In this document: positions 1 to 64,000 of the stretch, piece after piece
Layout: the number at the start of each line of letters is the position of its first letter
How positions within the stretch are numbered: the stretch's first letter is position 1
From: Candidatus Poribacteria bacterium
GTDB taxonomy: Bacteria; Poribacteria; WGA-4E; WGA-3G
Reading direction: 5' to 3'
Assembly (NCBI GenBank): GCA_022821965.1
Contig: JAJECN010000037.1
Span: forward strand, 145,656-209,655
DNA: 64,000 nt
Notes under the pieces: model-generated
Seen by the model: the letters and a program-made list of their open reading frames with translations, nothing else
The model's database searches: none
What the model was told of the DNA's origin: nothing
Made by a program: the position numbers and the translations under genes

Positions 1-6
1 TTTTTA

Positions 7-194
7 TAGTTGTCAGTTGTCGGTTATCAGTTGTCAGTGAAGAGATTTCCTAATAACAATTCACTGTTTCTTAGCGGACATCAAGAATGTAAAGCATTCT
101 CACTGCGAAGCAAAATTTGGTTTCCGCGTTTGGGCAAAATTTTGGTAGATTGTTACAAAAGTGCCTCTTAACCGACGACTGATAACCGATAACC
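7..194. repeat. Composite heptad-arm palindromic element, copy 1
   Basis: Left arm 7-38 is tandem 7-mers (TAGTTGTCAGTTGTCGGTTATCAGTTGTCAGT), followed by GAAGAG at 39-44. On the right, CCTCTT at 164-169 is followed by inverted heptads AACCGACGACTGATAACCGATAACC at 170-194. The element abuts the stop codon (196-198) of the minus-strand gene. Confidence 0.8.
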
Positions 195-195
195 A

Positions 196-1005
196 TTAAA
201 AAGTATACCGCAATCCGTTAAAAATTTCTACATCATGTTTTCGGATGCCGGTAGGAGGTTCACTGTCGTATCGAACATTCACTCGGAGCGGGAAGGCTAA
301 CTTCGTTGTCAGGCTGAACGTGATACTCCCTTGAAAAAGAATGCGGTAATCTTGAAAACGCTGGACATGGACCTGATAATAACCCGTAGCACTCGTTGTA
401 ATGCGTTCATCCAACTTCCCTGTCCAATTGATATAGTTGGTTGACCGAACAATATGAGTTGTGATTTCACCGCGCTTTGCGTCATTGATACGTTCGTGCT
501 CCCACATCGCACCGATACCGAGATACACATTAAATCTGGAATCTCGTGGATGCGAAGCGAACCTAACACCACCGCCTGCTAAATTTCGGTCGTTTAGTAG
601 AATGGATTCATTGAATTGTTTCTGGACAAAAGACTCAACAAGCACATGCTGCGTGAGGCTTCGGATAATCCGCGCGTGTGCCATACCCTTGTTTACAAAA
701 AACACATCATCTTTTCTCCCTTGCTGGAGGCTTCCAAAAACAAAGCCGTGATACGTTTTTGTGAGATAATCTGAACGAAATCGGGTTCGCGTTGTGAGCA
801 GGTCCGAATTGCCAGAGCGGTAGGTTAAATCCAAGGTAATGCTGTTATACCAACCGGATTCCAACTGCATCTGTTTCATTGTCTCACCCGTGAAGATATT
901 CACTTGTGCCGCGAGCGGAGAACAAGAAAAAAGAAGTAAGACAAAACAGATACCGGCAACTCGTCTGTACCTGTCTGGACTTGAGGCATCGTTAGTAAAA
1001 TTCAT
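196..1005 (-). CDS. DUF481-family outer-membrane beta-barrel protein (YdiY-like)
   Basis: From ORF 196..1098. It shows an alternating beta-strand pattern and an aromatic C-terminus (...GLRYTF) typical of DUF481/OMP barrels. I moved the start to ATG 1005 (MNFTND...), which is followed by a signal-like segment ICFVLLLFSCSPLAAQ. The longer ORF would touch the divergent gene at 1098. Confidence 0.7.
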   Translation of the reverse strand: MNFTNDASSPDRYRRVAGICFVLLLFSCSPLAAQVNIFTGETMKQMQLESGWYNSITLDLTYRSGNSDLLTTRTRFRSDYLTKTYHGFVFGSLQQGRKDDVFFVNKGMAHARIIRSLTQHVLVESFVQKQFNESILLNDRNLAGGGVRFASHPRDSRFNVYLGIGAMWEHERINDAKRGEITTHIVRSTNYINWTGKLDERITTSATGYYQVHVQRFQDYRILFQGSITFSLTTKLAFPLRVNVRYDSEPPTGIRKHDVEIFNGLRYTF

Positions 1006-1097
1006 TGAATAAAATCGTTCTTTAATTGGACAAAATCGTTCCATAATGGTAAAATCGCTAAAGCGTAAATACAAAACACAATATAGGAAAACAAACA

Positions 1098-2060
1098 ATG
1101 CAACGAATCCTTATAGACACAGATCCCGGTGTAGATGATGCGCTCGCGATTCTTTTCGCAATGCTCTCACCTGAATTACACATAGAAGCAATAACAACTG
1201 TCTGCGGAAATGTCTCGGTTGAGCAAGCGACACAGAATTTATTCACTATTTTCGGGTTGCTTGACTTAAATGAATATCCCGTTATTGCACAAGGTGAAGC
1301 ACAACCGCTTGTCAAGCCCCTCGTGACAGCGACGCATGTTCATGGTGATGATGGGTTAGGCAATACGAATTACTTGATAAACGCTGATGACAACCCAGTG
1401 TATATTCCTGCCGATATAGACCCTTCATCACTGTCAGGTGTTGATCTCATCCTTGAGATGGCAGCACGCTATCCTGATGACCTGATCATCGTAGCCCTCG
1501 GTCCGTTGACGAATCTGGCAAAAGCGATCCGTAAAGATCCTACTAAGATGCAAAGGCTTCGGAGGATTGTGATGATGGGTGGTGCTTTTGAAGCATACGG
1601 TAATGTCACAACAACAGCAGAATTTAACATCTTTGTCGATCCACATGCCGCCCATGAGGTCTTCCAATTCGGTGTGCCTATTCATATTGTCCCGCTTGAT
1701 GCAACACACCAAGTTGTCTTAACCGGTGAACGGCTGCACGCCGAAATTGAGAATAGAGAGGATACGGTTTCGTGCTTCCTCTGGGATGCTACACAAGCCT
1801 GCATGGAATTTTACCGCCAACGCGTTGGATTCTGGGGCCTTCATATCCACGACGCACTCCCGATCGGTATGCTAACGCATCCAGAGTATTTTGAAAGTGT
1901 CGATGCAAACGTACAAGTCGAAACCACAAGTAAGTTAACAAATGGTATGACAGTTGCCGATCTGCGACCTGAACGCCGACCTCGGAATCCGAATGCACAC
2001 GTCTGCATCAAGGTGGCTACCGAGGCATTCTTAGATATCTTTTTCGAGCGACTTCAGTGA
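1098..2060 (+). CDS. Nucleoside hydrolase (inosine/uridine-preferring, IUNH family)
   Basis: 320 aa. The N-terminal aspartate cluster DTDPGVDDALAI is the IU-nucleoside hydrolase fingerprint. Ends with TGA at 2058-2060. Confidence 0.9.
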   Translation: MQRILIDTDPGVDDALAILFAMLSPELHIEAITTVCGNVSVEQATQNLFTIFGLLDLNEYPVIAQGEAQPLVKPLVTATHVHGDDGLGNTNYLINADDNPVYIPADIDPSSLSGVDLILEMAARYPDDLIIVALGPLTNLAKAIRKDPTKMQRLRRIVMMGGAFEAYGNVTTTAEFNIFVDPHAAHEVFQFGVPIHIVPLDATHQVVLTGERLHAEIENREDTVSCFLWDATQACMEFYRQRVGFWGLHIHDALPIGMLTHPEYFESVDANVQVETTSKLTNGMTVADLRPERRPRNPNAHVCIKVATEAFLDIFFERLQ

Positions 2061-2064
2061 AATA

Positions 2065-3348
2065 CTACTGCTTTATATCCGCGGCGATAGGAAATCTCGG
2101 AGACTGGCAGTTTGTTCTGAATTGATTACATTCAAATACTACATTTTGATTGTTCTTGCCACGGATTAATGCTGCGTTTCCATCGGTTTGGAAGTTGTTG
2201 TTATGGAAGCGAATATTACGAATCCCATCACTCGTACAGTCAACCGCGGCGGGGGAACTGGCGGCAGCTTGTGCCATGTAGATTGTATTTGCGTAAAAAG
2301 TCGTATCCGTGATACCACCGTTCGCACCAGTTGACCAGAGATGAACGCCGCCGTAACGGTTCCGTCTGCCATCGTTCACACTCACGTTATGGTGGAGAAT
2401 GTTACTGTAAAATGCACGGGCACCGCTGAATTGCGCTAACAGATACCCAGGTCCATCATTGTCGTGCGAATAGTTATACTGAACAATCGAATTCCGCACC
2501 CCGCCGTCCAGATCAAACCCACCGCCATCTTTGCCGCTACCGGTGCGATTGTGATGGGATTCGTTGAACTGAAAGATAACACGATCCGCATCCCATGCCC
2601 AAATACCAACAGGTCCACCGCCTTCATAATCGTTTAAGCCCCCGTTCTCGTAGGCACGGCAGTGTTCAATCAGAGCACCCTCAACCTGTGCCAAGACAAT
2701 GCCGTTCCCTGAATGACGCTCTTTTCCGGGGATGCCGACGTTTCTGTAAGCACTACACTTACCAATATAAAAGTCAGCATGTGCATAACCTTCGCGCTCT
2801 GGATTCCAAGCACCGATACAATTGATCCCTGCATCGCCGTTGTCATGACTCATAGTGTGCGTAACCCTAACATCACGAAATCCGCTCCAACTCCGATCCG
2901 CTGGCTCCGCTGTGAAACAGATGCCGGAGTCTTTGAAGCCACTAACATCGACACAATGGATCCGAATATCCGTCAACTTAACGCCTTCAAGCAGCGTATT
3001 GACAAACAAAATGCCGGAACCGGCATTCTTTGACGCGCCAGCACCGACAAAATCGAGCCCTACGAGATGGACACCTCCCACATTCCTCGCGAGGAAACCG
3101 GTGCCGCACCCCGCATCAATAATTGCTCTACCGGAACCATAGGAACCGAAAGTTAGTGGCATGTCTTCTAAAGGCACCCCTTCACCTATCAGACAGAGAT
3201 TTCCAAAGAAGGTCTGATTGGCGTGAAACCGGACAGAATCACCAGGTAACAATTGCGCGGCGTTTACCCGTTCAATACTTCGCCACGGGTACGTTTCGGA
3301 CGTACCAACGTTAGAATCATCGCCAAATAAACTAACATAATACTTCAT
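2065..3348 (-). CDS. Right-handed parallel beta-helix repeat protein (pectate-lyase-like fold)
   Basis: 427 aa. The N-terminus MKYYVS..GDDSNVGTSETYPWRSIERV...PGDSV is typical of the family. G/N/D-rich ~22-aa repeats run throughout. Confidence 0.7.
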   Translation of the reverse strand: MKYYVSLFGDDSNVGTSETYPWRSIERVNAAQLLPGDSVRFHANQTFFGNLCLIGEGVPLEDMPLTFGSYGSGRAIIDAGCGTGFLARNVGGVHLVGLDFVGAGASKNAGSGILFVNTLLEGVKLTDIRIHCVDVSGFKDSGICFTAEPADRSWSGFRDVRVTHTMSHDNGDAGINCIGAWNPEREGYAHADFYIGKCSAYRNVGIPGKERHSGNGIVLAQVEGALIEHCRAYENGGLNDYEGGGPVGIWAWDADRVIFQFNESHHNRTGSGKDGGGFDLDGGVRNSIVQYNYSHDNDGPGYLLAQFSGARAFYSNILHHNVSVNDGRRNRYGGVHLWSTGANGGITDTTFYANTIYMAQAAASSPAAVDCTSDGIRNIRFHNNNFQTDGNAALIRGKNNQNVVFECNQFRTNCQSPRFPIAADIKQ

Positions 3349-3357
3349 TGGAGACGC

Positions 3358-3879
3358 TCAGAATACGTTCACGCCACCAAGCGGATGGTTCGGAATATAG
3401 CGGAGATCGTTGTAGGGGTCGCGCTGGAGCATCATCGGCACCTCTAATTTAGGGAGTTTCAGTTCAGCGAATTTAATGCGTTGCTCAGGGGTAAGTTCCG
3501 CAGCGATTTCCTCAATTAGGTCCTTAATCTCGTCGATAAAGATTTCACGCTGCTTCAGAAATTTCCGCGCCTCGTCTCTGAATGCATTCAGTTCCCGACG
3601 GCTCCGACTATCCCTGAACCCATCCTCGTATCGACCGTACTGGCGTTGCGTTAGACCCGCACGAAACACCTGATAATCCACCTCTAACTGCTTTTTCTCA
3701 AAATCGTAATCTTCAACAATGTCGCGGATTAGCTTCAGTTTTGGATGAATTACCTGCTGTTGTGTTGTCGTGAGTTGCAACGCGGCGGAACTTTTGGAAA
3801 CGTCAATTAACTTGAGTCCACCACAGGCTTGCAAAAAACCGCAGAGGAGCAAAATGAGGAGCACGCGTCCGTTTCCCAT
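3358..3879 (-). CDS. Lipoprotein, Spy/CpxP-like (LTXXQ motif) periplasmic protein
   Basis: Signal peptide with a lipobox-like FLQAC, then a helical charged body carrying LTQRQ and LTPEQ motifs. Confidence 0.5.
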   Translation of the reverse strand: MGNGRVLLILLLCGFLQACGGLKLIDVSKSSAALQLTTTQQQVIHPKLKLIRDIVEDYDFEKKQLEVDYQVFRAGLTQRQYGRYEDGFRDSRSRRELNAFRDEARKFLKQREIFIDEIKDLIEEIAAELTPEQRIKFAELKLPKLEVPMMLQRDPYNDLRYIPNHPLGGVNVF

Positions 3880-3918
3880 GATTCAGCCTCCTTATACAGG
3901 TAGATGTCCCGCTCAGCC

Positions 3919-5430
3919 TTAATTCCCTAAATCGTACAACTCTCCATATTTTGTTTGGAGATATGCCATATAGGGTTCAATCGACAGAGGACTTCCGGTC
4001 GCACGTTCAACGATTTCCGGTGCCGTATACTTCGACCCGTGTTGATAAAGATTCGCCTTTAACCAATCGTGGAGTGTATCGAACTCACCCTTCTCAATTT
4101 CAGACGGAATTTCAGGACGCGCTTCGCTTGCAGCCGAGAAGAACTGTGCCCCCAAGATATTACCTAACGTATAGCCCTGAAATGAACCACCAATCAACCC
4201 AAAATACCAATGCACATCTTGCAAAACACCGTCTTTGTCGTCCGGTGGCACAATGCCGAAATCCGCTTCAAATCGTTCGCGCCACGCATCCGGTAAATCT
4301 TGAATCTCCAGGTTGCCTTCTAAAAGTGCCAACTCGAAATCGAAACGCAACATAACGTGTAGATTGTAGGTGACTTCATCCGCATTTGTCCGAATGAGGG
4401 AGCGTTCGACTTTATTAATCGCTCGGTGAAATGTATCTAAGGAGACAGAACCGAGCTGCTCCGGAAAAACACCTTGAAGTTGCGGATAGAAGTGTTGCCA
4501 AAATCCTCGGCTGCGTCCAACGATATTCTCCCAAAGTCGTGATTGACTTTCATGCACACCGGATGAGGTGCCACCAGCAAGGGGTGTGCCTTCCAAATCC
4601 ATGCGGATGCCTTGTTCATACAACGCGTGTCCGGTTTCGTGCAGCGTGCTGAACAACGCATCGCCGAGGAAATCCTCCTTTGTACGGGTTGTGATCCTCA
4701 CGTCCCCGAGTGAGAACTTCGTCATAAACGGATGGTGCGTTTTATCCTGCCGTCCCCGATTCAGATCGTAACCAAATTTCTGGGCAACGTTCATACCGAA
4801 CGCCAGTTGTTTCTCTTCAGGAAAGTATTGGTGCAAACACGAATCGTCGGCGAGAGCCTGCGACGTGATAGCAGACACAACCGGAACAAGTTCTTGGCGC
4901 AGCGCGGCAAAGACGCTCCGAACATCCGCCGCTTTCATGCCGTAATCGCTGTATTCAATGAGCGGATCTGCGATGTGTTCGTATCCCGGAAAGAAGTCGG
5001 CAGCCTGTCGGCTATATTCCAATGTTTTCTCCAGGTAGGGACGCACCCGCTCAAAGTCGTTTGCCGGACGTGCTTCAGTCCACACTTGATAGGATTCCGA
5101 TGTATGGTTTGTTACCTCCGCCATGAATTCAGCGGGGATTTTCGTTGAGCGTTCGTAACTTCTACGCGTAACACGGAGGAAACTCGCATCGTCCGAATCG
5201 TAAGCGAGACTTTTTTCGTAAGGTTCTAAAGCGTCAAGCAGCCTTCCAATTTCTGGGTCTGTGAATTTTTCGTGCGATAACCGGCTCAGCGTAGCACTTT
5301 GACGGGCACGAGCAGCGGCACCGCCGGGTGGCATGTAGGTAGATTGATCCCAATAGAGCAGTCCAGCGGCGGACGATATATCATTCGCCTCAAGCAGGCG
5401 GGTTTTGAGTTCTTGAAATTTGGATTGCAC
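3919..5430 (-). CDS. Carboxypeptidase Taq-type metallopeptidase (M32 family)
   Basis: 503 aa. HETGHALYEQG contains the HEXXH zinc site in the M32 context, and the protein is colinear with M32 over its whole length. Confidence 0.9.
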   Translation of the reverse strand: MQSKFQELKTRLLEANDISSAAGLLYWDQSTYMPPGGAAARARQSATLSRLSHEKFTDPEIGRLLDALEPYEKSLAYDSDDASFLRVTRRSYERSTKIPAEFMAEVTNHTSESYQVWTEARPANDFERVRPYLEKTLEYSRQAADFFPGYEHIADPLIEYSDYGMKAADVRSVFAALRQELVPVVSAITSQALADDSCLHQYFPEEKQLAFGMNVAQKFGYDLNRGRQDKTHHPFMTKFSLGDVRITTRTKEDFLGDALFSTLHETGHALYEQGIRMDLEGTPLAGGTSSGVHESQSRLWENIVGRSRGFWQHFYPQLQGVFPEQLGSVSLDTFHRAINKVERSLIRTNADEVTYNLHVMLRFDFELALLEGNLEIQDLPDAWRERFEADFGIVPPDDKDGVLQDVHWYFGLIGGSFQGYTLGNILGAQFFSAASEARPEIPSEIEKGEFDTLHDWLKANLYQHGSKYTAPEIVERATGSPLSIEPYMAYLQTKYGELYDLGN

Positions 5431-5869
5431 AATATCTCCCCTATTCTATTGCGTTACAGTATATCTGGCGCGTGTATTTCCCGATAAAATCCGTTTCACA
5501 ATTCTAACACAATCGACTCCAAAAATCAATGGTGAATTATCAAAAGCGAAAACGTCCGATCCGCTTTATGAACGCGGGGGTTAAAAAACCACAAAAATCA
5601 AACACCACAGAAAACTACAGAATTTTCGGATCTCTCAAAATTGAGCGAAAACCCAAGCTGTGAGAGGGCTGAGAAGCGATTTTGGAAAAATTTCATGGCG
5701 GTTAAAATGGTCAAATTTCTGTGGTGAATTTGAGAGGTAATTCCGTACCTGAAGACGATAAAAGGCGAAGGTAGTAGCAACTTTGAAAGGCAATAAGACG
5801 GATATGTGAATTATAAATATACTATATGTTAACTTTCATAATGCGTATAGATATGAAAATTATTCAATG

Positions 5870-6116
5870 ATTTATACACCAACACAATGGCGAGGATACA
5901 TGAAGATTAAGCATTTAATCGGGTAATTTTTTCCGCTGTCCGGTGCGGTTGGAATGCAGATCGCATTTGGGCGAGTACGCCGCAAAACCGCACCTACCGG
6001 GCTTGGGAGAGCATAGAATTACCCAAATATTTTATTAAACTTCATCAATCCTCGCCAGCGGCGGTGGGATGTTGCTCTTTGACGAACTGTAAACATATTT
6101 TTAGATTTTACTATAA
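5870..6116 (+). repeat. MITE-like dispersed element, copy A, with a nested 154-nt palindromic segment
   Basis: ATTTATACACCAACAC..GGCGAGG [5896-6049] CCTCGCCAGCGGCGGTGGG...GAACTGTAAACATATTT..TACTATAA aligns base-for-base with the reverse complement of 40965-41063. The exception is the GGCGAGG/CCTCGCC hairpin loop, which is 7 nt in copy B and 154 nt here. Confidence 0.75.
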
Positions 6117-6152
6117 AATTCCGAATTTTGTCTTATTTTCGTAACAATTGCG

Positions 6153-6161
6153 TGCTATAAT
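6153..6161 (+). promoter_or_regulatory. Possible extended -10 (TGCTATAAT) upstream of pstS
   Basis: TGC + TATAAT lies about 20-35 nt upstream of the pstS start candidates. There is no good -35 and no recognisable Pho box. Confidence 0.3.
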
Positions 6162-6178
6162 TTAGGTTAGAATTTAGT

Positions 6179-7114
6179 ATGAGAGGTAGATTGATGCGAA
6201 TAAGCGGTCGGGTCGGGTACACGACTACATGCTTCCTTGTCGTCTTGACATGCAGCTTGGTTATAATCGGTTGTTCACCTAAGGATGATGCAAGCGTTGC
6301 AAAGACAGAAGGAACACAATTCACCATCAAAAATAAAGGCTCGGATACGATGGTGAATTTGGCACAAGCATGGGCAGAAAAATACACGGGAATCAGTAGC
6401 ACAGCATCAGTAGAGGTGTCAGGTGGAGGTTCTGGTACAGGTGTCGCGGCACTCATCAATGGCACGGTAGACATTGCGAACTGTAGTCGCCAAATCAAAC
6501 CGAAAGAGTTAGAACTCGCGACGCAAAACACCGGTAAAACCCCACAAGAATTTATTGTCGGCTACGATGCCCTTGCAGTCTATGTTCATCAAGACACCCC
6601 CATCGACAAAATTACAATTACGCAACTCGCCGAAATTTATGGCGAGAACGGCACAATAACCAAATGGAGCGACCTCGGTATCTCGCATAGCGACTGCCCA
6701 AGCGACAAGATTATTCGTATCAGTCGTCAATCTAATTCCGGCACTTATTTCTACTTTCGGGAGGCACTTCTCGGCAAAAGCCGTGATTTTGGCATCGGTT
6801 CTTTGGATCTACACGGTTCTAAGGATGTCGTAGAAGTTGTTGGAAGGACCCCATGTGCTATCGGCTATAGCGGAATGGGGTATGCAACTTCCCATGTAAA
6901 AATGTTAGAGGTTGCCGCTGATTCGGATTCGCCTTATTACCCGCCGAATCTTGAAAATGTCCTTGCCAAAACCTATCCTATCGCGCGTCCCTTGTACATG
7001 TATTCCCTCGGTGAACCTACAGGAGAAGTTAAGAGGTACCTCGACTGGATTTTGTCCGCAGAAGGGCAAAAGATCGTTGAGAAACTCGGCTTTGTACCGT
7101 TAGAAAGTAAGTAA
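6179..7114 (+). CDS. pstS: Phosphate ABC transporter substrate-binding lipoprotein PstS
   Basis: PBP-like fold motifs GSDTMVNLAQAW and GGGSGTG, plus a lipobox IIGC. The true start is probably ATG 6194, preceded by GAGAGG at 6181-6186. Confidence 0.9.
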   Translation: MRGRLMRISGRVGYTTTCFLVVLTCSLVIIGCSPKDDASVAKTEGTQFTIKNKGSDTMVNLAQAWAEKYTGISSTASVEVSGGGSGTGVAALINGTVDIANCSRQIKPKELELATQNTGKTPQEFIVGYDALAVYVHQDTPIDKITITQLAEIYGENGTITKWSDLGISHSDCPSDKIIRISRQSNSGTYFYFREALLGKSRDFGIGSLDLHGSKDVVEVVGRTPCAIGYSGMGYATSHVKMLEVAADSDSPYYPPNLENVLAKTYPIARPLYMYSLGEPTGEVKRYLDWILSAEGQKIVEKLGFVPLESK

Positions 7115-7122
7115 CAACAAAT

Positions 7123-8031
7123 ATGAACATCCTACGCAAAAAAAGCACGGCGAATCTGCCGTTTTCCGAGACCGCGATTGAATTGTTTATCCGCCTATGT
7201 GGCATTAGCTCAATCATTTTTGTATTTGGTATCTTCTTCTTCGTGTTCCGGGAGGGAGCCGGTTTCCTTTTCGGTGGTTTAGATCTCGGACAGTTTCTAA
7301 CAAGCGTAGAGTGGCAACCAACTTCACTGAACAATAAACGATATGGTGCCTTCGCTTTGATTGTCGGGACCTTTAGCGTCACCGTCTTAGCGATGTGTAT
7401 CGCTGTCCCATTTGGACTTGGGGCAGCAATCTTTGTATCGGAGTTCTGTAGCCCAAAACTGAGAGAAGCTTTTAAGATCATCATCGAATTGCTCGCCGCC
7501 ATCCCTTCTGTTGTGTGGGGATTCATCGGATTGACCTTGATGAATCAATTGATTATCACAGTGTTCAAAGCTCCAATTGGTTTAACAATGCTCAATGGTG
7601 GCATCATGTTGGCATTAATGAGTGTGCCTATCATCGTCTCTATAGCGGAAGACGCGCTAAAAGCCGTACCAGATTCCTATCGTGAAGCGGCGGAAGCACT
7701 CGGCGCAACCCGGTGGCAGGTAACCTACCGCGTGCTTCTCCCCGCGGCAAAAAATGGACTATTGGCAGCAGTATTGCTCGGTGCCGCACGTTCTATCGGT
7801 GAAACGATGGCGGTTCTTATGGCAACAGGACACTCCGTGAACATTCCATCAGGACCTCTCTCTTGGATTCGCACACTTACAGCGACAATCGCCGCCGAAT
7901 TAGGCGAAGTCGCGAGAGGCGATGAACACTATCAAGTCCTCTTTATTATCGGTATTCTGCTTTTCACCATCACGTTTGTGGTGAACCTCATTGCCGATTT
8001 AGTGATTAAAGGTATCCGTCAAGAGCAATAA
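7123..8031 (+). CDS. pstC: Phosphate ABC transporter permease PstC
   Basis: 302 aa, multi-TM. EAA-type loop EAAEALGATRWQV. Sits immediately after pstS. Confidence 0.9.
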   Translation: MNILRKKSTANLPFSETAIELFIRLCGISSIIFVFGIFFFVFREGAGFLFGGLDLGQFLTSVEWQPTSLNNKRYGAFALIVGTFSVTVLAMCIAVPFGLGAAIFVSEFCSPKLREAFKIIIELLAAIPSVVWGFIGLTLMNQLIITVFKAPIGLTMLNGGIMLALMSVPIIVSIAEDALKAVPDSYREAAEALGATRWQVTYRVLLPAAKNGLLAAVLLGAARSIGETMAVLMATGHSVNIPSGPLSWIRTLTATIAAELGEVARGDEHYQVLFIIGILLFTITFVVNLIADLVIKGIRQEQ

Positions 8032-8057
8032 TATTAATTTAAGGATAACACGGAAAC

Positions 8058-8975
8058 ATGAACACCGATATGCAGGCATCACCGCAAACAATGTTCACCG
8101 AAACAGAAATCGGTAAACAGAAGCGCTGGATAGAGAACGGCATGCGTATTTTCTTCCTCGTGATGACGAGTCTGATGATTCTTCCGCTGCTTCTCATTAT
8201 CGGCTATCTCTTTTATAAGGCACTGCCGGTTCTCTCTTTCGAGTTTCTATTTACAAATCCGAAGGATAATATGCGAGCGGGTGGACTCTGGGCACCCTTC
8301 TTGGGTACCATCTATTTGGTAGTGGTTTCCTTATTAGTATCGGCACCCATCGGCGTGTTCGCAGCGGTGTATCTTAATGAGTACGCCCGTGAGAATTGGT
8401 TCACGCGTCTCACGAATTTAGCCGTTGTAAACCTTGCAGGCGTGCCGAGTATCGTTCATGCCTTGTTCGGTGTCGGGGCATTCGTGCTCTTTGCGGGTTT
8501 AGGTGAATCGATCTTAGCAGCCTCGCTCACATTGGCAATCATGACGCTTCCGGTAATTATCGCCAGCACAACGGAGGCACTCAAAGCCGTACCTATGTCT
8601 TTCCGAGAGGCATGTTGGAATCTTGGGGCGACCCGATGGCAAACGATTCGGCGCATCGTTATCCCAAACTCGATTAGCGGCATTTTGACGGGTGTTATAT
8701 TACAGGTATCGCGAGCAGCAGGTGAAACAGCACCTATTATGTTCACGGGCGCTGTCTTTTATAAAGCTATTGCAGAAGGAAACCTTTTTGCCTATAATAT
8801 AACAGAACAGTGTATGGCACTATCGCTGCACCTCTTTACAATCTCAACACAGGTCCCCGATGTTACAGAAGGCGTTCCGTACGGGACCGCAATTGTCCTT
8901 GTAGGCAGTGTTTTACTCGTCAATGCAGCAGCGATTGTGCTAAGGGTGTATCTCAGAACTCGGAAGAAGTGGTAG
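8058..8975 (+). CDS. pstA: Phosphate ABC transporter permease PstA
   Basis: 305 aa, multi-TM. REACWNLGATRWQTIRRIVIP and SRAAGETAPI are PstA-type motifs. Confidence 0.9.
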   Translation: MNTDMQASPQTMFTETEIGKQKRWIENGMRIFFLVMTSLMILPLLLIIGYLFYKALPVLSFEFLFTNPKDNMRAGGLWAPFLGTIYLVVVSLLVSAPIGVFAAVYLNEYARENWFTRLTNLAVVNLAGVPSIVHALFGVGAFVLFAGLGESILAASLTLAIMTLPVIIASTTEALKAVPMSFREACWNLGATRWQTIRRIVIPNSISGILTGVILQVSRAAGETAPIMFTGAVFYKAIAEGNLFAYNITEQCMALSLHLFTISTQVPDVTEGVPYGTAIVLVGSVLLVNAAAIVLRVYLRTRKKW

Positions 8976-8978
8976 AGT

Positions 8979-9078
8979 GGTTATCAGTTGTCAGTTGTCA
9001 GTTGTCAGTTAAAGAGACTTGTGGCAGGCAGCGTAATGATAAAGGACCACAATATCCCCGACTAATGACTGACAATTC
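8979..9078. repeat. Composite heptad-arm palindromic element, copy 2
   Basis: Left arm 8979-9010 is GGTTATCA(GTTGTCA)x3GTT, followed by AAAGAG at 9011-9016. The right arm GACTAATGACTGACAATTC (9060-9078) contains the channel start codon. Translation of the left arm (QLSVVSCQLSV) produces the spurious N-terminal extension of ORF 8810..9838. Confidence 0.8.
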
Positions 9079-9838
9079 TAAAAACATGAATAAAGACAGA
9101 TTACGCACGATCATTGAAGGGAATATCTGCAGCGGTCTCATTCAGTTTCTGATTCTTGCTTCCGCTGTCGTTTTTGTGGTGGAATCTGATAGTGAAGACC
9201 CACACGCACTTCACTTTATTGTTGTGGATGGGATGTTTTTTGTCCTATTTTCGATAGAATACATCCTGCGCGTCTACATTGAACCGAGAAAACGGGATTT
9301 CATTTTCAGTTTCTACGGCATAATAGATCTGCTTGCTATTTTACCCTCCTTGTTTCTGCTGCCGGGGTTCCGTGTTCTTCGGATATTACGGTTCCTACGA
9401 ATTTTCAGAATCTTCAAAGCGACCCGATTTATTCTTGCAGTTGATCGATTGACTGAAGCACTCAGCGAAATCCGGCGAGAACTCTTGGCACTGGTTATTC
9501 TGTCATTGATGTTAGTCTATCTCGCTGCATGTGGTATCCACTATTTTGAAAAAGATGCGCAACCTGAAGATTTCGGCTCCATCTTCGATTCCATGTGGTG
9601 GGCTATCGTGACACTAACAACAGTCGGTTACGGAGATGTCTTCCCGAAAACCGCAGGTGGGAAGACCTTCACAGCACTTGTCACTCTTGTTGGTGTAGGA
9701 CTCATTGCGATTCCATCCGGGCTGTTAGCCTCAGCTTTGACGGAGGCACGGGTGGAACGCGAACAAATAGAGAAAGAAGAAAAAAACGCAGAAAATCAAT
9801 CCATGGAAGGCAATGACGACCCCCATGCAAACGAATAG
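9065..9838 (+). CDS. Voltage-sensor-containing K+ channel (Kv/KvAP-like ion transport protein)
   Basis: S4-like helix FRVLRILRFLRIFRIFKATRF with a basic residue every third position. Selectivity filter TLTTVGYGD. About six hydrophobic segments. Start taken at ATG 9065, in frame with ORF 8810..9838. Confidence 0.85.
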   Translation: MTDNSKNMNKDRLRTIIEGNICSGLIQFLILASAVVFVVESDSEDPHALHFIVVDGMFFVLFSIEYILRVYIEPRKRDFIFSFYGIIDLLAILPSLFLLPGFRVLRILRFLRIFRIFKATRFILAVDRLTEALSEIRRELLALVILSLMLVYLAACGIHYFEKDAQPEDFGSIFDSMWWAIVTLTTVGYGDVFPKTAGGKTFTALVTLVGVGLIAIPSGLLASALTEARVEREQIEKEEKNAENQSMEGNDDPHANE

Positions 9839-10610
9839 CGACAACGGTTCGCAAAACACGCCTGTAATTGAGATTAGTGACTTGAAGGTGCGCTATGGCG
9901 ATAGTCCAGCCTTGAACGGTATCTCATTTGATGTCTACCAAAATGAGATTCTCGGTATCATCGGTCCCGCGCAGTCTGGTAAGACGACGCTTCTGAAAGT
10001 TATCAACAGGACCCTTGAATTGACACCCGATACAACTGTAGAAGGTTCCGTAAAACTGGATGGTGTGGACATCAGGACAATTGGTGATGTATACGGCTTA
10101 CGCCGACGTATCGGTATGGTGCTCCCTTTACCAGTCGGGCTGCCACTTTCCATATACGATAACGTTGCCTTCGCCCCTCGAACTGCGGGAATTCGAGCGA
10201 AATCGGAGCTGGATGAAATCGTTGAGCGATGCCTGCAGCAAGCGGCACTCTGGGACGAAGTAAAAGACCGATTAGATTCGCTTGGCACCAAATTATCAGG
10301 AGGACAACAGCAACGTTTGACAATCGCTCGTGCGCTTTCGCATCAACCGGAGATTCTCTGTCTCGACGAATTTTCTATTGCTGTCGATCCTGTTACAACA
10401 ATGCGCATTGAAGAGGTACTAAAAACGTTACAGACAGAAATGACGATTTTGCTCGTCACGAACTTAGTGCAACAGGCGAAACGATTGGCAAACCGCACTG
10501 CTTTTTTTCTCAACGGCGATCTCATTGAAATTGACACAACAGATGTAATTTTTTCCGAAAATCCATCAAACCAAGCCACGTATGACTATGTAAACGGGAC
10601 ATTTGGGTAA
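9813..10610 (+). CDS. PstB-like ABC ATPase, paralogue 1 (Q-loop and H-loop degenerate)
   Basis: Walker A GPAQSGKT, canonical signature LSGGQQQRL and Walker B ILCLDE are present. The Q-loop Gln is absent (GMVLPLP) and the H-loop His is replaced (LLVTNLVQQA). The C-terminus ...YVNGTFG is PstB-like. Confidence 0.85.
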   Translation: MTTPMQTNSDNGSQNTPVIEISDLKVRYGDSPALNGISFDVYQNEILGIIGPAQSGKTTLLKVINRTLELTPDTTVEGSVKLDGVDIRTIGDVYGLRRRIGMVLPLPVGLPLSIYDNVAFAPRTAGIRAKSELDEIVERCLQQAALWDEVKDRLDSLGTKLSGGQQQRLTIARALSHQPEILCLDEFSIAVDPVTTMRIEEVLKTLQTEMTILLVTNLVQQAKRLANRTAFFLNGDLIEIDTTDVIFSENPSNQATYDYVNGTFG

Positions 10611-10624
10611 ATTGGCTATCAAAA

Positions 10625-11410
10625 ATGAACTCGCAAATTACTCTTATGAATTATAGTATTGAAGCTGAGAATCTTAACCTCTGGTATGGTGATTTTCAGG
10701 CACTCATTGATGTTAACGTGAAAATACCAGGCGGTCAGATAACGTCGCTTATTGGTCCCTCTGGATGTGGGAAATCAACGTTACTTCGCTGCTTTAACCG
10801 CGTCAATGAACGCTACGGTAACGTTACGACAAAGGGAAAAATTGAGGTTTTAGGAAAAAACATCTACGACGCAGATGTTTCTTTGCCGGAACTTCGGAAA
10901 GCTGTCGGTATGGTATTTCAGAGACCGAACCCGTTGCCGATTTCGGTTTACGAAAACATCCTATTCGGATTGCGTATTCACTCGCCAATCCGGAGTATGA
11001 CACGAACAGAATCGGATCAGATTGTTGAGGAGGCACTGACATCTGTTTTCCTCTGGGAGGACTTGAAAGATAACTTAAAGGTGCGAGCAACATCACTCCA
11101 ACTTGAACAGCAGCAGAAACTCTGTATCGCCCGCCTGTTACCGCTTAAACCGAAAATTATTCTGATGGATGAACCCTGCTCAGCGTTAGATGCAAAAGGC
11201 ACAGGGGCAGTTGAAGAATTAATGGAAATCCTTGCGGGGACGTATACATTTCTAATCGTGACACATAACATGGCACAAGCGCGCCGCGTCAGCAAAGAGT
11301 GTATCTTCATGTTCCTCGGTGAACTGATTGAACACAGAGAAACGCAAGCACTGTTTGAAGACCCGCAACACGAGAAAACCGAGGATTACGTGCAGATGCG
11401 ATACGGGTAA
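10625..11410 (+). CDS. pstB: PstB phosphate-import ATPase, paralogue 2 (catalytic motifs intact, signature degenerate)
   Basis: Walker A GPSGCGKS, Q-loop VGMVFQRPNP, Walker B IILMDEP, D-loop SALD and H-loop IVTHNMAQA are all intact. The ABC signature reads LQLEQQQKL instead of LSGGQQQRL. Confidence 0.9.
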   Translation: MNSQITLMNYSIEAENLNLWYGDFQALIDVNVKIPGGQITSLIGPSGCGKSTLLRCFNRVNERYGNVTTKGKIEVLGKNIYDADVSLPELRKAVGMVFQRPNPLPISVYENILFGLRIHSPIRSMTRTESDQIVEEALTSVFLWEDLKDNLKVRATSLQLEQQQKLCIARLLPLKPKIILMDEPCSALDAKGTGAVEELMEILAGTYTFLIVTHNMAQARRVSKECIFMFLGELIEHRETQALFEDPQHEKTEDYVQMRYG

Positions 11411-11433
11411 GAATAGCGATCAGCCAAGAGATC

Positions 11434-11506
11434 GTTTGTCAGTTAGAAACGCCTGCAACCGCCACAAGGGGTTCTGACAACTAAAAGCGCAGCGCCCTGA
11501 TAACTA
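11434..11506. repeat. Short heptad-type palindromic element, copy 3
   Basis: GTTTGTCAGTTAG at 11434-11446 faces CTGACAACTA at 11474-11483 and CTGATAACTA at 11497-11506. Confidence 0.6.
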
Positions 11507-11510
11507 TATC

Positions 11511-12335
11511 ATGAATTCCTTGATGACACGTCCAAAACTCAGAAAAAAAATTATTTTGCTGAGTATTACTGTTATAATAGAGATTGTCGCGCTTATTTTC
11601 TTTTGGAATGCCCTGAAAAAAACAGATGTAACGAATGGACAAGCGTCGCCAGCATTGGGCACTTCAGGCGGATTACCGAACCTGCTCGGCGATCTCAATC
11701 TCATTCTACCCATCAGTTTTTTAGTTATTTTGCTTGGGATCGCGTGTGCCTTTTACGTAGAAGAATGGCTTTCAGCGACAAATTGGGTGCGGCGTTTCAT
11801 CGAAAGTCAGGTCGCCTTTTTGACGGGCATCCCTTCACTTTTGTATGGACTTTTGGCGGTCGCTGTTTTCTTCGGCTACGCTGGCGTTTTCAAAGCGACT
11901 CTTCAGAATGCGGAAGGATCCGCTTTAGCAGGAACGCCTTTTCAGCGTAACACCGCGTTATTTTACACGGAGACGTTAATCTTTATTTTGACCGTAATGC
12001 CAGTTGCTATCAAGACGACGCAGACAGCACTCCGCTCAGTGGAAACACCAATCCGTGAATCCGCTTATGCGTTAGGTGCCACCCAATGGCAAGTTTTAAC
12101 GAAACAGGTTGTGCCACGTGCTTTTCCACGGATGCTTGCGGGAGGGTGTAGGGCAATGGCGCGTGCATTCGCCGCGGCTGCATTGCTCGTTGGTATTTAT
12201 GCATGGAGTCATACAATGGAACTCAGAGGGTTCCCCGACAGATTCATGCTGTTTTTAGGCGGGGCACTGTTATTGAGTAATGCCTCCAGTTTCCTTACGG
12301 AAATATATGTCCCTGCTTCAACACAACACAATTGA
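11511..12335 (+). CDS. Second, divergent PstA-like ABC permease
   Basis: 274 aa, multi-TM. FYVEEWLSATNWVRRFIESQVAFLTGIPSLLYGL and RESAYALGATQWQVLTKQVVP match the PstA layout but are strongly diverged. Confidence 0.7.
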   Translation: MNSLMTRPKLRKKIILLSITVIIEIVALIFFWNALKKTDVTNGQASPALGTSGGLPNLLGDLNLILPISFLVILLGIACAFYVEEWLSATNWVRRFIESQVAFLTGIPSLLYGLLAVAVFFGYAGVFKATLQNAEGSALAGTPFQRNTALFYTETLIFILTVMPVAIKTTQTALRSVETPIRESAYALGATQWQVLTKQVVPRAFPRMLAGGCRAMARAFAAAALLVGIYAWSHTMELRGFPDRFMLFLGGALLLSNASSFLTEIYVPASTQHN

Positions 12336-13144
12336 CTCGGAGACGCGAGCCTAACTTTCTTACGGTACCAGTGATGCAAACCGAAAAAGAGCAATCCATC
12401 TTGAGTATCCGTGACTTAAGTGTATGGTACGGTGATAATCAAATCCTGAAGTCTCTCTCGTTTGAGGTTCAGCAGGGACAGGTGACTGCGCTTATCGGAC
12501 CTACGAACTGCGGTAAAAGCGCGCTTGTGCGGTGCCTCAATCGTTTAAATGACTTTACACCGGATTTCAGGTTCACCGGTGAAATACTTTTTAAGGGCAG
12601 CGACATGTATGCTGAAAAGACAGACACCGCTGCTATTCGGAAACAGATTGGGATGGTCTTCCGAAAACCGAGACCGTTTCAGTGTTCCATCTATGAAAAT
12701 GTGGCGTATGGTGCTCGGATTTCAGGCATAAGCCAATCTTCACAACTGGATGACATCGTTCAGAAGAACCTTCAAAAAACGTGCCTCTGGGATGAGGTTG
12801 AATCTATTTTGGACGAAACACCGGAACAGCTTTCTACAGGACAGCAGCAACTGCTCTGTATTGCGCGTGCCTTAGCGGTTGAACCAGACATTCTAATACT
12901 TGATGAACCGTGTGGTGAACTCGATCCGATTGAGACCGTCAAAATTGAAACACTCGTCCGGGATCTCACAAAGGACTACACGCTCATCTTTGCCACCAAC
13001 AAAAGAAGGCAAGCCGCCCGTATTTCTGATGCTGCAGGGTTTCTCTACTGCGGTGAATTAATTGAATTTGGAATGACGGAAAGGATTTTTACAAATCCTC
13101 AGGATACCAAAACAGAACAGTACGTGACAGGAAAATTAGGTTGA
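12332..13144 (+). CDS. PstB-like ABC ATPase, paralogue 3 (Q-loop, H-loop and signature degenerate)
   Basis: Walker A GPTNCGKS and Walker B ILILDEP are present. Q-loop is VFRKPRP (Q to R), signature LSTGQQQLL, H-loop LIFATNKRRQA (no His). The TTG start at 12332 overlaps the upstream stop; ATG 12374 (MQTEKEQ...) is an alternative start. Confidence 0.85.
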   Translation: MTRRREPNFLTVPVMQTEKEQSILSIRDLSVWYGDNQILKSLSFEVQQGQVTALIGPTNCGKSALVRCLNRLNDFTPDFRFTGEILFKGSDMYAEKTDTAAIRKQIGMVFRKPRPFQCSIYENVAYGARISGISQSSQLDDIVQKNLQKTCLWDEVESILDETPEQLSTGQQQLLCIARALAVEPDILILDEPCGELDPIETVKIETLVRDLTKDYTLIFATNKRRQAARISDAAGFLYCGELIEFGMTERIFTNPQDTKTEQYVTGKLG

Positions 13145-13167
13145 GGACTGACAACCTGTGAAAAGAT

Positions 13168-13809
13168 ATGTTAGAACACGAAATCACGGGACTTCAGCAT
13201 AAACTCTTAGAAATGGCAGGGCTTGTGGAACAGATGCTGCGCCAAGCTATCGAATCTGTTTTAACACGGGATAACGAGTTAGCGCAGATCGTTGTTGCTA
13301 CAGATGATCAAATTGACCTACTTGAGAATGAAATCGAATCATCGTGCATCCAACTGATCGCGCTCCATCAGCCAGTAGCGACCGAACTCCGATTTCTAAC
13401 AACAGCGATGAAGGTGAACCACAACATCGAAAGAATAGCGGATAAAAGCGTTGCTATCGCCAAACGGAGCATTGAGTTGTCAGAACATCCACCGGTCAAA
13501 CCCTTCGTAGATTTGCCATACGCGGCACAAGTAATTCAGTCGATGGTAAAGGACGTGCTGGATGCCTTCGTCAATCGAGATGCCGAATATGCCCTAAAAA
13601 TTCGAGAGCGGGACAGTGAGGTTGATGAAATCTATGAAAAAATGCTGAATGAACTGCTGACTATTTTGAGCGAACACCCCAAACTTATCCAACCCGGTAT
13701 CAGCCTTCTGCTTCTCTTCCGACATTTGGAACGGATAGGCGACCTTGCGGCACACATCGGCGAAGAGGTTTATTACCTCGTCAAAGGCGATGTTATCCGA
13801 CATTCCTAA
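13168..13809 (+). CDS. phoU: Phosphate signalling complex protein PhoU
   Basis: 213 aa with two PhoU repeats carrying E/D-xxxD motifs (NHNIERIADKS and RHLERIGDLAAHI). Last gene of the pst cluster. Confidence 0.9.
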   Translation: MLEHEITGLQHKLLEMAGLVEQMLRQAIESVLTRDNELAQIVVATDDQIDLLENEIESSCIQLIALHQPVATELRFLTTAMKVNHNIERIADKSVAIAKRSIELSEHPPVKPFVDLPYAAQVIQSMVKDVLDAFVNRDAEYALKIRERDSEVDEIYEKMLNELLTILSEHPKLIQPGISLLLLFRHLERIGDLAAHIGEEVYYLVKGDVIRHS

Positions 13810-13979
13810 ATTGCTATAACATCTCCCACCAATAGTGAGTCCGTAGGTTGGGTTGAACGGGACTGATCCAAAACGCCATAGAGAAAATAGACCTTCATAG
13901 ACCTCAAGAAGACTAAAATCACCAAAGCATGAGTGAAACCCAACCTAATGTCTAAATCAAACCCATGTTAGTAGTACAT

Positions 13980-14006
13980 AAAAAGGCGAGGCACGGAGAC
14001 CTCGCC
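13980..14006 (-). terminator. REP-like hairpin acting as a probable intrinsic terminator
   Basis: The minus strand reads GTAAGGCGAGG-tctccgtg-CCTCGCC followed by TTTTT, about 40 nt after the stop of the 14046..14825 gene. Confidence 0.55.
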
Positions 14007-14045
14007 TTACATTGAAACATGAAAATATCTTACAGGAAGTTCACG

Positions 14046-14825
14046 CTACGCTGGAAGCATCTCAACTGCTCTAAAGAAATCGGCGTTTGACGCACTAAAC
14101 CCGTACTGCTGTTCCACCTCCCGAATAGCGATCTCTGTTGTGAACAGATTATCATACGTATCGGGAAACTCAACCCCCGTCGTGGCATCACGGAAAAGGA
14201 TGATATTATAGCCATAGCGTGCCATCGAACGGATACCGTAATCCCTGCCCAACACACACCAATTTGTTGCGAAACCAGCGAAGAGCAGATGCAAGATATG
14301 CCGCTCTTCCAAGAGTTCATGCAACTGCTGCCCCGTTGCAATGACAAAATCTTCCGGTTTCACATCAATCGCGGGTGAGACAGCCAGTTGTGATGCGAGT
14401 TTGTTCCAATGGATATCGATACTGGGTGGTTGACTACGGGGACCGCGATAAACGGCGTAGTCCCCCTCGCGGCTTCGGAAATCGGAAGGTGGCCATGCCG
14501 AAGGCGTAGACGGCTCAGGCGGTTTGTGCCGTTCAAGTTGCGGATATTGCGCTGCTACCGATGGAGAAGGGGCATGAACGATTGTCAAACCCGCTTCCCG
14601 TGCGGCATTTATCACAGGCACAACGCACTCCTTTGTTATCTGTGCCGCACGTTCTATCCAGCTTTCGATGAAATGCACGTTCCACAAATCAACGAGGACC
14701 AAAGCGGTCTCATCAACCGGTAACGGCATCTCAAACTCACGTCGGATAAAAGCCGTTTCACGGCATGGTACGTCTGCCGGCGTGCTATCCTGAAAATATC
14801 GGACGCGTAAATTCAGTTCTTTCAC
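14046..14825 (-). CDS. Isochorismatase-family cysteine hydrolase
   Basis: ALVLVDLWN and FAGFATNWCVLGRDYGIRSMARYGYNIILFRDATTG match the isochorismatase-like fold, including the catalytic Cys context. Confidence 0.7.
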   Translation of the reverse strand: MKELNLRVRYFQDSTPADVPCRETAFIRREFEMPLPVDETALVLVDLWNVHFIESWIERAAQITKECVVPVINAAREAGLTIVHAPSPSVAAQYPQLERHKPPEPSTPSAWPPSDFRSREGDYAVYRGPRSQPPSIDIHWNKLASQLAVSPAIDVKPEDFVIATGQQLHELLEERHILHLLFAGFATNWCVLGRDYGIRSMARYGYNIILFRDATTGVEFPDTYDNLFTTEIAIREVEQQYGFSASNADFFRAVEMLPA

Positions 14826-16969
14826 TTTGGCTCCTGAAATAGCGATTCGTCAAGTTCAGCGTTCATTGTGACGCTGCTTATATGGGTTTCCGTGAACTGT
14901 TCACCCTCTACATTCTGGACGAGATGATACGGGATTTTGACCCCGTCTACATCGCGATAATCGTCCATGAGGGATTCCTTATTCAGTGTAACGCCCTGTT
15001 CCGTCTCGCGGAATTCCATTTTCACTATATAGTGCGTCTCTTCACTGATGAAGACTTTGAGCATTTCACCCGAAGGCTGTTTGACAAGAACTATGGCAGT
15101 GGGTTTTCCCATTACCTCTTCTGTCCCAGTGTATTGGACAGAGCTGTCCTGCATAAGATTCACAAGCAGCCAAACCGGCTCTCTGAAAATTCCATCTTTC
15201 AAGGAAGCCGTCATTTCCGGCGGTAAGGGTTGCGGTCCCATAGGGGTCATCGCAAATCCAGAAGTCCCATCGAAGGCAACACTCATTTCTCCTTGGGGCA
15301 TCTTGATATCCTGCCGGAGTTTGTTCGGATAGACCTGGTATATCTTTACATCAAGGTTCATCGGTCCCATCGGTGAATTAGCTGCAGTGCGTCCCTCCAC
15401 AACAATATTTTTCACCGCCTGCAATTTCTCAAGTCCACCGTGTGCGTCAACTGCCATCGCGATGATCTCTTTCGCTTTCACCATGTCGTCTTCACTCGCT
15501 TCAGGCATCGGTTCCGCGGGGGGTGGAGGTGCCGGCTGCTCTATCTCAATCTCGTTGACCTTTCCGAATTCATCAAGTGCCCGGTCAAAATTGGCTTTGT
15601 TTCCGACAGTGACAATCGTGAGCGCATCTGGATCGAGATATTTCTGCGCGACCGCCTGCACATCCGCTGCTGTGACCTTAGCAATGTTATCGGTAAAGGT
15701 TTCAAGAAAACCTGGTGCGTAACCGCGATAGTCAAGCATCATCTGTTGAAAAGCGATTTGCGAACTGCTCTCAAATCCAAAGACAAACGAATTGATGAGC
15801 GAGTCTTTGGTGCGCTGCAGCTCGGCTTCCGGTACAGGTTCATCTCGGAGTCCCTTGACGACACCAATGATGAGCGAAATCGCCTCTGCCGTTTTCTCGG
15901 TACGGGTCTGTGAATAAGCAAACCATTCACCCGGATTTGTGTAGTAACTTGTTTGCATGATGCTGCCTACCATGTAGGCAAGACCGTGTTTCTCGCGCAC
16001 TTCCCGCATAAGGCGAGACGTGAACCCGCCTTCACCGAGTATATCGTTCATGACCCGAAGTGCAAAGAAGTCGGGGAAATCAGGTGTGCGCTTGATGCCG
16101 AAATGCCCGATTAACATCACTGACTGCGGAAGATTTTTGAAAATATAATTAACGGACGGTTTCGGCGTAGGATCCACGGTTGGAACATCAGGAAACGCAA
16201 TATCTGCGGGTTCCCAGCCCTTAAACACTTTTTCCAGTTGTGCGATCAAGGTTTCCGTTTCAAAGTCACCGGTAATCGCGAGCATCATGTTGTCGGGATG
16301 GTAATACTTCGCATGAAAGGCTTTGAGATCATCAACAGTGATACTTTCTATGCCCTCAATTTCGGTATACCACCCGAAGGGATGATCGGTTCCGTAAAGC
16401 AGTGCGGAGAAGTTGCGCCACGCAAGTTGAATAGGGTCATCATTGCGGCGACGGATACGTTCGACCGACTGCTGCTTGCGGAGTTCCAATTTGTCTTCAC
16501 GAAATGCGGGATTCCTGAGTACATCCGCAAAGATTTCCAATCCTTTCTCGATGTCTTCTGCGAGTGTTGAGAGATTAATGGTCCCATACTCACGGGACAT
16601 GCCGACTTCAACAGAAGCCGCCATTGATTCTAATTCCTCGTTCAGTGCGTCCGGTTCACGCGATACCGTGCCACCTGTTCGCATAACGGTTGCGAATATT
16701 GATGATAAACCCACCTTATCCGCAGGATCGTAGATGTTCCCGGTCTTAATCAAGCCGCTGATGTTGAAAAGTGGTAACTCATGATCCTCAAGGAGGTAGA
16801 GCTTCATCCCATTTGAGAGCATCCGTTTCTCTGGAACGGGCGGTTTAAACTCAATCGGTTCAAAGGTGAGTTCTTCGTGTGGTTTCGCGAGTGTAGACGG
16901 AATACCCCACACGATAAGGCAGGCAATCAGCGTCGCGATGCCCAATCCGGTAAAGGTTTGTTTCTTCAT
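14822..16969 (-). CDS. M16-family peptidase-like protein (no HXXEH) with a C-terminal LolA-like extension
   Basis: 715 aa. The N-terminal ~460 aa are colinear with M16 peptidases but lack the zinc motif. The last ~230 aa form an additional beta-rich domain. The gene overlaps both neighbours by 1-4 nt, suggesting an operon. Confidence 0.8.
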   Translation of the reverse strand: MKKQTFTGLGIATLIACLIVWGIPSTLAKPHEELTFEPIEFKPPVPEKRMLSNGMKLYLLEDHELPLFNISGLIKTGNIYDPADKVGLSSIFATVMRTGGTVSREPDALNEELESMAASVEVGMSREYGTINLSTLAEDIEKGLEIFADVLRNPAFREDKLELRKQQSVERIRRRNDDPIQLAWRNFSALLYGTDHPFGWYTEIEGIESITVDDLKAFHAKYYHPDNMMLAITGDFETETLIAQLEKVFKGWEPADIAFPDVPTVDPTPKPSVNYIFKNLPQSVMLIGHFGIKRTPDFPDFFALRVMNDILGEGGFTSRLMREVREKHGLAYMVGSIMQTSYYTNPGEWFAYSQTRTEKTAEAISLIIGVVKGLRDEPVPEAELQRTKDSLINSFVFGFESSSQIAFQQMMLDYRGYAPGFLETFTDNIAKVTAADVQAVAQKYLDPDALTIVTVGNKANFDRALDEFGKVNEIEIEQPAPPPPAEPMPEASEDDMVKAKEIIAMAVDAHGGLEKLQAVKNIVVEGRTAANSPMGPMNLDVKIYQVYPNKLRQDIKMPQGEMSVAFDGTSGFAMTPMGPQPLPPEMTASLKDGIFREPVWLLVNLMQDSSVQYTGTEEVMGKPTAIVLVKQPSGEMLKVFISEETHYIVKMEFRETEQGVTLNKESLMDDYRDVDGVKIPYHLVQNVEGEQFTETHISSVTMNAELDESLFQEPK

Positions 16970-18486
16970 TATTCGCTGCCCTCCGTATCTTCACCGGCGG
17001 GTGCTGCTGCCTCTTTTTTAACGAGTGTACCGACGGTGCGGTTGCTTTTCGTGAAATAGGTTTTTGCGACTCTCATAATATCTTCTGGCGTAACTTTGTA
17101 TATGTTTTCACGCCAATCCAAAATATAACGCCAATCGCCAGCGATCGCTTCAAAGAAGGTGAGTTGACGTGCCATACCTGCGTTCGAGCTGAGGCCTCGG
17201 ATGAAGCTGGCATCCACCTGTTTGAGAATCCGTTTGAATTCTTTCTCGACAACGGGTTCGGTCTTGAGCCTTTCAAGTTCGGCGTAAATTGCTTCTTCAA
17301 GGTCAACAGTTGTGTGTGGTGATCGTGGTGCACCATCTATAACGAAAAGATTGTCGTAGCGCGCGCCCGGATATCCGTTCAATGAATCAGCAGAGATGGC
17401 TATCCCTTTCTCAACGATGTTTTTGTAAAACCGAGAGGTGCGTCCATCGGAAAGGATTGCACTGATAAAATCCAGTACATAGTCGTCGAAATGTGGAATT
17501 GTCGGTTTATGGTATCCAATCATGATTTGAGGTTCGGCATCAAATTCGACTTCCACACGACGTTCACCTTCCTGTGGCAGTTCCTTAGTTGTCACTTCGG
17601 GAGGGAGCGGCTGTGAGGGTATATCACCGAAATGCTTCTCAATGAGCGAGATGGTTTCGTCTATGTCGATATTTCCGATAATAGCCATGACAGAGTTATT
17701 AGGGGCGTAGTGGATACGAAAAAACTCTTCCGCCTTGCGCCGATTCAGCATGGCAATATCCGAGGGCCATCCGATAATCGGTATGCCGTAAGGGTGTGCG
17801 GTGAATGCAGTAGCCATAAACTGTTCATAGAGTTTACCACCCGGTTGGGTATCAACGCGCATCCGGCGTTCCTCTTTGACTGCCTCACGTTCGACATAAA
17901 ATTCGCGTAGGACAGCGTTTTTCAACCGATCTGACTCCAGTGTTGCCCACAACTCTAACTTATTAGACGGCAATTCGACTATGTAAATTGTATAATCAAC
18001 AGAGGTGCCAGCGTTGAATCCGGTGCTACCGTGTTGTGTGTAAATTTCGGTATATTCGCCAGTGACGATCCACTCTTTTGCGAGTTCCTGTTGCGTTTTG
18101 AGTGCCTCTTCTAATTCGGCTATTTTTTCAGCGTCTGCTCTGGAACCTTTGGCACGCTCTATGTCGAGTGCGTCACCTATCCGATCAATTTCGGCAAGCA
18201 CTACTTTTTCTTTTTCATAGTCCTTTGTGCCGATCGTTTTCGTGCCTTTGAACAACATGTGTTCGAGCATGTGGGCGATACCGCGTGTATCATCTGATTC
18301 ATCCACAGAACCCGCTTTAAAGAGGATGTACGGTGCGATCGTAGGAGAGGTGTCGCGTTTGATCATCAATAATTTCAGACCGTTCGGAAATATATGCTCC
18401 ACCACCCGATCTGCAAGATCTTGTGCTGATGCTATCCCATGCAAAGCAACGAGGAATAGAACCAGCAAATAACGTATCTGTTTCAT
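16969..18486 (-). CDS. M16-family zinc metallopeptidase (pitrilysin/insulinase type)
   Basis: HMLEHMLFKGT contains the inverted zinc motif HXXEH. A signal peptide is present. Confidence 0.9.
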   Translation of the reverse strand: MKQIRYLLVLFLVALHGIASAQDLADRVVEHIFPNGLKLLMIKRDTSPTIAPYILFKAGSVDESDDTRGIAHMLEHMLFKGTKTIGTKDYEKEKVVLAEIDRIGDALDIERAKGSRADAEKIAELEEALKTQQELAKEWIVTGEYTEIYTQHGSTGFNAGTSVDYTIYIVELPSNKLELWATLESDRLKNAVLREFYVEREAVKEERRMRVDTQPGGKLYEQFMATAFTAHPYGIPIIGWPSDIAMLNRRKAEEFFRIHYAPNNSVMAIIGNIDIDETISLIEKHFGDIPSQPLPPEVTTKELPQEGERRVEVEFDAEPQIMIGYHKPTIPHFDDYVLDFISAILSDGRTSRFYKNIVEKGIAISADSLNGYPGARYDNLFVIDGAPRSPHTTVDLEEAIYAELERLKTEPVVEKEFKRILKQVDASFIRGLSSNAGMARQLTFFEAIAGDWRYILDWRENIYKVTPEDIMRVAKTYFTKSNRTVGTLVKKEAAAPAGEDTEGSE

Positions 18487-18623
18487 CTTTCATTAGCGGC
18501 ACCCTTTCTCAACAGAGGCCCGATATCGGGCAGCACCGCTTCCTTTCCTTTCAAAGCCCTCAGTTAGAAAATAGGGCTGTTGGCATTTTCAAGTAAAAAA
18601 AATAAAAAATAAGGAATACAATA

Positions 18624-18661
18624 GAAAACGGAAAAGAAGCCTCAACTATGGAATTGAGGCT
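18624..18661 (-). terminator. Rho-independent terminator
   Basis: The minus strand reads AGCCTCAA-ttccatag-TTGAGGCT followed by a T-rich tract (CTTTTCCGTTTTC), directly after the stop at 18673. Confidence 0.6.
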
Positions 18662-18672
18662 CCTCCAACGCT

Positions 18673-18930
18673 TTATTCTTTGGGCAAGTCACCGAGTAAG
18701 CCAACAAGGGCAAACCTAATGTGCGACGAGAGCGCAGAATTCTCTGCGCGAAGGTCTGCACCTTCTTCATCTGGATACATGACATGTGCTGCCACCGCAC
18801 GTTTAACCCATCGCTCTGCCCTATCATCGTAAGGAATGTACTTTTCTTTGGGTGCCGTGCACGCAGGACACTCTTCTGGCGGGCTATCTGCTTCCTTCCA
18901 CAAATAACCACAGGCTACACAAACAAACAT
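18673..18930 (-). CDS. Small rubredoxin-like zinc-ribbon protein
   Basis: CVAC-x15-CPAC in the first 25 residues. Preferred over the overlapping ORF 18642..18911. Confidence 0.5.
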   Translation of the reverse strand: MFVCVACGYLWKEADSPPEECPACTAPKEKYIPYDDRAERWVKRAVAAHVMYPDEEGADLRAENSALSSHIRFALVGLLGDLPKE

Positions 18931-19108
18931 GGCAAAATCCTTTCTTTAGTCCTGAAGAAGATTAATATTTCAATAGCAAATTACCAAAATAATTAATCCT
19001 CAATAAGTAAATCGGAGTTATAGGTTTTAAAGTTACAATCAATGACTGCATTTTAGCAGATTACACTTTGAAATACAAGTTTTAAATTCCGAAATCCTAT
19101 TCAAAGCC

Positions 19109-21166
19109 TCAAGTCGACTGTCCCACCGATTGCTCCTTCAACTCAGCAATCTGGTCACGTAAGGCGGCGGCTTCCTCATAATCAAGGTCCAATGCCGCTT
19201 TTCGCATCTGCCGTGTTAAGTCCGTAATTGTCGCCTCAATATCTTGTGGTTCAATGGTTTCTGGCACAATAGACGGTTCGTCAGATTTTTCGGTCTTATA
19301 CTCGTCGCTCGATTCAGCAATAAGCTCCTGAATCGCCTTCTCGATTGTCGCGGGTGTGATATTATTATCGGTGTTATACTGGAGTTGAATGTCACGTCGG
19401 CGCTGTGTCTCTTGTATCGCTTCTCCCATAGCATCTGTAACGCTATCCCCGTACAAAAGCACCTCACCGTCAACGTTCCGTGCAGCACGTCCAGCAGTCT
19501 GAACGAGGGATCTGACAGAACGGAGGAAACCGGGTCGGTCAGCATCTAAGATCGCAACGAGAGAAACTTCAGGGAGATCAAGTCCTTCACGAAGGAGGTT
19601 AATACCAACCAGCACATCGAAAACACCCTCACGCAGCTCGCGCAGAATACGCGCACGATCGAACACGTCAATCTCAGAGTGCATATAGTCAGCACGGATC
19701 CCTGCCTCAGTCAAATACTCGGTCAAGTCTTCTGCCATCCGCTTGGTGAGCGTCGTGACGAGGATGCGTTGTTTACGACTGACACGCTCTTTAATCTTGC
19801 CGATGAGGTGGTCGATCTGTCCCTTCACCGGATGAATCGTAATCTTGGGATCAATGAGTCCTGTTGGACGGATAATCTGCTCAACAATTTGTGTGCTGTC
19901 CTCCATTTCATAGGAACCCGGTGTCGCGGAGACAAAAATCACTTGGTTGACGCGGGCTTCAACCTCGTCGAAACGGAGTGGACGATTGTCCAGTGCGGAG
20001 GGCAGACGGAAACCATACTTGACAAGCGTTTCTTTTCGGGATCTGTCGCCCCGATACATACCTCGCAGTTGTGGGATGGTTACATGGGATTCATCGATAA
20101 AGAGCAGAAAATCATCAGGAAAGTAGTGCATCAGGCAGTAGGGAGGATCTCCGGGTTGTAACCCTGAGAGATGCCGTGAGTAATTTTCAATACCGGAGCA
20201 ATAGCCGACCTCGCGCAACATCTCCAGATCGAAGCGAGTGCGTTGCTCAATGCGTTGCGCTTCGATCAATTTATTCTCTTTCTCAAATTTCAGAACCCGG
20301 TCCTGAAGTTCAAGTTCAATATTAATCAACGCTTGGTCGAAGATTTCACCGTCGGTCATAAAATGCTTGGCTGGATAGATCTCAAGAAAGTCGCGTTGTG
20401 CCAACACCTCCCCGGTTGTGGTATCAATTTCATTAATGCGATCAATTTCATCGCCGAAGAGCTCAATACGATAGGCATTCTCGCTATAAGCTGGAAACAC
20501 CTCAACCACATCGCCGCGGGCACGGAACACCCCTTGCCAGAACTCAACATCGTTACGGACGTATTGAATATCGACCAAGGCTCGCAGGAGGGCATCGCGT
20601 CGGACGACCGCGCCAACCTCTATCTGAACCCTCTGATTCTCAAATTCATCAGGTGATCCGAGACCGTACAGACAAGAAACACTCGCCACGACGATAACAT
20701 CGCGACGTGAGATTAAGGACGCTGTTGAGGCAAGCCGCATCCGTGTAATCTCCTCGTTGATGCGGACATCTTTTTCAATAAAGGTATCGGTCGCTGGAAT
20801 GTACGCTTCCGGCTGATAGTACTCGTAGTCGCTGACGAAGTAGTGAACGGCGTTACTTGGGAAAAATGTTCGGAATTCGTTGTAAAGTTGCGCGGCAAGG
20901 GTTTTATTAGGTGAGATTACGAGTGTTGGCAACTGCACGTTCTGAATCACATTCGCCATCGTGTAGGTTTTTCCGGAACCCGTCACGCCGAGGAGCGTCT
21001 GCGCCTTGTCGCCACGTTGGAGTCCCTCTGTGAGTTCATCAATGGCTTGCGGCTGGTCGCCTTGGGGTGTGAAGTCTGAGATTAGTTCAAATTGCAGGGC
21101 ATCTAATTCCGAGGCATCATCTTCTGAATTATCAATCTTTGTCAGCAATTCCAAATTCTCTCTCAT
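19109..21166 (-). CDS. uvrB: Excinuclease ABC subunit B
   Basis: 685 aa. Walker A GVTGSGKT, helicase motifs and a C-terminal UVR domain (...DYEEAAALRDQIAELK). Confidence 0.97.
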   Translation of the reverse strand: MRENLELLTKIDNSEDDASELDALQFELISDFTPQGDQPQAIDELTEGLQRGDKAQTLLGVTGSGKTYTMANVIQNVQLPTLVISPNKTLAAQLYNEFRTFFPSNAVHYFVSDYEYYQPEAYIPATDTFIEKDVRINEEITRMRLASTASLISRRDVIVVASVSCLYGLGSPDEFENQRVQIEVGAVVRRDALLRALVDIQYVRNDVEFWQGVFRARGDVVEVFPAYSENAYRIELFGDEIDRINEIDTTTGEVLAQRDFLEIYPAKHFMTDGEIFDQALINIELELQDRVLKFEKENKLIEAQRIEQRTRFDLEMLREVGYCSGIENYSRHLSGLQPGDPPYCLMHYFPDDFLLFIDESHVTIPQLRGMYRGDRSRKETLVKYGFRLPSALDNRPLRFDEVEARVNQVIFVSATPGSYEMEDSTQIVEQIIRPTGLIDPKITIHPVKGQIDHLIGKIKERVSRKQRILVTTLTKRMAEDLTEYLTEAGIRADYMHSEIDVFDRARILRELREGVFDVLVGINLLREGLDLPEVSLVAILDADRPGFLRSVRSLVQTAGRAARNVDGEVLLYGDSVTDAMGEAIQETQRRRDIQLQYNTDNNITPATIEKAIQELIAESSDEYKTEKSDEPSIVPETIEPQDIEATITDLTRQMRKAALDLDYEEAAALRDQIAELKEQSVGQST

Positions 21167-21290
21167 CTTGGCATCTTGCTCCTTGTAAATTTTTCAATCG
21201 TCTTTACAATTTGGGCTTGTAATCTGTATAGTATATGTACGTCTTATATAGTATACCATACTCGATCAAAAATGTGTAGAGAGATGCAGA

Positions 21291-23795
21291 CTATCTATGG
21301 ATATGGCAAAGTTCGTTCGGTTGCTGTCCTTCAATAAATGGCTCCCTGCTAATGCTCTCCTCTGGACACTTGCCTGCGCGTTTGAGGCGACCACTCACTT
21401 TGTTAATCTCCGCGAAGACAATACCGTCAGGAACAGGAAATTCCTTCTCAGGTCCCCGGGCTGCCTTAATCATAAATTCCGCCCAGATCGGTAGTGCTGC
21501 CCACGCCCCTTGCTGATTGTAATTCGGTCGATTCGGTCGATTTTTATCGAATCCGACCCAAACACCGACAATCAAATCCGTGGTATAGCCGACGAACCAA
21601 GCGTCCACATACTCATTGGTAGTTCCCGTCTTTCCAGCAGCAGGTCGAGTAAGTCCCATACGGATTGCGCGTCTGCCAGTTCCATGTTTCATTACATTTT
21701 CCAAACACGAGGTAATCTGATACGCCACCTTTTCATCTAACACGCGAGTGTGTTCAACCTTATGCTCATCAGCGGAATAGACAATTTTTCCGTCTGTGTC
21801 CACAACATACTGAATGTCTACTGGTTTCGTCTGGATGCCACCGTTTGCGAAAACGCCATACGCAGAAGTCAATTCAAGGACTGTCATACCAGACACACCT
21901 AAAGCGAGAGACGGAAATGGATCCATAGGACTTTCAATGCCCATCCTTTTTGACAAATCTATGACGCGATTTAGCCCCTCCCATTTACCGTTTTCAGCTA
22001 TAGGTGTCTCCAACATCGCTTTCGCCGTTGGCACGTTAATGGAACTTGTGAGAATGTCTCGCATGATGACCGGTCCCCTAAACCGCTCACTATAGTTACG
22101 TGGTGCCCACCACTGTCCAGGAAAGGGAACCATCCCCCACTCTTCATCAACGATAACGGTTGCGGGTGTTATAATTGAAGGGTCTTCCAACAGGGCAGCG
22201 AAAATAATCGGTTTAAAAGCGGAACCGGGTTGCCGTCTCGCGCTTCCAACAGCGCGATTATAAAAATTAATCTGATCGCCCGTGATGTTGTAATCTCTAC
22301 CGCCGACCATCGCTTTAATGTGCCCTGTCTTGGGTTCATACGCGATGAAGCCTGCCTGCAAGTAATCCTTAATCGGGTCGATGTGCGGATTGCGTTTATT
22401 CGCATCATAATTGGGGACACGCCTTCTGCCGTATTTGCTATCCATAAGACGGAGATGCTCCGCAACCGCTTTTTCCGCAATCGCTTGCATGGACATGTCT
22501 ATTGTTGTGTAAACCTTCAATCCACCGCTATATAAATTCTTTTGCAGTTCGGGAAGCCGACCAAGCTGTTCACGGACGTAGTCAAGAAAGTGCCCGGCTT
22601 CCTTGAAGGCAGTTCCCGTGCCCCTCTGGTGCAGGTTTTGTGGAAGGAGCGGTGCATCTCGGCTTGCACGCCATTCAGATTCAGTAGGGATATAGTCTTG
22701 CTCGAACATTTGGTCGAGTACGAGGTTACGTCGATTCCTGGCATTCTCCGGGTTGGCAAACGGCGAAAAAGCGTGGGGACCTTTCGGAAGTGCTGCGAGC
22801 GACGCTGACTCGTGATTGTTCAGTTCCGATACCTCTTTCCCAAAATAACCAAGCGCCGCTTGCTGAACGCCATGATACGTTTTCCCACCATACCTTGATC
22901 TGCCTAAATCAACATGGTTCAGATAGCGTTCAAGAATCTCATCCTTAGAGAAAGCCTTCTCAATTTTCACCGCAAGTAGTATCTCTCTCGCTTTCCGAAC
23001 GACACTCCTGTCTGACCGCTGATTAAAGAGATAGATATTTCGCGCCAACTGTTGCGTTAGTGTACTTGTACCTGCCAAGCGCTCGCCGCGTAATAATCTA
23101 TTTCTAAATGCCCCAGCGAGGCGTATAATATCAACCCCCCAATGTTCAGAAAATCGTCGGTCCTCAATAGCAGTAAATGCCCCTATAACCTTGCGAGACA
23201 TTTGCAATAGTGGAATCAGACGGCGTGTAGAACCCTCATCGTCAGCAAATTCGGCTAACTTCTCCGGTTCAAGGTAGAAATTTTGGCGCGCAGAACCATT
23301 TTCATTCCGGATAGCAGCAATTTTTCCGTTCTTAACTGAAATTTGAACGTGTCCTGCCTCTACATCAAGATGCGGATATTCAAAATCCCGTAGATGGATA
23401 CGCACAGTTCCATTCGGTTTTTTTTCAGCCTTTGGATCCCAAGATACAGGTGCATCCAAAGATACAGCATACGCCCCCGGTGGACTCAATTTGGGAATGA
23501 TTTGCGAGACCTTTTTATATTCCAAACGTTCCAACTTATCAAGCAAAAACACAACTGTATCTGTCTTTTGCACTTCACACACTGAAGAGTAAACCTCCAG
23601 ATGCTGCCGCCACGTCTGAACATCAACATCGTATTCAAGTCGATCTAAATCAATCTCGCGTACATCTTCCCAACACGCGAGCAGCATACCACCTGCGAAC
23701 CCGATGCCAGCGAAAATCGCTATAAATATGAGAACACATGCACTCCAGAAGAGGGTTAGCACTGCCTGAAAGCAGTGGTATAAGAATCGAAGCAT
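21291..23795 (-). CDS. Class A penicillin-binding protein (PBP1A family: transglycosylase plus transpeptidase)
   Basis: 834 aa. N-terminal TM helix, GT51 motifs EDRRFSEHWGVD and RKAREIL, and a transpeptidase SAFKP (SxxK). Confidence 0.9.
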   Translation of the reverse strand: MLRFLYHCFQAVLTLFWSACVLIFIAIFAGIGFAGGMLLACWEDVREIDLDRLEYDVDVQTWRQHLEVYSSVCEVQKTDTVVFLLDKLERLEYKKVSQIIPKLSPPGAYAVSLDAPVSWDPKAEKKPNGTVRIHLRDFEYPHLDVEAGHVQISVKNGKIAAIRNENGSARQNFYLEPEKLAEFADDEGSTRRLIPLLQMSRKVIGAFTAIEDRRFSEHWGVDIIRLAGAFRNRLLRGERLAGTSTLTQQLARNIYLFNQRSDRSVVRKAREILLAVKIEKAFSKDEILERYLNHVDLGRSRYGGKTYHGVQQAALGYFGKEVSELNNHESASLAALPKGPHAFSPFANPENARNRRNLVLDQMFEQDYIPTESEWRASRDAPLLPQNLHQRGTGTAFKEAGHFLDYVREQLGRLPELQKNLYSGGLKVYTTIDMSMQAIAEKAVAEHLRLMDSKYGRRRVPNYDANKRNPHIDPIKDYLQAGFIAYEPKTGHIKAMVGGRDYNITGDQINFYNRAVGSARRQPGSAFKPIIFAALLEDPSIITPATVIVDEEWGMVPFPGQWWAPRNYSERFRGPVIMRDILTSSINVPTAKAMLETPIAENGKWEGLNRVIDLSKRMGIESPMDPFPSLALGVSGMTVLELTSAYGVFANGGIQTKPVDIQYVVDTDGKIVYSADEHKVEHTRVLDEKVAYQITSCLENVMKHGTGRRAIRMGLTRPAAGKTGTTNEYVDAWFVGYTTDLIVGVWVGFDKNRPNRPNYNQQGAWAALPIWAEFMIKAARGPEKEFPVPDGIVFAEINKVSGRLKRAGKCPEESISREPFIEGQQPNELCHIHR

Positions 23796-24263
23796 CTGTT
23801 TCTTACTCCTTGTGTGATATTTAATAGAGAGAGTGCGGCTTGAAGGTAGAATTTATGTCATAGGTACCCACAACCTGAAGGTTGGGACTTGTGCTTCACG
23901 GCGACTGCGGTTTCCTCAGAGAGTCCACCGTCTTATTATCGCTCCACAATAGCTGCCAAGCCAGCTATGCACCGAAGTGCCTGATCTTATGCGACATGTG
24001 ATTTATCAACGGGGGCGGACGTTACTCCTGCTCCCCTATACATGCAACGGATACCCGAAGGCTTCGTCAATATAGAGTTGTGCGGGCTTTTACGTGATTG
24101 TCTCAATCGACGAGCGTTCCGACAACGCATCAATCACAACCTATGCCGAACACTGTTATATTAGACGATTTGTTTTGAAAACGTTTAGGTTATTTGGGCT
24201 ATCAACCCATAGGTTTCCGTCTACATCCCGCAAGCTAAAGCATAGGGATTTGACGGAAGAGTG

Positions 24264-24929
24264 TTAAGGGGTCCTATCCACACTCGTCTTCCGAACGCGT
24301 TTAATTGTACACCCGATTGCTCTCGTTTTTTTGGATACCTTGGGAATATCTTTTCCAGCAATGACTAAATCCAAAGCGTCTTTGAGATAGTGTTTCGTCG
24401 GTTCCTTTGGACTGTTGTCAACGGCACCAGCGTAGCGTAGCACACGTTTCCCATCGAGAAGAAAGACTTCAGGGGTTCTTCTCGCCCCGAAATAATCAGC
24501 AATTTTGTTTTCCGGGTCTTTTAGCACAGGAAATTCAAAACCGTGCTTCTCGTTGTACGCCGAAATCTCCTCAATCTTCTCTTGTTTGTTTGAATTGATT
24601 CCAATAAACTGTACTTTCTTTTCGCCATAAGTTTTAACCAAGGCAACAATCCGCTCCACATAGTCTGTCGCTATTGGGCATTGTGTAGCGAGAAACAGGA
24701 CAACTGTCGCAGATTTATCCTCGCTCAGCTTATACAGCGCATGAGATTCGCCATCAGCATCCTTGCGCGTAAAATCTGCAACGATGGTATCAAGCTTCAC
24801 CTTCTCTGTTTTCTCTTTCGCTAAACCTACATCCATGGTTCCGATAACGAAAGCAATGAGCAGACAGGCATAACGAAAAGCAACACGGTGCTTCGCGAAA
24901 AAATGTGTAACAAGACTTAGCCTTCGCAT
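24264..24929 (-). CDS. Thioredoxin-fold redoxin (AhpC/TSA-like) protein
   Basis: VVLFLATQCPIATDY redoxin motif context, with an N-terminal hydrophobic anchor. Confidence 0.7.
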   Translation of the reverse strand: MRRLSLVTHFFAKHRVAFRYACLLIAFVIGTMDVGLAKEKTEKVKLDTIVADFTRKDADGESHALYKLSEDKSATVVLFLATQCPIATDYVERIVALVKTYGEKKVQFIGINSNKQEKIEEISAYNEKHGFEFPVLKDPENKIADYFGARRTPEVFLLDGKRVLRYAGAVDNSPKEPTKHYLKDALDLVIAGKDIPKVSKKTRAIGCTIKRVRKTSVDRTP

Positions 24930-25033
24930 TTTGTAAATTTTCCTCTAATTAAGACGTTAATAGCACTGTTCGGTTTCAATTTTCTGATTGAAGGAAACGC
25001 GAACATGCCGACAGAAAATATTTGATTTTTTTC

Positions 25034-25062
25034 TTGCATTTTTAAACTAAATATAGGATAAT
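25034..25062 (+). promoter_or_regulatory. Candidate sigma70 promoter of lexA (TTGCAT-17-GATAAT)
   Basis: Hexamers at 25034-25039 and 25057-25062 with a 17-nt spacer, about 40 nt upstream of the lexA ATG. Confidence 0.4.
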
Positions 25063-25102
25063 ATATAAATATAAACTGATATTCACTACGGGAGATCAAT
25101 TC

Positions 25103-25768
25103 ATGGCAAAGAACTTGACCGATAGACAACGCGAGATTTTTAGCTATATCCAGCGGCGTATCAAAGAGGGCTATCCACCGACGATACGCGAGATAGGTAG
25201 CGAATTCGGCTTTTCTGAAAAGGCTGCACATGATCATCTCAATGCCCTTGAGAAAAAAAGGTATATCGAACGGGAAGATGGCAAACCACGCGCGATTTCC
25301 ATATTGAAGGAAGCGGATCCGAAACTCGCAACCAGTAAATGGTTAGAAGGACAAAATGCGAACCCAGTTTTGTCGGAAACGCAACGCGATATTACGGAGA
25401 TTCCGATTTTTGGGCGCGTGGCAGCAGGCACACCTCTCCTCGCATCACAGAATATTGAAGGCACCCTCCCGATGCCAACACGCATGCTAAACGATCACGA
25501 GTGCTTCGCGCTTCGTATCATCGGATCCAGCATGATCGGCGTTGGAATCATGGAAGGTGACTTTGTGATTGTTAGAAGGCAGCCTGATGCCGACCCGGGT
25601 GATATTGTCGTAGCAATGGTTGAAGACGAAGCAACAGTGAAACGCTTCTTCGTTGACGGCGATCAAGTCCGGTTACAACCGGAAAATCCGACGATTGAAC
25701 CGAGCGTCTTCAACACGAAGGACGTAATAATACTCGGTAAAGTTATCGCTCTTCACCGAGAAATGTAG
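25103..25768 (+). CDS. lexA: LexA repressor / S24 autopeptidase
   Basis: N-terminal winged helix (RQREIFSYIQRRIKEGYPPTIREI). Catalytic Ser in GSSM and Lys in VKRF. Confidence 0.95.
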   Translation: MAKNLTDRQREIFSYIQRRIKEGYPPTIREIGSEFGFSEKAAHDHLNALEKKRYIEREDGKPRAISILKEADPKLATSKWLEGQNANPVLSETQRDITEIPIFGRVAAGTPLLASQNIEGTLPMPTRMLNDHECFALRIIGSSMIGVGIMEGDFVIVRRQPDADPGDIVVAMVEDEATVKRFFVDGDQVRLQPENPTIEPSVFNTKDVIILGKVIALHREM

Positions 25769-25800
25769 CGATACACGCTTATTCCCACAATCTTAATCCG

Positions 25801-25826
25801 ATGGGCAGAACGTGATTTCTGCCCAT
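25801..25826. terminator. 10-bp hairpin between convergent lexA and the HAD gene (possible bidirectional terminator)
   Basis: ATGGGCAGAA-cgtgat-TTCTGCCCAT. There is no clear U-tract on either strand. Confidence 0.4.
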
Positions 25827-25841
25827 TACCTTCCAAAAGCT

Positions 25842-26591
25842 CTATCTCACATCCAAAAAATCGGTCAATTCGTGTAGATGAGAGAGTTGCACATCTACCA
25901 TGGACGGATCCGGGCACGCTTTGGATTGATCACCAACGAGCCACGCCGTCCACATCCCCGCGTTTTTGCCGCCAACCATATCTGCGGAGTAACTATCTCC
26001 AACGTAGATGGCATGTGCAGGCGCAACTTTTAATTCTGACAAAGCTGCTTCAAAAATGCGAGCGTCCGGCTTTGCTATACCCAAAACAGTTGAATCGATA
26101 ATCGACGCGAGCAAAGGCGTGAGTCCATATTCATCACACCAACCGCGAGTATTCCCAAAGTTATTGCTAATCACAGCGAGTTGATAGGTGCCATGAAGCG
26201 TTTCGAGCCATCGACGATTCTCTGCAAGGCTTTCAGCGGCACCCGTGCAAAACCACTCGACGTATTCCTCTTTCATCCGTTCACTCAAACCCAACCGCTT
26301 GTAAATTCCCACGGCAATCGCCTCGGTAGTCTCACGCAAATTACAACGCGCTGCATATTCAGAAGCGACGGCACCGACCGGTAACATTGAACCGTCTTGG
26401 TAAGACCATTCAATAGAAGAATCCCCGAGCGCGAATTCTGTTATTGTCGCCTTATCTGCCTTGTCGAACGTCTCACGCGTAATTTCAGGATGTCGTTCGT
26501 AGATAAATTGATACGCTCGTTCCAACCAGTGGATGCCGTTTCCATCTAAGGTTCCGCCGAAATCAAATATGAGTGCGCGGATATCCTTCAT
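25842..26591 (-). CDS. HAD-superfamily hydrolase
   Basis: Motif I LIFDFGGTLD and motif IV YVGDSYSADMVGGKNAGM. Confidence 0.8.
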   Translation of the reverse strand: MKDIRALIFDFGGTLDGNGIHWLERAYQFIYERHPEITRETFDKADKATITEFALGDSSIEWSYQDGSMLPVGAVASEYAARCNLRETTEAIAVGIYKRLGLSERMKEEYVEWFCTGAAESLAENRRWLETLHGTYQLAVISNNFGNTRGWCDEYGLTPLLASIIDSTVLGIAKPDARIFEAALSELKVAPAHAIYVGDSYSADMVGGKNAGMWTAWLVGDQSKACPDPSMVDVQLSHLHELTDFLDVR

Positions 26592-26618
26592 TCAGTGTTC
26601 CTTTTTGTAATTTTGACG

Positions 26619-27647
26619 TTAGGTAACATGGGGCTTGTGATGCAATTTTATCTCCAAGGCATTTACGACTTCACCGATGCTAATTTCCTTCATGCAAAGA
26701 TAAGGCACATCTGTTCGCTGACAGGTACGTTTATAGCACGGGCGACACGAGACAGACTTCTCAATGACCTCATGCCCACTACTGTAAGGACGATGCCGCA
26801 CCGGATCGGTTGGACCGAAGAGCGCGACCGTCGGTGTCCCAACCGCTGCAGCGATGTGCATGGGACCGCTATCACACGTCAAACACACCTCACACCTTTC
26901 CAATAACGCACCGAGTTGCAGAATCGAGGTTTTGCCGACAAGATTAACGATCGGGAGTGATGCAGACACGCCTTCCGTGAACGACTCCTCCGCAGGTGAT
27001 CCAGTTAATACAATTCTGGTCTCTGGTGCGAGATACCCGATCTGTCGGATAACTTCGGCGAAATTGGTCACATCCCACTGTTTTGTCTTCCATGTTGTGC
27101 CAAGATTAACAGCAATAAGCCGATCCTGCGGTGATACCCCCTCACGATCCAAGAGTTGTTCAATAAACTGACGGTCGGTATCTGTGTGCCAAAATTCTAA
27201 AACATCCGAAACAGCGTCAACATCCAGGAGCTGCAGCACCCGTAGATATCGACGCACCTCATGGACGGTCGTATCGTCTTTGAAGGAGGTCGTCAGCAGC
27301 ATTCCACGTCCACCAACACTCGTCCCCACGCGAATTGGTACTCGTGCAAGAAACGGCAGGAGCGCGTTTCGGAGCGAAGTCGGATGCAACACAACAGCAG
27401 CGTCAAAAGCCCTATCACGTATCTGCCATACCGACCTTACTATCGATAGGTAACGTCCCCTCGTCTTGTCATCAACAATGCAAGCATCAACATAAGGATG
27501 GGTCTCCATCAAATCTGCGACGCGAGGACGTAAGAGCAGTTCGAGACGGGATTCGGGATATGCCTGCTTCAAGGCACGCAACGCGGGTGTCAGCAGCACC
27601 ATATCACCGATCCAACCACCTGTTTGGCACACCAGAATGTTTTGCAT
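26619..27647 (-). CDS. Glycosyltransferase family 9 (LPS heptosyltransferase-like)
   Basis: MQNILVCQTGGWIGDMVLLTPALRALK and the C-terminal CDSGPMHIAAAVGTPTVALFGPT are GT9 hallmarks. Confidence 0.85.
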   Translation of the reverse strand: MQNILVCQTGGWIGDMVLLTPALRALKQAYPESRLELLLRPRVADLMETHPYVDACIVDDKTRGRYLSIVRSVWQIRDRAFDAAVVLHPTSLRNALLPFLARVPIRVGTSVGGRGMLLTTSFKDDTTVHEVRRYLRVLQLLDVDAVSDVLEFWHTDTDRQFIEQLLDREGVSPQDRLIAVNLGTTWKTKQWDVTNFAEVIRQIGYLAPETRIVLTGSPAEESFTEGVSASLPIVNLVGKTSILQLGALLERCEVCLTCDSGPMHIAAAVGTPTVALFGPTDPVRHRPYSSGHEVIEKSVSCRPCYKRTCQRTDVPYLCMKEISIGEVVNALEIKLHHKPHVT

Positions 27648-27679
27648 TACAGCACCAACGAAAATGTCAAGACCTTACC

Positions 27680-28555
27680 TTAGAAAAAGAACGGGTTCGA
27701 CCAGGCTTTTTTACCGGTTTCGTCTGTCACTTCAACACGAACGTATTTCGCACCGTTCGGAATGCTATACGTCGCCTCGGTCAAGAGTTCCCCCTCCGAC
27801 GGGAGGATTCGCCGACCGCGACTACACTCCGCCTTAAAAACAATCGATTGTGCTGGCGAACACTTAACCGTTACCTCGTTATTCTCTAACGCCATATCCT
27901 CAATTTCAGGTCCGAGTGTAGAGTAAAACGAGCCTGTTCGGAGTGCTTCCATGATGCTCTCAATCGTCAGTTCTTCCGCTTTCACCATAATCCATCCGTG
28001 AAAACAGTCGTGTTCGGTTCCGTGTGCATCGTCCGAGGCAATGCCGAGAACGGGTCCACCTCTATCCAGCAAGTCATCCCACGCCTGTTCCGAGAAGCCT
28101 TTGCCGATGCCCATACAGGTGTCGTTGTAGACCTCAATGGCGAAGTAACCATTTAACGGCAGATAATCTGTAATCGTGTGCCCAGACCAATACGGATGAC
28201 ACAAAACGGCTTCACCCCCCTGCGCTTTGATTTCATCAAGCACTGCGTTCGGATGCATCTTTGCGCAATTGAGTGTCTCATGAATATTAATCGCGACAAA
28301 ATGATACGTCGCACCGCCATAAGGGTTTGATGGATGGACCTCACTCCCCGATATTGCCAAAAAGTCTGATGTACTGTAAGCACTCACATCGTTTACTTTA
28401 CGATGATCTGTTAAGACTAAGAAATCGTAGTCCGCTTCACGGTATGCGGCGAACCGGTCCGACATGGAAAGTTGTCCGTCAGATTCCGTACTATGGCTAT
28501 GTGTATTCCCCCGATACCATTGTCCGGGCTGGCGGAAGGGATTTGCGTTGAACAT
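27680..28555 (-). CDS. PHP-domain metallohydrolase (CehA/McbA-like)
   Basis: GNTHSHSTESDG (the PHP HxH motif). Start set at ATG 28555, which has AAGGAG 6 nt upstream. ORF 27680..28588 begins at an upstream GTG. Confidence 0.8.
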   Translation of the reverse strand: MFNANPFRQPGQWYRGNTHSHSTESDGQLSMSDRFAAYREADYDFLVLTDHRKVNDVSAYSTSDFLAISGSEVHPSNPYGGATYHFVAINIHETLNCAKMHPNAVLDEIKAQGGEAVLCHPYWSGHTITDYLPLNGYFAIEVYNDTCMGIGKGFSEQAWDDLLDRGGPVLGIASDDAHGTEHDCFHGWIMVKAEELTIESIMEALRTGSFYSTLGPEIEDMALENNEVTVKCSPAQSIVFKAECSRGRRILPSEGELLTEATYSIPNGAKYVRVEVTDETGKKAWSNPFFF

Positions 28556-28706
28556 TGGTTGCTCCTTGTTCCGTGATGATGTGTTCACGTCTTTCGGGAT
28601 GATGCATTACTCCACTGGATGGACTTCACACGTCCATATCTATTTTAGCACATTCAAAATCCACTTGTCAATAATTGTGCAAACCGACAACGAAAAAAAT
28701 AAAAGG

Positions 28707-28735
28707 TTGACAATATCACGCCCCTATGATATAAT
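28707..28735 (+). promoter_or_regulatory. Consensus sigma70-type promoter (TTGACA-17-TATAAT)
   Basis: Perfect hexamers at 28707-28712 and 28730-28735, about 85 nt upstream of the 28821 start. The leader contains a 9-bp hairpin (AATATGAAAG...CTTCATATT). Confidence 0.6.
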
Positions 28736-28820
28736 TTTGCAAACGCAAGAGACTAAAATTCATGAAATAAGAATATGAAAGCCCAGACCTTCATATTCCC
28801 TCTCTGCAGGAGAAAATCTT

Positions 28821-30008
28821 ATGAAATCCTACAGGCAAATCGTTGACGAAGCCAAGACAGAGATCCCAGAGGTAACCATCGATGAAATAAAAGCCGAACA
28901 GGAAGAAGACAGCGATTTCGTGCTACTGGATGTGCGTGATGAAGACGAATATCGCGCCGGTTATATCCCTAACGCGGTTCATGTCACACGTGGCATGCTG
29001 GAATTCTCGATTGAAAACTACATTCCTGATCGAGACCAAAAGATTGTCGTCTACTGTGCAGCAGGTCTTCGTTCTCTCCTCGCTGCCAAGTCGCTTCGTG
29101 AGTTGGGGTACACCGACACCGTCTCCCTTGCAGGCGGATACCGCGATTGGACAGCGGCGGGGTACCCAACGGCTCAAGATAAACCGATGTCGCACGAGCA
29201 GCTCGACCGTTACAGCCGACACTTTATGCTCACCGAAGTCGGAGAACAGGGACAAGCGAAACTATTGGATGCCAAAGTGCTACTCGTCGGCGCAGGCGGC
29301 TTAGGCTCGCCCGCGGGGGTGTATCTCGGTGCTGCTGGTATCGGACACATGGGTATTATCGATTCCGATGTCGTAGAGTTAAGCAATCTACAGCGTCAGA
29401 TACTCCACCGAACAGAAGCGGTCGGCACACCGAAGGTTCAATCAGCAACGACGACAATCAAGTCGCTGAACCCGGACATCAACATCACGCCGTACAACCT
29501 CCGTTTGACTGCTGATAACGTTGAAGAAATCTTTTCGGAATACGATCTAATTGTCGATGGATGCGACAATTTTGCCACTCGCTTTCTCGTCAACGATGCG
29601 GCTGTGTTTATGAATAAACCGATTGTTCACGGCAGTATCTTCCAATTTGAGGGACAGGTATCGCTCTTTAAACCGCACGAAGGTCCCTGCTACCGATGCA
29701 TGTATCCGACCCCACCTCCACCGGGCATGGTGCCCAGCTGAAGCGAAGCCGGTGTCCTGGGCGTGCTCCCAGGCGTAATTGGTGTCATGATGGCAACCGA
29801 AGCGATTAAATACATTATCGGTATCGGCGAACCGCTTATCGGTAGGCTCATCCTCTACGACGCACTCGGCATGACCTATCGCGAGATGAAAATTAACCGA
29901 GATGAGAATTGCCCACTTTGCGGCGATAACCCAACCGTTACCAAACTGATTGATGATTACGAAGCAGCCGCGGAAAATCCAGAAACTTTTGCCCCCGCTG
30001 CCGATTAA
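28821..30008 (+). CDS. Rhodanese-MoeB/ThiF (MoeZ-like) adenylyltransferase/sulfurtransferase; candidate selenoprotein with in-frame UGA at 29739-29741
   Basis: ORFs 28821..29741 and 29763..30008 share one frame. The joined product has an N-terminal rhodanese domain (VVYCAAGLRS), an NAD/ATP loop VGAGGLGS, and zinc pairs CYRC and CPLC. The block PPPPGMVPS-[TGA]-SEAGVLGVLPGVIG is colinear with MoeZ PPPPGMVPSCAEGGVLG. Alternatives are a pseudogene or a sequencing error. Confidence 0.7.
29756..29773 (+). promoter_or_regulatory. SECIS-like hairpin downstream of the in-frame UGA
   Basis: CCUGGG-CGUGCU-CCCAGG, a 6-bp G/C stem with a 6-nt G/U-containing loop, starts 14 nt after the UGA. Confidence 0.35.
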
Positions 30009-30057
30009 CCCTTAGCAATCGATCTTGTGATCAAGACGACTCCGAAGGAGAACGTAT

Positions 30058-30300
30058 ATGCTACCTTGTCCTGATTGTAATAATCCATTGACGCAGTTTC
30101 CGATTGAACAAAACGACACAGATCTCGTCAGTTGCGATAGCTGCTACGGGACCTGGCTTGTTTATCCGGGTGATGATCTTGAGCGTGTAGACAACGTCAC
30201 TTTTGATGATCTTGTTGAAGCGTATGGCACTGAATACCCGATCGATGTTGACCCAAGTACAGTCGAACTCCCTGAAGAAGTCGAAGACGCGTTGATGTAA
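30058..30300 (+). CDS. Small acidic zinc-ribbon protein
   Basis: CPDC-x20-CDSC followed by an acidic tail. AAGGAG RBS upstream. Same strand as the MoeZ-like gene, 50 nt downstream of it. Confidence 0.5.
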   Translation: MLPCPDCNNPLTQFPIEQNDTDLVSCDSCYGTWLVYPGDDLERVDNVTFDDLVEAYGTEYPIDVDPSTVELPEEVEDALM

Positions 30301-30352
30301 CTTAGAGAATACACGCTGCGTTCTACAACAAGTAGAAGCGATCTTCAAATCG

Positions 30353-30404
30353 TTTCATGAAGGGACAATCTACTTCTGCTTGATATTTGTGTCCCTTCAT
30401 GAAA
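30353..30404 (+). terminator. 14-bp perfect hairpin (terminator-like or attenuator-like)
   Basis: TTTCATGAAGGGAC-24 nt-GTCCCTTCATGAAA, followed by AAAGTTACACTTTTTT. The loop can alternatively pair with 30329-30338. Confidence 0.35.
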
Positions 30405-30408
30405 AAAG

Positions 30409-30437
30409 TTACACTTTTTTCTGCAATCTGTTATAAT
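30409..30437 (+). promoter_or_regulatory. Candidate promoter (TTACAC-17-TATAAT)
   Basis: Hexamers at 30409-30414 and 30432-30437, with AAGGAGG at 30457-30463 before ATG 30474. Confidence 0.45.
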
Positions 30438-30473
30438 GGTTTTAATCTACTTTTCTAAGGAGGTTTGTTGTTA

Positions 30474-31178
30474 ATGCGAACTACCATTCTACTGACAATG
30501 TTGATCCTTATTGTTTCGCCCGCATTCGCACAAAAATATATAAGTTGGGAAGCGGAAGACTTTAACGATTCAAACGGCACGAAATTTGAAATATTTGAAG
30601 TCCCGTCCGATCAGCCGGGCAACGCCGGTGAAGGCGTAGACGATTACACCGTCGCTGAAGCGTCCGGTGGTGCTTTCATCGGTTCAGCTAACGGTACTGG
30701 AAACGATGGCGGTGATTGGGTAAAATACGAATTCTCGGTTGACGCAGACGATTGGCATTTCTGGGGACGTGTGATTGCACCTTCAGTCGCCGATAATTCC
30801 GCCTACTGGGCATTCGATGCCGCCGATGGCGATGTTGCTTCGACCAATAACGCCACTATGAACATCTGGGATTTCTTTGAAGCAGGAGAACTCAGGGTTA
30901 ACTATACGACTGACTGGGTCTGGTTCCGATTGAACACGCGCGATGGTCCCTTTGAAGGGACTGAACTTATCCAGCACGGTGACGATCCGGTTCCCGTGGA
31001 ACTGGATGCCGGTGAGCACACATTGCACATCGCGCATCGCGAAGATGGCACATATATCGACCAAATTTTCGCGACAACGGATGTCGAATTCGATCCGAAT
31101 GAAACCGATCCGCAAACTGCTGTTGAACCCCAAAACAAACTTACGACAACTTGGGGTGCGCTCAAAGGCGAATTCTAA
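30474..31178 (+). CDS. Secreted beta-sandwich (CBM6/35-like) protein with C-terminal NKLTTTWGALK motif
   Basis: Signal peptide MRTTILLTMLILIVSPAFAQ. The WEAED...GGAFIG...GDWVKYEF...WHFWGRV pattern resembles carbohydrate-binding modules, but the family call is tentative. ATG 30474 is chosen over TTG 30465 on SD spacing. Confidence 0.6.
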   Translation: MRTTILLTMLILIVSPAFAQKYISWEAEDFNDSNGTKFEIFEVPSDQPGNAGEGVDDYTVAEASGGAFIGSANGTGNDGGDWVKYEFSVDADDWHFWGRVIAPSVADNSAYWAFDAADGDVASTNNATMNIWDFFEAGELRVNYTTDWVWFRLNTRDGPFEGTELIQHGDDPVPVELDAGEHTLHIAHREDGTYIDQIFATTDVEFDPNETDPQTAVEPQNKLTTTWGALKGEF

Positions 31179-31193
31179 GTAGAACAAACATTT

Positions 31194-31227
31194 AAAGGCA
31201 TCCACTTGCTGGGTGCCTTTATTTTTT
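31194..31227 (+). terminator. Rho-independent terminator
   Basis: AAAGGCATCC-acttgct-GGGTGCCTTT followed by ATTTTTT. It overlaps the GTG start of ORF 31213..32970, which argues for a later start of that gene. Confidence 0.75.
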
Positions 31228-31266
31228 AAACTAACGGCTACCAACAACGCGGGATATACGGAAACA

Positions 31267-32970
31267 TTGAAAAACGACTGTTATTTCTCGCTGAGTGTCA
31301 ACAGAGAAATCTTTCTACTCACCTGCCTGATACTTATCGGCTGCACTGTGATACCGTCCGTGGCTGAAACAACACTCTATTTTACGGATCAAACCCAGCA
31401 AGCCGGTATCCATTTCAAACACATCAACGGTGCATCCGAACAGAAATACCTCCCAGAAACGATGGGGTCCGGTGGACTCTTTTTCGACTACAACAACGAT
31501 GGGCATCTCGATATCTATCTCGTCAATAGCGGTACTCTCAGTGAGCCACCACAGCCCTACAGACACCCTGATCATACAAATGTTCTCTATCGCAACAAGG
31601 GAGATGGAACATTCGTTGATGCCACAGCAGACGCAGGACTTCAACAAAATCAGGGTTACGGGATGGGATGTCTCGCCGCAGATTATGACAACGACGGTGA
31701 CGCCGACCTTTACCTCACTAATTTCGGAAAAAATCAGTTATACCGGAACAACGGGGACGGGACCTTCGCGGACGTTACATCGCGCGCAGGCGTTGGTGAC
31801 GGCAATTGGAGCGTCAGTGCCTCTTTCGGTGATTTCGACCTTGACGGGCACCTTGACCTCTACGTAGCAAACTATCTGGACTATCAACTTGAAACCGCCC
31901 ACGCCTGCTTTCTGGAAGGTGTTCATATCTACTGCGGTCCGCACGAATACCCAGGGGGACGTGATACGCTTTATCGAAACAACGGCGATGGCACTTTCAC
32001 GGACGTTACAACCCGTGCGGGGGTTCACAACACCGGTAAAGGGTTAGGGGTACTCTTTACAGACTATAACAACGACGGTTATCCCGATATTTTCGTTGCC
32101 AATGACGCTGTCCCCGATTTTCTTTATCGCAATAACAGAGATAGTACGTTTACAGAGGTCGCCATCACAGCAGGGATCGCCTACAACTCAGAAGGACGTG
32201 CAACCGCCAGCATGGGGATCGCCTCCGGTGATTACGATAACGATGGCGTGTCCGACCTCTTCATTACAAACTTTTCTTTGGAAGTTAATAGCCTCTTTCA
32301 AAACAACGACGACGGTTTCTACACGATGACCACCTTTGAAGCTGGACTTGCCGATTCGAGTTTCTCACAACTCGGTTTCGGAACCCAGTTTCTCGATGCC
32401 GACAACGATGGCACGGTTGACCTTTTCGTTACGAACGGGCATGTGTGGGACAACGTATCGGATATCACGCCATCGCTCTCTTACAAACAGAAGAGCCAGA
32501 TTTTTAAGAACATGGGAGACGGACAGTTCACAAACGTATCCGAAACAGCGGGTCCATTTTTCAAGCGTTCTATTGTCGGGCGCGGTGTAGCCATCGGCGA
32601 CTATAATAATAATGGTGCGACAGATATTCTCGTTACGCGCTGCGGTGAGGCTCCTGTGTTACTACGAAACGATTCCGGAACCCACAACTATGTGAAAATT
32701 CGGCTCATCGGGACCGAAAGCAATCGCGACGGGATCGGTGCAAAAGTGTGGGTACAGACAAACGAAACAACGCAGTTCAGAGAAGCAACATGTGGTGGAA
32801 GTTACGCCTCTGGTAGCGAACCCATGCTCCATTTTGGTATCGGCACACACGAAACAATCCAATCCATCAAAGTCCAATGGCAAAACAGGCACATCCAAAC
32901 GCTCGATTTTCCAGATATGGATAGCCCTATCAACCGAGTTGTCCGTATCACCGAAAATCGCCCAAAGTAA
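31267..32970 (+). CDS. FG-GAP/VCBS repeat plus ASPIC/UnbV lipoprotein (CRTAC1-like), paralogue 1
   Basis: Repeated LYRNNGDGTFxDVT and DYDNDGxxDLY motifs, and C-terminal SNRDGIGAKVWV...CGGSYASGSEP. TTG 31267 is chosen because it lies beyond the terminator and gives a lipobox (LILIGC). The exact start is uncertain. Confidence 0.8.
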   Translation: MKNDCYFSLSVNREIFLLTCLILIGCTVIPSVAETTLYFTDQTQQAGIHFKHINGASEQKYLPETMGSGGLFFDYNNDGHLDIYLVNSGTLSEPPQPYRHPDHTNVLYRNKGDGTFVDATADAGLQQNQGYGMGCLAADYDNDGDADLYLTNFGKNQLYRNNGDGTFADVTSRAGVGDGNWSVSASFGDFDLDGHLDLYVANYLDYQLETAHACFLEGVHIYCGPHEYPGGRDTLYRNNGDGTFTDVTTRAGVHNTGKGLGVLFTDYNNDGYPDIFVANDAVPDFLYRNNRDSTFTEVAITAGIAYNSEGRATASMGIASGDYDNDGVSDLFITNFSLEVNSLFQNNDDGFYTMTTFEAGLADSSFSQLGFGTQFLDADNDGTVDLFVTNGHVWDNVSDITPSLSYKQKSQIFKNMGDGQFTNVSETAGPFFKRSIVGRGVAIGDYNNNGATDILVTRCGEAPVLLRNDSGTHNYVKIRLIGTESNRDGIGAKVWVQTNETTQFREATCGGSYASGSEPMLHFGIGTHETIQSIKVQWQNRHIQTLDFPDMDSPINRVVRITENRPK

Positions 32971-32973
32971 GGT

Positions 32974-33021
32974 TGTAGGATCGCGATCCTCTATTGGCGA
33001 GGTTGAGAAACCTCGCCTACC
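32974..33021. repeat. REP-like hairpin doublet (REPIN-like, tail-to-tail)
   Basis: TGTAGGATC-gc-GATCCTCTA at 32974-32993, then GGCGAGG-ttgagaaa-CCTCGCCTACC at 32996-33021. GTAGG heads face outward. Confidence 0.6.
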
Positions 33022-33075
33022 AAAGAAGGTCTTTGCCCCACAATCGAACTCATGTTGGTTTAAATCTTATTTTGG

Positions 33076-33105
33076 TTGACATTATTTGACCCATGCGCGT
33101 ATAAT
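33076..33105 (+). promoter_or_regulatory. Candidate sigma70 promoter of cysC (TTGACA-18-TATAAT)
   Basis: Consensus hexamers at 33076-33081 and 33100-33105, about 70 nt upstream of the GTG start at 33176. Confidence 0.55.
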
Positions 33106-33175
33106 AATAATGTGATTAAATTTGACCATAGAGGCAGGTTTGGAAAGCCTCAATTTTTTTGACTTTATTTAATAT

Positions 33176-33808
33176 GTGAGGAATAATCGATTGGCTCAAC
33201 AGAAAGCAACTAACATTACGTGGCACGACGCAACTGTCACGGTAGAAGATAGAGAAAAATTACTGAATCAGAAAGGCTGTGTGATTTGGTTTACAGGTCT
33301 TTCCGGATCAGGGAAATCAACGTTAGCGAATGCGGTTGAACACGTCTTACATCAGCAGCGGCATCACACCTATGTCTTGGACGGCGACAACGTCCGACAC
33401 GGACTGAACAAGAACTTGGGTTTCTCACCCGAAGACCGCGAAGAAAATATACGGCGCATCGGTGAAGTGGCGAAACTTTTTGCGGATGCAGGAACCATTG
33501 TTATGACAGCCTTCATCTCACCCTATCGTGCAGACAGGGATCAGGCAAGAGAACTCATTGCTGAAGGCAGGTTTGTTGAAGTTTTTGTCGACTGTCCGCT
33601 TGAAGTCTGTGAAGAACGCGATACGAAAGGTTTATACAAAAAAGCGCGTGCTGGAGAGATTAAGGAATTTACCGGCATCAGCGCGCCTTACGAACCGCCT
33701 CTTGATGCCGAAGTTAAGGTAAATACAGCGGAACTCTCCATTGAAGAATCTGCACATGCGGTTGTCGCGTCCCTTGTAGAAGCTGGCTTAGTCCCCGCTG
33801 AAAATTAA
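33176..33808 (+). CDS. cysC: Adenylyl-sulfate (APS) kinase
   Basis: [19 protein letters not shown]-loop, [11 protein letters not shown] and FISPYRADR motifs. Confidence 0.95.
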
Positions 33809-33864
33809 AACGCGAGAAAAGGCATATCGCGCAACGCGAACGGTGTCGCACAGAGAGCAGGAAA

Positions 33865-34683
33865 ATGGAAGCAGTCATCAGGAACTTCAATGAAAACGGG
33901 TTTGCTATTCTGCGCGGCATCTTGGAGCAGGAAACGCTTGACGCAGTCAAATACGAATGCGAAGCGTTAGTCGCTGAACTCGCGTTGCAGCGGTGTGCTG
34001 AAGGAAAACTGACAGATACCTATTCCGATTCACCCTTTGAAACCCGCCTGATTCAGATCTACGAAAATTATCCAGATGAAAACCCAACGATCTTTCGTCC
34101 TGAACTACATCGAGCAGGGTTTTTCGGTGTGTTTGCACATCCTATCCTACTTGAACTCGCGGGTATCATCCTCGGTCCAGAGATACGGTTGTACCCGAAC
34201 TATTCCGTTCGTCCAAAGCTACCAGCGAACAAGCGAACAGAAGTATTGTGGCATCAAGATGCTGGTTATACTTCAAAAGAAGCAGACATCTTACGGATGA
34301 TGAATGTTTGGGCACCATTGGTACCGGTCAACTTTGAAAACGGATGTATGGAATTCATTCCACAGAGCCATAAATGGGGCGTTGTCCCACATGAAAAGGA
34401 CGAATACTATCTCCGCATCCACGATGACTATATTAAACCGGTTGAAGGAGATGCGGTACGTATTGAGATTGAGTCTGGAGATGCCGTTATTTTCAGTAAT
34501 CTCTTATTTCACCGCGGTTTGCCGAACCGCACCGAACATATACGATGGAGTTTAGACTTTCGTTATCAAGATGCCAGGCAACCGACGCTTCGGACATCAC
34601 AAGGACATTTACTGAGTTCGCAACGGACACCGGACGCGGTCGTCAAGGACGCTAAGACGTGGGCTGAACTCGAATTTTCCTGA
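33865..34683 (+). CDS. PhyH-family Fe(II)/2-oxoglutarate dioxygenase
   Basis: WHQDAGY (HxD facial triad), a distal His in LFHRGLPN, and an N-terminal F..NGFAIL motif. Confidence 0.85.
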   Translation: MEAVIRNFNENGFAILRGILEQETLDAVKYECEALVAELALQRCAEGKLTDTYSDSPFETRLIQIYENYPDENPTIFRPELHRAGFFGVFAHPILLELAGIILGPEIRLYPNYSVRPKLPANKRTEVLWHQDAGYTSKEADILRMMNVWAPLVPVNFENGCMEFIPQSHKWGVVPHEKDEYYLRIHDDYIKPVEGDAVRIEIESGDAVIFSNLLFHRGLPNRTEHIRWSLDFRYQDARQPTLRTSQGHLLSSQRTPDAVVKDAKTWAELEFS

Positions 34684-34713
34684 ACTGATCGAACCGCAAG
34701 GTAAAATTAAAAA

Positions 34714-35667
34714 ATGAAACTAATTCAATTTCACCTACCTAACTTAGGGAAGCGGGTTGGGATTGTCACCCGCGATGAGGAAGTGATCGACGTAACAAGC
34801 AAGGAATCACCGGGTGTATTAGAAGTCCTGGAACTCGCTGACAGGGAACAAGTGAGCATCGGTGTCATACTTGCCGACATCCAAGAGAAAGTGGCAACGC
34901 CTTCACCGATTCAACTCGGTACACTTCCAGATGCGGGAAATGCCGCTACTGAACCTGAGGGACTCACGCTTAAAAAATTAGATGTTGCCCCTGACGAAAA
35001 TACCCCACATCTGCTATTCCCGATAGATTCTCCAGAAGTCTGGGGGTGCGGCGTAACCTACAAACGAAGTGCAGATATGCGCGACGACGACAGCGAACAA
35101 GATATCTACAGCCGCGTCTATTACGCCGATCGTCCTGAAATATTCTTCAAAGCGACTCCGGCACGCTGCGTCGGACCAAATGGTTTTATTGGCATTCGGA
35201 GCGATTCCACCCTAACAGCCACCGAACCAGAACTTGCCTACATCCTCGGTAGGGACAGTGAAATCATCGGATACACCCTCTGTAATGACGTATCCGCATG
35301 GGATATTGAACGCGATAATCCACTCTATCTCCCCCAATCTAAAGTCTTTTATGGGTGCTGTGCGCTCGGTCCTATGCTTGTCACACCATCAGAAATAGAC
35401 GATCCATATAATCTGGACATGCAGTGCACCGTCCTTCGCGATGGAGACACACTCTATCAAGGTGAGGTCAATACATCTCAAATCAACTGGAAATTTGAAG
35501 AACTCACCGAATTCCTGATGCGGGATAACCCAATCCCCTTCGGGACCGTTGTTTCGACAGGCACCGGTATCATCGTTCCGAACGACCTACCGCTCGCCGC
35601 AGGAGACGTTGTCCAGATAGAAATCGACGGGTTCGGCACGCTGTCAAATCCCGTTAAGCAACTTTAG
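34714..35667 (+). CDS. Fumarylacetoacetate hydrolase (FAH) family protein
   Basis: FAH-fold C-terminal domain (EPELAYILG, CNDVSAWDIE, LPQSKVFYGCCALGP) with a ~100-aa N-terminal domain, as in 2-keto-3-deoxy-acid dehydratase-type members. Confidence 0.8.
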   Translation: MKLIQFHLPNLGKRVGIVTRDEEVIDVTSKESPGVLEVLELADREQVSIGVILADIQEKVATPSPIQLGTLPDAGNAATEPEGLTLKKLDVAPDENTPHLLFPIDSPEVWGCGVTYKRSADMRDDDSEQDIYSRVYYADRPEIFFKATPARCVGPNGFIGIRSDSTLTATEPELAYILGRDSEIIGYTLCNDVSAWDIERDNPLYLPQSKVFYGCCALGPMLVTPSEIDDPYNLDMQCTVLRDGDTLYQGEVNTSQINWKFEELTEFLMRDNPIPFGTVVSTGTGIIVPNDLPLAAGDVVQIEIDGFGTLSNPVKQL

Positions 35668-35680
35668 GAGGCATGGCACA

Positions 35681-36793
35681 ATGAACAACAACACCCAACC
35701 CTTCATCGGCATGCACAAAACGGAATTAGACACACCAGCACTTCTGATTGACTTGGATAAAATGGAAGCCAACATACAGACAATGGCGGACTATTTCACC
35801 ACGGTGAATGCGTCCCTGAGACCCCACATGAAGACGCACAAAACACCGATCATCACCCATAAACAGATCGCAGCGGGTGCTATCGGTGTTACGTGTGCGA
35901 AACTCGGTGAGGCAGAAGCAGCCATCCACGCTGGCATTCGAGATGTGCTGATAGCCAATCAAGTTGTGGGAGCACAAAAGATCGCACGCCTCATTAATCT
36001 CGCGAAGCACTCGGAGATCATGGTTGCTGTCGATAGTCCACAGAATGTGCAAGCCATTTCTGAGGCAGCAGTTGCTAAAGGGGCAACTGTCAGAACCTTA
36101 ATAGAAGTGAACATCGGTATGGACCGGTGTGGGGTTGAACCGGGCAAACCGACATTGGAACTTGCAGAGCAGATACGCCAAAGCCCAAACTTGAAGTTTG
36201 AAGGCTTAATGGGCTATGAAGGACATACAGTCTCCAGACCAGACCGAGCGGAACGGGATGCCGCAGCACGGGAAGCCATGCAACGTTTGGTGGACGCGAA
36301 ACATTACGTCGAAAAGCGCGGCATAGAGGTTTCCATCATGAGTGGTGGTGGCACTGGCACCTTCAATATCACAGGAAGCATCCCTGAAATGACAGAGGTA
36401 CAGGCAGGGTCTTACGTCTTCATGGATTCCACCTACGGAAATGTAGAAGGTGTTGGCGAACAATTCGACTGCTCGTTGTCGGTTTTGGCAACCGTCGTGA
36501 GTCATCCAGCCCCAAATCGAATGATCGTGGATACAGGCTTGAAAGTCCTCGCAAAAGAGTTCGGTATTCCGCAACCTGTTGGTGTAAATGGCGTAGAAAT
36601 GACAGGACTTTCTGAAGAACATGGAAAATTGCAAGTATCCGATGTAAACGTTTCCCTCACACCGGGCGATAAAATTGAAATTTTACCAACCCACTGTTGT
36701 ACGACAGTGAATCTCCACGACAGGTATTACGGCATCCGTAATGGAATTGTCGAATCCGTTTGGGAGATTGCAGCGAGAGGAAAAGCACAGTAA
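35681..36793 (+). CDS. DSD1-type PLP enzyme (D-serine dehydratase / D-threonine aldolase / D-3-hydroxyaspartate dehydratase family)
   Basis: Alanine-racemase-N fold with a PLP-lysine context [10 protein letters not shown], and a C-terminal [10 protein letters not shown] motif typical of the family. Confidence 0.85.
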
Positions 36794-37113
36794 TGATTAC
36801 GACAACCACAAACACAATTGAAGGCAGACAAATTCGAGAATACCTCGGACTTGTTACTGGCGAAGCAATTATGGGTGCGAATGTTATTCGCGACTTCATG
36901 GCGAGTCTCACAGACTTTGTCGGTGGACGCTCAGGCACCTATGAGAGTAAATTTGCGGAAGCCCGTGAAACAGCCCTCCAAGAATTGGAAGAGGAAGCGC
37001 GACGCAAAAACGCAGATGCTGTCGTCGGGATTGACATTGACTATGAAGTGCTGGGTGCCAATAACGGTATGCTAATGGTGACTGCAACCGGCACCGCCGT
37101 CAAAATTGGGTGA
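36793..37113 (+). CDS. YbjQ/UPF0145 family protein
   Basis: [24 protein letters not shown]...GGRSG...[13 protein letters not shown] is colinear with the family over its full length. The start overlaps the upstream stop (TAATG). Confidence 0.9.
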
Positions 37114-37202
37114 ACTCGTTTCAGATCTACTAAATATCTGGGATGCTTGGCTTGTGAAATCCGATAAGCACATTCCACCATGAACACAGGAGGCAAAATT
37201 CA

Positions 37203-38378
37203 ATGCGAACATCAATCTTAAATTGCAAATTACGCACTATTTGGAAACCGTGCTCCCTGTTTAGTGTCCTTGTTGCGAGTGCCCTCATGCTGACCCAGGT
37301 CCCTGCAGAAGGATACATCGCAAAACGATATACCGTCAGACAAATTGTTTCCGAAAGTACCAATGTCGTATTCGGAACTGTTAGTGAGGTTAACACCAAG
37401 CGAAAAACAGCGAAAGTCAAGGTCGAAGAGAATCTCAAAGGTACCAGCGAATTTCAGGAGATCAAGATCCGACTTGATGTCTACAAAGGAAAAGTGGATC
37501 ATAGAGAAGAGGCAATGCGTCTTATAAAGCAGGATGCGCCGATTATTGTCTTTTATCTCAAAGCAGGCAGACGAATTGATAGCCTCGCCCACATAAGTGG
37601 AAAATGGTTTCAAACCCAAACCACAAAACGGGGAAACGAATGGGGGTGGTGGCTGTTTACACACACTGAAAAATATCTCAATAATGACAAAGTCTCAAGA
37701 CGCGATTCAACACAGGATTTTCAAGAAGAATTGCGTACGCTGCTCAGTGGAGACGCACTTCAACTCCTATTACTCAAAACAGACAGATATGAGTCAGAAC
37801 CGCGTGCTATCGCTGAACTCGACGCTGTAGCAGACTTCGGTTTTGTTTATCATGCAACAACTGACCGAAATTTACCGACACTTCGTGAAGCAGACATCCT
37901 ATGGCTCGGTTTCCGTGCGCTCTCCGAAGGCAGATACCGACTCAACAGGGAACAAGAGCGGAAGATTAAAGAATTCGTAAAGAACGGGGGCATTGTCATT
38001 GCCTCTGGACAAGATAGCGATGACGACCGTCCATGTGAGACAGGGTGGCTACCAGAAGCCCTCAACGGTGTAGAAAGCCCACACCGAAATGATTTCAAAC
38101 CGACAGCCCATGCAGGCGACCTCTTTAAGGCACCCAATCGTATCCGCTCAGGGCAACTCGCACTTGATGATACATGGAACGGATGGAACGAAAAATATCA
38201 AGTCTTGGCAACGACCAACAACGGGAAAGAAATTGTCGTCGCCAAACTGAAATATGGAAAAGGGATGTACCTCGTCACCAGCCTCCGTAACGATAGTGGT
38301 TCACGAGTCTCTAAAAATCGTCGGATGCTTGAGAATCTGGTGCATTTCGCCACAGGATTTCTGGAAGCGTCTAAGTAA
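37203..38378 (+). CDS. Secreted hypothetical protein; C-terminal half possibly GATase1-like (DUF4159-like)
   Basis: N-terminal signal-like segment. The C-terminal pattern KEFVKNGGIVIASGQD...GWLPE...KYGKGMYLVTS resembles class-I glutamine-amidotransferase-like folds. Weak call. Confidence 0.45.
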   Translation: MRTSILNCKLRTIWKPCSLFSVLVASALMLTQVPAEGYIAKRYTVRQIVSESTNVVFGTVSEVNTKRKTAKVKVEENLKGTSEFQEIKIRLDVYKGKVDHREEAMRLIKQDAPIIVFYLKAGRRIDSLAHISGKWFQTQTTKRGNEWGWWLFTHTEKYLNNDKVSRRDSTQDFQEELRTLLSGDALQLLLLKTDRYESEPRAIAELDAVADFGFVYHATTDRNLPTLREADILWLGFRALSEGRYRLNREQERKIKEFVKNGGIVIASGQDSDDDRPCETGWLPEALNGVESPHRNDFKPTAHAGDLFKAPNRIRSGQLALDDTWNGWNEKYQVLATTNNGKEIVVAKLKYGKGMYLVTSLRNDSGSRVSKNRRMLENLVHFATGFLEASK

Positions 38379-38395
38379 CACGCGAGGTAATTACA

Positions 38396-40054
38396 ATGAG
38401 AAAAGCAGAATTAAAATGGCAGTCAGCAATCAGCAATCAGCAGTCAGTCACTCGTTTTTGGCGGATAAAACGCTTTCACGCGCCACACGCCCTACTGAAA
38501 GCCGAAAGCCGAAAACCGAAAGCCAATACAAAATTGCTGCTAATCGTAAGCCTCCCTCTTGTTTTTTTGGCTTCTGCGAGCCATGCACATGCAGTTATCC
38601 CGCAGCTGCTGGGACCTCTCACGGCACTTTTGAGTATTGTCCCACAGATTCTTGCCTTTGTTGGGGTCGCGCTCATCACTGCGCTCGTGTTTGCGCGGGA
38701 CACGACCAAAATGTTTTTCTACAAGTTCCGTGACTTCGTTATTGCTCACAAGGTTATCACCTCTATTTTCAGCGTAATTGTCCTCGTGGGATTCCTATGG
38801 GGAAGCTACAGCCTGGTCAGGATGGCGACGAATCCGACAACTCAGTCGCTTGAAGCAACGGTTCAAAACACGGGTACAGGGAATACACAGGTCAACAAAG
38901 CATGGTCAACTTTTCGAGGTGGAAAAAATCGGACAGGACACGTAGATTCACTCCCCGGTCCAACAAATGAAACACCGGCATGGGTTTTCAGAGAGGAAGA
39001 AGCCATGGCGGTTGACTTCTCTTCGTCACCAGCCATCGTTGGGAATCGCCTCTATATCGGATCGTCACACGGTTCAATATTTTCGCTCGGTGGCGCAACC
39101 TACTGTATTGATACGGAAACACAGAAGGTACTCTGGCGACACGCTTCATCTATCCCAATCTTTTCATCCCCAGCAGTCGCTGGTGGTAGGGTTTATATCG
39201 GTGAAGGCTATCACCACGATAGCGATTGCAGCCTCCGATGCCTTGACGCGAAAACCGGTGAACTCATCTGGTCCTTCCAAACAACAAGCCACGTTGAATC
39301 AACGCCTTTCATCAGCCAGGGCAAGCTCTACTTCACAGCTGGGGCTGATGGGGTTTATTGTATTGATGCATTGGAAGGGCAAGCGATATGGCACTATAAA
39401 GACATTCACGCTGACATGTCCCCTGTTGTGCATAAAGACAAGGCTTACTTCGGCACAGGCTATGGTGATTATCGGATATACGCGGTCAATGCCCAAACAG
39501 GTGCTGAAGCATGGTCAAAGCAGATGCCGTATCCCGTGTGGGGAAGTCCGAGTGTTGATGAGAATCTCGTCTTTTTCGGGCTTGGGAGAGGAAACTTTTC
39601 GGATAGTGCGCCCATACCGGCGGGTAAAGTCGTCGCGCTTGACACAGAAACCGGCGACATCGTATGGGAACATGAGGCAGAGGATGCCGTCATGACAGCG
39701 ATTGCCGTCCAGGAGGGTTCCGTCACCTTCGGTTCGCGCGATGGATACGTCTATTCTCTCCAATCAACAGACGGAAAACTCAACTGGAAAACGCATCTTG
39801 GTGGACCCGTCGTCTCCTCACCCGCTGTGACGATGGACACCATCTATGCCGCAACAAAAAACGGATATATCTATGCCCTCTCTACTAACAATGGAGAGGT
39901 CCAGTGGGAATTTAATATGAGAATTGTTACCCGAAATATAGAACTTTATTCATCACCCGCGATTGCCAATGGACTGCTTTATATCGGTTCAAGCGATCGG
40001 TATATTTTCTGTTTGGGTGGTGAGGACGCTGGCAAAAGCATTGGTAATCGGTAA
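38396..40054 (+). CDS. Membrane-anchored PQQ-like (BamB-type) beta-propeller repeat protein
   Basis: Repeated SSPAxxxGxxYxG / DGxxYxL blades, with hydrophobic helices near the N-terminus. The first ~45 codons are a translated repeat element (QSAISNQQSV). In-frame TTG 38534 (LLLIVSLPLVFLASASHAHA) is a plausible true start. Confidence 0.8.
   Translation: MRKAELKWQSAISNQQSVTRFWRIKRFHAPHALLKAESRKPKANTKLLLIVSLPLVFLASASHAHAVIPQLLGPLTALLSIVPQILAFVGVALITALVFARDTTKMFFYKFRDFVIAHKVITSIFSVIVLVGFLWGSYSLVRMATNPTTQSLEATVQNTGTGNTQVNKAWSTFRGGKNRTGHVDSLPGPTNETPAWVFREEEAMAVDFSSSPAIVGNRLYIGSSHGSIFSLGGATYCIDTETQKVLWRHASSIPIFSSPAVAGGRVYIGEGYHHDSDCSLRCLDAKTGELIWSFQTTSHVESTPFISQGKLYFTAGADGVYCIDALEGQAIWHYKDIHADMSPVVHKDKAYFGTGYGDYRIYAVNAQTGAEAWSKQMPYPVWGSPSVDENLVFFGLGRGNFSDSAPIPAGKVVALDTETGDIVWEHEAEDAVMTAIAVQEGSVTFGSRDGYVYSLQSTDGKLNWKTHLGGPVVSSPAVTMDTIYAATKNGYIYALSTNNGEVQWEFNMRIVTRNIELYSSPAIANGLLYIGSSDRYIFCLGGEDAGKSIGNR
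38419..38524. repeat. Composite heptad-arm element, copy 4
   Basis: Left arm GCAGTCAGCAATCAGCAATCAGCAGTCAGTCAC at 38419-38451. Right arm CTGAAAGCCGAAAGCCGAAAACCGAAAGCC at 38495-38524. Confidence 0.75.
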
Positions 40055-40071
40055 CTGAGGAGAAAATAAAA

Positions 40072-40905
40072 ATGAAAAATTATATTTGCATTGCAACAGC
40101 TTTATTGGTTCTACTCGCAAGTACCATCGCAGATGCACAGTGGCGGAGTAAAACCCATGACGAATATAAGGCACTCACAGGGGTTGATGTTAAGATTGAT
40201 GGTGATCTTGGTGAATGGGATGGAATCCTTGATGCAGTCACAGGCACCGACGGCAAACCTTTCTGTGGTGTCGAATATGAAGGCAACGTCTTTCAGGAAC
40301 ACGGCGGTGGAAAATGGAACGGTGCCAAAGACCACGAAACCTGTTTCATGATTACATGGGACTCAAAAGCTGTCTATATCGGACTTATTGTCACCGACGA
40401 TGAACATGAGCACGCAGCTGCTGCCGCTTGGAACGGAGACGGTGCACAACTCGCTTTTGAAATGAGTGGTAAACGTTCTGCCGGGATACAGATGTTTCTC
40501 TATAACATCGGTTTAGATGATAAAGCAAAGGATATACTCCCGGGGGCACTAAATGAAAATCCCGGTGGAAACGGCATCGTCCCTGGAGATGACATCGCCG
40601 TTATCCGGAACGAAGGCGAAAAGAAAACTTACTACGAACTCAGATTCACCGCTGAAGAATTGCAAGTGAAAGGCGATAAATTCAGTGCGGGAGATAAGTT
40701 CGGTCTCGGCATTTGTGTCAATGACGGGGACAAAGCCGCTGGACAAGGTGGTCAAAAGGGATGGAGCGGATGGTATACCCATTCCATTGTCCACGGAAAG
40801 AATTCCGAGAAAACTGGGCTTGTCACGCTTACCGATGAAGTTCTCGCTGTTGAAGCAGCAAATAAATTAGCGACAACATGGGGTAAATTGAAATCCATCC
40901 GATAA
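40072..40905 (+). CDS. Secreted CBM9/DOMON-like sugar-binding-fold protein with C-terminal NKLATTWGKLK motif
   Basis: Signal peptide ...LLASTIADAQ. IDGDLGEW, WDSKAVYIGLIVTDD and YYELRF match CBM9-like domains. Confidence 0.6.
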   Translation: MKNYICIATALLVLLASTIADAQWRSKTHDEYKALTGVDVKIDGDLGEWDGILDAVTGTDGKPFCGVEYEGNVFQEHGGGKWNGAKDHETCFMITWDSKAVYIGLIVTDDEHEHAAAAAWNGDGAQLAFEMSGKRSAGIQMFLYNIGLDDKAKDILPGALNENPGGNGIVPGDDIAVIRNEGEKKTYYELRFTAEELQVKGDKFSAGDKFGLGICVNDGDKAAGQGGQKGWSGWYTHSIVHGKNSEKTGLVTLTDEVLAVEAANKLATTWGKLKSIR

Positions 40906-40922
40906 CAGGGCAAGTCTCCGAA

Positions 40923-40954
40923 AAAAAGCCGCCAAAAATTTTGGCGGCTTTTTT
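40923..40954 (+). terminator. Rho-independent terminator
   Basis: AAAAAGCCGCCAAAAA/TTTTGGCGGCTTTTTT: a G/C core stem at 40928-40933 and 40943-40948 followed by a T-tract. Confidence 0.85.
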
Positions 40955-40964
40955 ATTCTCATGA

Positions 40965-41063
40965 TTATAGTAGAATCCGAAAATATGTTTACAGTTCGGC
41001 AGGGAACACCCCCCACCCTCGCTGGCGAGGTTTGTAACCTCGCCCTCGTGTTGGTGTATAAAT
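40965..41063 (-). repeat. MITE-like dispersed element, copy B (compact form)
   Basis: Its reverse complement aligns with 5870-5895 plus 6050-6116. The central hairpin is GGCGAGG-ttacaaa-CCTCGCC. Confidence 0.75.
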
Positions 41064-41084
41064 AATTACGGACTTTACTATAAC

Positions 41085-42167
41085 TTAATGATCGTGGTCA
41101 TGATGCCCCGATTTGTTATAGTGTAAGCGGAGTAGATCCACACCAAAATCATCCGCAATATGCCGCCACACGGAATGAATGTGGTTTGCATTATTCTGGG
41201 TGTTGTCATACTCGACAAAGAAGAACGGACCGTGTAACCTATAATAGTGCGGTGTCTTCGGTGTTTCATCGCCTGCCCATGCGAAATGAATATCGTTGAC
41301 ACTTCCCTCGCGTAACTTGCGGAGTTCAATCTGTGCGATTTCGTCAGGGAGACGGTCAATGTACTCATGGACGAGATCCATCAAGAGTTGACGTTGGTGT
41401 GTTTCCATAGATTCTGCGGCTAATCCTTCAACAGCCTCAAATTCAACTTTAGGCACATCGCGCGTCAAAATATCGGAGGGTGCCTCGGTATTGATGATTG
41501 TTTGTCCCTTCTGCGTATTATTCAGACTCGAAAGAAGTTGGCGTGCCACGTCTTCTTCAGCGGAAAGGACTCTCAATCCCTTCTTCTCACCTTCGGGTAC
41601 CTCTGCCGGGTTTGACCCAAAGAAAAATGGATTCGGTGAAATGAGTTCACGATTGACGACAGTAAAGTTAAGTGAGACGTGGTGTCCTTCAGCGCGCCAT
41701 CCCCATGCGCCATTACCCGTTGGATCTCCGAATACAGTGAAAAAATACAAACTTGGATCGCGCATAAGTCGGGCTTCCCCAGCGGCTTGCTCGATCTCAC
41801 CAAGCGTCGTCTCCAAATTTATAATGGCGCGGGCTTTCTGGTATCCTTTCACGCTTAAGCCACTTTCCATGAGCGCGAACGCTGCTTCCTGTTGTTTCGT
41901 GTTTAGTTCTTTAAGAGATACGCCTTCCCGCTCCCACATTTCAATCGGAATATAGTGCCACCGAAACCGTTCGTTTCCATCAAATGGGAGTGCTGCCTTT
42001 TCGCGTAACGGGGGCATCAGTGTGTCCAGAAAGTTCCCAGCTGCTTGTGCCATCCGCGCTGCTGTTTCCGAAGCGGGGATAAACAAAGGCTTCCGTTCGG
42101 AATGAGTATGTGTGTGTGCCACAAAAAGTTCCTCCATTAGTGTAGGATTGCAGCATACAGACAGCAT
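41085..42167 (-). CDS. DUF3500-family protein with His-rich termini
   Basis: GWRAEGHHVSLNFT and YRLHGPFFFVEYDNTQNNANHIHSVWR are DUF3500 hallmarks. HTHTHSE lies near the N-terminus and GHHDHDH at the C-terminus. ATG 42137 is an alternative start. Confidence 0.8.
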   Translation of the reverse strand: MLSVCCNPTLMEELFVAHTHTHSERKPLFIPASETAARMAQAAGNFLDTLMPPLREKAALPFDGNERFRWHYIPIEMWEREGVSLKELNTKQQEAAFALMESGLSVKGYQKARAIINLETTLGEIEQAAGEARLMRDPSLYFFTVFGDPTGNGAWGWRAEGHHVSLNFTVVNRELISPNPFFFGSNPAEVPEGEKKGLRVLSAEEDVARQLLSSLNNTQKGQTIINTEAPSDILTRDVPKVEFEAVEGLAAESMETHQRQLLMDLVHEYIDRLPDEIAQIELRKLREGSVNDIHFAWAGDETPKTPHYYRLHGPFFFVEYDNTQNNANHIHSVWRHIADDFGVDLLRLHYNKSGHHDHDH

Positions 42168-42289
42168 CCTACAACTTAGTTAATTCAGTTTATCTCACGC
42201 AAACTTATTTTAAACCAACTACACCTGAAAATCAAGTGTTTTAATTTAAACAGATGTTTTGGCACTGCATAAATAAAAATTGAAAATTC

Positions 42290-42318
42290 TTGACAACGGT
42301 CAACAAATTCTGTAAACT
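42290..42318 (+). promoter_or_regulatory. Candidate promoter (TTGACA-17-TAAACT) upstream of the ECF sigma gene
   Basis: Hexamers at 42290-42295 and 42313-42318. Confidence 0.4.
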
Positions 42319-42421
42319 TATTCAAACGGCTCTCGTTTAAGAAAGTATTTAGCATGCTATCGTCTACCCCTTGTATCAGGTAAGACACAACTTTCAAACC
42401 GATAGTCACAAGTCGGGAATT

Positions 42422-43003
42422 ATGGACAAATTGATTGACGATGAAATGTTAGTCGCTCAGTTCCAATCGGGTCGCCAAAACGCCTTTGATGAGTTGATGA
42501 AACGTTACAAATCAAAGATTTTCTCGTATCTTCTGCGCTCGGTCAGAAATTACGAGGACGCTGAAGATATCACCATCGAAGTCTTTTTTAAGGCGTACCG
42601 CGCGCTGGAGACTTGGCAACCAAAAGCCAAATTTTCAACGTGGCTTTACAAAATCGCGTCCAATCTCGCTATCGATTACCACCGTACAAAAACGCGACAC
42701 CCCGTCTATGCATTGGAAGACATGGAAGTTCCTGAAGCCAACCTCGTTGCAAACGATCTATACAGTGACCCCGTCAGACAATTGGAAGATCAGGAACGCG
42801 GGCGTATCATCCGCGAGGCAGTCGATCAACTCTCCCCGAAACAGAAAGCAGTCTTTATGTTAAGTCGATATGAAGGCTTGCAACTTAAAGAGGTCGCTGA
42901 AACTCTTGATATGGCAGAAGGGACCGTGAAGATTCACCTTCACCGAGCAGTTAAACGGCTGCAAACGCTATTACGCCCCCTCTGGGAAAACAATGAAATT
43001 TAA
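42422..43003 (+). CDS. ECF-type RNA polymerase sigma-70 factor
   Basis: Region 2 (FDELMKRYKSKIFSYLLR...DAEDITIEVF) and region 4 (LSPKQKAVFMLSRYEGLQLKEVAETLDMAEGTVKIHLHRA). ATG 42422 is within ORF 42371..43003. Confidence 0.9.
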   Translation: MDKLIDDEMLVAQFQSGRQNAFDELMKRYKSKIFSYLLRSVRNYEDAEDITIEVFFKAYRALETWQPKAKFSTWLYKIASNLAIDYHRTKTRHPVYALEDMEVPEANLVANDLYSDPVRQLEDQERGRIIREAVDQLSPKQKAVFMLSRYEGLQLKEVAETLDMAEGTVKIHLHRAVKRLQTLLRPLWENNEI

Positions 43004-43634
43004 AAGAAGAAAGGAGAAAAAACTTATGCCTAAATGTATAAAATCCGAAGGGCAAGCCATTGATTATGTTTACAAACTTCTGTCGCCAGAAGAAGAGGAG
43101 CCCTTCAAGGAACATCTCAAGAACTGTCCGGACTGTACCGAAGCAGTTCAATCCTACGACGCTGTGCTTCAGCTGACAGATAAGGCACAAGCAGAAGTAA
43201 CCGTGCCTGAACTCGCACTTCAAGATATTGAAATGAATGTGTACAAACGGCTCGCATCGACACACGAGCAGACGCTATTTTCACGCATTCGCTCGCACAT
43301 CGCGAACATCCGGTCACCCTTCGGTTGGTATAAAACCGCTGCGGCAAGCAGTATCGCTGCCGCTTTGATCGCCGCTGTCATATTCATTGGAAACCCATTT
43401 CAACCAGAACCGACGTTACAATTGCCTGAAACGCAATCTGCTTATGCTCGGATTGAGGAATACCGTCAGCAGGACATCCAACGAAATCTGGAGGAGGCAT
43501 TGATTACACATCACCTGCGAAACGATGCCTGGGAAACAGAAAGCCGACTTCAACGAATGAAAGAACAAGCACAGGGCACAAATTGGACGAAGGTTGCAGA
43601 TGCACATCTTCAGAATCTCTCTTCAAACAATTAA
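42993..43634 (+). CDS. Anti-sigma factor (zf-HC2) with one TM helix
   Basis: H-x3-C-x2-C (HLKNCPDC), a central TM segment AAASSIAAALIAAVIFI, and overlap with the sigma gene stop. ATG 43026 is an alternative start. Confidence 0.65.
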   Translation: MKFKRRKEKKLMPKCIKSEGQAIDYVYKLLSPEEEEPFKEHLKNCPDCTEAVQSYDAVLQLTDKAQAEVTVPELALQDIEMNVYKRLASTHEQTLFSRIRSHIANIRSPFGWYKTAAASSIAAALIAAVIFIGNPFQPEPTLQLPETQSAYARIEEYRQQDIQRNLEEALITHHLRNDAWETESRLQRMKEQAQGTNWTKVADAHLQNLSSNN

Positions 43635-43894
43635 ATCTGGGCGTTACGCCAAATGTAAATGCAGGGGTACCCATAGCGAATAGCGTATGGGGGACAAATT
43701 ATGCCATTCAAAGCATAATTTCATTCCGCAACGGTTTCTATGGAAGTTGAACACTTGCTCTAGGTTCAAAAAGGTTTTAGACTTCACCGAAACCCATCGC
43801 GAAACGAAGTGGTGAGATTTAACCATCAACTCGCCTCCGTTATAGATGTTAAAGCACGAGTTGATAGTTAACAGGAGGCAATAGTTACAAAAAG

Positions 43895-45862
43895 ATGGAA
43901 ACGCGAAGTAGACTTATACTTCTCCCATACGTGATTTTGATCCTTCTCTTGTGTCCGTTTGCTCACGCGCACCTTGACGAGGTGCACGTCTTAGTCAAGG
44001 CAGGACGCTACGCGGAAGCCAACAAGAAGCTTGAAGCACTTGCCGAATCGACGGAAGAGATTGAGGTGAAAAGTTGGTGCTACTACCATATCGGCGAAAT
44101 CTATTATAATTATACGCACCAGTACACCAAGGCGATTGAGGCTTACAACACAATTCTGAATCTTGAAGAGAAGGGACTTCCGCCAGAGGAGGTCTACCTC
44201 GCCATCATCAAAAAAGGCGATGTCCATAGCCGCATGGGCAACTATCAGGATGCCATCCAAACCTACGATAGGCTGATTAAACTTGCCCCAGCCTCACACT
44301 TTGTGCACAAAACCGGTTTTCAGAAAATTCGGGATATTAATACCGCGCTCGCTGATCTCAGAGAGCAGCAGCGCATTATGATCCAGTACAAAGGCACACC
44401 GCTTGCTGCTATTGCTCAATTCCAGATAGCTGAACTCTACCGGAATCCCTCCCAACTCAATCAACCCGAAAAGGCAATAGCAGAGTACAAGTCACTTTTG
44501 GAAGCACACCCTAATGCAATTATGGCACCAGAAGCGAGATGGCGCATCGCACACGTCCGACATACTGTTCTCAACGAATCAGCCCGAGCAATGGCAACAT
44601 ACAGAAAAGTCATCGACGATTATCCGACCAGCAACTTCGCTGCGGAAGCACTCTTTCAAATGGCAAATATCCATCGTAAAGCGGGAAAGTATTCGTTAGC
44701 AATCCCTGTGTTTGAGAAACTGAAACAGAAATATCCTAACTTCTGGAATATGCACGCTGTCCTCTACTGGACAGGTGTTTGCTATGAGAAAAGCCTGAAC
44801 TATCCGAAAGCGATAGAGGCTTTTGAAACGTTCCTCCATGCCTATCTACCACAACTCGACCCAGGGTATTTAGGGCAGATCTCGATGCATGATAAGAGTA
44901 TTCCTGAAGTGAGCGCAGAAATTGGTAAGAAGGTTGCGCAACTCGCAGAACAGATGGCGGAAGTGGAATTAAGACGATTGGAGACTGCGCTCGCAGACCG
45001 TAACTTCCCGGAGGCACTAAATATCGCCCGAAACCTCATTGCGAGGGCACCGCATACACCTCAGGCAAAACAAGCGGCGGAACAACTTCCCACACTACAA
45101 CAACTTACAGCCATCGAAAACCTACGTGAGCAACTTCAAAACCGAGAGCTTGCCCCTATAGAAGCGGCACGCGCGCGGTTACAAATCGGGACGATCTACG
45201 AACGTAAACCTTTACAGGACTATCCAAAAGCAATTGCGGCATATCAAGAAGTATCGAAACACCACGCCGATTCAATCCATGCCGCTGAAGCACTCTACCG
45301 CAGTGGGCTTGTCTATACGGATCAACTCTCTGCACCTAACGAAGCGATCCAGGCTTACAAGTGGGTTATCGAAACACATCCGAACACTTTACAGGCGATG
45401 ATGGCAAATTTCCAACTGGGCGAACTTTACACCAGCCTACGCCGTTACAACGAGGCACTGCAAGCCTACGAAACCACAATCGGATACCCAGAACGGGATC
45501 GGTATCTCGCAGGTGGATATAAGGACAGTTTCGCTGATAGAGCGCAGTTTCGGATCGGACGCGTTCATTATGATGACAGACGTTACAACGAGGCTCGCTT
45601 TGCTTTCGAGGAGTTCATTCAAAACCGGACCCGTTCCCCGCGCCTCGCTGCCGCTTACGTCTACCTCGCCGCCATAAACGAAAATCAGGGTCAAACAGCG
45701 CAGGCCGCCTATTATTACGAAAGGGCGGAAGAGCACCTCACGGATAATCATATCCAAATGACAATGCTCATAGAGGAAGTCAGTGCTCTCGGAAATCTGC
45801 AAACTACGGATTCAGATGCGGTTATGCGGTCGCTCGAAAGCAAGCGAAAACAGCTTAAATAG
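43895..45862 (+). CDS. Secreted tetratricopeptide-repeat protein
   Basis: Signal peptide followed by more than 10 TPR/YbgF-like repeats (A..Y..vi..yP.s..a..A). Confidence 0.8.
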   Translation: METRSRLILLPYVILILLLCPFAHAHLDEVHVLVKAGRYAEANKKLEALAESTEEIEVKSWCYYHIGEIYYNYTHQYTKAIEAYNTILNLEEKGLPPEEVYLAIIKKGDVHSRMGNYQDAIQTYDRLIKLAPASHFVHKTGFQKIRDINTALADLREQQRIMIQYKGTPLAAIAQFQIAELYRNPSQLNQPEKAIAEYKSLLEAHPNAIMAPEARWRIAHVRHTVLNESARAMATYRKVIDDYPTSNFAAEALFQMANIHRKAGKYSLAIPVFEKLKQKYPNFWNMHAVLYWTGVCYEKSLNYPKAIEAFETFLHAYLPQLDPGYLGQISMHDKSIPEVSAEIGKKVAQLAEQMAEVELRRLETALADRNFPEALNIARNLIARAPHTPQAKQAAEQLPTLQQLTAIENLREQLQNRELAPIEAARARLQIGTIYERKPLQDYPKAIAAYQEVSKHHADSIHAAEALYRSGLVYTDQLSAPNEAIQAYKWVIETHPNTLQAMMANFQLGELYTSLRRYNEALQAYETTIGYPERDRYLAGGYKDSFADRAQFRIGRVHYDDRRYNEARFAFEEFIQNRTRSPRLAAAYVYLAAINENQGQTAQAAYYYERAEEHLTDNHIQMTMLIEEVSALGNLQTTDSDAVMRSLESKRKQLK

Positions 45863-45971
45863 ATACAGCGTTGGGTTTTGCTGCGTTCAAAGAGAAAAAA
45901 ATGAGAAAGAGTTTGGAAAGATATGCGATTAGGGTATTATTTCCCGCTAAAAATCCCATCGGAGAAAAGGA

Positions 45972-47576
45972 ATGAGACATTTTGGGACCGAAGGTCGCTT
46001 GTATCTTGAGGATAACTATATTGTCCCACGCACAGAAGAGACTGCCAACTTCATTAACCGCATCAAACAGGGCAAATACATTGTGCTCTTCGCGCCGCGT
46101 CAAACCGGCAAAACGACCTTTTTTCAACTGGCACTTGACGAGTTGACAGCCGAAGAACCGACCTACTTCCCAATTCAGCTGAACTTTGAGGAATACGAAG
46201 ACTACGCCCCTCCCGATTTTTATACCTACTTCTATAGGGACGTTCGCAAAGAAATTGAAGGCATTTTTCGGAAACGCGGGGAGGTTCCGTCTGAAACACT
46301 AATACAATTCTTAGATAACGTGAAGATAATCGATCACGTTTTGATGAGAATGTTTTTTGAAGAACTGGCAGGTTTTCTAAAAAATCAGAAGGTTGTCCTC
46401 CTCATTGACGAATTTGATGCTATTCCACGAGATGCGGTTACGGGGTTCCTGCGTTCGTTACGCCGTATCTATCTTTCGGGGCGGACGCGATGTCCGCACA
46501 GCGTCGGCATTGTTGGTATCAAGAATATCATCCAACTCAACTACGATAGGTCCGTATCACCCTTCAATATTCAGCAGGAATTCCATTTACCTAACTTTAC
46601 GCTTGAACAGGTGCAAGAACTCCTTGCCCAATACACCGATGAAGTTGGTCAGTCATTCGCGTCCGAGGTCGTAACTGCTATTCACAAACAGACTGCCGGA
46701 CAACCCGTGCTTGTCAACCGATTCGCGCAGATTCTCACCGAGGAATTGGACATCCCGAAAACTGAGTCCATTACGATGGAACACTTTACGACAGCACACG
46801 CACAACTCCTACACACAAGGAATACCAACATTGCGCATCTAACAACCAATATCCGTAGAGACCAACGTTTTGAGAGCATGCTGATGCGCATCATGGCAAA
46901 TGATGATGGTGTGCCCTTCAACCTCCACAACGACATTATTAATCAACTCGCCACTTATGGTGTCATCAAAGAAGGGACTGACGGTATGTGTGAGATCCTC
47001 AATCCGATCTATCTCTATTGCATCCTGCAGGCATTCAAACCTGTTGTAAATGGATTGGAGGAAGCGTACTTCCCAGAAGATTATGATTATCTCACACCTA
47101 CAGGACAGATTGAATTAGGGGCGTTACTTGATAACTTTCGAGATTTTATTGCTCGTGCCGGGTTTAGAATTCTACAAGTACCAGACACTCCACAAGAGTC
47201 AGTAGGACGGCACCTTCTGCTCGCCTATATTGATGAGTTTGTTAGACGCATTGGCGGTGTTATGCACATTGAAGCGCAAACAGGTCGTGGACGGATGGAC
47301 ATCATTCTTACGCACAACAATCGAAAATATATCATTGAAACAAAAATTTGGAGAGGTAACAACCGCTATCAAACAGGCAAGCAGCAGCTCGCTGCTTATC
47401 TCAAATTGGAAGGAGCCACCGAAGGATACTACGTTGTCTTTGATCATCGAAAAGAGGCAGAACCGCGTGTAGAAACGGAGACACTCGCAGGAAACCTAAC
47501 GATTCGGAGTTATGTTATTCCTGTGATTCAAGAAATTCCTTCACGCAAAACCGATTTCGCACCTTTAAGCAATTAG
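45972..47576 (+). CDS. AAA-ATPase-like protein fused to a PD-(D/E)XK nuclease domain
   Basis: Walker A APRQTGKTT and Walker B VVLLIDEFD. The C-terminal GRGRMDIIL...YIIETKIW carries the D...ExK nuclease motif. Confidence 0.8.
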   Translation: MRHFGTEGRLYLEDNYIVPRTEETANFINRIKQGKYIVLFAPRQTGKTTFFQLALDELTAEEPTYFPIQLNFEEYEDYAPPDFYTYFYRDVRKEIEGIFRKRGEVPSETLIQFLDNVKIIDHVLMRMFFEELAGFLKNQKVVLLIDEFDAIPRDAVTGFLRSLRRIYLSGRTRCPHSVGIVGIKNIIQLNYDRSVSPFNIQQEFHLPNFTLEQVQELLAQYTDEVGQSFASEVVTAIHKQTAGQPVLVNRFAQILTEELDIPKTESITMEHFTTAHAQLLHTRNTNIAHLTTNIRRDQRFESMLMRIMANDDGVPFNLHNDIINQLATYGVIKEGTDGMCEILNPIYLYCILQAFKPVVNGLEEAYFPEDYDYLTPTGQIELGALLDNFRDFIARAGFRILQVPDTPQESVGRHLLLAYIDEFVRRIGGVMHIEAQTGRGRMDIILTHNNRKYIIETKIWRGNNRYQTGKQQLAAYLKLEGATEGYYVVFDHRKEAEPRVETETLAGNLTIRSYVIPVIQEIPSRKTDFAPLSN

Positions 47577-48319
47577 TGGCGTGCTTGCAAGCGTGCGAGC
47601 TGTTCTCGGAGTTCTGCGGCTTCGGCTTCTGCCTGTTCGGCGCGTGTCTCTGCGACTTCGGCGCGTGTCTCTGCTGTCTGTCGCGCGACGGCTTCCTGTT
47701 CGGCGCGCGCCTCTGCCGTCTCCGCAGGCGTGTGAAGCCATTCTCTCACAACAGGATCATAAATTCCTAAACCTTCATCTCGAACGTGAAAATCTAAACC
47801 CAACGCAGGCGAATGCAAACCACCAGCTACACCTACAGGTACCTCTACATACGCACCCTCAACTAACTGAAAACCCATCAAGGGCGACGGCAGATACAAA
47901 CCTTCCGCATCATACAAGAAATAGTCCTGAATCCCAAGCTCAGCATAGAGATCATACTTGCCACTTAAGTCGTTTTGATATGTGCTTTCGCTCGAAAATT
48001 CCATCACGAAATCGGGTGTTTTGCCTTCCTCCCAGACCTTATACGTCCGACGAAGTCCCTGTCCTACCCCGAAAACAACGAGGACATCGGGTGAGACAAC
48101 CCGACGCGGGACACCCTTCTCGTAATACATCAGAATATCACCAGAGATATAGACTTCCGGCTGTGGGGCAAAATGTGTCTCAAGCGTTTGTAAAGTCCAT
48201 ATCAGTTGATCTCTATGAAGGTCACTGGCTGCCATCGGTTCTCCATCGCTGTCAGGGTAAAGGTCGGCTTCTTCTGTGGGGGCATAAGGAATCGGATGCC
48301 CTTTTGGATAAGTTTGCAT
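47573..48319 (-). CDS. Uma2-family (DUF820) endonuclease with a C-terminal coiled-coil tail
   Basis: PDSDGEPMA, PDFVMEFSS and GIQDYFLYD motifs. The tail is repetitive: AETRAEVAETRAEQAEAEAAELREQLARLQ. The stop overlaps the convergent gene stop (TTAG). Confidence 0.85.
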   Translation of the reverse strand: MQTYPKGHPIPYAPTEEADLYPDSDGEPMAASDLHRDQLIWTLQTLETHFAPQPEVYISGDILMYYEKGVPRRVVSPDVLVVFGVGQGLRRTYKVWEEGKTPDFVMEFSSESTYQNDLSGKYDLYAELGIQDYFLYDAEGLYLPSPLMGFQLVEGAYVEVPVGVAGGLHSPALGLDFHVRDEGLGIYDPVVREWLHTPAETAEARAEQEAVARQTAETRAEVAETRAEQAEAEAAELREQLARLQARH

Positions 48320-48471
48320 CGGTATGCTCCTTTGCTACGAGATGCGTGAAAGACAGGTATTAAGCGTTTGAGATGCAGTTTGCCTTATATTTTAAGTATA
48401 CCTGCAAATGGCGATGTTGTCAAACAGTTTCAATTTAACCCATCTCACGAAATTTTTGATACGACCTCGTG

Positions 48472-49803
48472 CTATAAGTTCTTTAAAGCTGGATGTAACT
48501 CTACCGGATAGGGTTCTGCTTCTGTCAAACTTTTATGTGAATCCGGTAATCTTTTGAGTTCCGCGGTTGTCAATGCCTGAATATCATGCAGGCTTGGAAA
48601 ACCGTATACCAATTCTCCGTTTTGGATAATCGGTATGAGGAGGGGCTGCCCTTCAGAAACCGGTTTATCCCAGAGTGTCACAACATCTTTCGTATAATTC
48701 CCGTGAGCATCGGTGATTCGATAGACCTGCTTCTTACCCGGTAGCGTTGCCTTGGCAGGCTCATCAAGTGATCGTTTCCCAACAGGTCTACCATCACTCT
48801 CGACCAACTTATAGACCCCGCCTAAAGCAGAAGTCCCACCTTCACCCGTCAGCGAATTGAAGTTAGCACCCGTAGCGAGCCGAGTGCCGACCCCGAAACT
48901 ATCAAGCGGTGCGCCGTTTTTGAGCAATGTATCTATTTGGAATTCATCAAGATCATGACTCGCAATAATTTGGACATAGTCAAGTCCTTCGGCATCAAAG
49001 ATGCACCGAACCTCTTTGCTGAGTTTTAAGAGGTCACCGCTGTCCAGTCTGACTGCTCGTAATTGTGCCCCGCGCGCTTCCATTTCCTTCGCGACGATGC
49101 ACGCATTTTTAGCACCTTCAAGCGTATTGTACGTATCTATCAGGAGTGTCGTCCTATTCGGGAAGGCTGTCGCGTAATCGCGGAACGCTTCCAACTCGGT
49201 AGGACGTTCGGAGATGAACTTATGCGCCATTGTGCCGACATAGGGAATATCGAAATAGTGTCCTGCAAGCACCAATGATGTTCCACTCGCGCCCCCGATG
49301 AAGGACGCGCGGGCGGCAAGAATACCTGCATCCCTGCCGTGTGCTCGCCTCGCGCCAAAGTCAAACACCGGTCTACCTCGTGCAGCTTCTACAAGCCGTG
49401 AGGCTTTCGTGGCAATTAGCGTCTGGAAATTCATTACACAGAGCAGATAGGTTTCAAAGAGTTGGACATCTCTGGAACGACCTGTGACGTTGATAATCGG
49501 TTCATTGGGAAAAACAGGCGTGCCTTCAGGGACAGCAAACACGGAGCCGTCGAAGCGGAAGTCTTTAAGGGACGCAAGGTAGTCAGCATGGAGGTCTCCT
49601 CGTTGCGCTAACCAGTCAAGAGCGGTATCGGTGAAGCGTAGATTTAAGATGTAGTGGATAACCTGTTCTAATCCGGATACTATGAGGTACTGCCCTTGTG
49701 GAATTTCGCGGACATAATAGTTCGCTGTGATAATCGCATCGTTCTGGGCATCGAAATCGGCTTGCCCCATCGTGAGTTGATAGTAATCAACGAAGAGTGC
49801 CAT
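48472..49803 (-). CDS. pncB: Nicotinate phosphoribosyltransferase
   Basis: YYQLTMGQ, RRAHGRDAG and GTMAHKF motifs. Start set at ATG 49803 (GAGGA about 5 nt upstream). The longer ORF to 49923 is translated repeat element (WKERGKDGRMD...). Confidence 0.88.
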   Translation of the reverse strand: MALFVDYYQLTMGQADFDAQNDAIITANYYVREIPQGQYLIVSGLEQVIHYILNLRFTDTALDWLAQRGDLHADYLASLKDFRFDGSVFAVPEGTPVFPNEPIINVTGRSRDVQLFETYLLCVMNFQTLIATKASRLVEAARGRPVFDFGARRAHGRDAGILAARASFIGGASGTSLVLAGHYFDIPYVGTMAHKFISERPTELEAFRDYATAFPNRTTLLIDTYNTLEGAKNACIVAKEMEARGAQLRAVRLDSGDLLKLSKEVRCIFDAEGLDYVQIIASHDLDEFQIDTLLKNGAPLDSFGVGTRLATGANFNSLTGEGGTSALGGVYKLVESDGRPVGKRSLDEPAKATLPGKKQVYRITDAHGNYTKDVVTLWDKPVSEGQPLLIPIIQNGELVYGFPSLHDIQALTTAELKRLPDSHKSLTEAEPYPVELHPALKNL

Positions 49804-49834
49804 CTCATCCTCTGTGAGCAAGGCGGATCTCGGC

Positions 49835-49911
49835 GGAGAAGAGTGGAAGAATGGAAGAGTAGAAGAGTGGGGGGCATCCATCCTTCCGTCCTTCCCTCTT
49901 TCCTTCCATTC
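49835..49911. repeat. Octad-arm purine/pyrimidine palindromic element, copy 1
   Basis: Left arm GGAGAAGA GTGGAAGA ATGGAAGA GTAGAAGA GTGGGGGG. Right arm CCTTCCGT CCTTCCCT CTTTCCTT CCATTC. Confidence 0.75.
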
Positions 49912-49919
49912 GATGGATT

Positions 49920-52325
49920 TCATAGGTTCTCTCCCTCAGTGAGAATGAGTCTCTGGTTGACAGATAGGTTCCGATGCGTATCCACTTGACCTGAGGGCCA
50001 GACGATTTCGAGGGTGTCAACTTTTGTGTGTGTTCCGAGTCCGATCTCAAGTGGCAGACTGTTGGTTGACCCGAAACCACATCCGCCGCTGACTTCTCTG
50101 TAAATTATATCATCCCGAATGCGTAAAGTCACTTTAGCACCGATACCATCCCGATTACTTTTGACCCCGACCAGTTTCAAATTAACCCAGTTGTTCCGTG
50201 TCCCCGTATTTTGATAGAAAAGATTGTGCCACTGGTCGCCGATAAATGCTCCACCGACGGGCACGTAGATATCGACATCCCCGTCCGTATCAATATCACC
50301 GAAGGTTACGCCGTGTCCCTTCCCAACGTTGCCCAAACCCAGAGCGACAGTCGCATCGGTAAAAGTGCCATCGCCGTTGTTGCGGAAGAGTGCGTCGCGT
50401 TCGAGTCGTCCCATCTGTGGTGCCCCGGTAGCGAGATAGATATCGAGATAACCGTCGCTATTGATGTCGCCGAAGTTTGCTCCCATCGCTCCAAAGGCGT
50501 GGTAGAGTCCTGACTCACGGGTGACATCCGTAAAGGTGCCGTCGCCGTTATTACGATAAAGCACCTGCCGATCACTGTCGTGTGGTGCACTCCCTGTGAT
50601 TTGACCTGCGATGAAGGCTTGAAAAGAGCCTGAGTTTGAAATGAAGATGTCCAGATCGGCATCGTTATCCACATCGAGAAAGAAGGTGACAAACGCATCC
50701 GTAACGGGAAGATTCATACCGGTCGTTGGAGTGACATCAGTGAACGTGCCATCACCGTTATTACGATAAAGGACGTTGGACTGTCCGAAATTGACGACAT
50801 GCAGATCAATATACCCGTCTTTATCGTAATCCCCCCAAGCCGTTCCGAGAGAGTTTCCAGTATCTGCGACACCGGCTGCTTCTGCGGTATTCGTGAAAGT
50901 GCCATTGCCGTTGTTACGGTATAAGACGTTCGCAGCACCATCGCCAATAACACCGTCCGCAACGTAGAGGTCAAGGTAGCCGTCATTGTCATAATCTGCC
51001 CAAGCAGCACAGAAACTGCACTGCGGGTCCGCAACACCTGCAGTGTTCGTGACATCGGTGAATGTGCCATTACCGTTGTTATGATAGAGCGTATTTTCCG
51101 CTGCCCCCGACCAACCCCCACGCGTGATGTAGAGGTCGAGGTAGCCATCGTTATCGTAATCAGCGAAGAGTGAACCCCAGCCACCTCTTGGATCGGCAAT
51201 GCCTGCTTCATCCGCGGTGTTGGTGAACGTCCCATCGCCGTTATTGCGGTAAAGTGCGTGGGGTTGGTACGTCCCGACAGCAACGATATCCAAATCACCA
51301 TCATTATCGTAATCGCCCCAAGCACTCCCGCGTCCACCATCGACCTTGTTCATTTCTAAGTCAGGTGCAGTATCTGTGAAATAGTTTTCAGTTTTCAGTT
51401 GTCGGTTATCAGTTAAGAGGTTTTCTGGTGAAGTTATATCCTCTTGATGATTGCTGACTGCTGACTGCTGACTGCTGATTGCTGACTGCTGACTGCTGAC
51501 CGCCATTTGGATTTTGAATTCCTCCGGTAAGTCTGCTGGATAGCCACCGATTTGACTATATGCTGTCCATAAGTTCCATAAGGTTTCGGGATCACGAGGT
51601 TTGAGCTGGAGTGACGCTTTGAAATTCTCAACGGCTTTTTCAGGAGCACCGTGTCGGAGATGATAGACCCCGAGATAATAATACGCACCAGAATGACGGC
51701 GGTAATTTTGGATGATATTTTCAAATCGCTCAGCGGCTTTATCGGCTTCACCGAGGCGGAATTCAGCTAAGCCGAGTTGGAGCATCGCTTCAAGATTATT
51801 CGGTTCAAGTTCCAGCACCTTTTCAAACTGCCGTTTGGATGCTGAGAGATCGGGGACGAGCATCTGTTGCGGCGCACCTAAAAAATAGCCGAGTCTGATA
51901 CGTGCGTCGGTATCATCAGGGTTTACCTCTAACGCACTGGTGAGGGCGGCGGTGGAATCAGAAAAGCGTTGTTGATAACTGAAAACCTGCGCTAATGTTA
52001 GATACGCTCTCGAAAGTTTATCCTTCGCTTCCGGTACCTGTTTAAGCAGGTTTATCAGCGTTTGTAACGTTTCTTCGGCGCGCGAAAACTTCTGCTGTCG
52101 GATATAAGTACGTGCGAGCTGCATGCGTGCCTCGTGGGCATTCGTATCAATTCGTAGGCACGCCTGAAACGCTTCTTCCGCTTCGACGAAGCTGTTTCTG
52201 TCTAAAGCGTCCATGCCCCTCTGATAGTGCGCGGTGACTTGCGGGTTTCCGTCATCTTGGGGTGAATCTGTATTACAGCCGATGCTAATGAGGAAGATAA
52301 GGCAAATAGAAAAAGTTGTTCGCAT
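49920..52325 (-). CDS. Lipoprotein: N-terminal TPR domain, repeat-encoded Q/S linker, FG-GAP/ASPIC (CRTAC1-like) module; paralogue 2
   Basis: A single 801-aa ORF. Signal plus Cys (LISIGC), ~270 aa of TPR, then AVSSQQSAISSQQSAVSNHQ...DNRQLKTEN encoded by the heptad element. The FG-GAP module then starts at ...YFTD, the same point as the mature N-terminus of the two paralogues. Confidence 0.7.
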   Translation of the reverse strand: MRTTFSICLIFLISIGCNTDSPQDDGNPQVTAHYQRGMDALDRNSFVEAEEAFQACLRIDTNAHEARMQLARTYIRQQKFSRAEETLQTLINLLKQVPEAKDKLSRAYLTLAQVFSYQQRFSDSTAALTSALEVNPDDTDARIRLGYFLGAPQQMLVPDLSASKRQFEKVLELEPNNLEAMLQLGLAEFRLGEADKAAERFENIIQNYRRHSGAYYYLGVYHLRHGAPEKAVENFKASLQLKPRDPETLWNLWTAYSQIGGYPADLPEEFKIQMAVSSQQSAISSQQSAVSNHQEDITSPENLLTDNRQLKTENYFTDTAPDLEMNKVDGGRGSAWGDYDNDGDLDIVAVGTYQPHALYRNNGDGTFTNTADEAGIADPRGGWGSLFADYDNDGYLDLYITRGGWSGAAENTLYHNNGNGTFTDVTNTAGVADPQCSFCAAWADYDNDGYLDLYVADGVIGDGAANVLYRNNGNGTFTNTAEAAGVADTGNSLGTAWGDYDKDGYIDLHVVNFGQSNVLYRNNGDGTFTDVTPTTGMNLPVTDAFVTFFLDVDNDADLDIFISNSGSFQAFIAGQITGSAPHDSDRQVLYRNNGDGTFTDVTRESGLYHAFGAMGANFGDINSDGYLDIYLATGAPQMGRLERDALFRNNGDGTFTDATVALGLGNVGKGHGVTFGDIDTDGDVDIYVPVGGAFIGDQWHNLFYQNTGTRNNWVNLKLVGVKSNRDGIGAKVTLRIRDDIIYREVSGGCGFGSTNSLPLEIGLGTHTKVDTLEIVWPSGQVDTHRNLSVNQRLILTEGENL
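51383..51500. repeat. Composite heptad-arm element, copy 5, lying in-frame inside a CDS
   Basis: AGTTTTCAGTTTTCAGTTGTCGGTTATCAGTT, AAGAGG (51415-51420) ... CCTCTT (51440-51445), then (TGCTGAC/TGCTGAT)x7 up to 51500. Confidence 0.8.
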
Positions 52326-52354
52326 ATCTGTTTTCTTCTCTGAATCAGGATTTC

Positions 52355-52376
52355 GGGGTTAGAAACCCCTCTTACA
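52355..52376 (-). repeat. REP-like hairpin
   Basis: The minus strand reads TGTAAGAGGGGTT-tct-AACCCC. Confidence 0.5.
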
Positions 52377-52452
52377 GGTGTTACAGAGGATAACAGATTT
52401 ACTGGGGAAAGTCAAGATGATGTCAATCAATAGCAGAGGCGTTCAATTCTTC

Positions 52453-52475
52453 TGTAGGAGGGATTTCCGAATCCC
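52453..52475 (+). repeat. REP-like hairpin (inverted partner of 52355-52376)
   Basis: TGTAGGAGGGATT-tccg-AATCCC. Confidence 0.5.
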
Positions 52476-52557
52476 GACATACCACAGTCGGAGGGATCTC
52501 CGCGGCACTACTTCTCCGATAAACCACGCGGAAAACTGAAAATTGAATGGCTCTGAA

Positions 52558-53598
52558 TCAATAAGGTGGTAGTTCTTTCAAGAGTTCTTCTGCGGCTTGA
52601 ACGTAATCGTTCTGCCCTCCACGTTTGATGACTAACTCCAGGTATCCACCTGGTGCTCCTGCTGTGCCGCTGCGATAATAGTATACCAACCCTAAGTAGA
52701 AACAGTATATCTGGCACTGTTTGGTAAACGTTCCGCGTCGAAGCATCTGATAATTATATTCACTCAATAAGCGAATGAGGAAATCATCGTTCCCGGCATA
52801 GAATCTTTCGTTATTCAAGACGTAAGCGTTTCCATTCCACTCATAAAGGCTCATCCATGGCAGATAAGGAGCACCGGGAACCCTTTCAATCTGTATGCTA
52901 TATGGAATCTTTATTTCGTATCTACCATCGTTATCGAGGTCAACGTACGCAGGGTCAGGTAGAGGTCCGGGAACCGTGTAGGAACTGAAGATTTCCCTGA
53001 AATCACCGTTCTGAAGGGAAATGACAGCAACACTGTATCCGAATTTAACCCAAACGTCTAAAATGCCATCGCCCGTCAAATCCACGAGTTCAAAGACGGA
53101 ATCGCGAGATTTAAAAGCATCTTTTGGAGGTTGGGTGAAGACAAACGGCGGGCTTTGAAGTTCAATGGAAGTCTTCGTTGGAACATCCAACGCATGAGTG
53201 CCGGCATCAAAAAGTTTGAAAACATGTTTCTTTGTCGATGCCCCTACTTGGGAGCCAGTTTCAGTAATCAAGAGAAACGCTTGAACGCAATCACTATCGT
53301 ATGGGTATGAGGACACCTTTTCATCAATAGTGATTAGAACGATCGTCTCTTTTTCGGGTGTGTCGTTGATATTTGCTGTGGCTACCATCCTGGTAAAGTA
53401 ATAGAGTCCTTTCGGGAGCCGGGTCGCTAAAAAGCGATGATACGCGTGCCCCTCAAAATCATTATCATTTGTCCATTCATATCTCTGATACTTGATATCA
53501 GAGATTTTGGATGTTTGCGGCTCAGCACTTACTACCGCACAAGTGAGTATCATTGCAATAGCAAATCCTAAAAGTGTGTTTTGAAGAGGTTGCTTCAT
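52558..53598 (-). CDS. Secreted hypothetical protein with FG-GAP-like Ca-binding motifs, tandem paralogue A
   Basis: Signal peptide, then DLTGDGILDVW, DLDNDGRYEI and a C-terminal helical tail ...AAEELLKELPPY. ATG 53598 has GGAG about 10 nt upstream. Clearly homologous to the next gene. Confidence 0.6.
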   Translation of the reverse strand: MKQPLQNTLLGFAIAMILTCAVVSAEPQTSKISDIKYQRYEWTNDNDFEGHAYHRFLATRLPKGLYYFTRMVATANINDTPEKETIVLITIDEKVSSYPYDSDCVQAFLLITETGSQVGASTKKHVFKLFDAGTHALDVPTKTSIELQSPPFVFTQPPKDAFKSRDSVFELVDLTGDGILDVWVKFGYSVAVISLQNGDFREIFSSYTVPGPLPDPAYVDLDNDGRYEIKIPYSIQIERVPGAPYLPWMSLYEWNGNAYVLNNERFYAGNDDFLIRLLSEYNYQMLRRGTFTKQCQIYCFYLGLVYYYRSGTAGAPGGYLELVIKRGGQNDYVQAAEELLKELPPY

Positions 53599-53647
53599 GT
53601 TTTTTGTCTCCAATTCAACCCATCTGATGACAGATCGTTTTTAATCC

Positions 53648-54787
53648 TCACTGGGGTGGCAGTTCTTTCAACAGAGATTCAGCGGCTTGGATGTAATCAT
53701 CGTTCTCGGCGTGTTCGGCGATCCACTGTAGATACTTTCTTGCCATTGGAACGTCGCCGCGATAGTAGAATACCAATCCTATGTAGAAGCCGTATTCGTC
53801 GAATCTTCCATGTCGAATCAACACATGATTATAAAGGTTCAATAACCCAATGAGGAACTCGTCATTGTCGGCGTAGAATCTTTCATTGTTCAAGACGTAG
53901 GTGTTCCCATCCCACTTGTAGAGGCTCATCCATTCGGGATACGCCGCACCAGGGACACCGCTGATAACTATACGGTCAGGAATCCTGATTTCGTAGATAC
54001 CATCGTTATCGAGGTCAATGTATTCTATGGGGTCATCTCTTCTCGTAGAACTATAGGCACTGCAGACTGCCTTGAATTCGCCGTTTTGGAAAGAAATCAC
54101 AGCCACACCGTAGGCATGTTCAGCCCAGATGTCTAAAATACCATCGCCTGTCAAATCAATGAGTTTAAAGGAGACACGCTGGAAACCCCAAGGTTCAGCA
54201 CTCCGAAATTCTCGGAAAACGAAGGGTGCGCTCTGAACTTCAATGGTTTTCGCTGGAACATCCCACGGATAAGTCCGCGAAGCAAAAAGCTTGAAAAGGT
54301 CTTTTTTCTTGGGCAACCCGTCTGCTGTATTCTCAACAATCAGAAGAAACGCTTGGTTCCATTGCCCCCATTCGACCCATTCCCCCCTTGGCTGAGTAAC
54401 CATCAGAACAATGGTCTCTTTTTTGGGGGTATCATCAATATTTGCAATGGCTTTCATCCTGGTAGTGTAAGAGAGTGTTTCCGGTGGTGGTGTCGCCAAA
54501 AATCGATGATATTTTTCACCTTCAGGATCACTCGGAAAATCATAGTGATCGTAAGAATGATACTCGATATCGGGAATTTTGCGGGTTCGCGTGTCAGCGT
54601 TCACTGGAAAAGCAGTAAGCATCAGCAAAATATAAAGTAAAACCTGAAAATATGTTGACGCTGCTTTAGGAAACAACAACCCCTCCCGCGCTATCGAGGT
54701 TTCTAACTCCACCCTTTCGTTGATGTCCAAGTAATTGTGGGCTTTACTATAAGGTCCAAGAAGTGCGGTTTGAATGTGTTGTTTCAT
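53648..54787 (-). CDS. Secreted/membrane hypothetical protein, tandem paralogue B
   Basis: Shares long blocks with paralogue A: YHRFLAT, DTPxKETIVL, DLTGDGILDIW, DLDNDGIYEI, WMSLYKWDGNTYVLNNERFYA and AAESLLKELPPQ. Confidence 0.6.
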   Translation of the reverse strand: MKQHIQTALLGPYSKAHNYLDINERVELETSIAREGLLFPKAASTYFQVLLYILLMLTAFPVNADTRTRKIPDIEYHSYDHYDFPSDPEGEKYHRFLATPPPETLSYTTRMKAIANIDDTPKKETIVLMVTQPRGEWVEWGQWNQAFLLIVENTADGLPKKKDLFKLFASRTYPWDVPAKTIEVQSAPFVFREFRSAEPWGFQRVSFKLIDLTGDGILDIWAEHAYGVAVISFQNGEFKAVCSAYSSTRRDDPIEYIDLDNDGIYEIRIPDRIVISGVPGAAYPEWMSLYKWDGNTYVLNNERFYADNDEFLIGLLNLYNHVLIRHGRFDEYGFYIGLVFYYRGDVPMARKYLQWIAEHAENDDYIQAAESLLKELPPQ

Positions 54788-54828
54788 GGGTGTTGTCTCC
54801 GCTTCGGTCTATCTGATACCAGGTGCTT

Positions 54829-54896
54829 CGGAAGATAGGAAGGGGAGAAGCGTAGAAGGTGATTTGCCAGTCCCGTTCCTTCCATTCTTCTATTCG
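54829..54896. repeat. Octad-arm purine/pyrimidine palindromic element, copy 2
   Basis: CGGAAGATAGGAAGGGGAGAAGCGTAGAAGGTG ... CCCGTTCCTTCCATTCTTCTATTCG. Confidence 0.7.
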
Positions 54897-55124
54897 ACCA
54901 AAAGCGGGGGGACGAATGGCAGTAGATTTCTTCCAGCCTTCCGATATGCTTGAATAGGTGAGTTGTGTGTCCATCCTCCTATAATTAAACCACACTTTTG
55001 CGGAGAATACAAATAGAAGAGGTTAGCAATCAGCGGTCAATAGGGCGAGGGCATCGGTAGGCAGAGGTCGCGATCGGGAAATCGGTGTTTACGGTATGAT
55101 GGCGTGTGTCTACTACTTTATGAG

Positions 55125-56537
55125 CTACAAACCTGCCAATCTCGCTTTCAGTTCTTCTTGTTGAACAGGTTGTGTCAAATCCATGAGATAGATCCGCATG
55201 TGATCAGAACGGTCGGAACTAAATACAAGTCTTTTCCCATCTCGTGAGAGACTCGGTTCAAAATGGGCACCGACGTAGTTCGTCAGCTGCGTTTTATTTC
55301 TGCCATCGGCACTCATCATCCAGAGCGTATAATGGTTATGCGCGTTTGAGACATAGATAATTCGCTTGCCATCCGAACTGAAAGTCGGATGATAATGGCT
55401 TGCGTTCGTAAACGTTAATTGCTTCGCCGTGCCGCCTGCTGCATTAACGCTGAAAATCTGATAGATATCACCCACCATTGCGGTGAAAGCGATCTGCTTT
55501 CCATTGGGTGCCCACGTTGGATGTCCGTCGTCTACATCGTTATGTGTCAGCTGCTTCTTGTTTGTGCCATCAATATGAATGACGTAGATTTCCAAGGTAT
55601 CATTATTCTGTAGGGGCGAGGTGACCTCGCCGCTACGAGAGAGGTTCTCGGCTTCTTGCGCAGGAGCCTTGGATTCAAAGGCGATCTTTTGTCCGTCAGG
55701 TGAGAAAACAGGCGCGCGCTGAGCCCCCTCTATATCGATTAATGGACGTTGGTTTCTCCCATCAATATCCATGAGATATATTGTGGCAGTGCTTGGGTCA
55801 GAACCACTCGCTTGGACAGGTGGGAGCATCATACCACCGCGGGTGCGTTCTGTAACGAAAGCAATAGACTTGCCATCTGGTGAAAAAGCAGGCATATATT
55901 CATCAAGTTCGTCGGTATGCGTGAGCTGCTGGAGTGAACGCGTCGTGAGATCCATGAGATATAATTCGGCGTTCTGGAGGCGATTGGAGGCGAAGGCGAG
56001 CCATTTCCCATCAGGCGAGATTGCGGGACTATAATCATCCGTGTACTTGGCAGTAAACGTCATCATATTCCCTTTTTCGGTAAAGGTTTGCTCGTAATCG
56101 TCGCTACCTTCGGTGCGGAGACGTTGGACATGGTAGGCATCACCGGTGAGTCCAGCCAATTGAAGGAGGACATCTTTTTTTGGAGAACCGCTTAGCAGAT
56201 TTTGAAACTGAACAAGCGCGAGGGAACGGTCATTATGATGCCAATAAACGCGCCCGAGTGCCAAGGTGATTTCTGCACGTTTCGGTGCCAACTTCGCTGC
56301 ACTTCTGAAGGCATCACTCGCTTGTGTCGCATCCTCTAACCTTTCATACACCAAACCGAGCTGATAGTAAGCCTCGGCATTGGAAGGGTTCTGCTTAATT
56401 GCCGCTTCAAACTGCTGAATAGCAGCAGTCGTGTCGCCTGTTTCAAGAAACGCTTTGCCGCGCTCAAGGGTAGGATCTCCACCGCATGCGAATAGCATTA
56501 GAAATATAGAAATGAATAGGTAAAAACGGGTGTTCAT
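55125..56537 (-). CDS. TPR plus TolB-like (PD40/WD40-like) beta-propeller protein
   Basis: N-terminal TPRs (AEAYYQLGLVYERL). At least six SPDGKxIAF-type blades: SPDGKWLAF, SPDGKSIAF, SPDGQKIAF, APNGKQIAF, SSDGKRIIY and SRDGKRLVF. Confidence 0.8.
   Translation of the reverse strand: MNTRFYLFISIFLMLFACGGDPTLERGKAFLETGDTTAAIQQFEAAIKQNPSNAEAYYQLGLVYERLEDATQASDAFRSAAKLAPKRAEITLALGRVYWHHNDRSLALVQFQNLLSGSPKKDVLLQLAGLTGDAYHVQRLRTEGSDDYEQTFTEKGNMMTFTAKYTDDYSPAISPDGKWLAFASNRLQNAELYLMDLTTRSLQQLTHTDELDEYMPAFSPDGKSIAFVTERTRGGMMLPPVQASGSDPSTATIYLMDIDGRNQRPLIDIEGAQRAPVFSPDGQKIAFESKAPAQEAENLSRSGEVTSPLQNNDTLEIYVIHIDGTNKKQLTHNDVDDGHPTWAPNGKQIAFTAMVGDIYQIFSVNAAGGTAKQLTFTNASHYHPTFSSDGKRIIYVSNAHNHYTLWMMSADGRNKTQLTNYVGAHFEPSLSRDGKRLVFSSDRSDHMRIYLMDLTQPVQQEELKARLAGL
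55609..55636 (+). repeat. REP-like hairpin embedded in-frame in the TolB-like CDS
   Basis: TGTAGGGGCGAGG-tga-CCTCGCCGCTAC on the plus strand. It is translated on the minus strand as ...SRSGEVTSPLQ... between two propeller blades. Confidence 0.6.
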
Positions 56538-56540
56538 TTT

Positions 56541-56643
56541 TATTAGTTATCAGTTAATAGTTGTCAGTTATCAGTAGAAATGGACATCAGCAGTTAGCAA
56601 TCAGCCGAAAGCCATCTGACTGACCACTGAAAACTGAAGACTG
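56541..56643. repeat. Composite heptad-arm element, copy 6
   Basis: TATTAGTTATCAGTTAATAGTTGTCAGTTATCAGT ... CTGACTGACCACTGAAAACTGAAGACTG. It fills the whole spacer between two minus-strand genes. Confidence 0.75.
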
Positions 56644-56648
56644 TTAAC

Positions 56649-58313
56649 TCATTTTTGCGTTATCTGGATTCGCTGATTTACTGGTATATTATGGCGTGTT
56701 TGCGTCTCTCCATTCTGCCAAGTAATCTGTAACGTCTCAATACGGGAGGCGTTTCCGACTCCGAATTCAGCAACGAGACTGCTAAAGGACATGTAACTAT
56801 CACCGGCATAAATTTCTCGTATCTGCGTCTGATCTGCCGTTTTCACTTGGATTTTTGCGCCGATAGCATCTCGATTCGCGCCTGTTCCGATCAGTTTGAC
56901 ATGCAGCCAATTGTTTCGCCCTGTTAATATACTGCGGTCGCCCTCATTGCGCAACAGGGTTGGTGGTGCGTGGTTATTGACGATGAAAATATCAACATCG
57001 CCATCGTTGTCATAGTCGCCAAAGGTTGCCCCGCGCCCAACTCGGAGAGGGAGTGCGGCAATCCCCGAGCTTTCACTAACATCGGTAAACATCCCATCCC
57101 CATCGTTTCGGAACAACGCATCAGGTTGAGGGATAAGCACCTCCGGTTGTTTAAGCTCCTGAAAAGTGCTGCCGTTCGTTACAAAGATATCCAAATCTCC
57201 ATCGTTGTCGTAGTCAAAGAACGCTGTCCCCCACCCAATCTGCTTGATACTCTCTTCAGCAAGCATCGCCGTATAGGATTCATCTACAAACCTGATACGT
57301 TCAGCAATCCCATCCTCTATGAACAAATTTCTATAGAGTGCGTTTTCCTCGTCAACCCAGTGACTCATAAAGAGGTCAATATCGCCGTCAGCATCATAAT
57401 CACCGGCAGTGAGTCCCATAGAACCTCGAAAATCCGCCGCCCACGATTCATCGCTAACATCGGCAAACGTCCCGTCACCATTGTTGCGATAGACATGGTT
57501 CGTAGAAGTATCATTCGCAACATAGAGGTCCAGATCATTATCGTTATCAAAATCGCTAAAGACGGCTTGCATACTTCTACCACCCGTTGCTGCTACTCTT
57601 ACCTCGGCAGTTACATCGGTAAAAGTGCCGTCACCGTTGTTCCGATAAAAAACGTTATCTTGGGGTTCAAAAACATGCGGGTTCAGGGCACTCGGCACCG
57701 GTTTTCCAGATTGTAAGGACTCCTCCTTCATCTGTTCCAGTTGATCTAAATCGTAGGTGACATAGTTACAAACGTAGAGATCGAGGTCGGTGTCCCCGTC
57801 CACATCTGCGAAGGCAGCACCGGTACTCCACAACTCACAACCGACACCGGCACTCTCGGTTACATCGGTAAATGTGCTGTTCCCGTTATTCCGATAGAGA
57901 ACGTTCGCACCGTAATTGGTTAGGTAAAGGTCGAGGTCAGCATCCCCGTCGTAATCGGCGAAAACACACCCCATGCCGTATCCTTGATGCCCAACGCCTG
58001 CAGCACGCGTTATATCCGTAAATGTACCATCACCATTATTCCTATACAAGGCATTCATGTTGCCTGCACTGCTGCCAGCGTCTTGTGTAAAGGGACCGGG
58101 GATATTGACAATATAGAGGTCAATGTCCCCGTCGTTGTCGATGTCGGCGAAACCTGCGCCGGACCCCATGTCTTCTGGGAGTAGGCTGGAACGGGTTCCG
58201 CTTGAATGCTGAAAATTGATACCGGCTTCGTTCGTGACATCTGTAAAGGTAACCGCGTTTAGCGTCATAGCCGTTAGCATAGAGATTGCAAACACTACGA
58301 AGAAGGCGGACAT
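56649..58313 (-). CDS. FG-GAP/VCBS repeat plus ASPIC/UnbV protein (CRTAC1-like), paralogue 3
   Basis: Same motif set as the paralogues. ATG 58313 gives the signal peptide MSAFFVVFAISMLTAMTLNA. The longer ORF to 58454 is translated repeat (FATSQFHNFSISNF) and would overlap accC. Confidence 0.85.
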   Translation of the reverse strand: MSAFFVVFAISMLTAMTLNAVTFTDVTNEAGINFQHSSGTRSSLLPEDMGSGAGFADIDNDGDIDLYIVNIPGPFTQDAGSSAGNMNALYRNNGDGTFTDITRAAGVGHQGYGMGCVFADYDGDADLDLYLTNYGANVLYRNNGNSTFTDVTESAGVGCELWSTGAAFADVDGDTDLDLYVCNYVTYDLDQLEQMKEESLQSGKPVPSALNPHVFEPQDNVFYRNNGDGTFTDVTAEVRVAATGGRSMQAVFSDFDNDNDLDLYVANDTSTNHVYRNNGDGTFADVSDESWAADFRGSMGLTAGDYDADGDIDLFMSHWVDEENALYRNLFIEDGIAERIRFVDESYTAMLAEESIKQIGWGTAFFDYDNDGDLDIFVTNGSTFQELKQPEVLIPQPDALFRNDGDGMFTDVSESSGIAALPLRVGRGATFGDYDNDGDVDIFIVNNHAPPTLLRNEGDRSILTGRNNWLHVKLIGTGANRDAIGAKIQVKTADQTQIREIYAGDSYMSFSSLVAEFGVGNASRIETLQITWQNGETQTRHNIPVNQRIQITQK

Positions 58314-58321
58314 GTGATATT

Positions 58322-58421
58322 GGCTTTCGGTTTTCGGCAAGGAGACAGGAAAGTTGGAAATTGAGAAGTTGTGAAATTGTGAAGTTGCGAAGTTATGACC
58401 TCCTAACTTCCTAACTTTCGC
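58322..58421. repeat. Octad-arm (GAAGTTGN) palindromic element preceded by two heptads
   Basis: GGCTTTCGGTTTTCGG, then GAAAGTTG GAAATTGA GAAGTTGT GAAATTGT GAAGTTGC GAAGTTAT, turning into CCTAACTTCC TAACTTTC. Confidence 0.7.
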
Positions 58422-58450
58422 ACACTTGATAACTTTTGGATGACTATTTT

Positions 58451-59809
58451 TCATGTCTCTAAGAAATTCGTAAAAACTGCTCTACCGAGGAAGCGTTCAT
58501 CGTCAAGAATATCCCCGTAGAGTGGAATTGTGGTCTTTATGCCCTCAATCTTGAACTCAGACAATGCGCGTTTCAACCGTGCAATCGCCTCCTCTCGATC
58601 CCTACCCATCGCGATAAGTTTCGCCACGAGTGAGTCGTAGTGCGGAGGCACGGTATAGCCGGTGTAGATATACCCATCAACCCGGACACCGATGCCGCCC
58701 GGAGGCTGGTAGGTTGTGACGAGTCCTGGTGACGGCATGAATTGATTTGCCGGGTCTTCGGCATTAATCCTGCATTCAATAGCGTGTCCTTGAATCTGGA
58801 TATCGGATTGATTATATCCGAGTTCATCACCCATTGCGAGTCGGATCTGTTCCTTAATGAGATCAATGCCGGTGATACTCTCAGTGATAGTGTGCTCGAC
58901 TTGAATCCGGGTATTCATTTCAAGGAAATAAAAATTCTCATCTTTATCAACCACGAACTCAATGGTTCCGGCATTCGTGTAACCGATCGACTTCGCGGCT
59001 TTCGCGGCGGCTTTACAGATTTCAGAACGAAGTTTAGATGAAATTGAGGCAGCGGGTGCTTCTTCGAGCAGTTTCTGCTGTTTACGCTGGATAGAGCACT
59101 CACGTTCACCTAAATGAACAACGTTACCGTGGGTATCGCCCAGAATTTGGACTTCAATATGCCGTGCTTCCTCAATCCATTTTTCAATGTAGACATCACC
59201 GTTGCCAAACGCCGCTTCACCCTCCGCTTTTGCTGTGTGAAAAAGGTTAAAAAGGCTCGGACGGTTTTCAGCGATTCGGATGCCACGCCCACCACCACCT
59301 GCCACGGCTTTAATGCCAACAGGATACCCTATTTTCTCAGCGAGCTCCGCAGCGTCCTCAGCGGTTTCAACTGTCGCCTTCTTGTTATTTCTCCGTCTAC
59401 CACTTCCGCTGCCGGGTACAAGCTTCAAGCCAGCTTTCGACACAGTCTCACGTGCCTTCACCTTGTCACCCATCGTCACGATATCTGTAACAGAGGGTCC
59501 GATGAACTTTATTTCGTGCGCCTCACACATCTCCGCGAACTGCGCATCCTCAGCGAGAAAGCCTGCTCCGGGATGGATCGCGTTGACATTTGCATAATCC
59601 GCGACAGTGATAATACTTGAGTATTTCAGATAACTCGCTGCTGAGGGGGGCGGGCCGATGCAGTATTTCTCGTCAGCGTATTTAACGTGCAGGGCATCTT
59701 CGTCAGCGGTCGAGTAAATCGCTACCGTTTTAATCCCCATGTCTTTACATGCGCGGATGATGCGGACAGCGATCTCACCACGATTTGCTATCAGTATCTT
59801 TTTTATCAT
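58451..59809 (-). CDS. accC: Acetyl-CoA carboxylase biotin carboxylase subunit
   Basis: MIKKILIANRGEIAVRIIRAC... with ATP-grasp motifs, 452 aa. Confidence 0.97.
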   Translation of the reverse strand: MIKKILIANRGEIAVRIIRACKDMGIKTVAIYSTADEDALHVKYADEKYCIGPPPSAASYLKYSSIITVADYANVNAIHPGAGFLAEDAQFAEMCEAHEIKFIGPSVTDIVTMGDKVKARETVSKAGLKLVPGSGSGRRRNNKKATVETAEDAAELAEKIGYPVGIKAVAGGGGRGIRIAENRPSLFNLFHTAKAEGEAAFGNGDVYIEKWIEEARHIEVQILGDTHGNVVHLGERECSIQRKQQKLLEEAPAASISSKLRSEICKAAAKAAKSIGYTNAGTIEFVVDKDENFYFLEMNTRIQVEHTITESITGIDLIKEQIRLAMGDELGYNQSDIQIQGHAIECRINAEDPANQFMPSPGLVTTYQPPGGIGVRVDGYIYTGYTVPPHYDSLVAKLIAMGRDREEAIARLKRALSEFKIEGIKTTIPLYGDILDDERFLGRAVFTNFLET

Positions 59810-59835
59810 GTATTTTTAATGTTCCTTGCGGAAAT

Positions 59836-59925
59836 AATTATCAGTTAACAACTGTCAGTTACCAGAAGATCTTGGTTAAACAAAGCACCTCTTTCACTGA
59901 TAACCGAAAACCGAGAACCGAAAAC
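59836..59925. repeat. Composite heptad-arm element, copy 7
   Basis: AATTATCAGTTAACAACTGTCAGTTACCAG AAGAT...CCTCTTT CACTGATAACCGAAAACCGAGAACCGAAAAC. Confidence 0.8.
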
Positions 59926-59932
59926 TAAAGCA

Positions 59933-60451
59933 CTATGCTTGCTTCACTCGGAACAGAGGCTGTCCATATTCAACCGCCTCGCTATCTTCAGCGAGGATCT
60001 CTAATATCTCACAGTTAAATGGAGCTTCCACTGGATTGTAAGTTTTCATGACTTCAAGGACAGCAACAGGTTCACCCGTGGCAACCACATCCCCGACGTT
60101 CACAAAGGGTGGCTCATCAGGGGCAGGAGAACGGTAGAAGCGTGAAGGCATCGGGGCACTGATGAATCCATTATCCGCCTGCGCGCCCGCCTCCACATTT
60201 GCTTTTTCTGCAGGCAGCTGCGGTGTCCCCGCCGCAATTCCTGTCTCTGCCGGTTGTAGTGCCGGCTGCTCATATCCGCCTGGACTACTCCGGTGTCGGG
60301 AGACCTGCACCTCGAATTCGTTGTCCCGGATACGGACCTCTGTAAGACCAGTGCGGTCAAGGATCTCTGCCAACTGTTCAACAATCTCCAGAGCCTCACT
60401 ATAGTCCTGTTCCGCAGCTTGAGGTTTATCCTTGGATTTGTTTTGACGCAT
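59933..60451 (-). CDS. accB: Biotin carboxyl carrier protein of acetyl-CoA carboxylase
   Basis: C-terminal biotinyl domain with LEVMKTYNPVEA. ATG 60451 is chosen; the upstream GTG 60493 lies inside a 20-bp palindrome. Confidence 0.9.
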   Translation of the reverse strand: MRQNKSKDKPQAAEQDYSEALEIVEQLAEILDRTGLTEVRIRDNEFEVQVSRHRSSPGGYEQPALQPAETGIAAGTPQLPAEKANVEAGAQADNGFISAPMPSRFYRSPAPDEPPFVNVGDVVATGEPVAVLEVMKTYNPVEAPFNCEILEILAEDSEAVEYGQPLFRVKQA

Positions 60452-60463
60452 TTCTGTTTTTAA

Positions 60464-60506
60464 TAGTTGTCGGTGCGTGTTGCTATGCAACACGCACCGA
60501 CAACTA
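60464..60506. repeat. Perfect 20-bp palindrome with a 3-nt loop between efp and accB
   Basis: TAGTTGTCGGTGCGTGTTGC-tat-GCAACACGCACCGACAACTA, abutting the efp stop codon (60507-60509). Confidence 0.85.
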
Positions 60507-61064
60507 CTATATCCTTTCTACATATTTTCCGGTGCGCGTGTCAACTTTGATGCGCGTTTGGTTCTGAACAAACAAAGGAACGTTAACAACGCCACCTGTC
60601 TCAAGTGTCGCACGTTTTGAACCGCCGCTGACAGTGTCGCCCCGTAATCCGGGATCAGTCTCAACGATTTGAAGTTCAACGAAGTTCGGAAGTTCAACCG
60701 CAAGTGGTACCGTTCCTTCCATTTTGACGGTGACAGTCTCACCCTCTTTTAGGAATTTCAGGTCATCTCCAATAAGATTTACAGGGAATGTATATTGTTC
60801 AAATGTTTCATTGTCCATAAACCACAGTACATCACTCTCGCGGTACATATACTGCATCTGGTGATCCATGAGTCTGACGGTTTCGACGTTTTCATTGGAG
60901 CGAAACGTCCTGTCCAAAACGGCACCGTCGGAAACACGTTTAATTTTTGTTCGTGCGAAGGCACCGCCTTTCCCGGGCTTGACGTGCTCACAACTGACGA
61001 TGGTGTAGATAGTATCATTGAGTCGGATGACCAACCCGTTTCGTAAATCGTTAAGTGCTGCCAT
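60507..61064 (-). CDS. efp: Elongation factor P
   Basis: 185 aa. HVKPGKGGAFARTKIK contains the conserved modified-Lys loop. Confidence 0.97.
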   Translation of the reverse strand: MAALNDLRNGLVIRLNDTIYTIVSCEHVKPGKGGAFARTKIKRVSDGAVLDRTFRSNENVETVRLMDHQMQYMYRESDVLWFMDNETFEQYTFPVNLIGDDLKFLKEGETVTVKMEGTVPLAVELPNFVELQIVETDPGLRGDTVSGGSKRATLETGGVVNVPLFVQNQTRIKVDTRTGKYVERI

Positions 61065-61075
61065 TTTCTCCTCTG

Positions 61076-61193
61076 TTAGTAGTTATCAGTAATCAATAGT
61101 AGTTAGTCTTCGGTCATCAGTTTTCGGATAAGAGACTCCCTGATATCCACAAAAACCTCTTGTCTGACTACCGAGAACCGACAACCGATAACC
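61076..61193. repeat. Composite heptad-arm element, copy 8
   Basis: GTTAGTAGTTATCAGTAATCAATAGTAGTTAGTCTTCGGTCATCAGTTTTCGG, TAAGAG...CCTCTT (61156-61161), then GTCTGACTACCGAGAACCGACAACCGATAACC. It ends ...CCGATAACCATTA at the rdgB stop, the same junction as copy 1. Confidence 0.8.
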
Positions 61194-61194
61194 A

Positions 61195-61782
61195 TTAAAG
61201 CAAAGCAATCGCTTGTTCCAACGCCTTTGCCCTATGGCTAATCTGGTTTTTTATTTCCTCTCCCAATTCCGCGAAAGTCTGATCGTAACCCTCGGGTACA
61301 AACACAGGGTCATAACCGAAACCGCTCTCTCCTATAGGGGCATGTCTGATGTGTCCTTCACAAACACCGAGAACTGTCTCAGGCGCAGAATCCGGTTGTA
61401 CGACTGCGATCGCAGCAACGAAACGCGCCCGCCGATCCGTGACACCTTCAAGTCTCTGAAGAAGTTTCTCGATTCGGATAGCATCGGTTGCGTCTTCACC
61501 AGCCCAGCGTTTAGAATTGACACCCGGGGCACCGTTGAGAGCATCTACCTCCAATCCAGCGTCATCAGCGAGGGTGAGAAGGGACGTATACTCGGCAATA
61601 ACGGATGCTTTTTTGGCTGCATTCTCCGTATACGTTTTTCCATCCTCAATTACCTCTGGCGCATCTGGATAACTTTCCAAGGAGATAACCTCGATTTGCT
61701 GCTCGGCGGTTGCTTCGAGGCGGAGCATATCTGTGAGTTCTTTCACCTTCCCCTGGTTACGCGTCGCCAATACGAGCTTCAT
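61195..61782 (-). CDS. rdgB: dITP/XTP pyrophosphatase (non-canonical purine NTP pyrophosphatase)
   Basis: [16 protein letters not shown]... and FGYDPVF motifs. Overlaps the rph stop. Confidence 0.93.
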
Positions 61783-62515
61783 CTAAATTCTCCAACATCA
61801 TCCGATTCTGAAGGCGGATGAGCTGCTGTATACCCCCAACAGCGAGATCCAGCATCTGATCGTAGTCTTCACGCGAAAAGGGCTTTTCCTCTGCCGTGCC
61901 CTGTATCTCTATAAATTTCCCGCTTCCAGTCATAACAATGTTCATATCAACATCTGCTGTTGAGTCTTCCGAATAGCAGAGATCCAACATCGGTTCACCT
62001 TTGACCAGTCCGACACTCGTTGCGGCAATATTGTCAATGATAGGGAAACTTTCGATTCTTTTGCTTTTAACGAGTTCTTGACAGGCATCCCAGAGGGCAA
62101 TGAAGGCTCCCGTAATCGAGGCAGTACGTGTTCCACCATCCGCTTGAATGACATCACAATCAACCCAGATTGTCTTCTCTTCTAAGGCACCCAAATCAAT
62201 AGCGGCACGTAGGGAACGTCCGATAAGACGTTGAATTTCCTGTGTTCTACCACCAACACTCCCGCGAGTTACCTCACGTTGCATCCGTTGAGAAGTCGAA
62301 CGCGGTAACATCGAGTATTCAGCCGTTACCCACCCCTTATTTTTGATTCGCTGGTCACGCATGAAACGCGGCTGCTGGTCAATAACGGACGCTGTGCATA
62401 TAATATGGGTATCACCTGTCGCAACGAGGACTGAGCCCTCGGCATGTTTGATGTAGTGTCGTTTGATTGTGACGGGGCGCAACTCATCTAACCCGCGTCC
62501 ATCCTCTCTTGCCAT
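61757..62515 (-). CDS. rph: Ribonuclease PH
   Basis: [13 protein letters not shown]...AEGSVLV...[11 protein letters not shown] motifs. Confidence 0.97.
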
Positions 62516-62633
62516 TTCTCTCCTTCCTATAGATTATGCAAATCGGACGGATCTAAAGAAGGAAGACATACGATCACAATTTACGTGTCTGTCTTCAGAT
62601 CCACGCAGTAGAAGGACAGCCACAAGGCTGTCT

Positions 62634-62873
62634 CTACATCGTTTTAAGCAAATCTAACGCCTTTGTATAACTTTTCCGCTCAAGATAATGCTGCAGCATT
62701 TTGGGGGCTGCCGGAGTGAGGTCGCGGGACAACGTGTCAATCCGTTCCAACTGCTCTAATATATCCTCGCCCGTTTCAATCCGCGCCAACATTGTCTCTA
62801 ACGCTTGCCTAAGCTCGGCAATTTGAACAGCAAGTTTTGACTCGCCAGCTGCGTCAAAAGGCTCAACTCGCAT
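62634..62873 (-). CDS. Small helical hypothetical protein
   Basis: ATG 62873 (MRVEPFD...) within ORF 62634..62999 overlaps the upstream PhyH stop by 11 nt. No family recognised. Confidence 0.4.
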   Translation of the reverse strand: MRVEPFDAAGESKLAVQIAELRQALETMLARIETGEDILEQLERIDTLSRDLTPAAPKMLQHYLERKSYTKALDLLKTM

Positions 62874-63780
62874 CCGATACCTCCATCTCCTCAACGGCTT
62901 TGCAGGTTCGCAGAGAAACGTTCTTAGGAGGCACGTCGTAACCTTTCCATGCGTACGGATCAACACCAGAAACTGGAATGATGCATCGCCGGTCAGCACT
63001 CGCCGGACGTTCTCCCTCTCTAAGCGACCAAGGTAACAACGACCAAGAATTACAGTAATGACTCACCAAAACCCTGCGATATGTATCACCACGGTTTTTA
63101 CGCGATCGATGGAGTAGATACCCGTTGAAGAAAACTAAAGTGCCGGTTTTAACTTCAACTGGGACCTCATCCGTGTCATCAAAGCCGTAACTCTCCTCCG
63201 CGAAGTCAAACTCATCTGGATTTTCATGAGGCTTCTGCGGATAGAGGTAACCTTGACGGTGTGAACCCGGCAGAATCCATAAGCACCCATTTTCCACGGT
63301 AGCGTCGTCCATTGCTATCCAAGCCCCAATCAAAGAGCGATCGCGCGTCGGAATGTAGATCTCGTCCTGATGCCACGCTTGCCCTTGGAAATTCGGCGGT
63401 TTAACGAAAAGCATAGACTGCATGCACTTGACGCTTCCATCCCAATACGGGAGATGTGCCGCGGCGATCTGGCTCAAGATACCGCAAATTTTCGGGTGTT
63501 TAACGTACCTCTCAATAATCGGACTGACAAAATGCGGTTGATGAATACAAAGGATACGGTTAATCACTTCGGTATCACTGACATCTTCAAGAAGTGGTTC
63601 GAGGTTGTCACACGGATGACCACCTTTAGCGATTGTAACGGTGTCCTGCCGTAATTCCTCTATTTCATCAAGCGAAAGCAGATCTGGAACAACAAGATAC
63701 CCATTGTCCACAAAAAACTGGACCTGCTCGTCGGATACAACTTGTGGCACCTCAATCGGTGCGCTTGGTTCAAAGTTCAT
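62863..63780 (-). CDS. PhyH-family Fe(II)/2-oxoglutarate dioxygenase
   Basis: FFVDNGYLVV, WHQDEIY (HxD) and LLHRSRKN motifs. Confidence 0.85.
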   Translation of the reverse strand: MNFEPSAPIEVPQVVSDEQVQFFVDNGYLVVPDLLSLDEIEELRQDTVTIAKGGHPCDNLEPLLEDVSDTEVINRILCIHQPHFVSPIIERYVKHPKICGILSQIAAAHLPYWDGSVKCMQSMLFVKPPNFQGQAWHQDEIYIPTRDRSLIGAWIAMDDATVENGCLWILPGSHRQGYLYPQKPHENPDEFDFAEESYGFDDTDEVPVEVKTGTLVFFNGYLLHRSRKNRGDTYRRVLVSHYCNSWSLLPWSLREGERPASADRRCIIPVSGVDPYAWKGYDVPPKNVSLRTCKAVEEMEVSDAS

Positions 63781-63847
63781 TTTTTTTATAATTATGTTCG
63801 AGCGATACCTCCGTTGTCGGCATCGGTCTAAAATTGATAAAAACCGA

Positions 63848-63966
63848 AGTAGTTATCAGTTGTCAGTACGGTTTTTCTGCGAAAAACCTTTCAGTTTTCA
63901 GAAAGAGGCTTCGGGAGTATCCCACCCCTCTTGTAACCGATAACCGATAACTGAAAACCGAAAACC
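63848..63966. repeat. Composite heptad-arm element, copy 9
   Basis: AGTAGTTATCAGTTGTCAGTACGG...TTTCAGTTTTCAG AAAGAGG...CCTCTT (63927-63932), then GTAACCGATAACCGATAACTGAAAACCGAAAACC. Confidence 0.8.
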
Positions 63967-64000
63967 ATCTTTAGATTATCAACCGCCTTTTAACGATTAG

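Follow-up and report, generated by a model that had tools for sequence, protein, structure and literature searches.

Why should a phosphate-transport operon encode three PstB ATPases with degenerate motifs, together with a second, diverged PstA-like permease? The operon in question lies at positions 6179 to 13809 of the window, the term used here for the whole 64,000-nucleotide stretch of DNA that was analyzed, and its host is a member of the Poribacteria, a sponge symbiont. The initial annotation had proposed the nine-gene layout pstS-pstC-pstA-(K+ channel)-pstB1-pstB2-pstA'-pstB3-phoU on one strand with short gaps or overlaps, and the positions of all nine genes were borne out by the open reading frames and family assignments, with neighbors spaced by at most 100 nt or overlapping:

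6179..7114, + strand: pstS, phosphate-binding lipoprotein; TIGR02136 225 bits (cutoff 206.6), PBP_like_2
7123..8031, + strand: pstC permease; TIGR02138 270 bits (cutoff 196)
8058..8975, + strand: pstA permease; TIGR00974 255 bits (cutoff 193)
9065..9838, + strand: voltage-gated-type 6TM K+ channel; Pfam Ion_trans 1.5e-32, Ion_trans_2 1e-17
9813..10610, + strand: pstB1, alpha-type PstB; gap-free alignment, clade with alpha-type PstB
10625..11410, + strand: pstB2, beta-type PstB; gap-free alignment, clade with beta-type PstB
11511..12335, + strand: pstA', diverged Pst-type permease, ~6 helices; TIGR00974 99 bits (cutoff 193), BPD_transp_1
12332..13144, + strand: pstB3, degenerate PstB; gap-free alignment, clade with canonical poribacterial PstB
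13168..13809, + strand: phoU, phosphate-signalling regulator; TIGR02135 202 bits (cutoff 130)

Based on orthologue N-termini, PstB1 (B1) probably starts at the ATG at 9825, giving 261 aa, and PstB3 (B3) at the ATG at 12374, giving 256 aa, so that pstA' and pstB3 would be separated by a gap of 38 nt and not overlap. The reading frame of the K+ channel spans 8810-9838, with its true start placed at ~9065-9086 by orthologue comparison; the channel has the S4 segment RVLRILRFLRIFRIFK and the filter TVGYGD, and the 3' end of its gene overlaps the start of pstB1. A survey of the operon layout in relatives, which the initial annotation had suggested, identified the same nine-gene order in 12 further Poribacteria species genomes, and the K+ channel gene was at the same position in 12/12 poribacterial loci. 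Purifying selection acts on every gene of the operon (dN/dS 0.03-0.23), including pstS (0.08; 78-88% identity across 12 Poribacteria), pstC (0.04; 90-98% identity to relatives), pstA (0.03; 89-97%) and the channel (0.11). Matching contigs in sponge metatranscriptomes span pstS through phoU, with PstA' and B3 included.

The motif states of the three paralogues were read by aligning their sequences, without gaps, to E. coli PstB (PDB 9k3x chain C), to which they are 43-49% identical. The initial annotation had read these motifs from the sequence and proposed a multiple alignment against reference PstB as a check; all of its readings for B1, B2 and B3 were correct, and no substitution had been misread. 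In B1 (GPAQSGKTT / MVLPLP / LSGGQQQR / LDEFSIAVD / VTNLV) the Q-loop Gln is replaced by Pro and the H-loop His by Asn, with Walker A and B intact, a D-loop of SIAVD and a canonical LSGGQ signature. PstB2 (B2; GPSGCGKST / MVFQRP / LQLEQQQK / MDEPCSALD / VTHNM) has an entirely canonical set of catalytic motifs and the signature LQLEQ. In B3 (GPTNCGKSA / MVFRKP / LSTGQQQL / LDEPCGELD / ATNKR) the Q-loop Gln is Arg and the H-loop His is Asn, the signature is LSTGQ and the D-loop GELD. All three retain the Lys of Walker A and the Asp-Glu of Walker B, and their NCBIfam PstB equivalog scores (280, 314 and 326 bits) all fall below the cutoff of 343. The deviant residues are fixed in 13/13 poribacterial orthologue sets. 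By comparison, 66 canonical PstB sequences taken from other phyla all have the Lys of Walker A, the Asp-Glu of Walker B, the Asp of the D-loop, the Gln of the Q-loop and the His of the H-loop, and the signature was LSGGQQQR in 65 and MSGGQQQR in one. Given the constancy of these key residues, the purifying selection and the occurrence of the same pattern in 12 other Poribacteria, the motif pattern is neither chance nor decay. No description of a degenerate PstB was found in the literature searched.

On their phylogenetic placement and motif content, B1 and B2, with 34-37% mutual identity, each represent an old PstB lineage, and for these two lineages we coined the names alpha and beta; the database annotation of these proteins is only "phosphate ABC transporter ATP-binding protein". 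Alpha-type proteins retain LSGGQ and have neither the Gln of the Q-loop nor the His of the H-loop, and beta-type proteins combine intact catalytic motifs with an LxxEQ signature. In the tree, B1 groups with alpha-type PstB proteins from taxa that include Sorangium and Gemmatimonadaceae (98/100, and 96/100 once the motif columns were masked), and B2 groups with the beta-type PstB (89/100; 68/100 when masked). Across 120 clusters of alpha-type/B1 homologues, LSGGQQQR was found in 118, the Q-loop Gln was missing from all 120 and the H-loop His from 119 (Asn in 118, Ser in 1). The beta signature is LQLEQQQK in 13/13 poribacterial B2 proteins and LSAEQ, LTSEQ, LPLEQ, LSLEE or LQLEM outside the phylum. 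Both genes are strongly constrained in Poribacteria (dN/dS 0.06 for B1 and 0.04 for B2). The alpha and beta genes were adjacent in 21/21 loci examined from several phyla, and the pair, with alpha directly before beta, lies 3' of pstSCA in Sorangium sp. So ce260 (CP150320.1), a Gemmatimonadaceae MAG, GCA_031372565.1, GCA_963853555.1 and the metagenome contigs L081, L084, L085 and L089. Outside Poribacteria, the alpha/beta pst operons had no PstA', B3 or K+ channel over the stretches compared, of which L081 and L085 are incomplete at one end.

In ABC proteins every ATP site is shared between two subunits, one providing Walker A/B, Q-loop and H-loop and its partner the signature (PMC12976172 for PstB; PMC7756269 for degenerate sites). 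The initial annotation had predicted obligate heterodimers of B2 with B1 and/or B3; the complementary degeneracy on which it relied holds, and the pairing of B1 with B2 is strongly backed. Sequence logic, synteny and covariation indicate that B1 and B2 very probably form an obligate heterodimer whose two ATP sites differ, one being consensus and the other doubly degenerate, based on the adjacent alpha-beta pairing, the two separate conserved lineages and the extreme constraint on the B1 LSGGQ. In such a dimer, B2, as the only subunit in which Walker A, Walker B, the Q-loop Gln and the H-loop His are all present, would contribute the catalytic motifs and B1 the sole canonical LSGGQ, together making one consensus ATP-hydrolysing site, and the other site, formed by the B1 face without Gln and His and the B2 LQLEQ, would be degenerate on both halves and presumably hold ATP without turnover, as in heterodimeric ABC exporters. 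Evolutionary rates covaried between PstA and B2 (partial r 0.66) and between B1 and B2 (0.50), in a sample of 12 related species with non-independent pairs in which recombination between operon halves could give the same signal. Loss of the Gln and His is no proof of inactivity, given that in ABCC1 a consensus-site H-loop His changed to Asn or Gln still supports transport and Q-loop mutations are mild (PMC7756269).

B3 has a different history. In the phylogeny it falls together with the canonical PstB of the poribacterial locus L075 (84/100; 97/100 with motif columns masked), and among the loci compared L075 also holds its nearest match outside the 12 orthologous loci. On this placement, B3 is derived from the native canonical poribacterial PstB and is not a second alpha, its Gln and His having been lost independently of the alpha type. 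It evolves at ~2 times the rate of B1 and B2 (59-80% identical between species; dN/dS 0.10), and its signature varies across the 13 loci as LS[TIRN]GQ, and once LPTGQ, with the Ser, second Gly and Gln present in 12 of them. The nearest PhoU outside the expanded-operon loci (L001-L012) was likewise that of the canonical poribacterial operon L075 (65%, among the loci compared).

The additional PstA-like permease of the initial annotation is present as a diverged Pst-type permease, restricted to Poribacteria in a search of 185,579 species genomes. A duplication of the operon's own pstA was considered as its source and rejected, as PstA' scored ~100 bits against canonical PstA of other phyla versus 63 against its neighbor. 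An AF2 model (pLDDT 60) had E. coli PstC/PstA as its best structural match. PstA' is the least constrained component (dN/dS 0.23); its EAA coupling loop and Pi-binding Arg (R218) are conserved, and the Glu of the R-x-x-G-E-T motif, retained in PstC (AARSIGETMAV) and PstA (VSRAAGETAPI), is Ala. PstA' could still transport, since the Pi-coordinating Arg is present and mutation of the corresponding Glu in E. coli PstA, E224, has no transport phenotype (PMC12976172). The rate of PstA' covaried with those of PhoU (partial r 0.53), PstC (0.44) and B3 (0.38).

Considering the locus as a whole, we favor, with moderate confidence, a composite operon in which PstS-PstC-PstA would be driven by the B1/B2 heterodimer and PstA'-B3-PhoU would be a relic, non-hydrolysing regulatory module. 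This second module appears to have survived from a canonical pstSCAB-phoU operon native to the phylum, and its role is probably regulatory. B3, with its Gln and His lost and its signature drifted, would probably bind nucleotide without hydrolysing it, and may be anchored by PstA' and kept for regulation or signalling with PhoU. E. coli PhoU binds PstB and PhoR (Gardner et al. 2014, as cited in PMC12976172). Against this reading, phoU lies directly 3' of the beta gene in Sorangium and L085, so that PhoU has no general need of a B3-like adaptor.

The model of the initial annotation, in which B2 is a shared catalytic subunit pairing alternately with B1 or B3 and PstA' replaces PstA in a second importer (e.g. 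PstC-PstA'-B2-B3) with different kinetics or regulation, we consider unlikely as a whole, although several observations favor it. B3 is without the same two residues as B1, and in these losses and in its Walker A (GPAN.GK) it resembles the alpha type by convergence, which is also compatible with an alternative alpha-like partner of B2; most B3 proteins keep the key signature residues, PstA' keeps its coupling loop and Pi-binding Arg and covaries to some extent with PstC, and both genes are under purifying selection and matched in the metatranscriptomes. However, position 3 of the B3 signature is T, I, R or N and its Ser is Pro in one species, unlike the essentially invariant alpha/B1 signature; the rate covariation (partial r) of B3 is 0.72 with PhoU and nil with B2 (0.05), versus 0.50 for B1-B2; the rates of B3 and PstA' are 2-8 times those of core subunits; and alpha/beta operons elsewhere work without a third pair. 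With its native PstB origin, B3 is thus not supported as an equivalent partner of B2.

Less likely still is a (PstA')2(B3)2 complex acting, independently of PstC/PstA, as an ATP-gated, non-pumping phosphate sensor or channel-like "transceptor". The adjacency, common native origin, similarly elevated rates and covariation of PstA' and B3 would suit such a complex, as would the predicted B3-homodimer ATP sites, both degenerate and yet still nucleotide-binding, but the canonical Pst membrane domain is a PstC-PstA heterodimer with one Pi-binding Arg each (PMC12976172), and the operon has no PstC'. That the substitutions are neutral, with every paralogue hydrolysing ATP as a homodimer or in any combination as redundant copies like the Firmicutes tandem pstB, seems very improbable. 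The Walker residues shared by all three paralogues, the tolerance of an H-loop Asn in ABCC1 (PMC7756269) and the partly overlapping roles of the E. faecalis paralogues (PMC12096839) speak for it; against it, both signatures of a B2 homodimer would be LQLEQ, with the Ser and the two Gly missing, two lineages show fixed and strictly complementary deviations across phyla at positions where canonical PstB never varies, and the Firmicute pairs have all motifs canonical.

The composite operon that we favor can be compared with several known systems. The E. coli PstSCAB-PhoU system (cryo-EM 9k3s/9k3x/9k3y, PMC12976172) has the same families in the order pstS-pstC-pstA-pstB-phoU, and the poribacterial PstC and PstA retain its Pi-binding Arg and Glu salt bridge; however, E. 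coli has a PstB homodimer with two consensus sites, whereas Poribacteria have three non-equivalent PstB proteins, a third permease and an in-operon K+ channel. The earlier statement that PstB is classically a homodimer overlooks the Firmicutes tandem pairs, B. subtilis PstBA/PstBB and E. faecalis PstB1/PstB2 (PMC11466899, PMC12096839), which, as here, are encoded by two adjacent genes 3' of pstCA and are presumed heterodimers with non-equivalent roles, although their motifs are canonical, in contrast to the complementary degeneracy of B1/B2. A further comparison is with the heterodimeric type I exporters with one degenerate site, TM287/288, TmrAB, TAP1/2, BmrCD and ABCC proteins (reviewed in PMC7756269), where the catalytic-motif changes of one NBD and the signature changes of the other likewise share one composite site. 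Those exporters are fused TMD-NBD half-transporters that usually have Asp for the Walker B Glu, whereas the poribacterial transporter is a type I importer that depends on a binding protein and has its NBDs encoded by separate genes, and in which B1 retains that Glu and is missing the Gln of the Q-loop and the His of the H-loop. Among bacterial importers, RbsA and NupO of B. subtilis are a precedent for a degenerate ATP site (PMC11466899), although their NBDs are fused in one polypeptide of a different transporter class and have lost the Walker A Lys or Walker B residues. The last comparison is with the alpha/beta pairs of Sorangium, Gemmatimonadaceae and others, which share the lineages, complementary degeneracy and alpha-then-beta order of B1/B2, and differ in that the non-poribacterial alpha has a Q-loop Ala (MVFATP) and D-loop SGLD where B1 has Pro and SIAVD. 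Beyond Poribacteria, the alpha/beta PstB pair recurs in Gemmatimonadota, in Myxococcota (Sorangium) and in uncultured lineages, and the asymmetric PstB pair design occurs, unremarked, in other bacterial phyla.

The source names of homologues identify the organism as Candidatus Poribacteria. The pst genes of the window form a unit of nine co-directional genes (ORF calls with Pfam and NCBIfam), bounded on both sides by genes of opposite orientation:

3919-5430, opposite orientation to the pst operon: M32 carboxypeptidase gene, bounding the unit
6179-13809, + strand: pst operon, in the order pstS, pstC, pstA, 6TM K+ channel gene, pstB1, pstB2, pstA', pstB3, phoU
9065-9838, + strand: K+ channel gene of voltage-gated type (Arg repeats in S4, TVGYGD), preceded by pstA and followed by pstB1, whose start it overlaps
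14046-14825, opposite orientation to the pst operon: isochorismatase-family gene, bounding the unit

The intergenic gaps within the operon are at most 100 nt. Based on the N-termini of orthologues, the probable starts are at 9825 for PstB1, 12374 for PstB3 and ~9065-9086 for the channel, making the genes slightly shorter than in the initial annotation. PhoU scored 202 bits against TIGR02135 (cutoff 130.25) and had Pfam PhoU matches in two stretches. Neither phoB nor phoR was found among the ten flanking genes scanned (~6 kb upstream to 11 kb downstream), an Rfam scan of the window gave no match, and a promoter/terminator scan, which says little for this phylum, gave no convincing internal + strand terminator.

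The three PstB paralogues (B1, B2 and B3) were aligned with E. coli PstB (PDB 9k3x chain C), and the alignment was free of gaps over all five motifs, ruling out misalignment as the source of their unusual residues. B1 has GPAQSGKTT, MVLPLP (Q-loop Gln to Pro), LSGGQQQR, LDEFSIAVD and VTNLV (His to Asn), and B3 has GPTNCGKSA, MVFRKP (Gln to Arg), LSTGQQQL, LDEPCGELD and ATNKR (His to Asn); B2 is canonical in all catalytic motifs and carries the signature LQLEQQQK. The initial annotation had described B1 and B3 as lacking the Q-loop Gln and H-loop His and B2 as intact apart from its signature, and all of its motif statements were borne out by this alignment. Each paralogue was recognized as an ABC ATPase from its ABC_tran domain (Pfam PF00005, E-values of 4e-25 to 2.5e-27), Walker A GxxxxGK[ST] and Walker B hhhhDE. 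TIGR00972 was the top-scoring family for all three, despite scores (280.3 bits for B1, 313.7 for B2 and 326.4 for B3) below the NCBIfam PstB equivalog cutoff of 343.2. Since 66 canonical PstB proteins from loci of many other phyla keep the key residue of each motif, the deviations in the window lie far outside background variation. Catalytic inactivity of B1 and B3 is nevertheless a prediction, as both retain the Walker A Lys and Walker B Asp-Glu, as does B2; in ABCC1, Asn or Gln in the consensus-site H-loop still permitted transport and Q-loop changes had mild effects (PMC7756269).

In an ABC dimer, one subunit contributes Walker A/B, Q-loop and H-loop to an ATP site and its partner contributes the signature, as shown for PstB (PMC12976172). 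A degenerate nucleotide-binding site was defined as one in which, for two non-identical nucleotide-binding domains (NBDs), non-consensus catalytic residues and a non-consensus signature fall in the same composite site. B1, without the Gln and His but with LSGGQ, and B2, intact but with LQLEQ, have this pattern. B1 and B2 belong to two PstB lineages, which we call alpha-type and beta-type, respectively. The composite architecture leaves a single possible consensus site, formed by the beta catalytic face and the alpha signature, and the reciprocal site (alpha catalytic face with beta signature) is, as judged from its motifs, degenerate on both halves. The same logic, with one consensus site, applies to heterodimeric ABC exporters (PMC7756269).

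A PstA' profile (PstA' being the diverged PstA-like permease of the operon) was scanned against one genome per species, and among the 185,579 species orthologues were found only in Poribacteria, in 12 species genomes. All 12 of these loci (L001-L012) have the identical nine-gene order, K+ channel included. B1 orthologues invariably have MV[LQ]PLP, LSGGQQQR, DEFSIA[VI]D and VTNLV, and B2 orthologues invariably LQLEQQQK, so that the deviant B1/B2 pattern is fixed in 13/13 poribacterial loci; the B1 pattern was also found in every one of 120 B1 homologue clusters. B3 orthologues are more variable, with MVFR.P (Asp in L012), LS[TIRN]GQ (LPTGQ once) and TNKR. A variant Q-loop, MVQPLP in place of MVLPLP, in which a Gln lies one residue ahead of the canonical position, occurs in L001 (6372-7157), L002 (6218-7003) and 7/120 B1 homologue clusters. 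Overall, the initial observation of complementary motif loss is confirmed at a level far beyond chance.

None of the nine genes is decaying: ORFs are intact in 13 genomes and median Nei-Gojobori dN/dS values are 0.03 for PstA, 0.04 for PstC and B2, 0.06 for B1 and PhoU, 0.08 for PstS, 0.10 for B3, 0.11 for the channel and 0.23 for PstA', a range (0.03-0.23) that rules out pseudogenes. Two tiers of amino-acid identity to the window are seen: PstC, PstA, B1 and B2 are at 85-98%, and B3 and PstA' at 59-80% and 33-66%, respectively. In sponge metatranscriptomes, contigs of related populations span the operon from pstS to phoU, with pstA' and pstB3 among the genes covered; because these are contigs, and DNA carry-over is possible, we treat them as no more than supportive of transcription. 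In L012 a lipoprotein-like ORF and a TnpB/IS605-OrfB-type gene (judged by eye) lie between pstB1 and pstB2 (4575-6989), and in L004 the stretch from pstA to the channel gene contains a similar TnpB-like gene (3996-5219). With such insertions inside the operon, B1 and B2 are not always directly adjacent or translationally coupled.

The B1/B2 pair extends well beyond this phylum. An exhaustive B1 profile search, with a follow-up search from one match, identified a large PstB-like group of alpha-type, characterized by GPAGSGKTS, MVFATP (Gln to Ala), LSGGQQQR (118/120), DEPCSGLD and VTNNT (His to Asn). Gene context was determined for eight non-poribacterial loci, from Sorangium sp. So ce260 (CP150320.1), a Gemmatimonadaceae MAG, two NCBI assemblies and four metagenome contigs. 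All complete loci have pstS-pstC-pstA followed by the alpha and then the beta gene, directly consecutive, and the retained parts of two truncated contigs match this arrangement; with the window counted, alpha precedes beta in 21/21 loci. The beta-type proteins are canonical in every catalytic motif and degenerate in the signature, which reads LSAEQ, LTSEQ, LPLEQ, LSLEE or LQLEM. PstA', B3 and the K+ channel were found in none of the eight loci. In neighbour-joining trees, support for B1 grouping with the alpha proteins was 98/100 (96/100 after masking every motif column), and that for B2 grouping with the beta proteins was 89/100 (68/100 masked).

Two of these loci have further features. In Sorangium (L086, 5220-7004) PstC and PstA are fused into a single 594-aa permease. 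An uncultured lineage with a B1/B2-type pair (L084, a long-read contig with several frameshifts in pstC, pstA and pstB) has, between pstS and pstC, a gene for a 363-aa protein with PhoU and, as a weak match, low-molecular-weight phosphatase domains (5142-6233), with phoB-phoR just upstream of it. An Acidobacteria locus (L074, 15014-16045) has a second PstS-like gene whose product is 50% identical to the window PstS, compared with at most 30% for other non-poribacterial PstS, a likeness that hints that this type of PstS has moved horizontally.

The alpha signature is under extreme constraint, in keeping with the logic of one consensus site. Overall, we consider that B1 and B2 forming an obligate heterodimer with a single consensus site is a well supported, although inferred, arrangement. 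The initial annotation had proposed obligate heterodimers of B2 with B1 and/or B3. Cross-phylum synteny and phylogeny uphold the first pairing; B3 as an alternative partner fares poorly, being native-derived and faster-evolving.

B3 grouped with the canonical PstB of L075, a poribacterial locus with a canonical pstSCAB-phoU, in 84/100 neighbour-joining replicates (97/100 with motifs masked), and a B3 plus B1 clade, as expected of a third alpha-lineage member, received only 0-2/100 bootstrap support. The PhoU of L075 is also the nearest relative of the operon's PhoU outside the 12 orthologous loci (65%). PstA' scores ~100 bits to canonical PstA of other phyla versus 63 to the PstA five genes upstream and 54-68 to PstA of alpha/beta operons, and it was accordingly rejected as a tandem duplicate of the operon pstA. 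In the simplest history, an alpha/beta-type pstS-pstC-pstA-(kch)-B1-B2 set would have been placed ahead of a native pstA-pstB-phoU, replacing the native pstS-pstC, and the native pstA-pstB pair would then have been kept under relaxed yet real constraint. A native origin of B3 implies that its loss of Gln and His was independent of that in the alpha lineage.

PstA' is a type I ABC importer permease (Pfam BPD_transp_1 PF00528, 9.3e-13) that falls below the NCBIfam PstA model TIGR00974 (99.4 bits versus 193.45, profile positions 14-231 of 272). Its EAA coupling loop is nearly invariant (TTQ.ALRSV..P.RE..Y.LGA..WQV), and R218, the equivalent of the Pi-coordinating PstA R220 and PstC R237, is invariant in 18 sequences; the G-E-T of R-x-x-G-E-T is A-A-A. 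The lost Glu was dropped as an argument against transport, since mutation of the corresponding E224 of E. coli PstA had no effect (PMC12976172) and its loss in PstA' thus does not exclude this function. An AF2 model (six to seven helices, best match E. coli PstC/PstA chains) was used for fold class only because of its pLDDT of 60.

Three observations bear on the partner of B3. The B3 signature is less constrained than that of alpha/B1, and B3 and PstA' evolve much faster than the core subunits. Rate covariation across 12 species, given as residual correlations and weak as an analysis, since the pairs are non-independent and recombination of operon halves could mimic the pattern, linked PstA with B2 (0.66) and B1 with B2 (0.50) in one group and B3 with PhoU (0.72), PstA' with PhoU (0.53) and PstA' with B3 (0.38) in another, with B2-B3 at 0.05. 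Signature, rates and covariation all speak against a role for B3 as just another alpha-like partner for B2. Less likely alternatives are the transporter proposed in the initial annotation, with PstA' as a second membrane module, and a separate (PstA')2(B3)2 device. We favor a non-catalytic, nucleotide-binding PstA'/B3 module that would act together with PhoU, a protein that contacts PstB and PhoR in E. coli according to work cited in PMC12976172; the earlier reading of this pair is accordingly revised to a native-derived, faster-evolving and probably regulatory module.

The channel was assigned as voltage-gated-type on the basis of a 6TM Ion_trans domain, an S4 in which every third residue is Arg, and the filter TVGYGD (PF00520, 1.5e-32; PF07885, 1e-17; RVLRILRFLRIFRIFK and TTVGYGD in the translation), and it did not reach NCBIfam equivalog models. 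Its position is conserved in 12/12 poribacterial operons (L001-L012; dN/dS 0.11), and it is absent from alpha/beta pst operons of other phyla. It may have a functional link to phosphate uptake, for example in charge balance. An extra small ORF (118-121 aa) follows the channel gene in two species (L004, 5980-6345; L012, 3362-3718), and that of L004, the only one read, is a pore-only 2TM K+ channel segment with TTIGYGD.

Almost the entire window is covered by one sponge metagenome run. In other runs there are contigs in which sequence upstream of pstS continues directly at position 13841, shortly after phoU (sites ~5950-6120 and ~13841-13860), and depth is 10-100x higher at 5800-6080. These findings suggest that the operon is flanked by dispersed repeat elements, or that some genomes lack the whole operon between them; the 13841 motif has no further copy within the window. 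A tandem heptanucleotide, (CAGTTGT / CGGTTAT)n, occurs at five places in the window (7-37, 8981-9010, 51389-51412, 56558-56636 and 63850-63866; 10 matches versus 0.01 expected) and produces spikes of very high depth in metagenome and metatranscriptome runs of related populations. Its recurrence and these spikes indicate that these genomes have a dispersed family of short tandem repeats.

Tandem pstB genes are known in Firmicutes, where B. subtilis PstBA/PstBB has been modelled as a heterodimer, and degenerate sites are known in fused-NBD sugar importers such as RbsA and NupO (PMC11466899). A full-text literature search turned up no publication on a degenerate or asymmetric PstB and, for Poribacteria pst genes, only passing mentions; within that literature, neither the alpha/beta PstB pair nor the three-NBD operon of Poribacteria has been described. 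Degenerate ATP sites are central for ABC exporters but have hardly been considered for binding-protein-dependent importers with separate ATPase subunits, and PstSCAB has been treated as a symmetric machine, also in a 2026 cryo-EM study. All of these proteins are currently annotated as plain 'phosphate ABC transporter ATP-binding protein'.

We speculate, tentatively and with considerable doubt, that in Poribacteria an acquired alpha/beta single-site Pst pump may transport phosphate, that the original PstA-PstB may have become a catalytically dead, membrane-anchored 'pseudo-transporter' serving with PhoU as a dedicated phosphate/energy-state signalling receptor, perhaps in coordination with the voltage-gated K+ channel co-transcribed with it, for charge balance, and that alpha/beta single-consensus-site PstB heterodimers may be a widespread, undescribed class of binding-protein-dependent importers. 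A natural, phylogenetically widespread one-consensus-site Pst would offer a way to test how many ATP are needed for the import of one phosphate and what part a non-hydrolysing site plays in coupling or regulation, and the presence of the pair in culturable Sorangium makes it experimentally accessible. PstA' and PstB3 beside PhoU may represent a natural separation of Pst transport from signalling, a long-standing question of the Pho regulon.

Follow-up and report, generated by a model that had tools for sequence, protein, structure and literature searches.

Catalogues of tandem heptamer repeats in cyanobacteria go back to about 1990. The heptamers known as STRR were reportedly described by Mazel and colleagues in 1990; their units are CCCCAGT (STRR1), TTGGTCA (STRR2) and CAACAGT (STRR3). 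For Nostoc punctiforme, Elhai and colleagues are said to have found in 2008 small hairpin modules of 21-27 nt (SDR1-8) within heptamer arrays, and they reportedly proposed RNA intermediates for these small repeats inside the Nostoc arrays. Rickettsia palindromic elements (RPE), in work said to be by Ogata and colleagues in 2000, insert in-frame and are translated as an additional peptide. RPE are 100-150 bp long and non-periodic.

Hairpin-forming 7-bp STRR have been described from intergenic regions of Nostoc, Anabaena and Lyngbya, among them hairpin STRRs at hupS-hupL and upstream of hoxW, and a role in transcript stability or translational coupling has been proposed for them (PMC2670836). 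Heptamer repeats were later catalogued in Beggiatoaceae and Bacteroidetes (PMC4679880). TAACTGA heptamer direct repeats occur in marine Beggiatoaceae, Thiocystis, 15 cyanobacteria and 5 Bacteroidetes (MacGregor 2015, Front Microbiol 6:1397, PMC4679880). Forward arrays lie upstream of starts and reverse arrays after stops, where they are open in all frames and tolerated in ORFs, and Cyanothece strains differ by 7-nt indels (PMC4679880). REP palindromes measure 20-40 nt, have an unpaired GTAG or CGTC tag at one end and are linked to RAYT genes, which encode IS200/IS605-type Y1 transposases. REP/BIME sequences have been suggested to be mobile DNA of a non-autonomous kind (Di Nocera et al. 2013, PMC3733652).

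Here we analyse palindromic elements with tandem heptads in their arms, in a stretch of 64,000 nucleotides (hereafter the window). An earlier note, made from these letters alone, had compared the arms with STRR heptamers. This resemblance holds. The kind of repeat is already known, and the actual novelty is the host phylum, Poribacteria, which lay beyond the data behind that note. On balance, we lean towards reading the elements as palindromic repeats of the STRR/TAACTGA class that evolve fast and are probably selfish, found in one Poribacteria clade.

Paired heptad arms in a Poribacteria genome

The host of the window is Candidatus Poribacteria, a sponge symbiont and not a cyanobacterium. The close relatives of the flanking genes are all Candidatus Poribacteria MAGs, with which the order rph-rdgB / efp / accB / accC / FG-GAP / TPR is conserved. 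We compared the window with 34 related genomes (655 kb in total). Period-7 arrays were called by TRF; a strict identity-based detector overlooked degenerate arms. There are 12 period-7 arrays in the window and 228 in the related genomes, and the four most distant Poribacteria loci hold 2 in 75 kb. As tandem dimers, the family's own units occur in none of the non-Poribacteria loci examined.

All nine sites listed in the earlier note carry a period-7 signal, with a 5' arm of the RGTTRTC type and a 3' arm of the GAYAACY type (Table 1). As a dispersed family of nine copies they stand, except that copy 3 is marginal and consists of single units only. The arrays found by TRF in the window contain 3.4-7.6 copies of the heptad. 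Copies 1 and 8 share the junction CCGATAACCATTA, in which TTA is, as had been seen, the stop codon of the flanking gene. Two further related elements were absent from the note. One of them has arms of period 8, and L002 has a heptad element in the matching spacer.

Table 1. Elements in the window, with their arrays, anatomy, surroundings and folding scores (z against shuffled sequences)
Element	Span	TRF arrays	Anatomy	Surroundings	Fold z
Copy 1	7-194	8-38/169-194	left arm 8-38 (AGTTGTC x4.4), GTGAAGAG, ~130-nt centre, CCTCTT, right arm 169-194 (TAACCGA-type)	abuts stop codon 196-198 of DUF481 gene 196-1098(-) (Pfam)	-5.74 (- strand, -57.5 kcal/mol)
Copy 2	8979-9078	8980-9010	strong left arm 8979-9010 (GGTTATC, AGTTGTC x3), TTAAAGAG, degenerate right arm ~9061-9075	permease gene 8058-8975(+); ion-channel gene with ORF falsely extended across the copy	-1.49 sense, -2.96 antisense
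Copy 3	11434-11506		single L-type GTTTGTCAGTTAG, R-type CTGACAACTA and CTGATAACTA; without arrays; marginal	between ABC ATPase and permease genes	-0.03 and +0.16 on the two strands (chance level)
Copy 4	38419-38524	38419-38447/38497-38524	left GCAGTCA/GCAATCA x4, right GAAAGCC x4	5' leader or N-terminal coding part of beta-propeller gene (ORF from 38396)	-0.61 sense, -4.14 antisense
Copy 5	51383-51500	51383-51414/51448-51500	left AGTTTTC/GGTTATC, TTAAGAGG...CCTCTT, right TGCTGAC x7.6	within 801-aa gene 49920-52325(-)	
Copy 6	56541-56643	56540-56575		between FG-GAP/ASPIC gene (stop 56649) and TPR/PD40 gene (start 56537), both -	-3.88 and -3.34
Copy 7	59836-59925	59902-59925	sense (-): GGTTTTC/GGTTCTC/GGTTATC arm, GAAAGAGG, centre, CTGACAG/CTGATAA arm	accB-accC spacer	-2.55 sense, -0.54 antisense
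Copy 8	61076-61193	61166-61193	left arm 61076-61128, AAGAG 61130-61134, centre, CTCTT 61157-61161, right arm 61164-61193 (CTGACTA CCGAGAA CCGACAA CCGATAA CC)	rdgB(Ham1)-efp spacer; abuts Ham1 stop codon 61195-61197	-2.29 and -2.66
Copy 9	63848-63966	63934-63966	left arm split by nested 23-nt hairpin ACGGTTTTTCTGCGAAAAACCTT (63868-63890), then AAAGAGG...CCTCTT, right arm 63934-63966 (TAACCGA x4.7)	adjoins start (63780) of PhyH gene 62863-63780(-)	-4.76 and -4.11
Additional element	~58305-58450 (-)	rows with period 8 and 24	starts AAAATAG; period-8 arms GAAGTTAG.../CAACTTCN..., then CCGAAAACCGAAAGCC heptads	ends 8 nt upstream of probable true FG-GAP start ATG 58304-58302	
Additional element	60461-60509		TAGTTGTCGGTGCGTGTTGC-ATA-GCAACACGCACCGACAACTA, near-perfect palindrome; 23-nt arms, 96% complementary; outer arms formed by a single heptad unit of this family	efp-accB spacer	-12.8 (-40.1 kcal/mol)

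That the elements consist of inverted arms of tandem heptads around AAGAG and CTCTT had been proposed from the window, and TRF, shuffled sequences and the relatives all bear it out. Arrays in which three or more units repeat a TCRG or CYGA core every 7 nt number 5 + 7, compared to 0.02 + 0.04 in shuffles. The 9-mer RGTTRTCRG was observed 31 times in the window (3.3 expected); left arms carry it on the + strand and right arms on the - strand. Among 53 arm pairs from the relatives, 16 have both halves of AAGAG...CTCTT exact and 36 have at least one half; random windows show the inner motif in 0.6% of cases.

The consensus anatomy is AAT-RG, (NNRTCRG)n, TTAAGAGG, centre, CCTCTTAA, (CYGAYNN)n, CY-ATT. 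Read on the other strand, the arm unit is a heptamer of the TAACTGA/TAACCGA type; consensus units are AGTTGTC, TAACCGA, GCAATCA, GAAAGCC, TGACTGC and similar ones. The 7-nt register continues across the core (TTATCAG/TTAAGAG/GTTTTCG/../CGAAAAC/CTCTTAA/CTGATAA). At the edges, AATAG or AATGG on the left is paired with a mirrored CYATT on the right, and the left edge reads RTAG in 32 of 53 pairs compared to a background of 6%.

Within arrays, units that differ by one base are mixed. Exact TAACTGA dimers number 0 in the window and 6 in the relatives; the dimers present in the window are TAACCGA, CAACTGA and TGCTGAC. The TCAG/CTGA core, previously thought to be invariant, is in fact variable: TCGG/CCGA is equally common, and TTGG, TTAG, CCAG and TAAG occur in relatives. 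Strain differences at the TCGG/TCAG and CCGA/CTGA positions are transitions. We rejected CpG decay as the source of this variation, because CpG is not depleted in the window (observed/expected 1.18).

Turnover and placement

Across the relatives, orthologous spacers differ in their heptad family or hold no element, being then 21-37 nt long. The efp-accB spacer contains three unrelated elements among strains whose EF-P protein is identical (97-98% nt identity), and unrelated heptad elements occupy the 60461-60509 site in L071, L073, L074 and L075. The comparison of orthologous spacers suggested in the earlier note reveals gain, loss and replacement that are much faster than the divergence of the flanking genes. 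Copy 8 is kept in L072-L075 but for a few transitions (5 relative to L072) and is identical in L001; other genomes have different elements at its site or none. Copy 7 is identical in L072.

Elements also differ in part. The window and L074 have outer units in common and different interiors, and L017 and L019 are one GGTTGTC unit apart. At 60461-60509, the window and L072 are separated by one compensatory double change, C-G to T-A, that preserves pairing. Either selection for pairing or conversion between the arms would account for this change. By the TRF criterion, the efp-accB spacer is occupied in at least 23 of the 34 genomes. High occupancy of some spacers is also the outcome expected from selection for 'some hairpin here'.

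Smaller modules recur within the elements. A palindromic core of about 29 nt (AAGAGGTTTTCGTTTAACGAAAACCTCTT; AAGAGGTTTTCGTTTAACGA...CCTCTT) is found at at least five non-orthologous spacers, and the flanking heptad families differ between these loci. A module of the form ACGG-T5-6-loop-A5-6-CCTT sits between TCAGT and TCAG in copy 9 and in L017, L026, L004 and others. A TTAACCATCAACTCG module also lies inside arrays. No near-identical copy pairs were found among the elements, which we counted against the selfish-repeat reading.

The arms follow a strict polarity. Counting inverted arrays at most 200 nt apart, among about 240 arrays, the 34 related genomes yield 53 pairs in the L->R arrangement and none in R->L. 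Of the nine copies in the window, eight are paired. The left arm starts a median of 2 nt past a stop codon, the right arm ends a median of 17 nt ahead of a start codon, and a GAGGAG or AAGGAG Shine-Dalgarno is kept between the right arm and the ATG. Strict polarity and termini are as expected for one element lineage. However, the selfish-repeat reading explains the 53:0 polarity only if all heptad families share descent, and the polarity may have a functional or mechanistic cause.

The elements had been placed between convergent, tandem and divergent genes alike, but the copies with both flanks in the window all lie between same-strand genes. Such placement may point to a function in transcripts, but the numbers are not significant (6 of about 35 tandem spacers have an element, compared to 0 of about 19 others).

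Copy 5, thought to be intergenic, turned out to lie in-frame within a conserved TPR/FG-GAP/ASPIC gene. It is read in stop-free frames as an inter-domain linker (aa ~273-315 of the 801-aa protein) and adds about 40 residues to a real protein. Orthologues contain element variants of 60-147 nt, or a linker of 69-75 nt without heptad arrays, and 21 of 21 orthologous variants have a length divisible by 3.

The arms also affect gene annotation: they cause false N-terminal ORF extensions and mask true start codons. The false extensions QLSVVSCQLSV and QSAISNQQSV, pointed out before, are real. A naive ORF call mis-delimits both accB and the FG-GAP gene in the window. Strain comparison ruled out an accB start at GTG 60493 (true accB is 59933-60451). 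For the FG-GAP gene, the first aligned query residue in tblastn alignments is at about 37-52.

Selfish repeat or functional element

Rapid change between strains and the in-frame copy make the elements look more like selfish DNA than like a conserved regulator. Three parts of the selfish-repeat reading are shown by the comparisons above: elements come, go and are exchanged at the DNA level much faster than flanking genes diverge, a small palindromic core has spread to many loci and other small hairpin modules insert into arrays. Under this reading, arrays would lengthen and shorten by replication slippage in 7-nt steps, and conversion would maintain the likeness of the arms.

Elements would then persist where they do the least harm, in the gap from a stop codon to the following ribosome-binding site. 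Three observations point to this: an open-frame arm lies about 2 nt past the stop, a stop-rich arm stops about 17 nt short of the next start, which leaves the Shine-Dalgarno site free, and one copy sits in-frame in a protein linker. Transcription would give imperfect hairpins of 20-35 bp within operon transcripts. If these hairpins influenced mRNA stability, processing or translation, this would be a side effect and not the reason for maintenance of the elements.

Alternatively, the elements could be functional intercistronic RNA hairpins. Selection would then act on structure and not on sequence, and the hairpins would protect upstream mRNA segments against 3' exonucleases, provide RNase III processing sites or set the ratio at which neighbouring cistrons are expressed. 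Intercistronic hairpin roles of this kind have been proposed for REP and for cyanobacterial STRR. We consider this reading possible but unlikely. The hairpin potential claimed for the nine copies was confirmed for eight, whose folding is better than that of shuffled sequences on one strand or both (z of the better strand -2.55 to -5.74), but not for copy 3, with z near 0. The palindrome at 60461-60509 folds better still (Table 1). True arm partners also pair better than permuted ones (-0.89 versus -0.65 kcal/nt, p < 0.0005). The same spacers are filled in many genomes by different sequences, the C-G to T-A change between strains is compensatory, and copies of known context, including the one within the accB-accC pair, all lie between same-strand genes. 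Transcript stability or translational coupling has been proposed for STRR in the literature (PMC2670836).

However, the transcribed strand is not favoured. In spacers of known transcription direction the sense strand folds better in 17 cases and the antisense strand in 18 (22 versus 15 in a second comparison, p 0.43), and G-U pairs number 131 on the sense and 122 on the antisense strand. Copies 4 and 5 fold well, and much better, as antisense only. Since both strands fold equally and have equal G-U counts, the G:U options suggested earlier for the periodic stem gain no support as an RNA-level signal, and strand-specific RNA selection was rejected.

The two arms resemble each other only as members of one heptad family: the true arm partner has a median rank of 12 of 53, and left and right arm lengths are uncorrelated (rho 0.17). 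The lack of correlation also led us to reject symmetric growth from the centre outwards. Furthermore, some genomes have empty spacers, one copy is translated in-frame, and hairpin function alone does not explain the absence of R->L pairs. No Rfam family matched anywhere in the window, and a scan of 55000-64000 found no T-tract intrinsic terminators on the sense strand at elements; a canonical bidirectional terminator lies elsewhere in the window (40922-40954).

A bolder proposal, which we think improbable, is that the palindromes are the footprint of dedicated, horizontally spreading machinery in Nostocales, Beggiatoaceae, some Bacteroidota and the Poribacteria clade. At palindrome centres or at breaks, this machinery would attach or copy 7-nt units in one direction. 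If true, such machinery would explain the L->R polarity, the register through the core and the patchy distribution of the unit across phyla.

We give slightly less credence to the idea that the arrays are binding sites of a nucleic-acid-binding protein with sequence specificity. In this scenario the G-poor, stop-rich arm just upstream of the start codon would act in translation initiation and the complementary arm would mask or unmask it. Binding of S1, Csp or CsrA-like proteins has been proposed for TAACTGA repeats (MacGregor 2015, PMC4679880), with which the unit family and the orientation rule agree. Prevotella and Elusimicrobia loci have A/C-rich heptad arrays ending at or near the ATG, and strict polarity is the outcome expected from a direction-dependent site. 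Yet a canonical GGAG-type Shine-Dalgarno is kept between arm and ATG, unlike in BOGUAY, and unit sequences at one locus vary widely between genomes. Such wide variation is hard to reconcile with a single sequence-specific reader.

Still more doubtful is a directional enzymatic product, that is, templated heptad addition by a reverse-transcriptase-like or recombinase-like activity at a break or palindrome centre. In each arm assembled in this way, the G/T-rich strand would run 5'->3' to the middle of the element. The 53:0 polarity, the 7-nt register through the core, the outer units common to the window and L074 with their different interiors and the presence of one unit in four distant phyla would all agree with it, as would the RNA intermediates that Elhai and colleagues reportedly proposed. 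But the uncorrelated arm lengths speak against symmetric addition, and slippage together with common descent of one terminal-inverted-repeat lineage is a simpler account.

Finally, chance low-complexity tracts without common organisation, which the earlier note had named as what would overturn its claim, are refuted for practical purposes by the shuffles (0.02-0.04 arrays versus 12), the 9-mer counts, the 53:0 polarity and an inner motif in 30-68% of pairs versus 0.6% of random windows, even though copy 3 alone is no better than chance.

Poribacteria provide many chromosome-level genomes, including a sister group without the repeats. Hence, profiling of co-distributed genes and reconstruction of gain, replacement and resizing at the strain level are computable.

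Comparison with described repeats

The paired arms had been held to match no described family. This was overstated: hairpin STRRs, TAACTGA heptamers and paired arrays on plasmids all match.

The likeness to palindromic repeats with other arms is partial. With RPE, the elements share the in-frame position of a palindromic repeat, here in the linker of an 801-aa gene. In contrast to RPE, which are non-periodic, most Poribacteria copies are intergenic, and there is no sequence similarity. The CGTC family was compared alongside RPE (PMC3733652). Like REP/BIME, the elements are short imperfect palindromes, mostly downstream of coding regions, strain-variable and occasionally within genes, and REPs have also been proposed to act as RNA hairpins. 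However, REPs lack 7-nt periodic arms. We rejected membership in the GTAG-tagged REPs, because GTAG stands at only 7 of 53 left edges and the edges are paired as AAT-RG...CY-ATT.

Like SDR1-8, as reportedly described, the elements have hairpin modules of about 21-29 nt that are embedded in arrays and nested; here they are the core AAGAGGTTTTCGTTTAACGAAAACCTCTT and the ACGG...CCTT module. The phylum is different, HIP1 involvement is not seen here, and the likeness is one of architecture. With STRR, the elements share tandem 7-bp units in spacers, hairpins near the 3' end of the upstream gene, variability between strains and dispersal, mostly intergenic, over 9-11 sites in 64 kb. They differ in that no Poribacteria consensus unit is a rotation or complement of STRR1, STRR2 or STRR3, and in their host, since STRR hosts are cyanobacteria, classically heterocystous.

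A BLAST search of plasmids with a synthetic consensus element returned paired AGTTGTC...GACAACT arrays on Nostoc flagelliforme and Hymenobacter plasmids. The Nostoc flagelliforme plasmid carries (AGTTGTC)7...(TGATAAC)4.6, oriented L->R as here. The AAGAG/CTCTT core was not seen in these plasmid examples. Plasmid alpha of Nostoc PCC 7120 has too few arrays in its first 50 kb for an informative comparison.

TAACTGA repeats share the unit family, as the right arm consists of TAACTGA, TAACCGA, CAACTGA or AAACTGA. They are likewise mostly intergenic, obey the same start/stop orientation rule, differ between close strains and, as in Microcystis, are mixed with related heptamers. In contrast, Poribacteria arrays are inverted pairs around TTAAGAGG...CCTCTTAA, whereas inverted sets make up 1/170 in the BOGUAY genome (PMC4679880). 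Moreover, BOGUAY repeats replace the ribosome-binding site (PMC4679880), while Poribacteria keep the Shine-Dalgarno. Poribacteria are absent from the published TAACTGA distribution (PMC4679880). They are a fourth distant lineage with the heptamer unit, in which it is abundant and takes a very regular paired form.

Heptad arrays in the window

The heptad arrays that the earlier note listed are real: Tandem Repeats Finder recovers period-7 arrays at these sites (see table), and a core scan lies far above shuffles. In the window, arrays of at least three units with TCRG or CYGA cores at 7-nt spacing number 5 and 7, compared to 0.02 and 0.04 in shuffles. The 9-mer RGTTRTCRG occurs 31 times (3.3 expected), on the plus strand in all left arms and on the minus strand in all right arms. 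The architecture was outlined correctly and the feature is well above chance. As RNA, eight of the nine proposed copies fold better than dinucleotide shuffles on at least one strand (best-strand z −2.55 to −5.74), but 11434-11506 contains single units only, folds with z of about 0 and is at best a degenerate family member. The supposedly invariant TCAG/CTGA core is not invariant; TCGG/CCGA is just as common. Placement between convergent and divergent genes is not supported either: copies with both neighbours in the window all lie between same-strand genes, and none of the approximately 19 convergent or divergent spacers carries one.

Two elements had been overlooked because arms without stop codons extend ORFs. 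A naive ORF call beginning at GTG 60493 masked the efp-accB palindrome, in which one AGTTGTCGG unit makes up the outer arms; accB really spans 59933-60451 (172 aa). For the FG-GAP ORF 56649-58454, over the second element, the true start is probably ATG 58304, which makes the called ORF about 50 codons too long.

Repeat features located in the window
Feature	Position	Location	Detail
Period-7 arrays, copy 1	8-38 and 169-194		Tandem Repeats Finder
Period-7 array, copy 2	8980-9010		Tandem Repeats Finder
Period-7 arrays, copy 4	38419-38447 and 38497-38524		Tandem Repeats Finder
Period-7 arrays, copy 5	51383-51414 and 51448-51500		Tandem Repeats Finder
Period-7 array, copy 6	56540-56575		Tandem Repeats Finder
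Period-7 array, copy 7	59902-59925		Tandem Repeats Finder
Period-7 array, copy 8	61166-61193		Tandem Repeats Finder
Period-7 array, copy 9	63934-63966		Tandem Repeats Finder
Near-perfect palindrome	60461-60509	efp-accB spacer	23-nt arms, 3-nt loop, −40.1 kcal/mol, z −12.8
Related element	~58305-58450 (−)	accC to FG-GAP spacer	period-8 inverted arms GAAGTTAG... / CAACTTCN..., then CCGAAAACCGAAAGCC heptads

Not all copies are intergenic, as had been assumed. Copy 51383-51500 sits in-frame within an 801-aa ORF, 49920-52325(−), that encodes a TPR domain (aa 29-258) followed, from aa 338, by FG-GAP and ASPIC domains. Full-length alignments of the protein, at ~85% identity, are obtained with some twenty related genomes; according to ORF and alignment, the copy is read as the inter-domain linker. 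At this site orthologues have either a heptad element (60-147 nt) or a heptad-free linker of 69-75 nt, and the length is divisible by three in 21 of 21. Genomes L004, L006, L007, L009, L021 and L025, which lack a heptad element there, carry a small dispersed palindrome, GGGGTTTG(T/A)AACCCCGAATT. Since this palindrome is also intergenic (rdgB-efp spacer of L030 and L032), small repeats may have a hot spot at the linker site. In a beta-propeller ORF starting at ATG 38396, copy 4 (MRKAELKWQSAISNQQSV...KAESRKPKANTK) lies in the reading frame ahead of a signal-peptide-like stretch (38396-38530). Copy 4 would then be another translated copy, unless translation truly starts at the TTG directly past the element. 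Coding-region tandem repeats at 47628-47717 and 49838-49907 (a 21-nt unit repeated 4.3 times and two 8-nt arrays) appear unrelated to the heptad family.

Polarity and turnover in related genomes

The closest relatives (68-92% identity) of the Ham1/RdgB gene adjoining copy 8 are found only in Candidatus Poribacteria MAGs, many of them chromosome-level, so the host is not a cyanobacterium. The gene order PhyH, RNase PH, RdgB, EF-P, AccB, AccC, FG-GAP/ASPIC, TPR-PD40 is kept across 34 related genomes. Hence, orthologous spacers can be compared. Period-7 array density is 3.5 per 10 kb in this clade of Poribacteria, with almost none in the four most distant Poribacteria loci. Dimers of the family's own units are absent from 28 non-Poribacteria loci.

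We sorted arrays into an L type (RG-rich) and an R type (CY-rich), and paired adjacent arrays at most 200 nt apart. The 34 genomes contain 53 L→R pairs, 0 R→L, 2 L-L and 4 R-R. This says more than "palindrome", because the opposite order could form a hairpin equally well. In 16 of 53 pairs both halves of the inner junction TTAAGAG(G)...(C)CTCTTAA match exactly; in 36 at least one half does (random windows 0.6%). The left edge is AAT-RG, with RTAG in 32/53 pairs compared to a 6% background, mirrored by CY-ATT on the right. The median distance from the upstream stop codon to the L arm is 2 nt, and from the R arm to the downstream start it is 17 nt, which leaves a GGAG-type ribosome-binding site free. 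True arm partners are more complementary than permuted ones (−0.89 vs −0.65 kcal/nt, p < 0.0005), a match that goes no further than the heptad family: true partners have a median rank of 12 of 53, and arm lengths show no correlation.

The orthologous-spacer comparison that the earlier note had suggested shows that elements differ, are absent or are replaced between relatives. Depending on the genome, one spacer carries AGTTATC, AGCAGTC/AGCCGTC, AGTTATA, AGTTATT or AGTTACC heptads, and in some genomes it is merely 21-37 nt long and element-free. Even in the closest GTDB genome (flank proteins 92-99% identical), the elements of the rdgB-efp and accB-accC spacers differ from the window's. On five metagenome contigs the EF-P protein is identical, at 97-98% nucleotide identity. 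Four of them keep the window's rdgB-efp element with few transitions (5 vs L072) and the fifth has a different one; their efp-accB spacers hold three unrelated elements. In that spacer the window and L074 have common outer units and a replaced interior. The window's palindrome differs from strain L072 by one compensatory C-G to T-A change. Close genomes, for example L017 and L019, differ by single 7-nt units and duplicated modules.

Smaller modules are dispersed as well. A ~29-nt palindromic core, AAGAGGTTTTCGTTTAACGA...CCTCTT, occurs in at least five non-orthologous spacers with differing heptad families around it. A hairpin module, (A/T)CGG-T5-7-loop-A5-7-CC(T)T, lies inside heptad arrays at 63868-63890 and in spacers of L017, L026, L029, L004, L009, L010, L014, L019 and L025. 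Its clearest copies (window, L017, L026) read ACGG-T5-6-loop-A5-6-CCTT, flanked by TCAGT and TCAG and oriented the same way with respect to the heptads. The module resembles the small dispersed repeats reported from heptamer arrays of Nostoc. A MITE-like element of ~55-70 nt with terminal inverted repeats TTAACCATCAACTCG / CGAGTTGATGGTTAA stands alone at 43819-43871 and is nested in heptad arrays of L005, L009, L010, L014, L015 and L030. In L021 (10579-11296), six tandem ~100-nt units (TATACCCACTTATCTTGATTAGAAG...) are inserted in the rdgB-efp heptad array; the sister genome L020 is without them.

Probably selfish repeat or selected structure?

The best-supported reading is that the heptad elements are a rapidly evolving palindromic repeat of the STRR/TAACTGA class that is probably selfish. 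The comparisons show that elements turn over at the DNA level, by gain, replacement and loss, and that a small core has spread to many loci. Arrays would resize by slippage and arms would be kept alike by conversion. Elements would survive where they are tolerated, in the stretch from a stop codon to the following ribosome-binding site or as part of a linker's reading frame. Hairpins in operon transcripts are then likely a consequence, which may be relevant for some genes. The selfish-repeat reading accounts for the absolute polarity only by common descent of one terminal-inverted-repeat lineage, and it does not account for what moves the core.

Alternatively, the elements could be selected RNA hairpins. 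The compared spacers belong to a block with a single direction of transcription, which allowed the sense strand to be set against its complement; a G-U pair on one strand is a C-A mismatch on the other. Sense-strand folding is better in 17 cases and worse in 18. Taken from arm to arm, the sense vs antisense split is 22 vs 15 (p 0.43), with 131 vs 122 G-U pairs, and copies 4 and 5 fold well antisense only. Because the strands fold equally, an Rfam search of the window matched no family and, in a scan of 55000-64000, no element has a T tract 3′ of it on the sense strand, there is no evidence that one particular transcript's structure is maintained. A perfect 16-nt palindrome between convergent genes, AAAAAAGCCGCCAAAA-T-TTTTGGCGGCTTTTTT (40922-40954), looks like a canonical bidirectional intrinsic terminator; thus the genome does use ordinary terminators. 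We consider selected RNA hairpins unlikely. Arrays that bind a protein are more doubtful still, and a directional activity that adds units is the least probable of these three.

Known heptamer repeats

The R-arm unit is a rotation of TAACTGA, known as direct repeats from marine Beggiatoaceae, Thiocystis, 15 cyanobacteria and 5 Bacteroidetes (MacGregor 2015; PMC4679880). Forward repeats lie just 5′ of start codons; reverse repeats are open in all frames and lie after stops or in ORFs. Cyanothece strains differ by 7-nt indels in them. They have no known function, although translation regulation has been proposed (PMC4679880). Cyanobacterial STRR 7-bp repeats form hairpins near the upstream gene's 3′ end, in hupS-hupL and upstream of hoxW (PMC2670836). 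Searching plasmids by BLAST with a consensus element gave matches in Nostoc, Kovacikia and Hymenobacter. A Nostoc flagelliforme plasmid carries (AGTTGTC)7, a 15-nt centre and (TGATAAC)4.6; on a Hymenobacter plasmid the same pairing of arrays is found between two genes on one strand. The suspected likeness to STRR arrays is borne out, and the paired arms, which the earlier note could match to no described family, do have precedents. Of the 170 TAACTGA sets in the BOGUAY genome, a single one is an inverted pair (PMC4679880). REP membership fails on the GTAG tag (edge analysis; cf. PMC3733652).

In the same BLAST search, short matches to heptad arms (26-31 nt, 93-97% identity) occur on plasmids of Pantoea ananatis (7 places, one in a LysR gene) and Streptomyces clavuligerus. 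Unrelated bacteria used as controls carry period-7 arrays as well. In the Prevotella locus L040 (660-840, 2221-2273, 9972-10001), CAACACC arrays end exactly at the Ham1 ATG, and C/A-rich repeats follow a GGGTGTT array. In L047 (Endomicrobiaceae, Elusimicrobia; 17958-18040, 20300-20395), AGTTTGT...CTATAAG pairs lie just ahead of an ATG. These arrays have the G/T-rich-first polarity of the Poribacteria elements. Should the cross-phylum distribution reflect shared machinery, heptad palindromes would be of greater interest.

Our literature search found no description of such heptad repeats in Poribacteria. The elements are heptad-repeat palindromes of a known kind; the host phylum is new, and the paired architecture is unusually regular. 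Two systems offer close analogies: the mobile 21-27-nt hairpin repeats that Elhai et al. in 2008 reportedly found embedded in Nostoc heptamer arrays, and the palindromic elements that Ogata et al. in 2000 are said to have described in-frame in Rickettsia genes.
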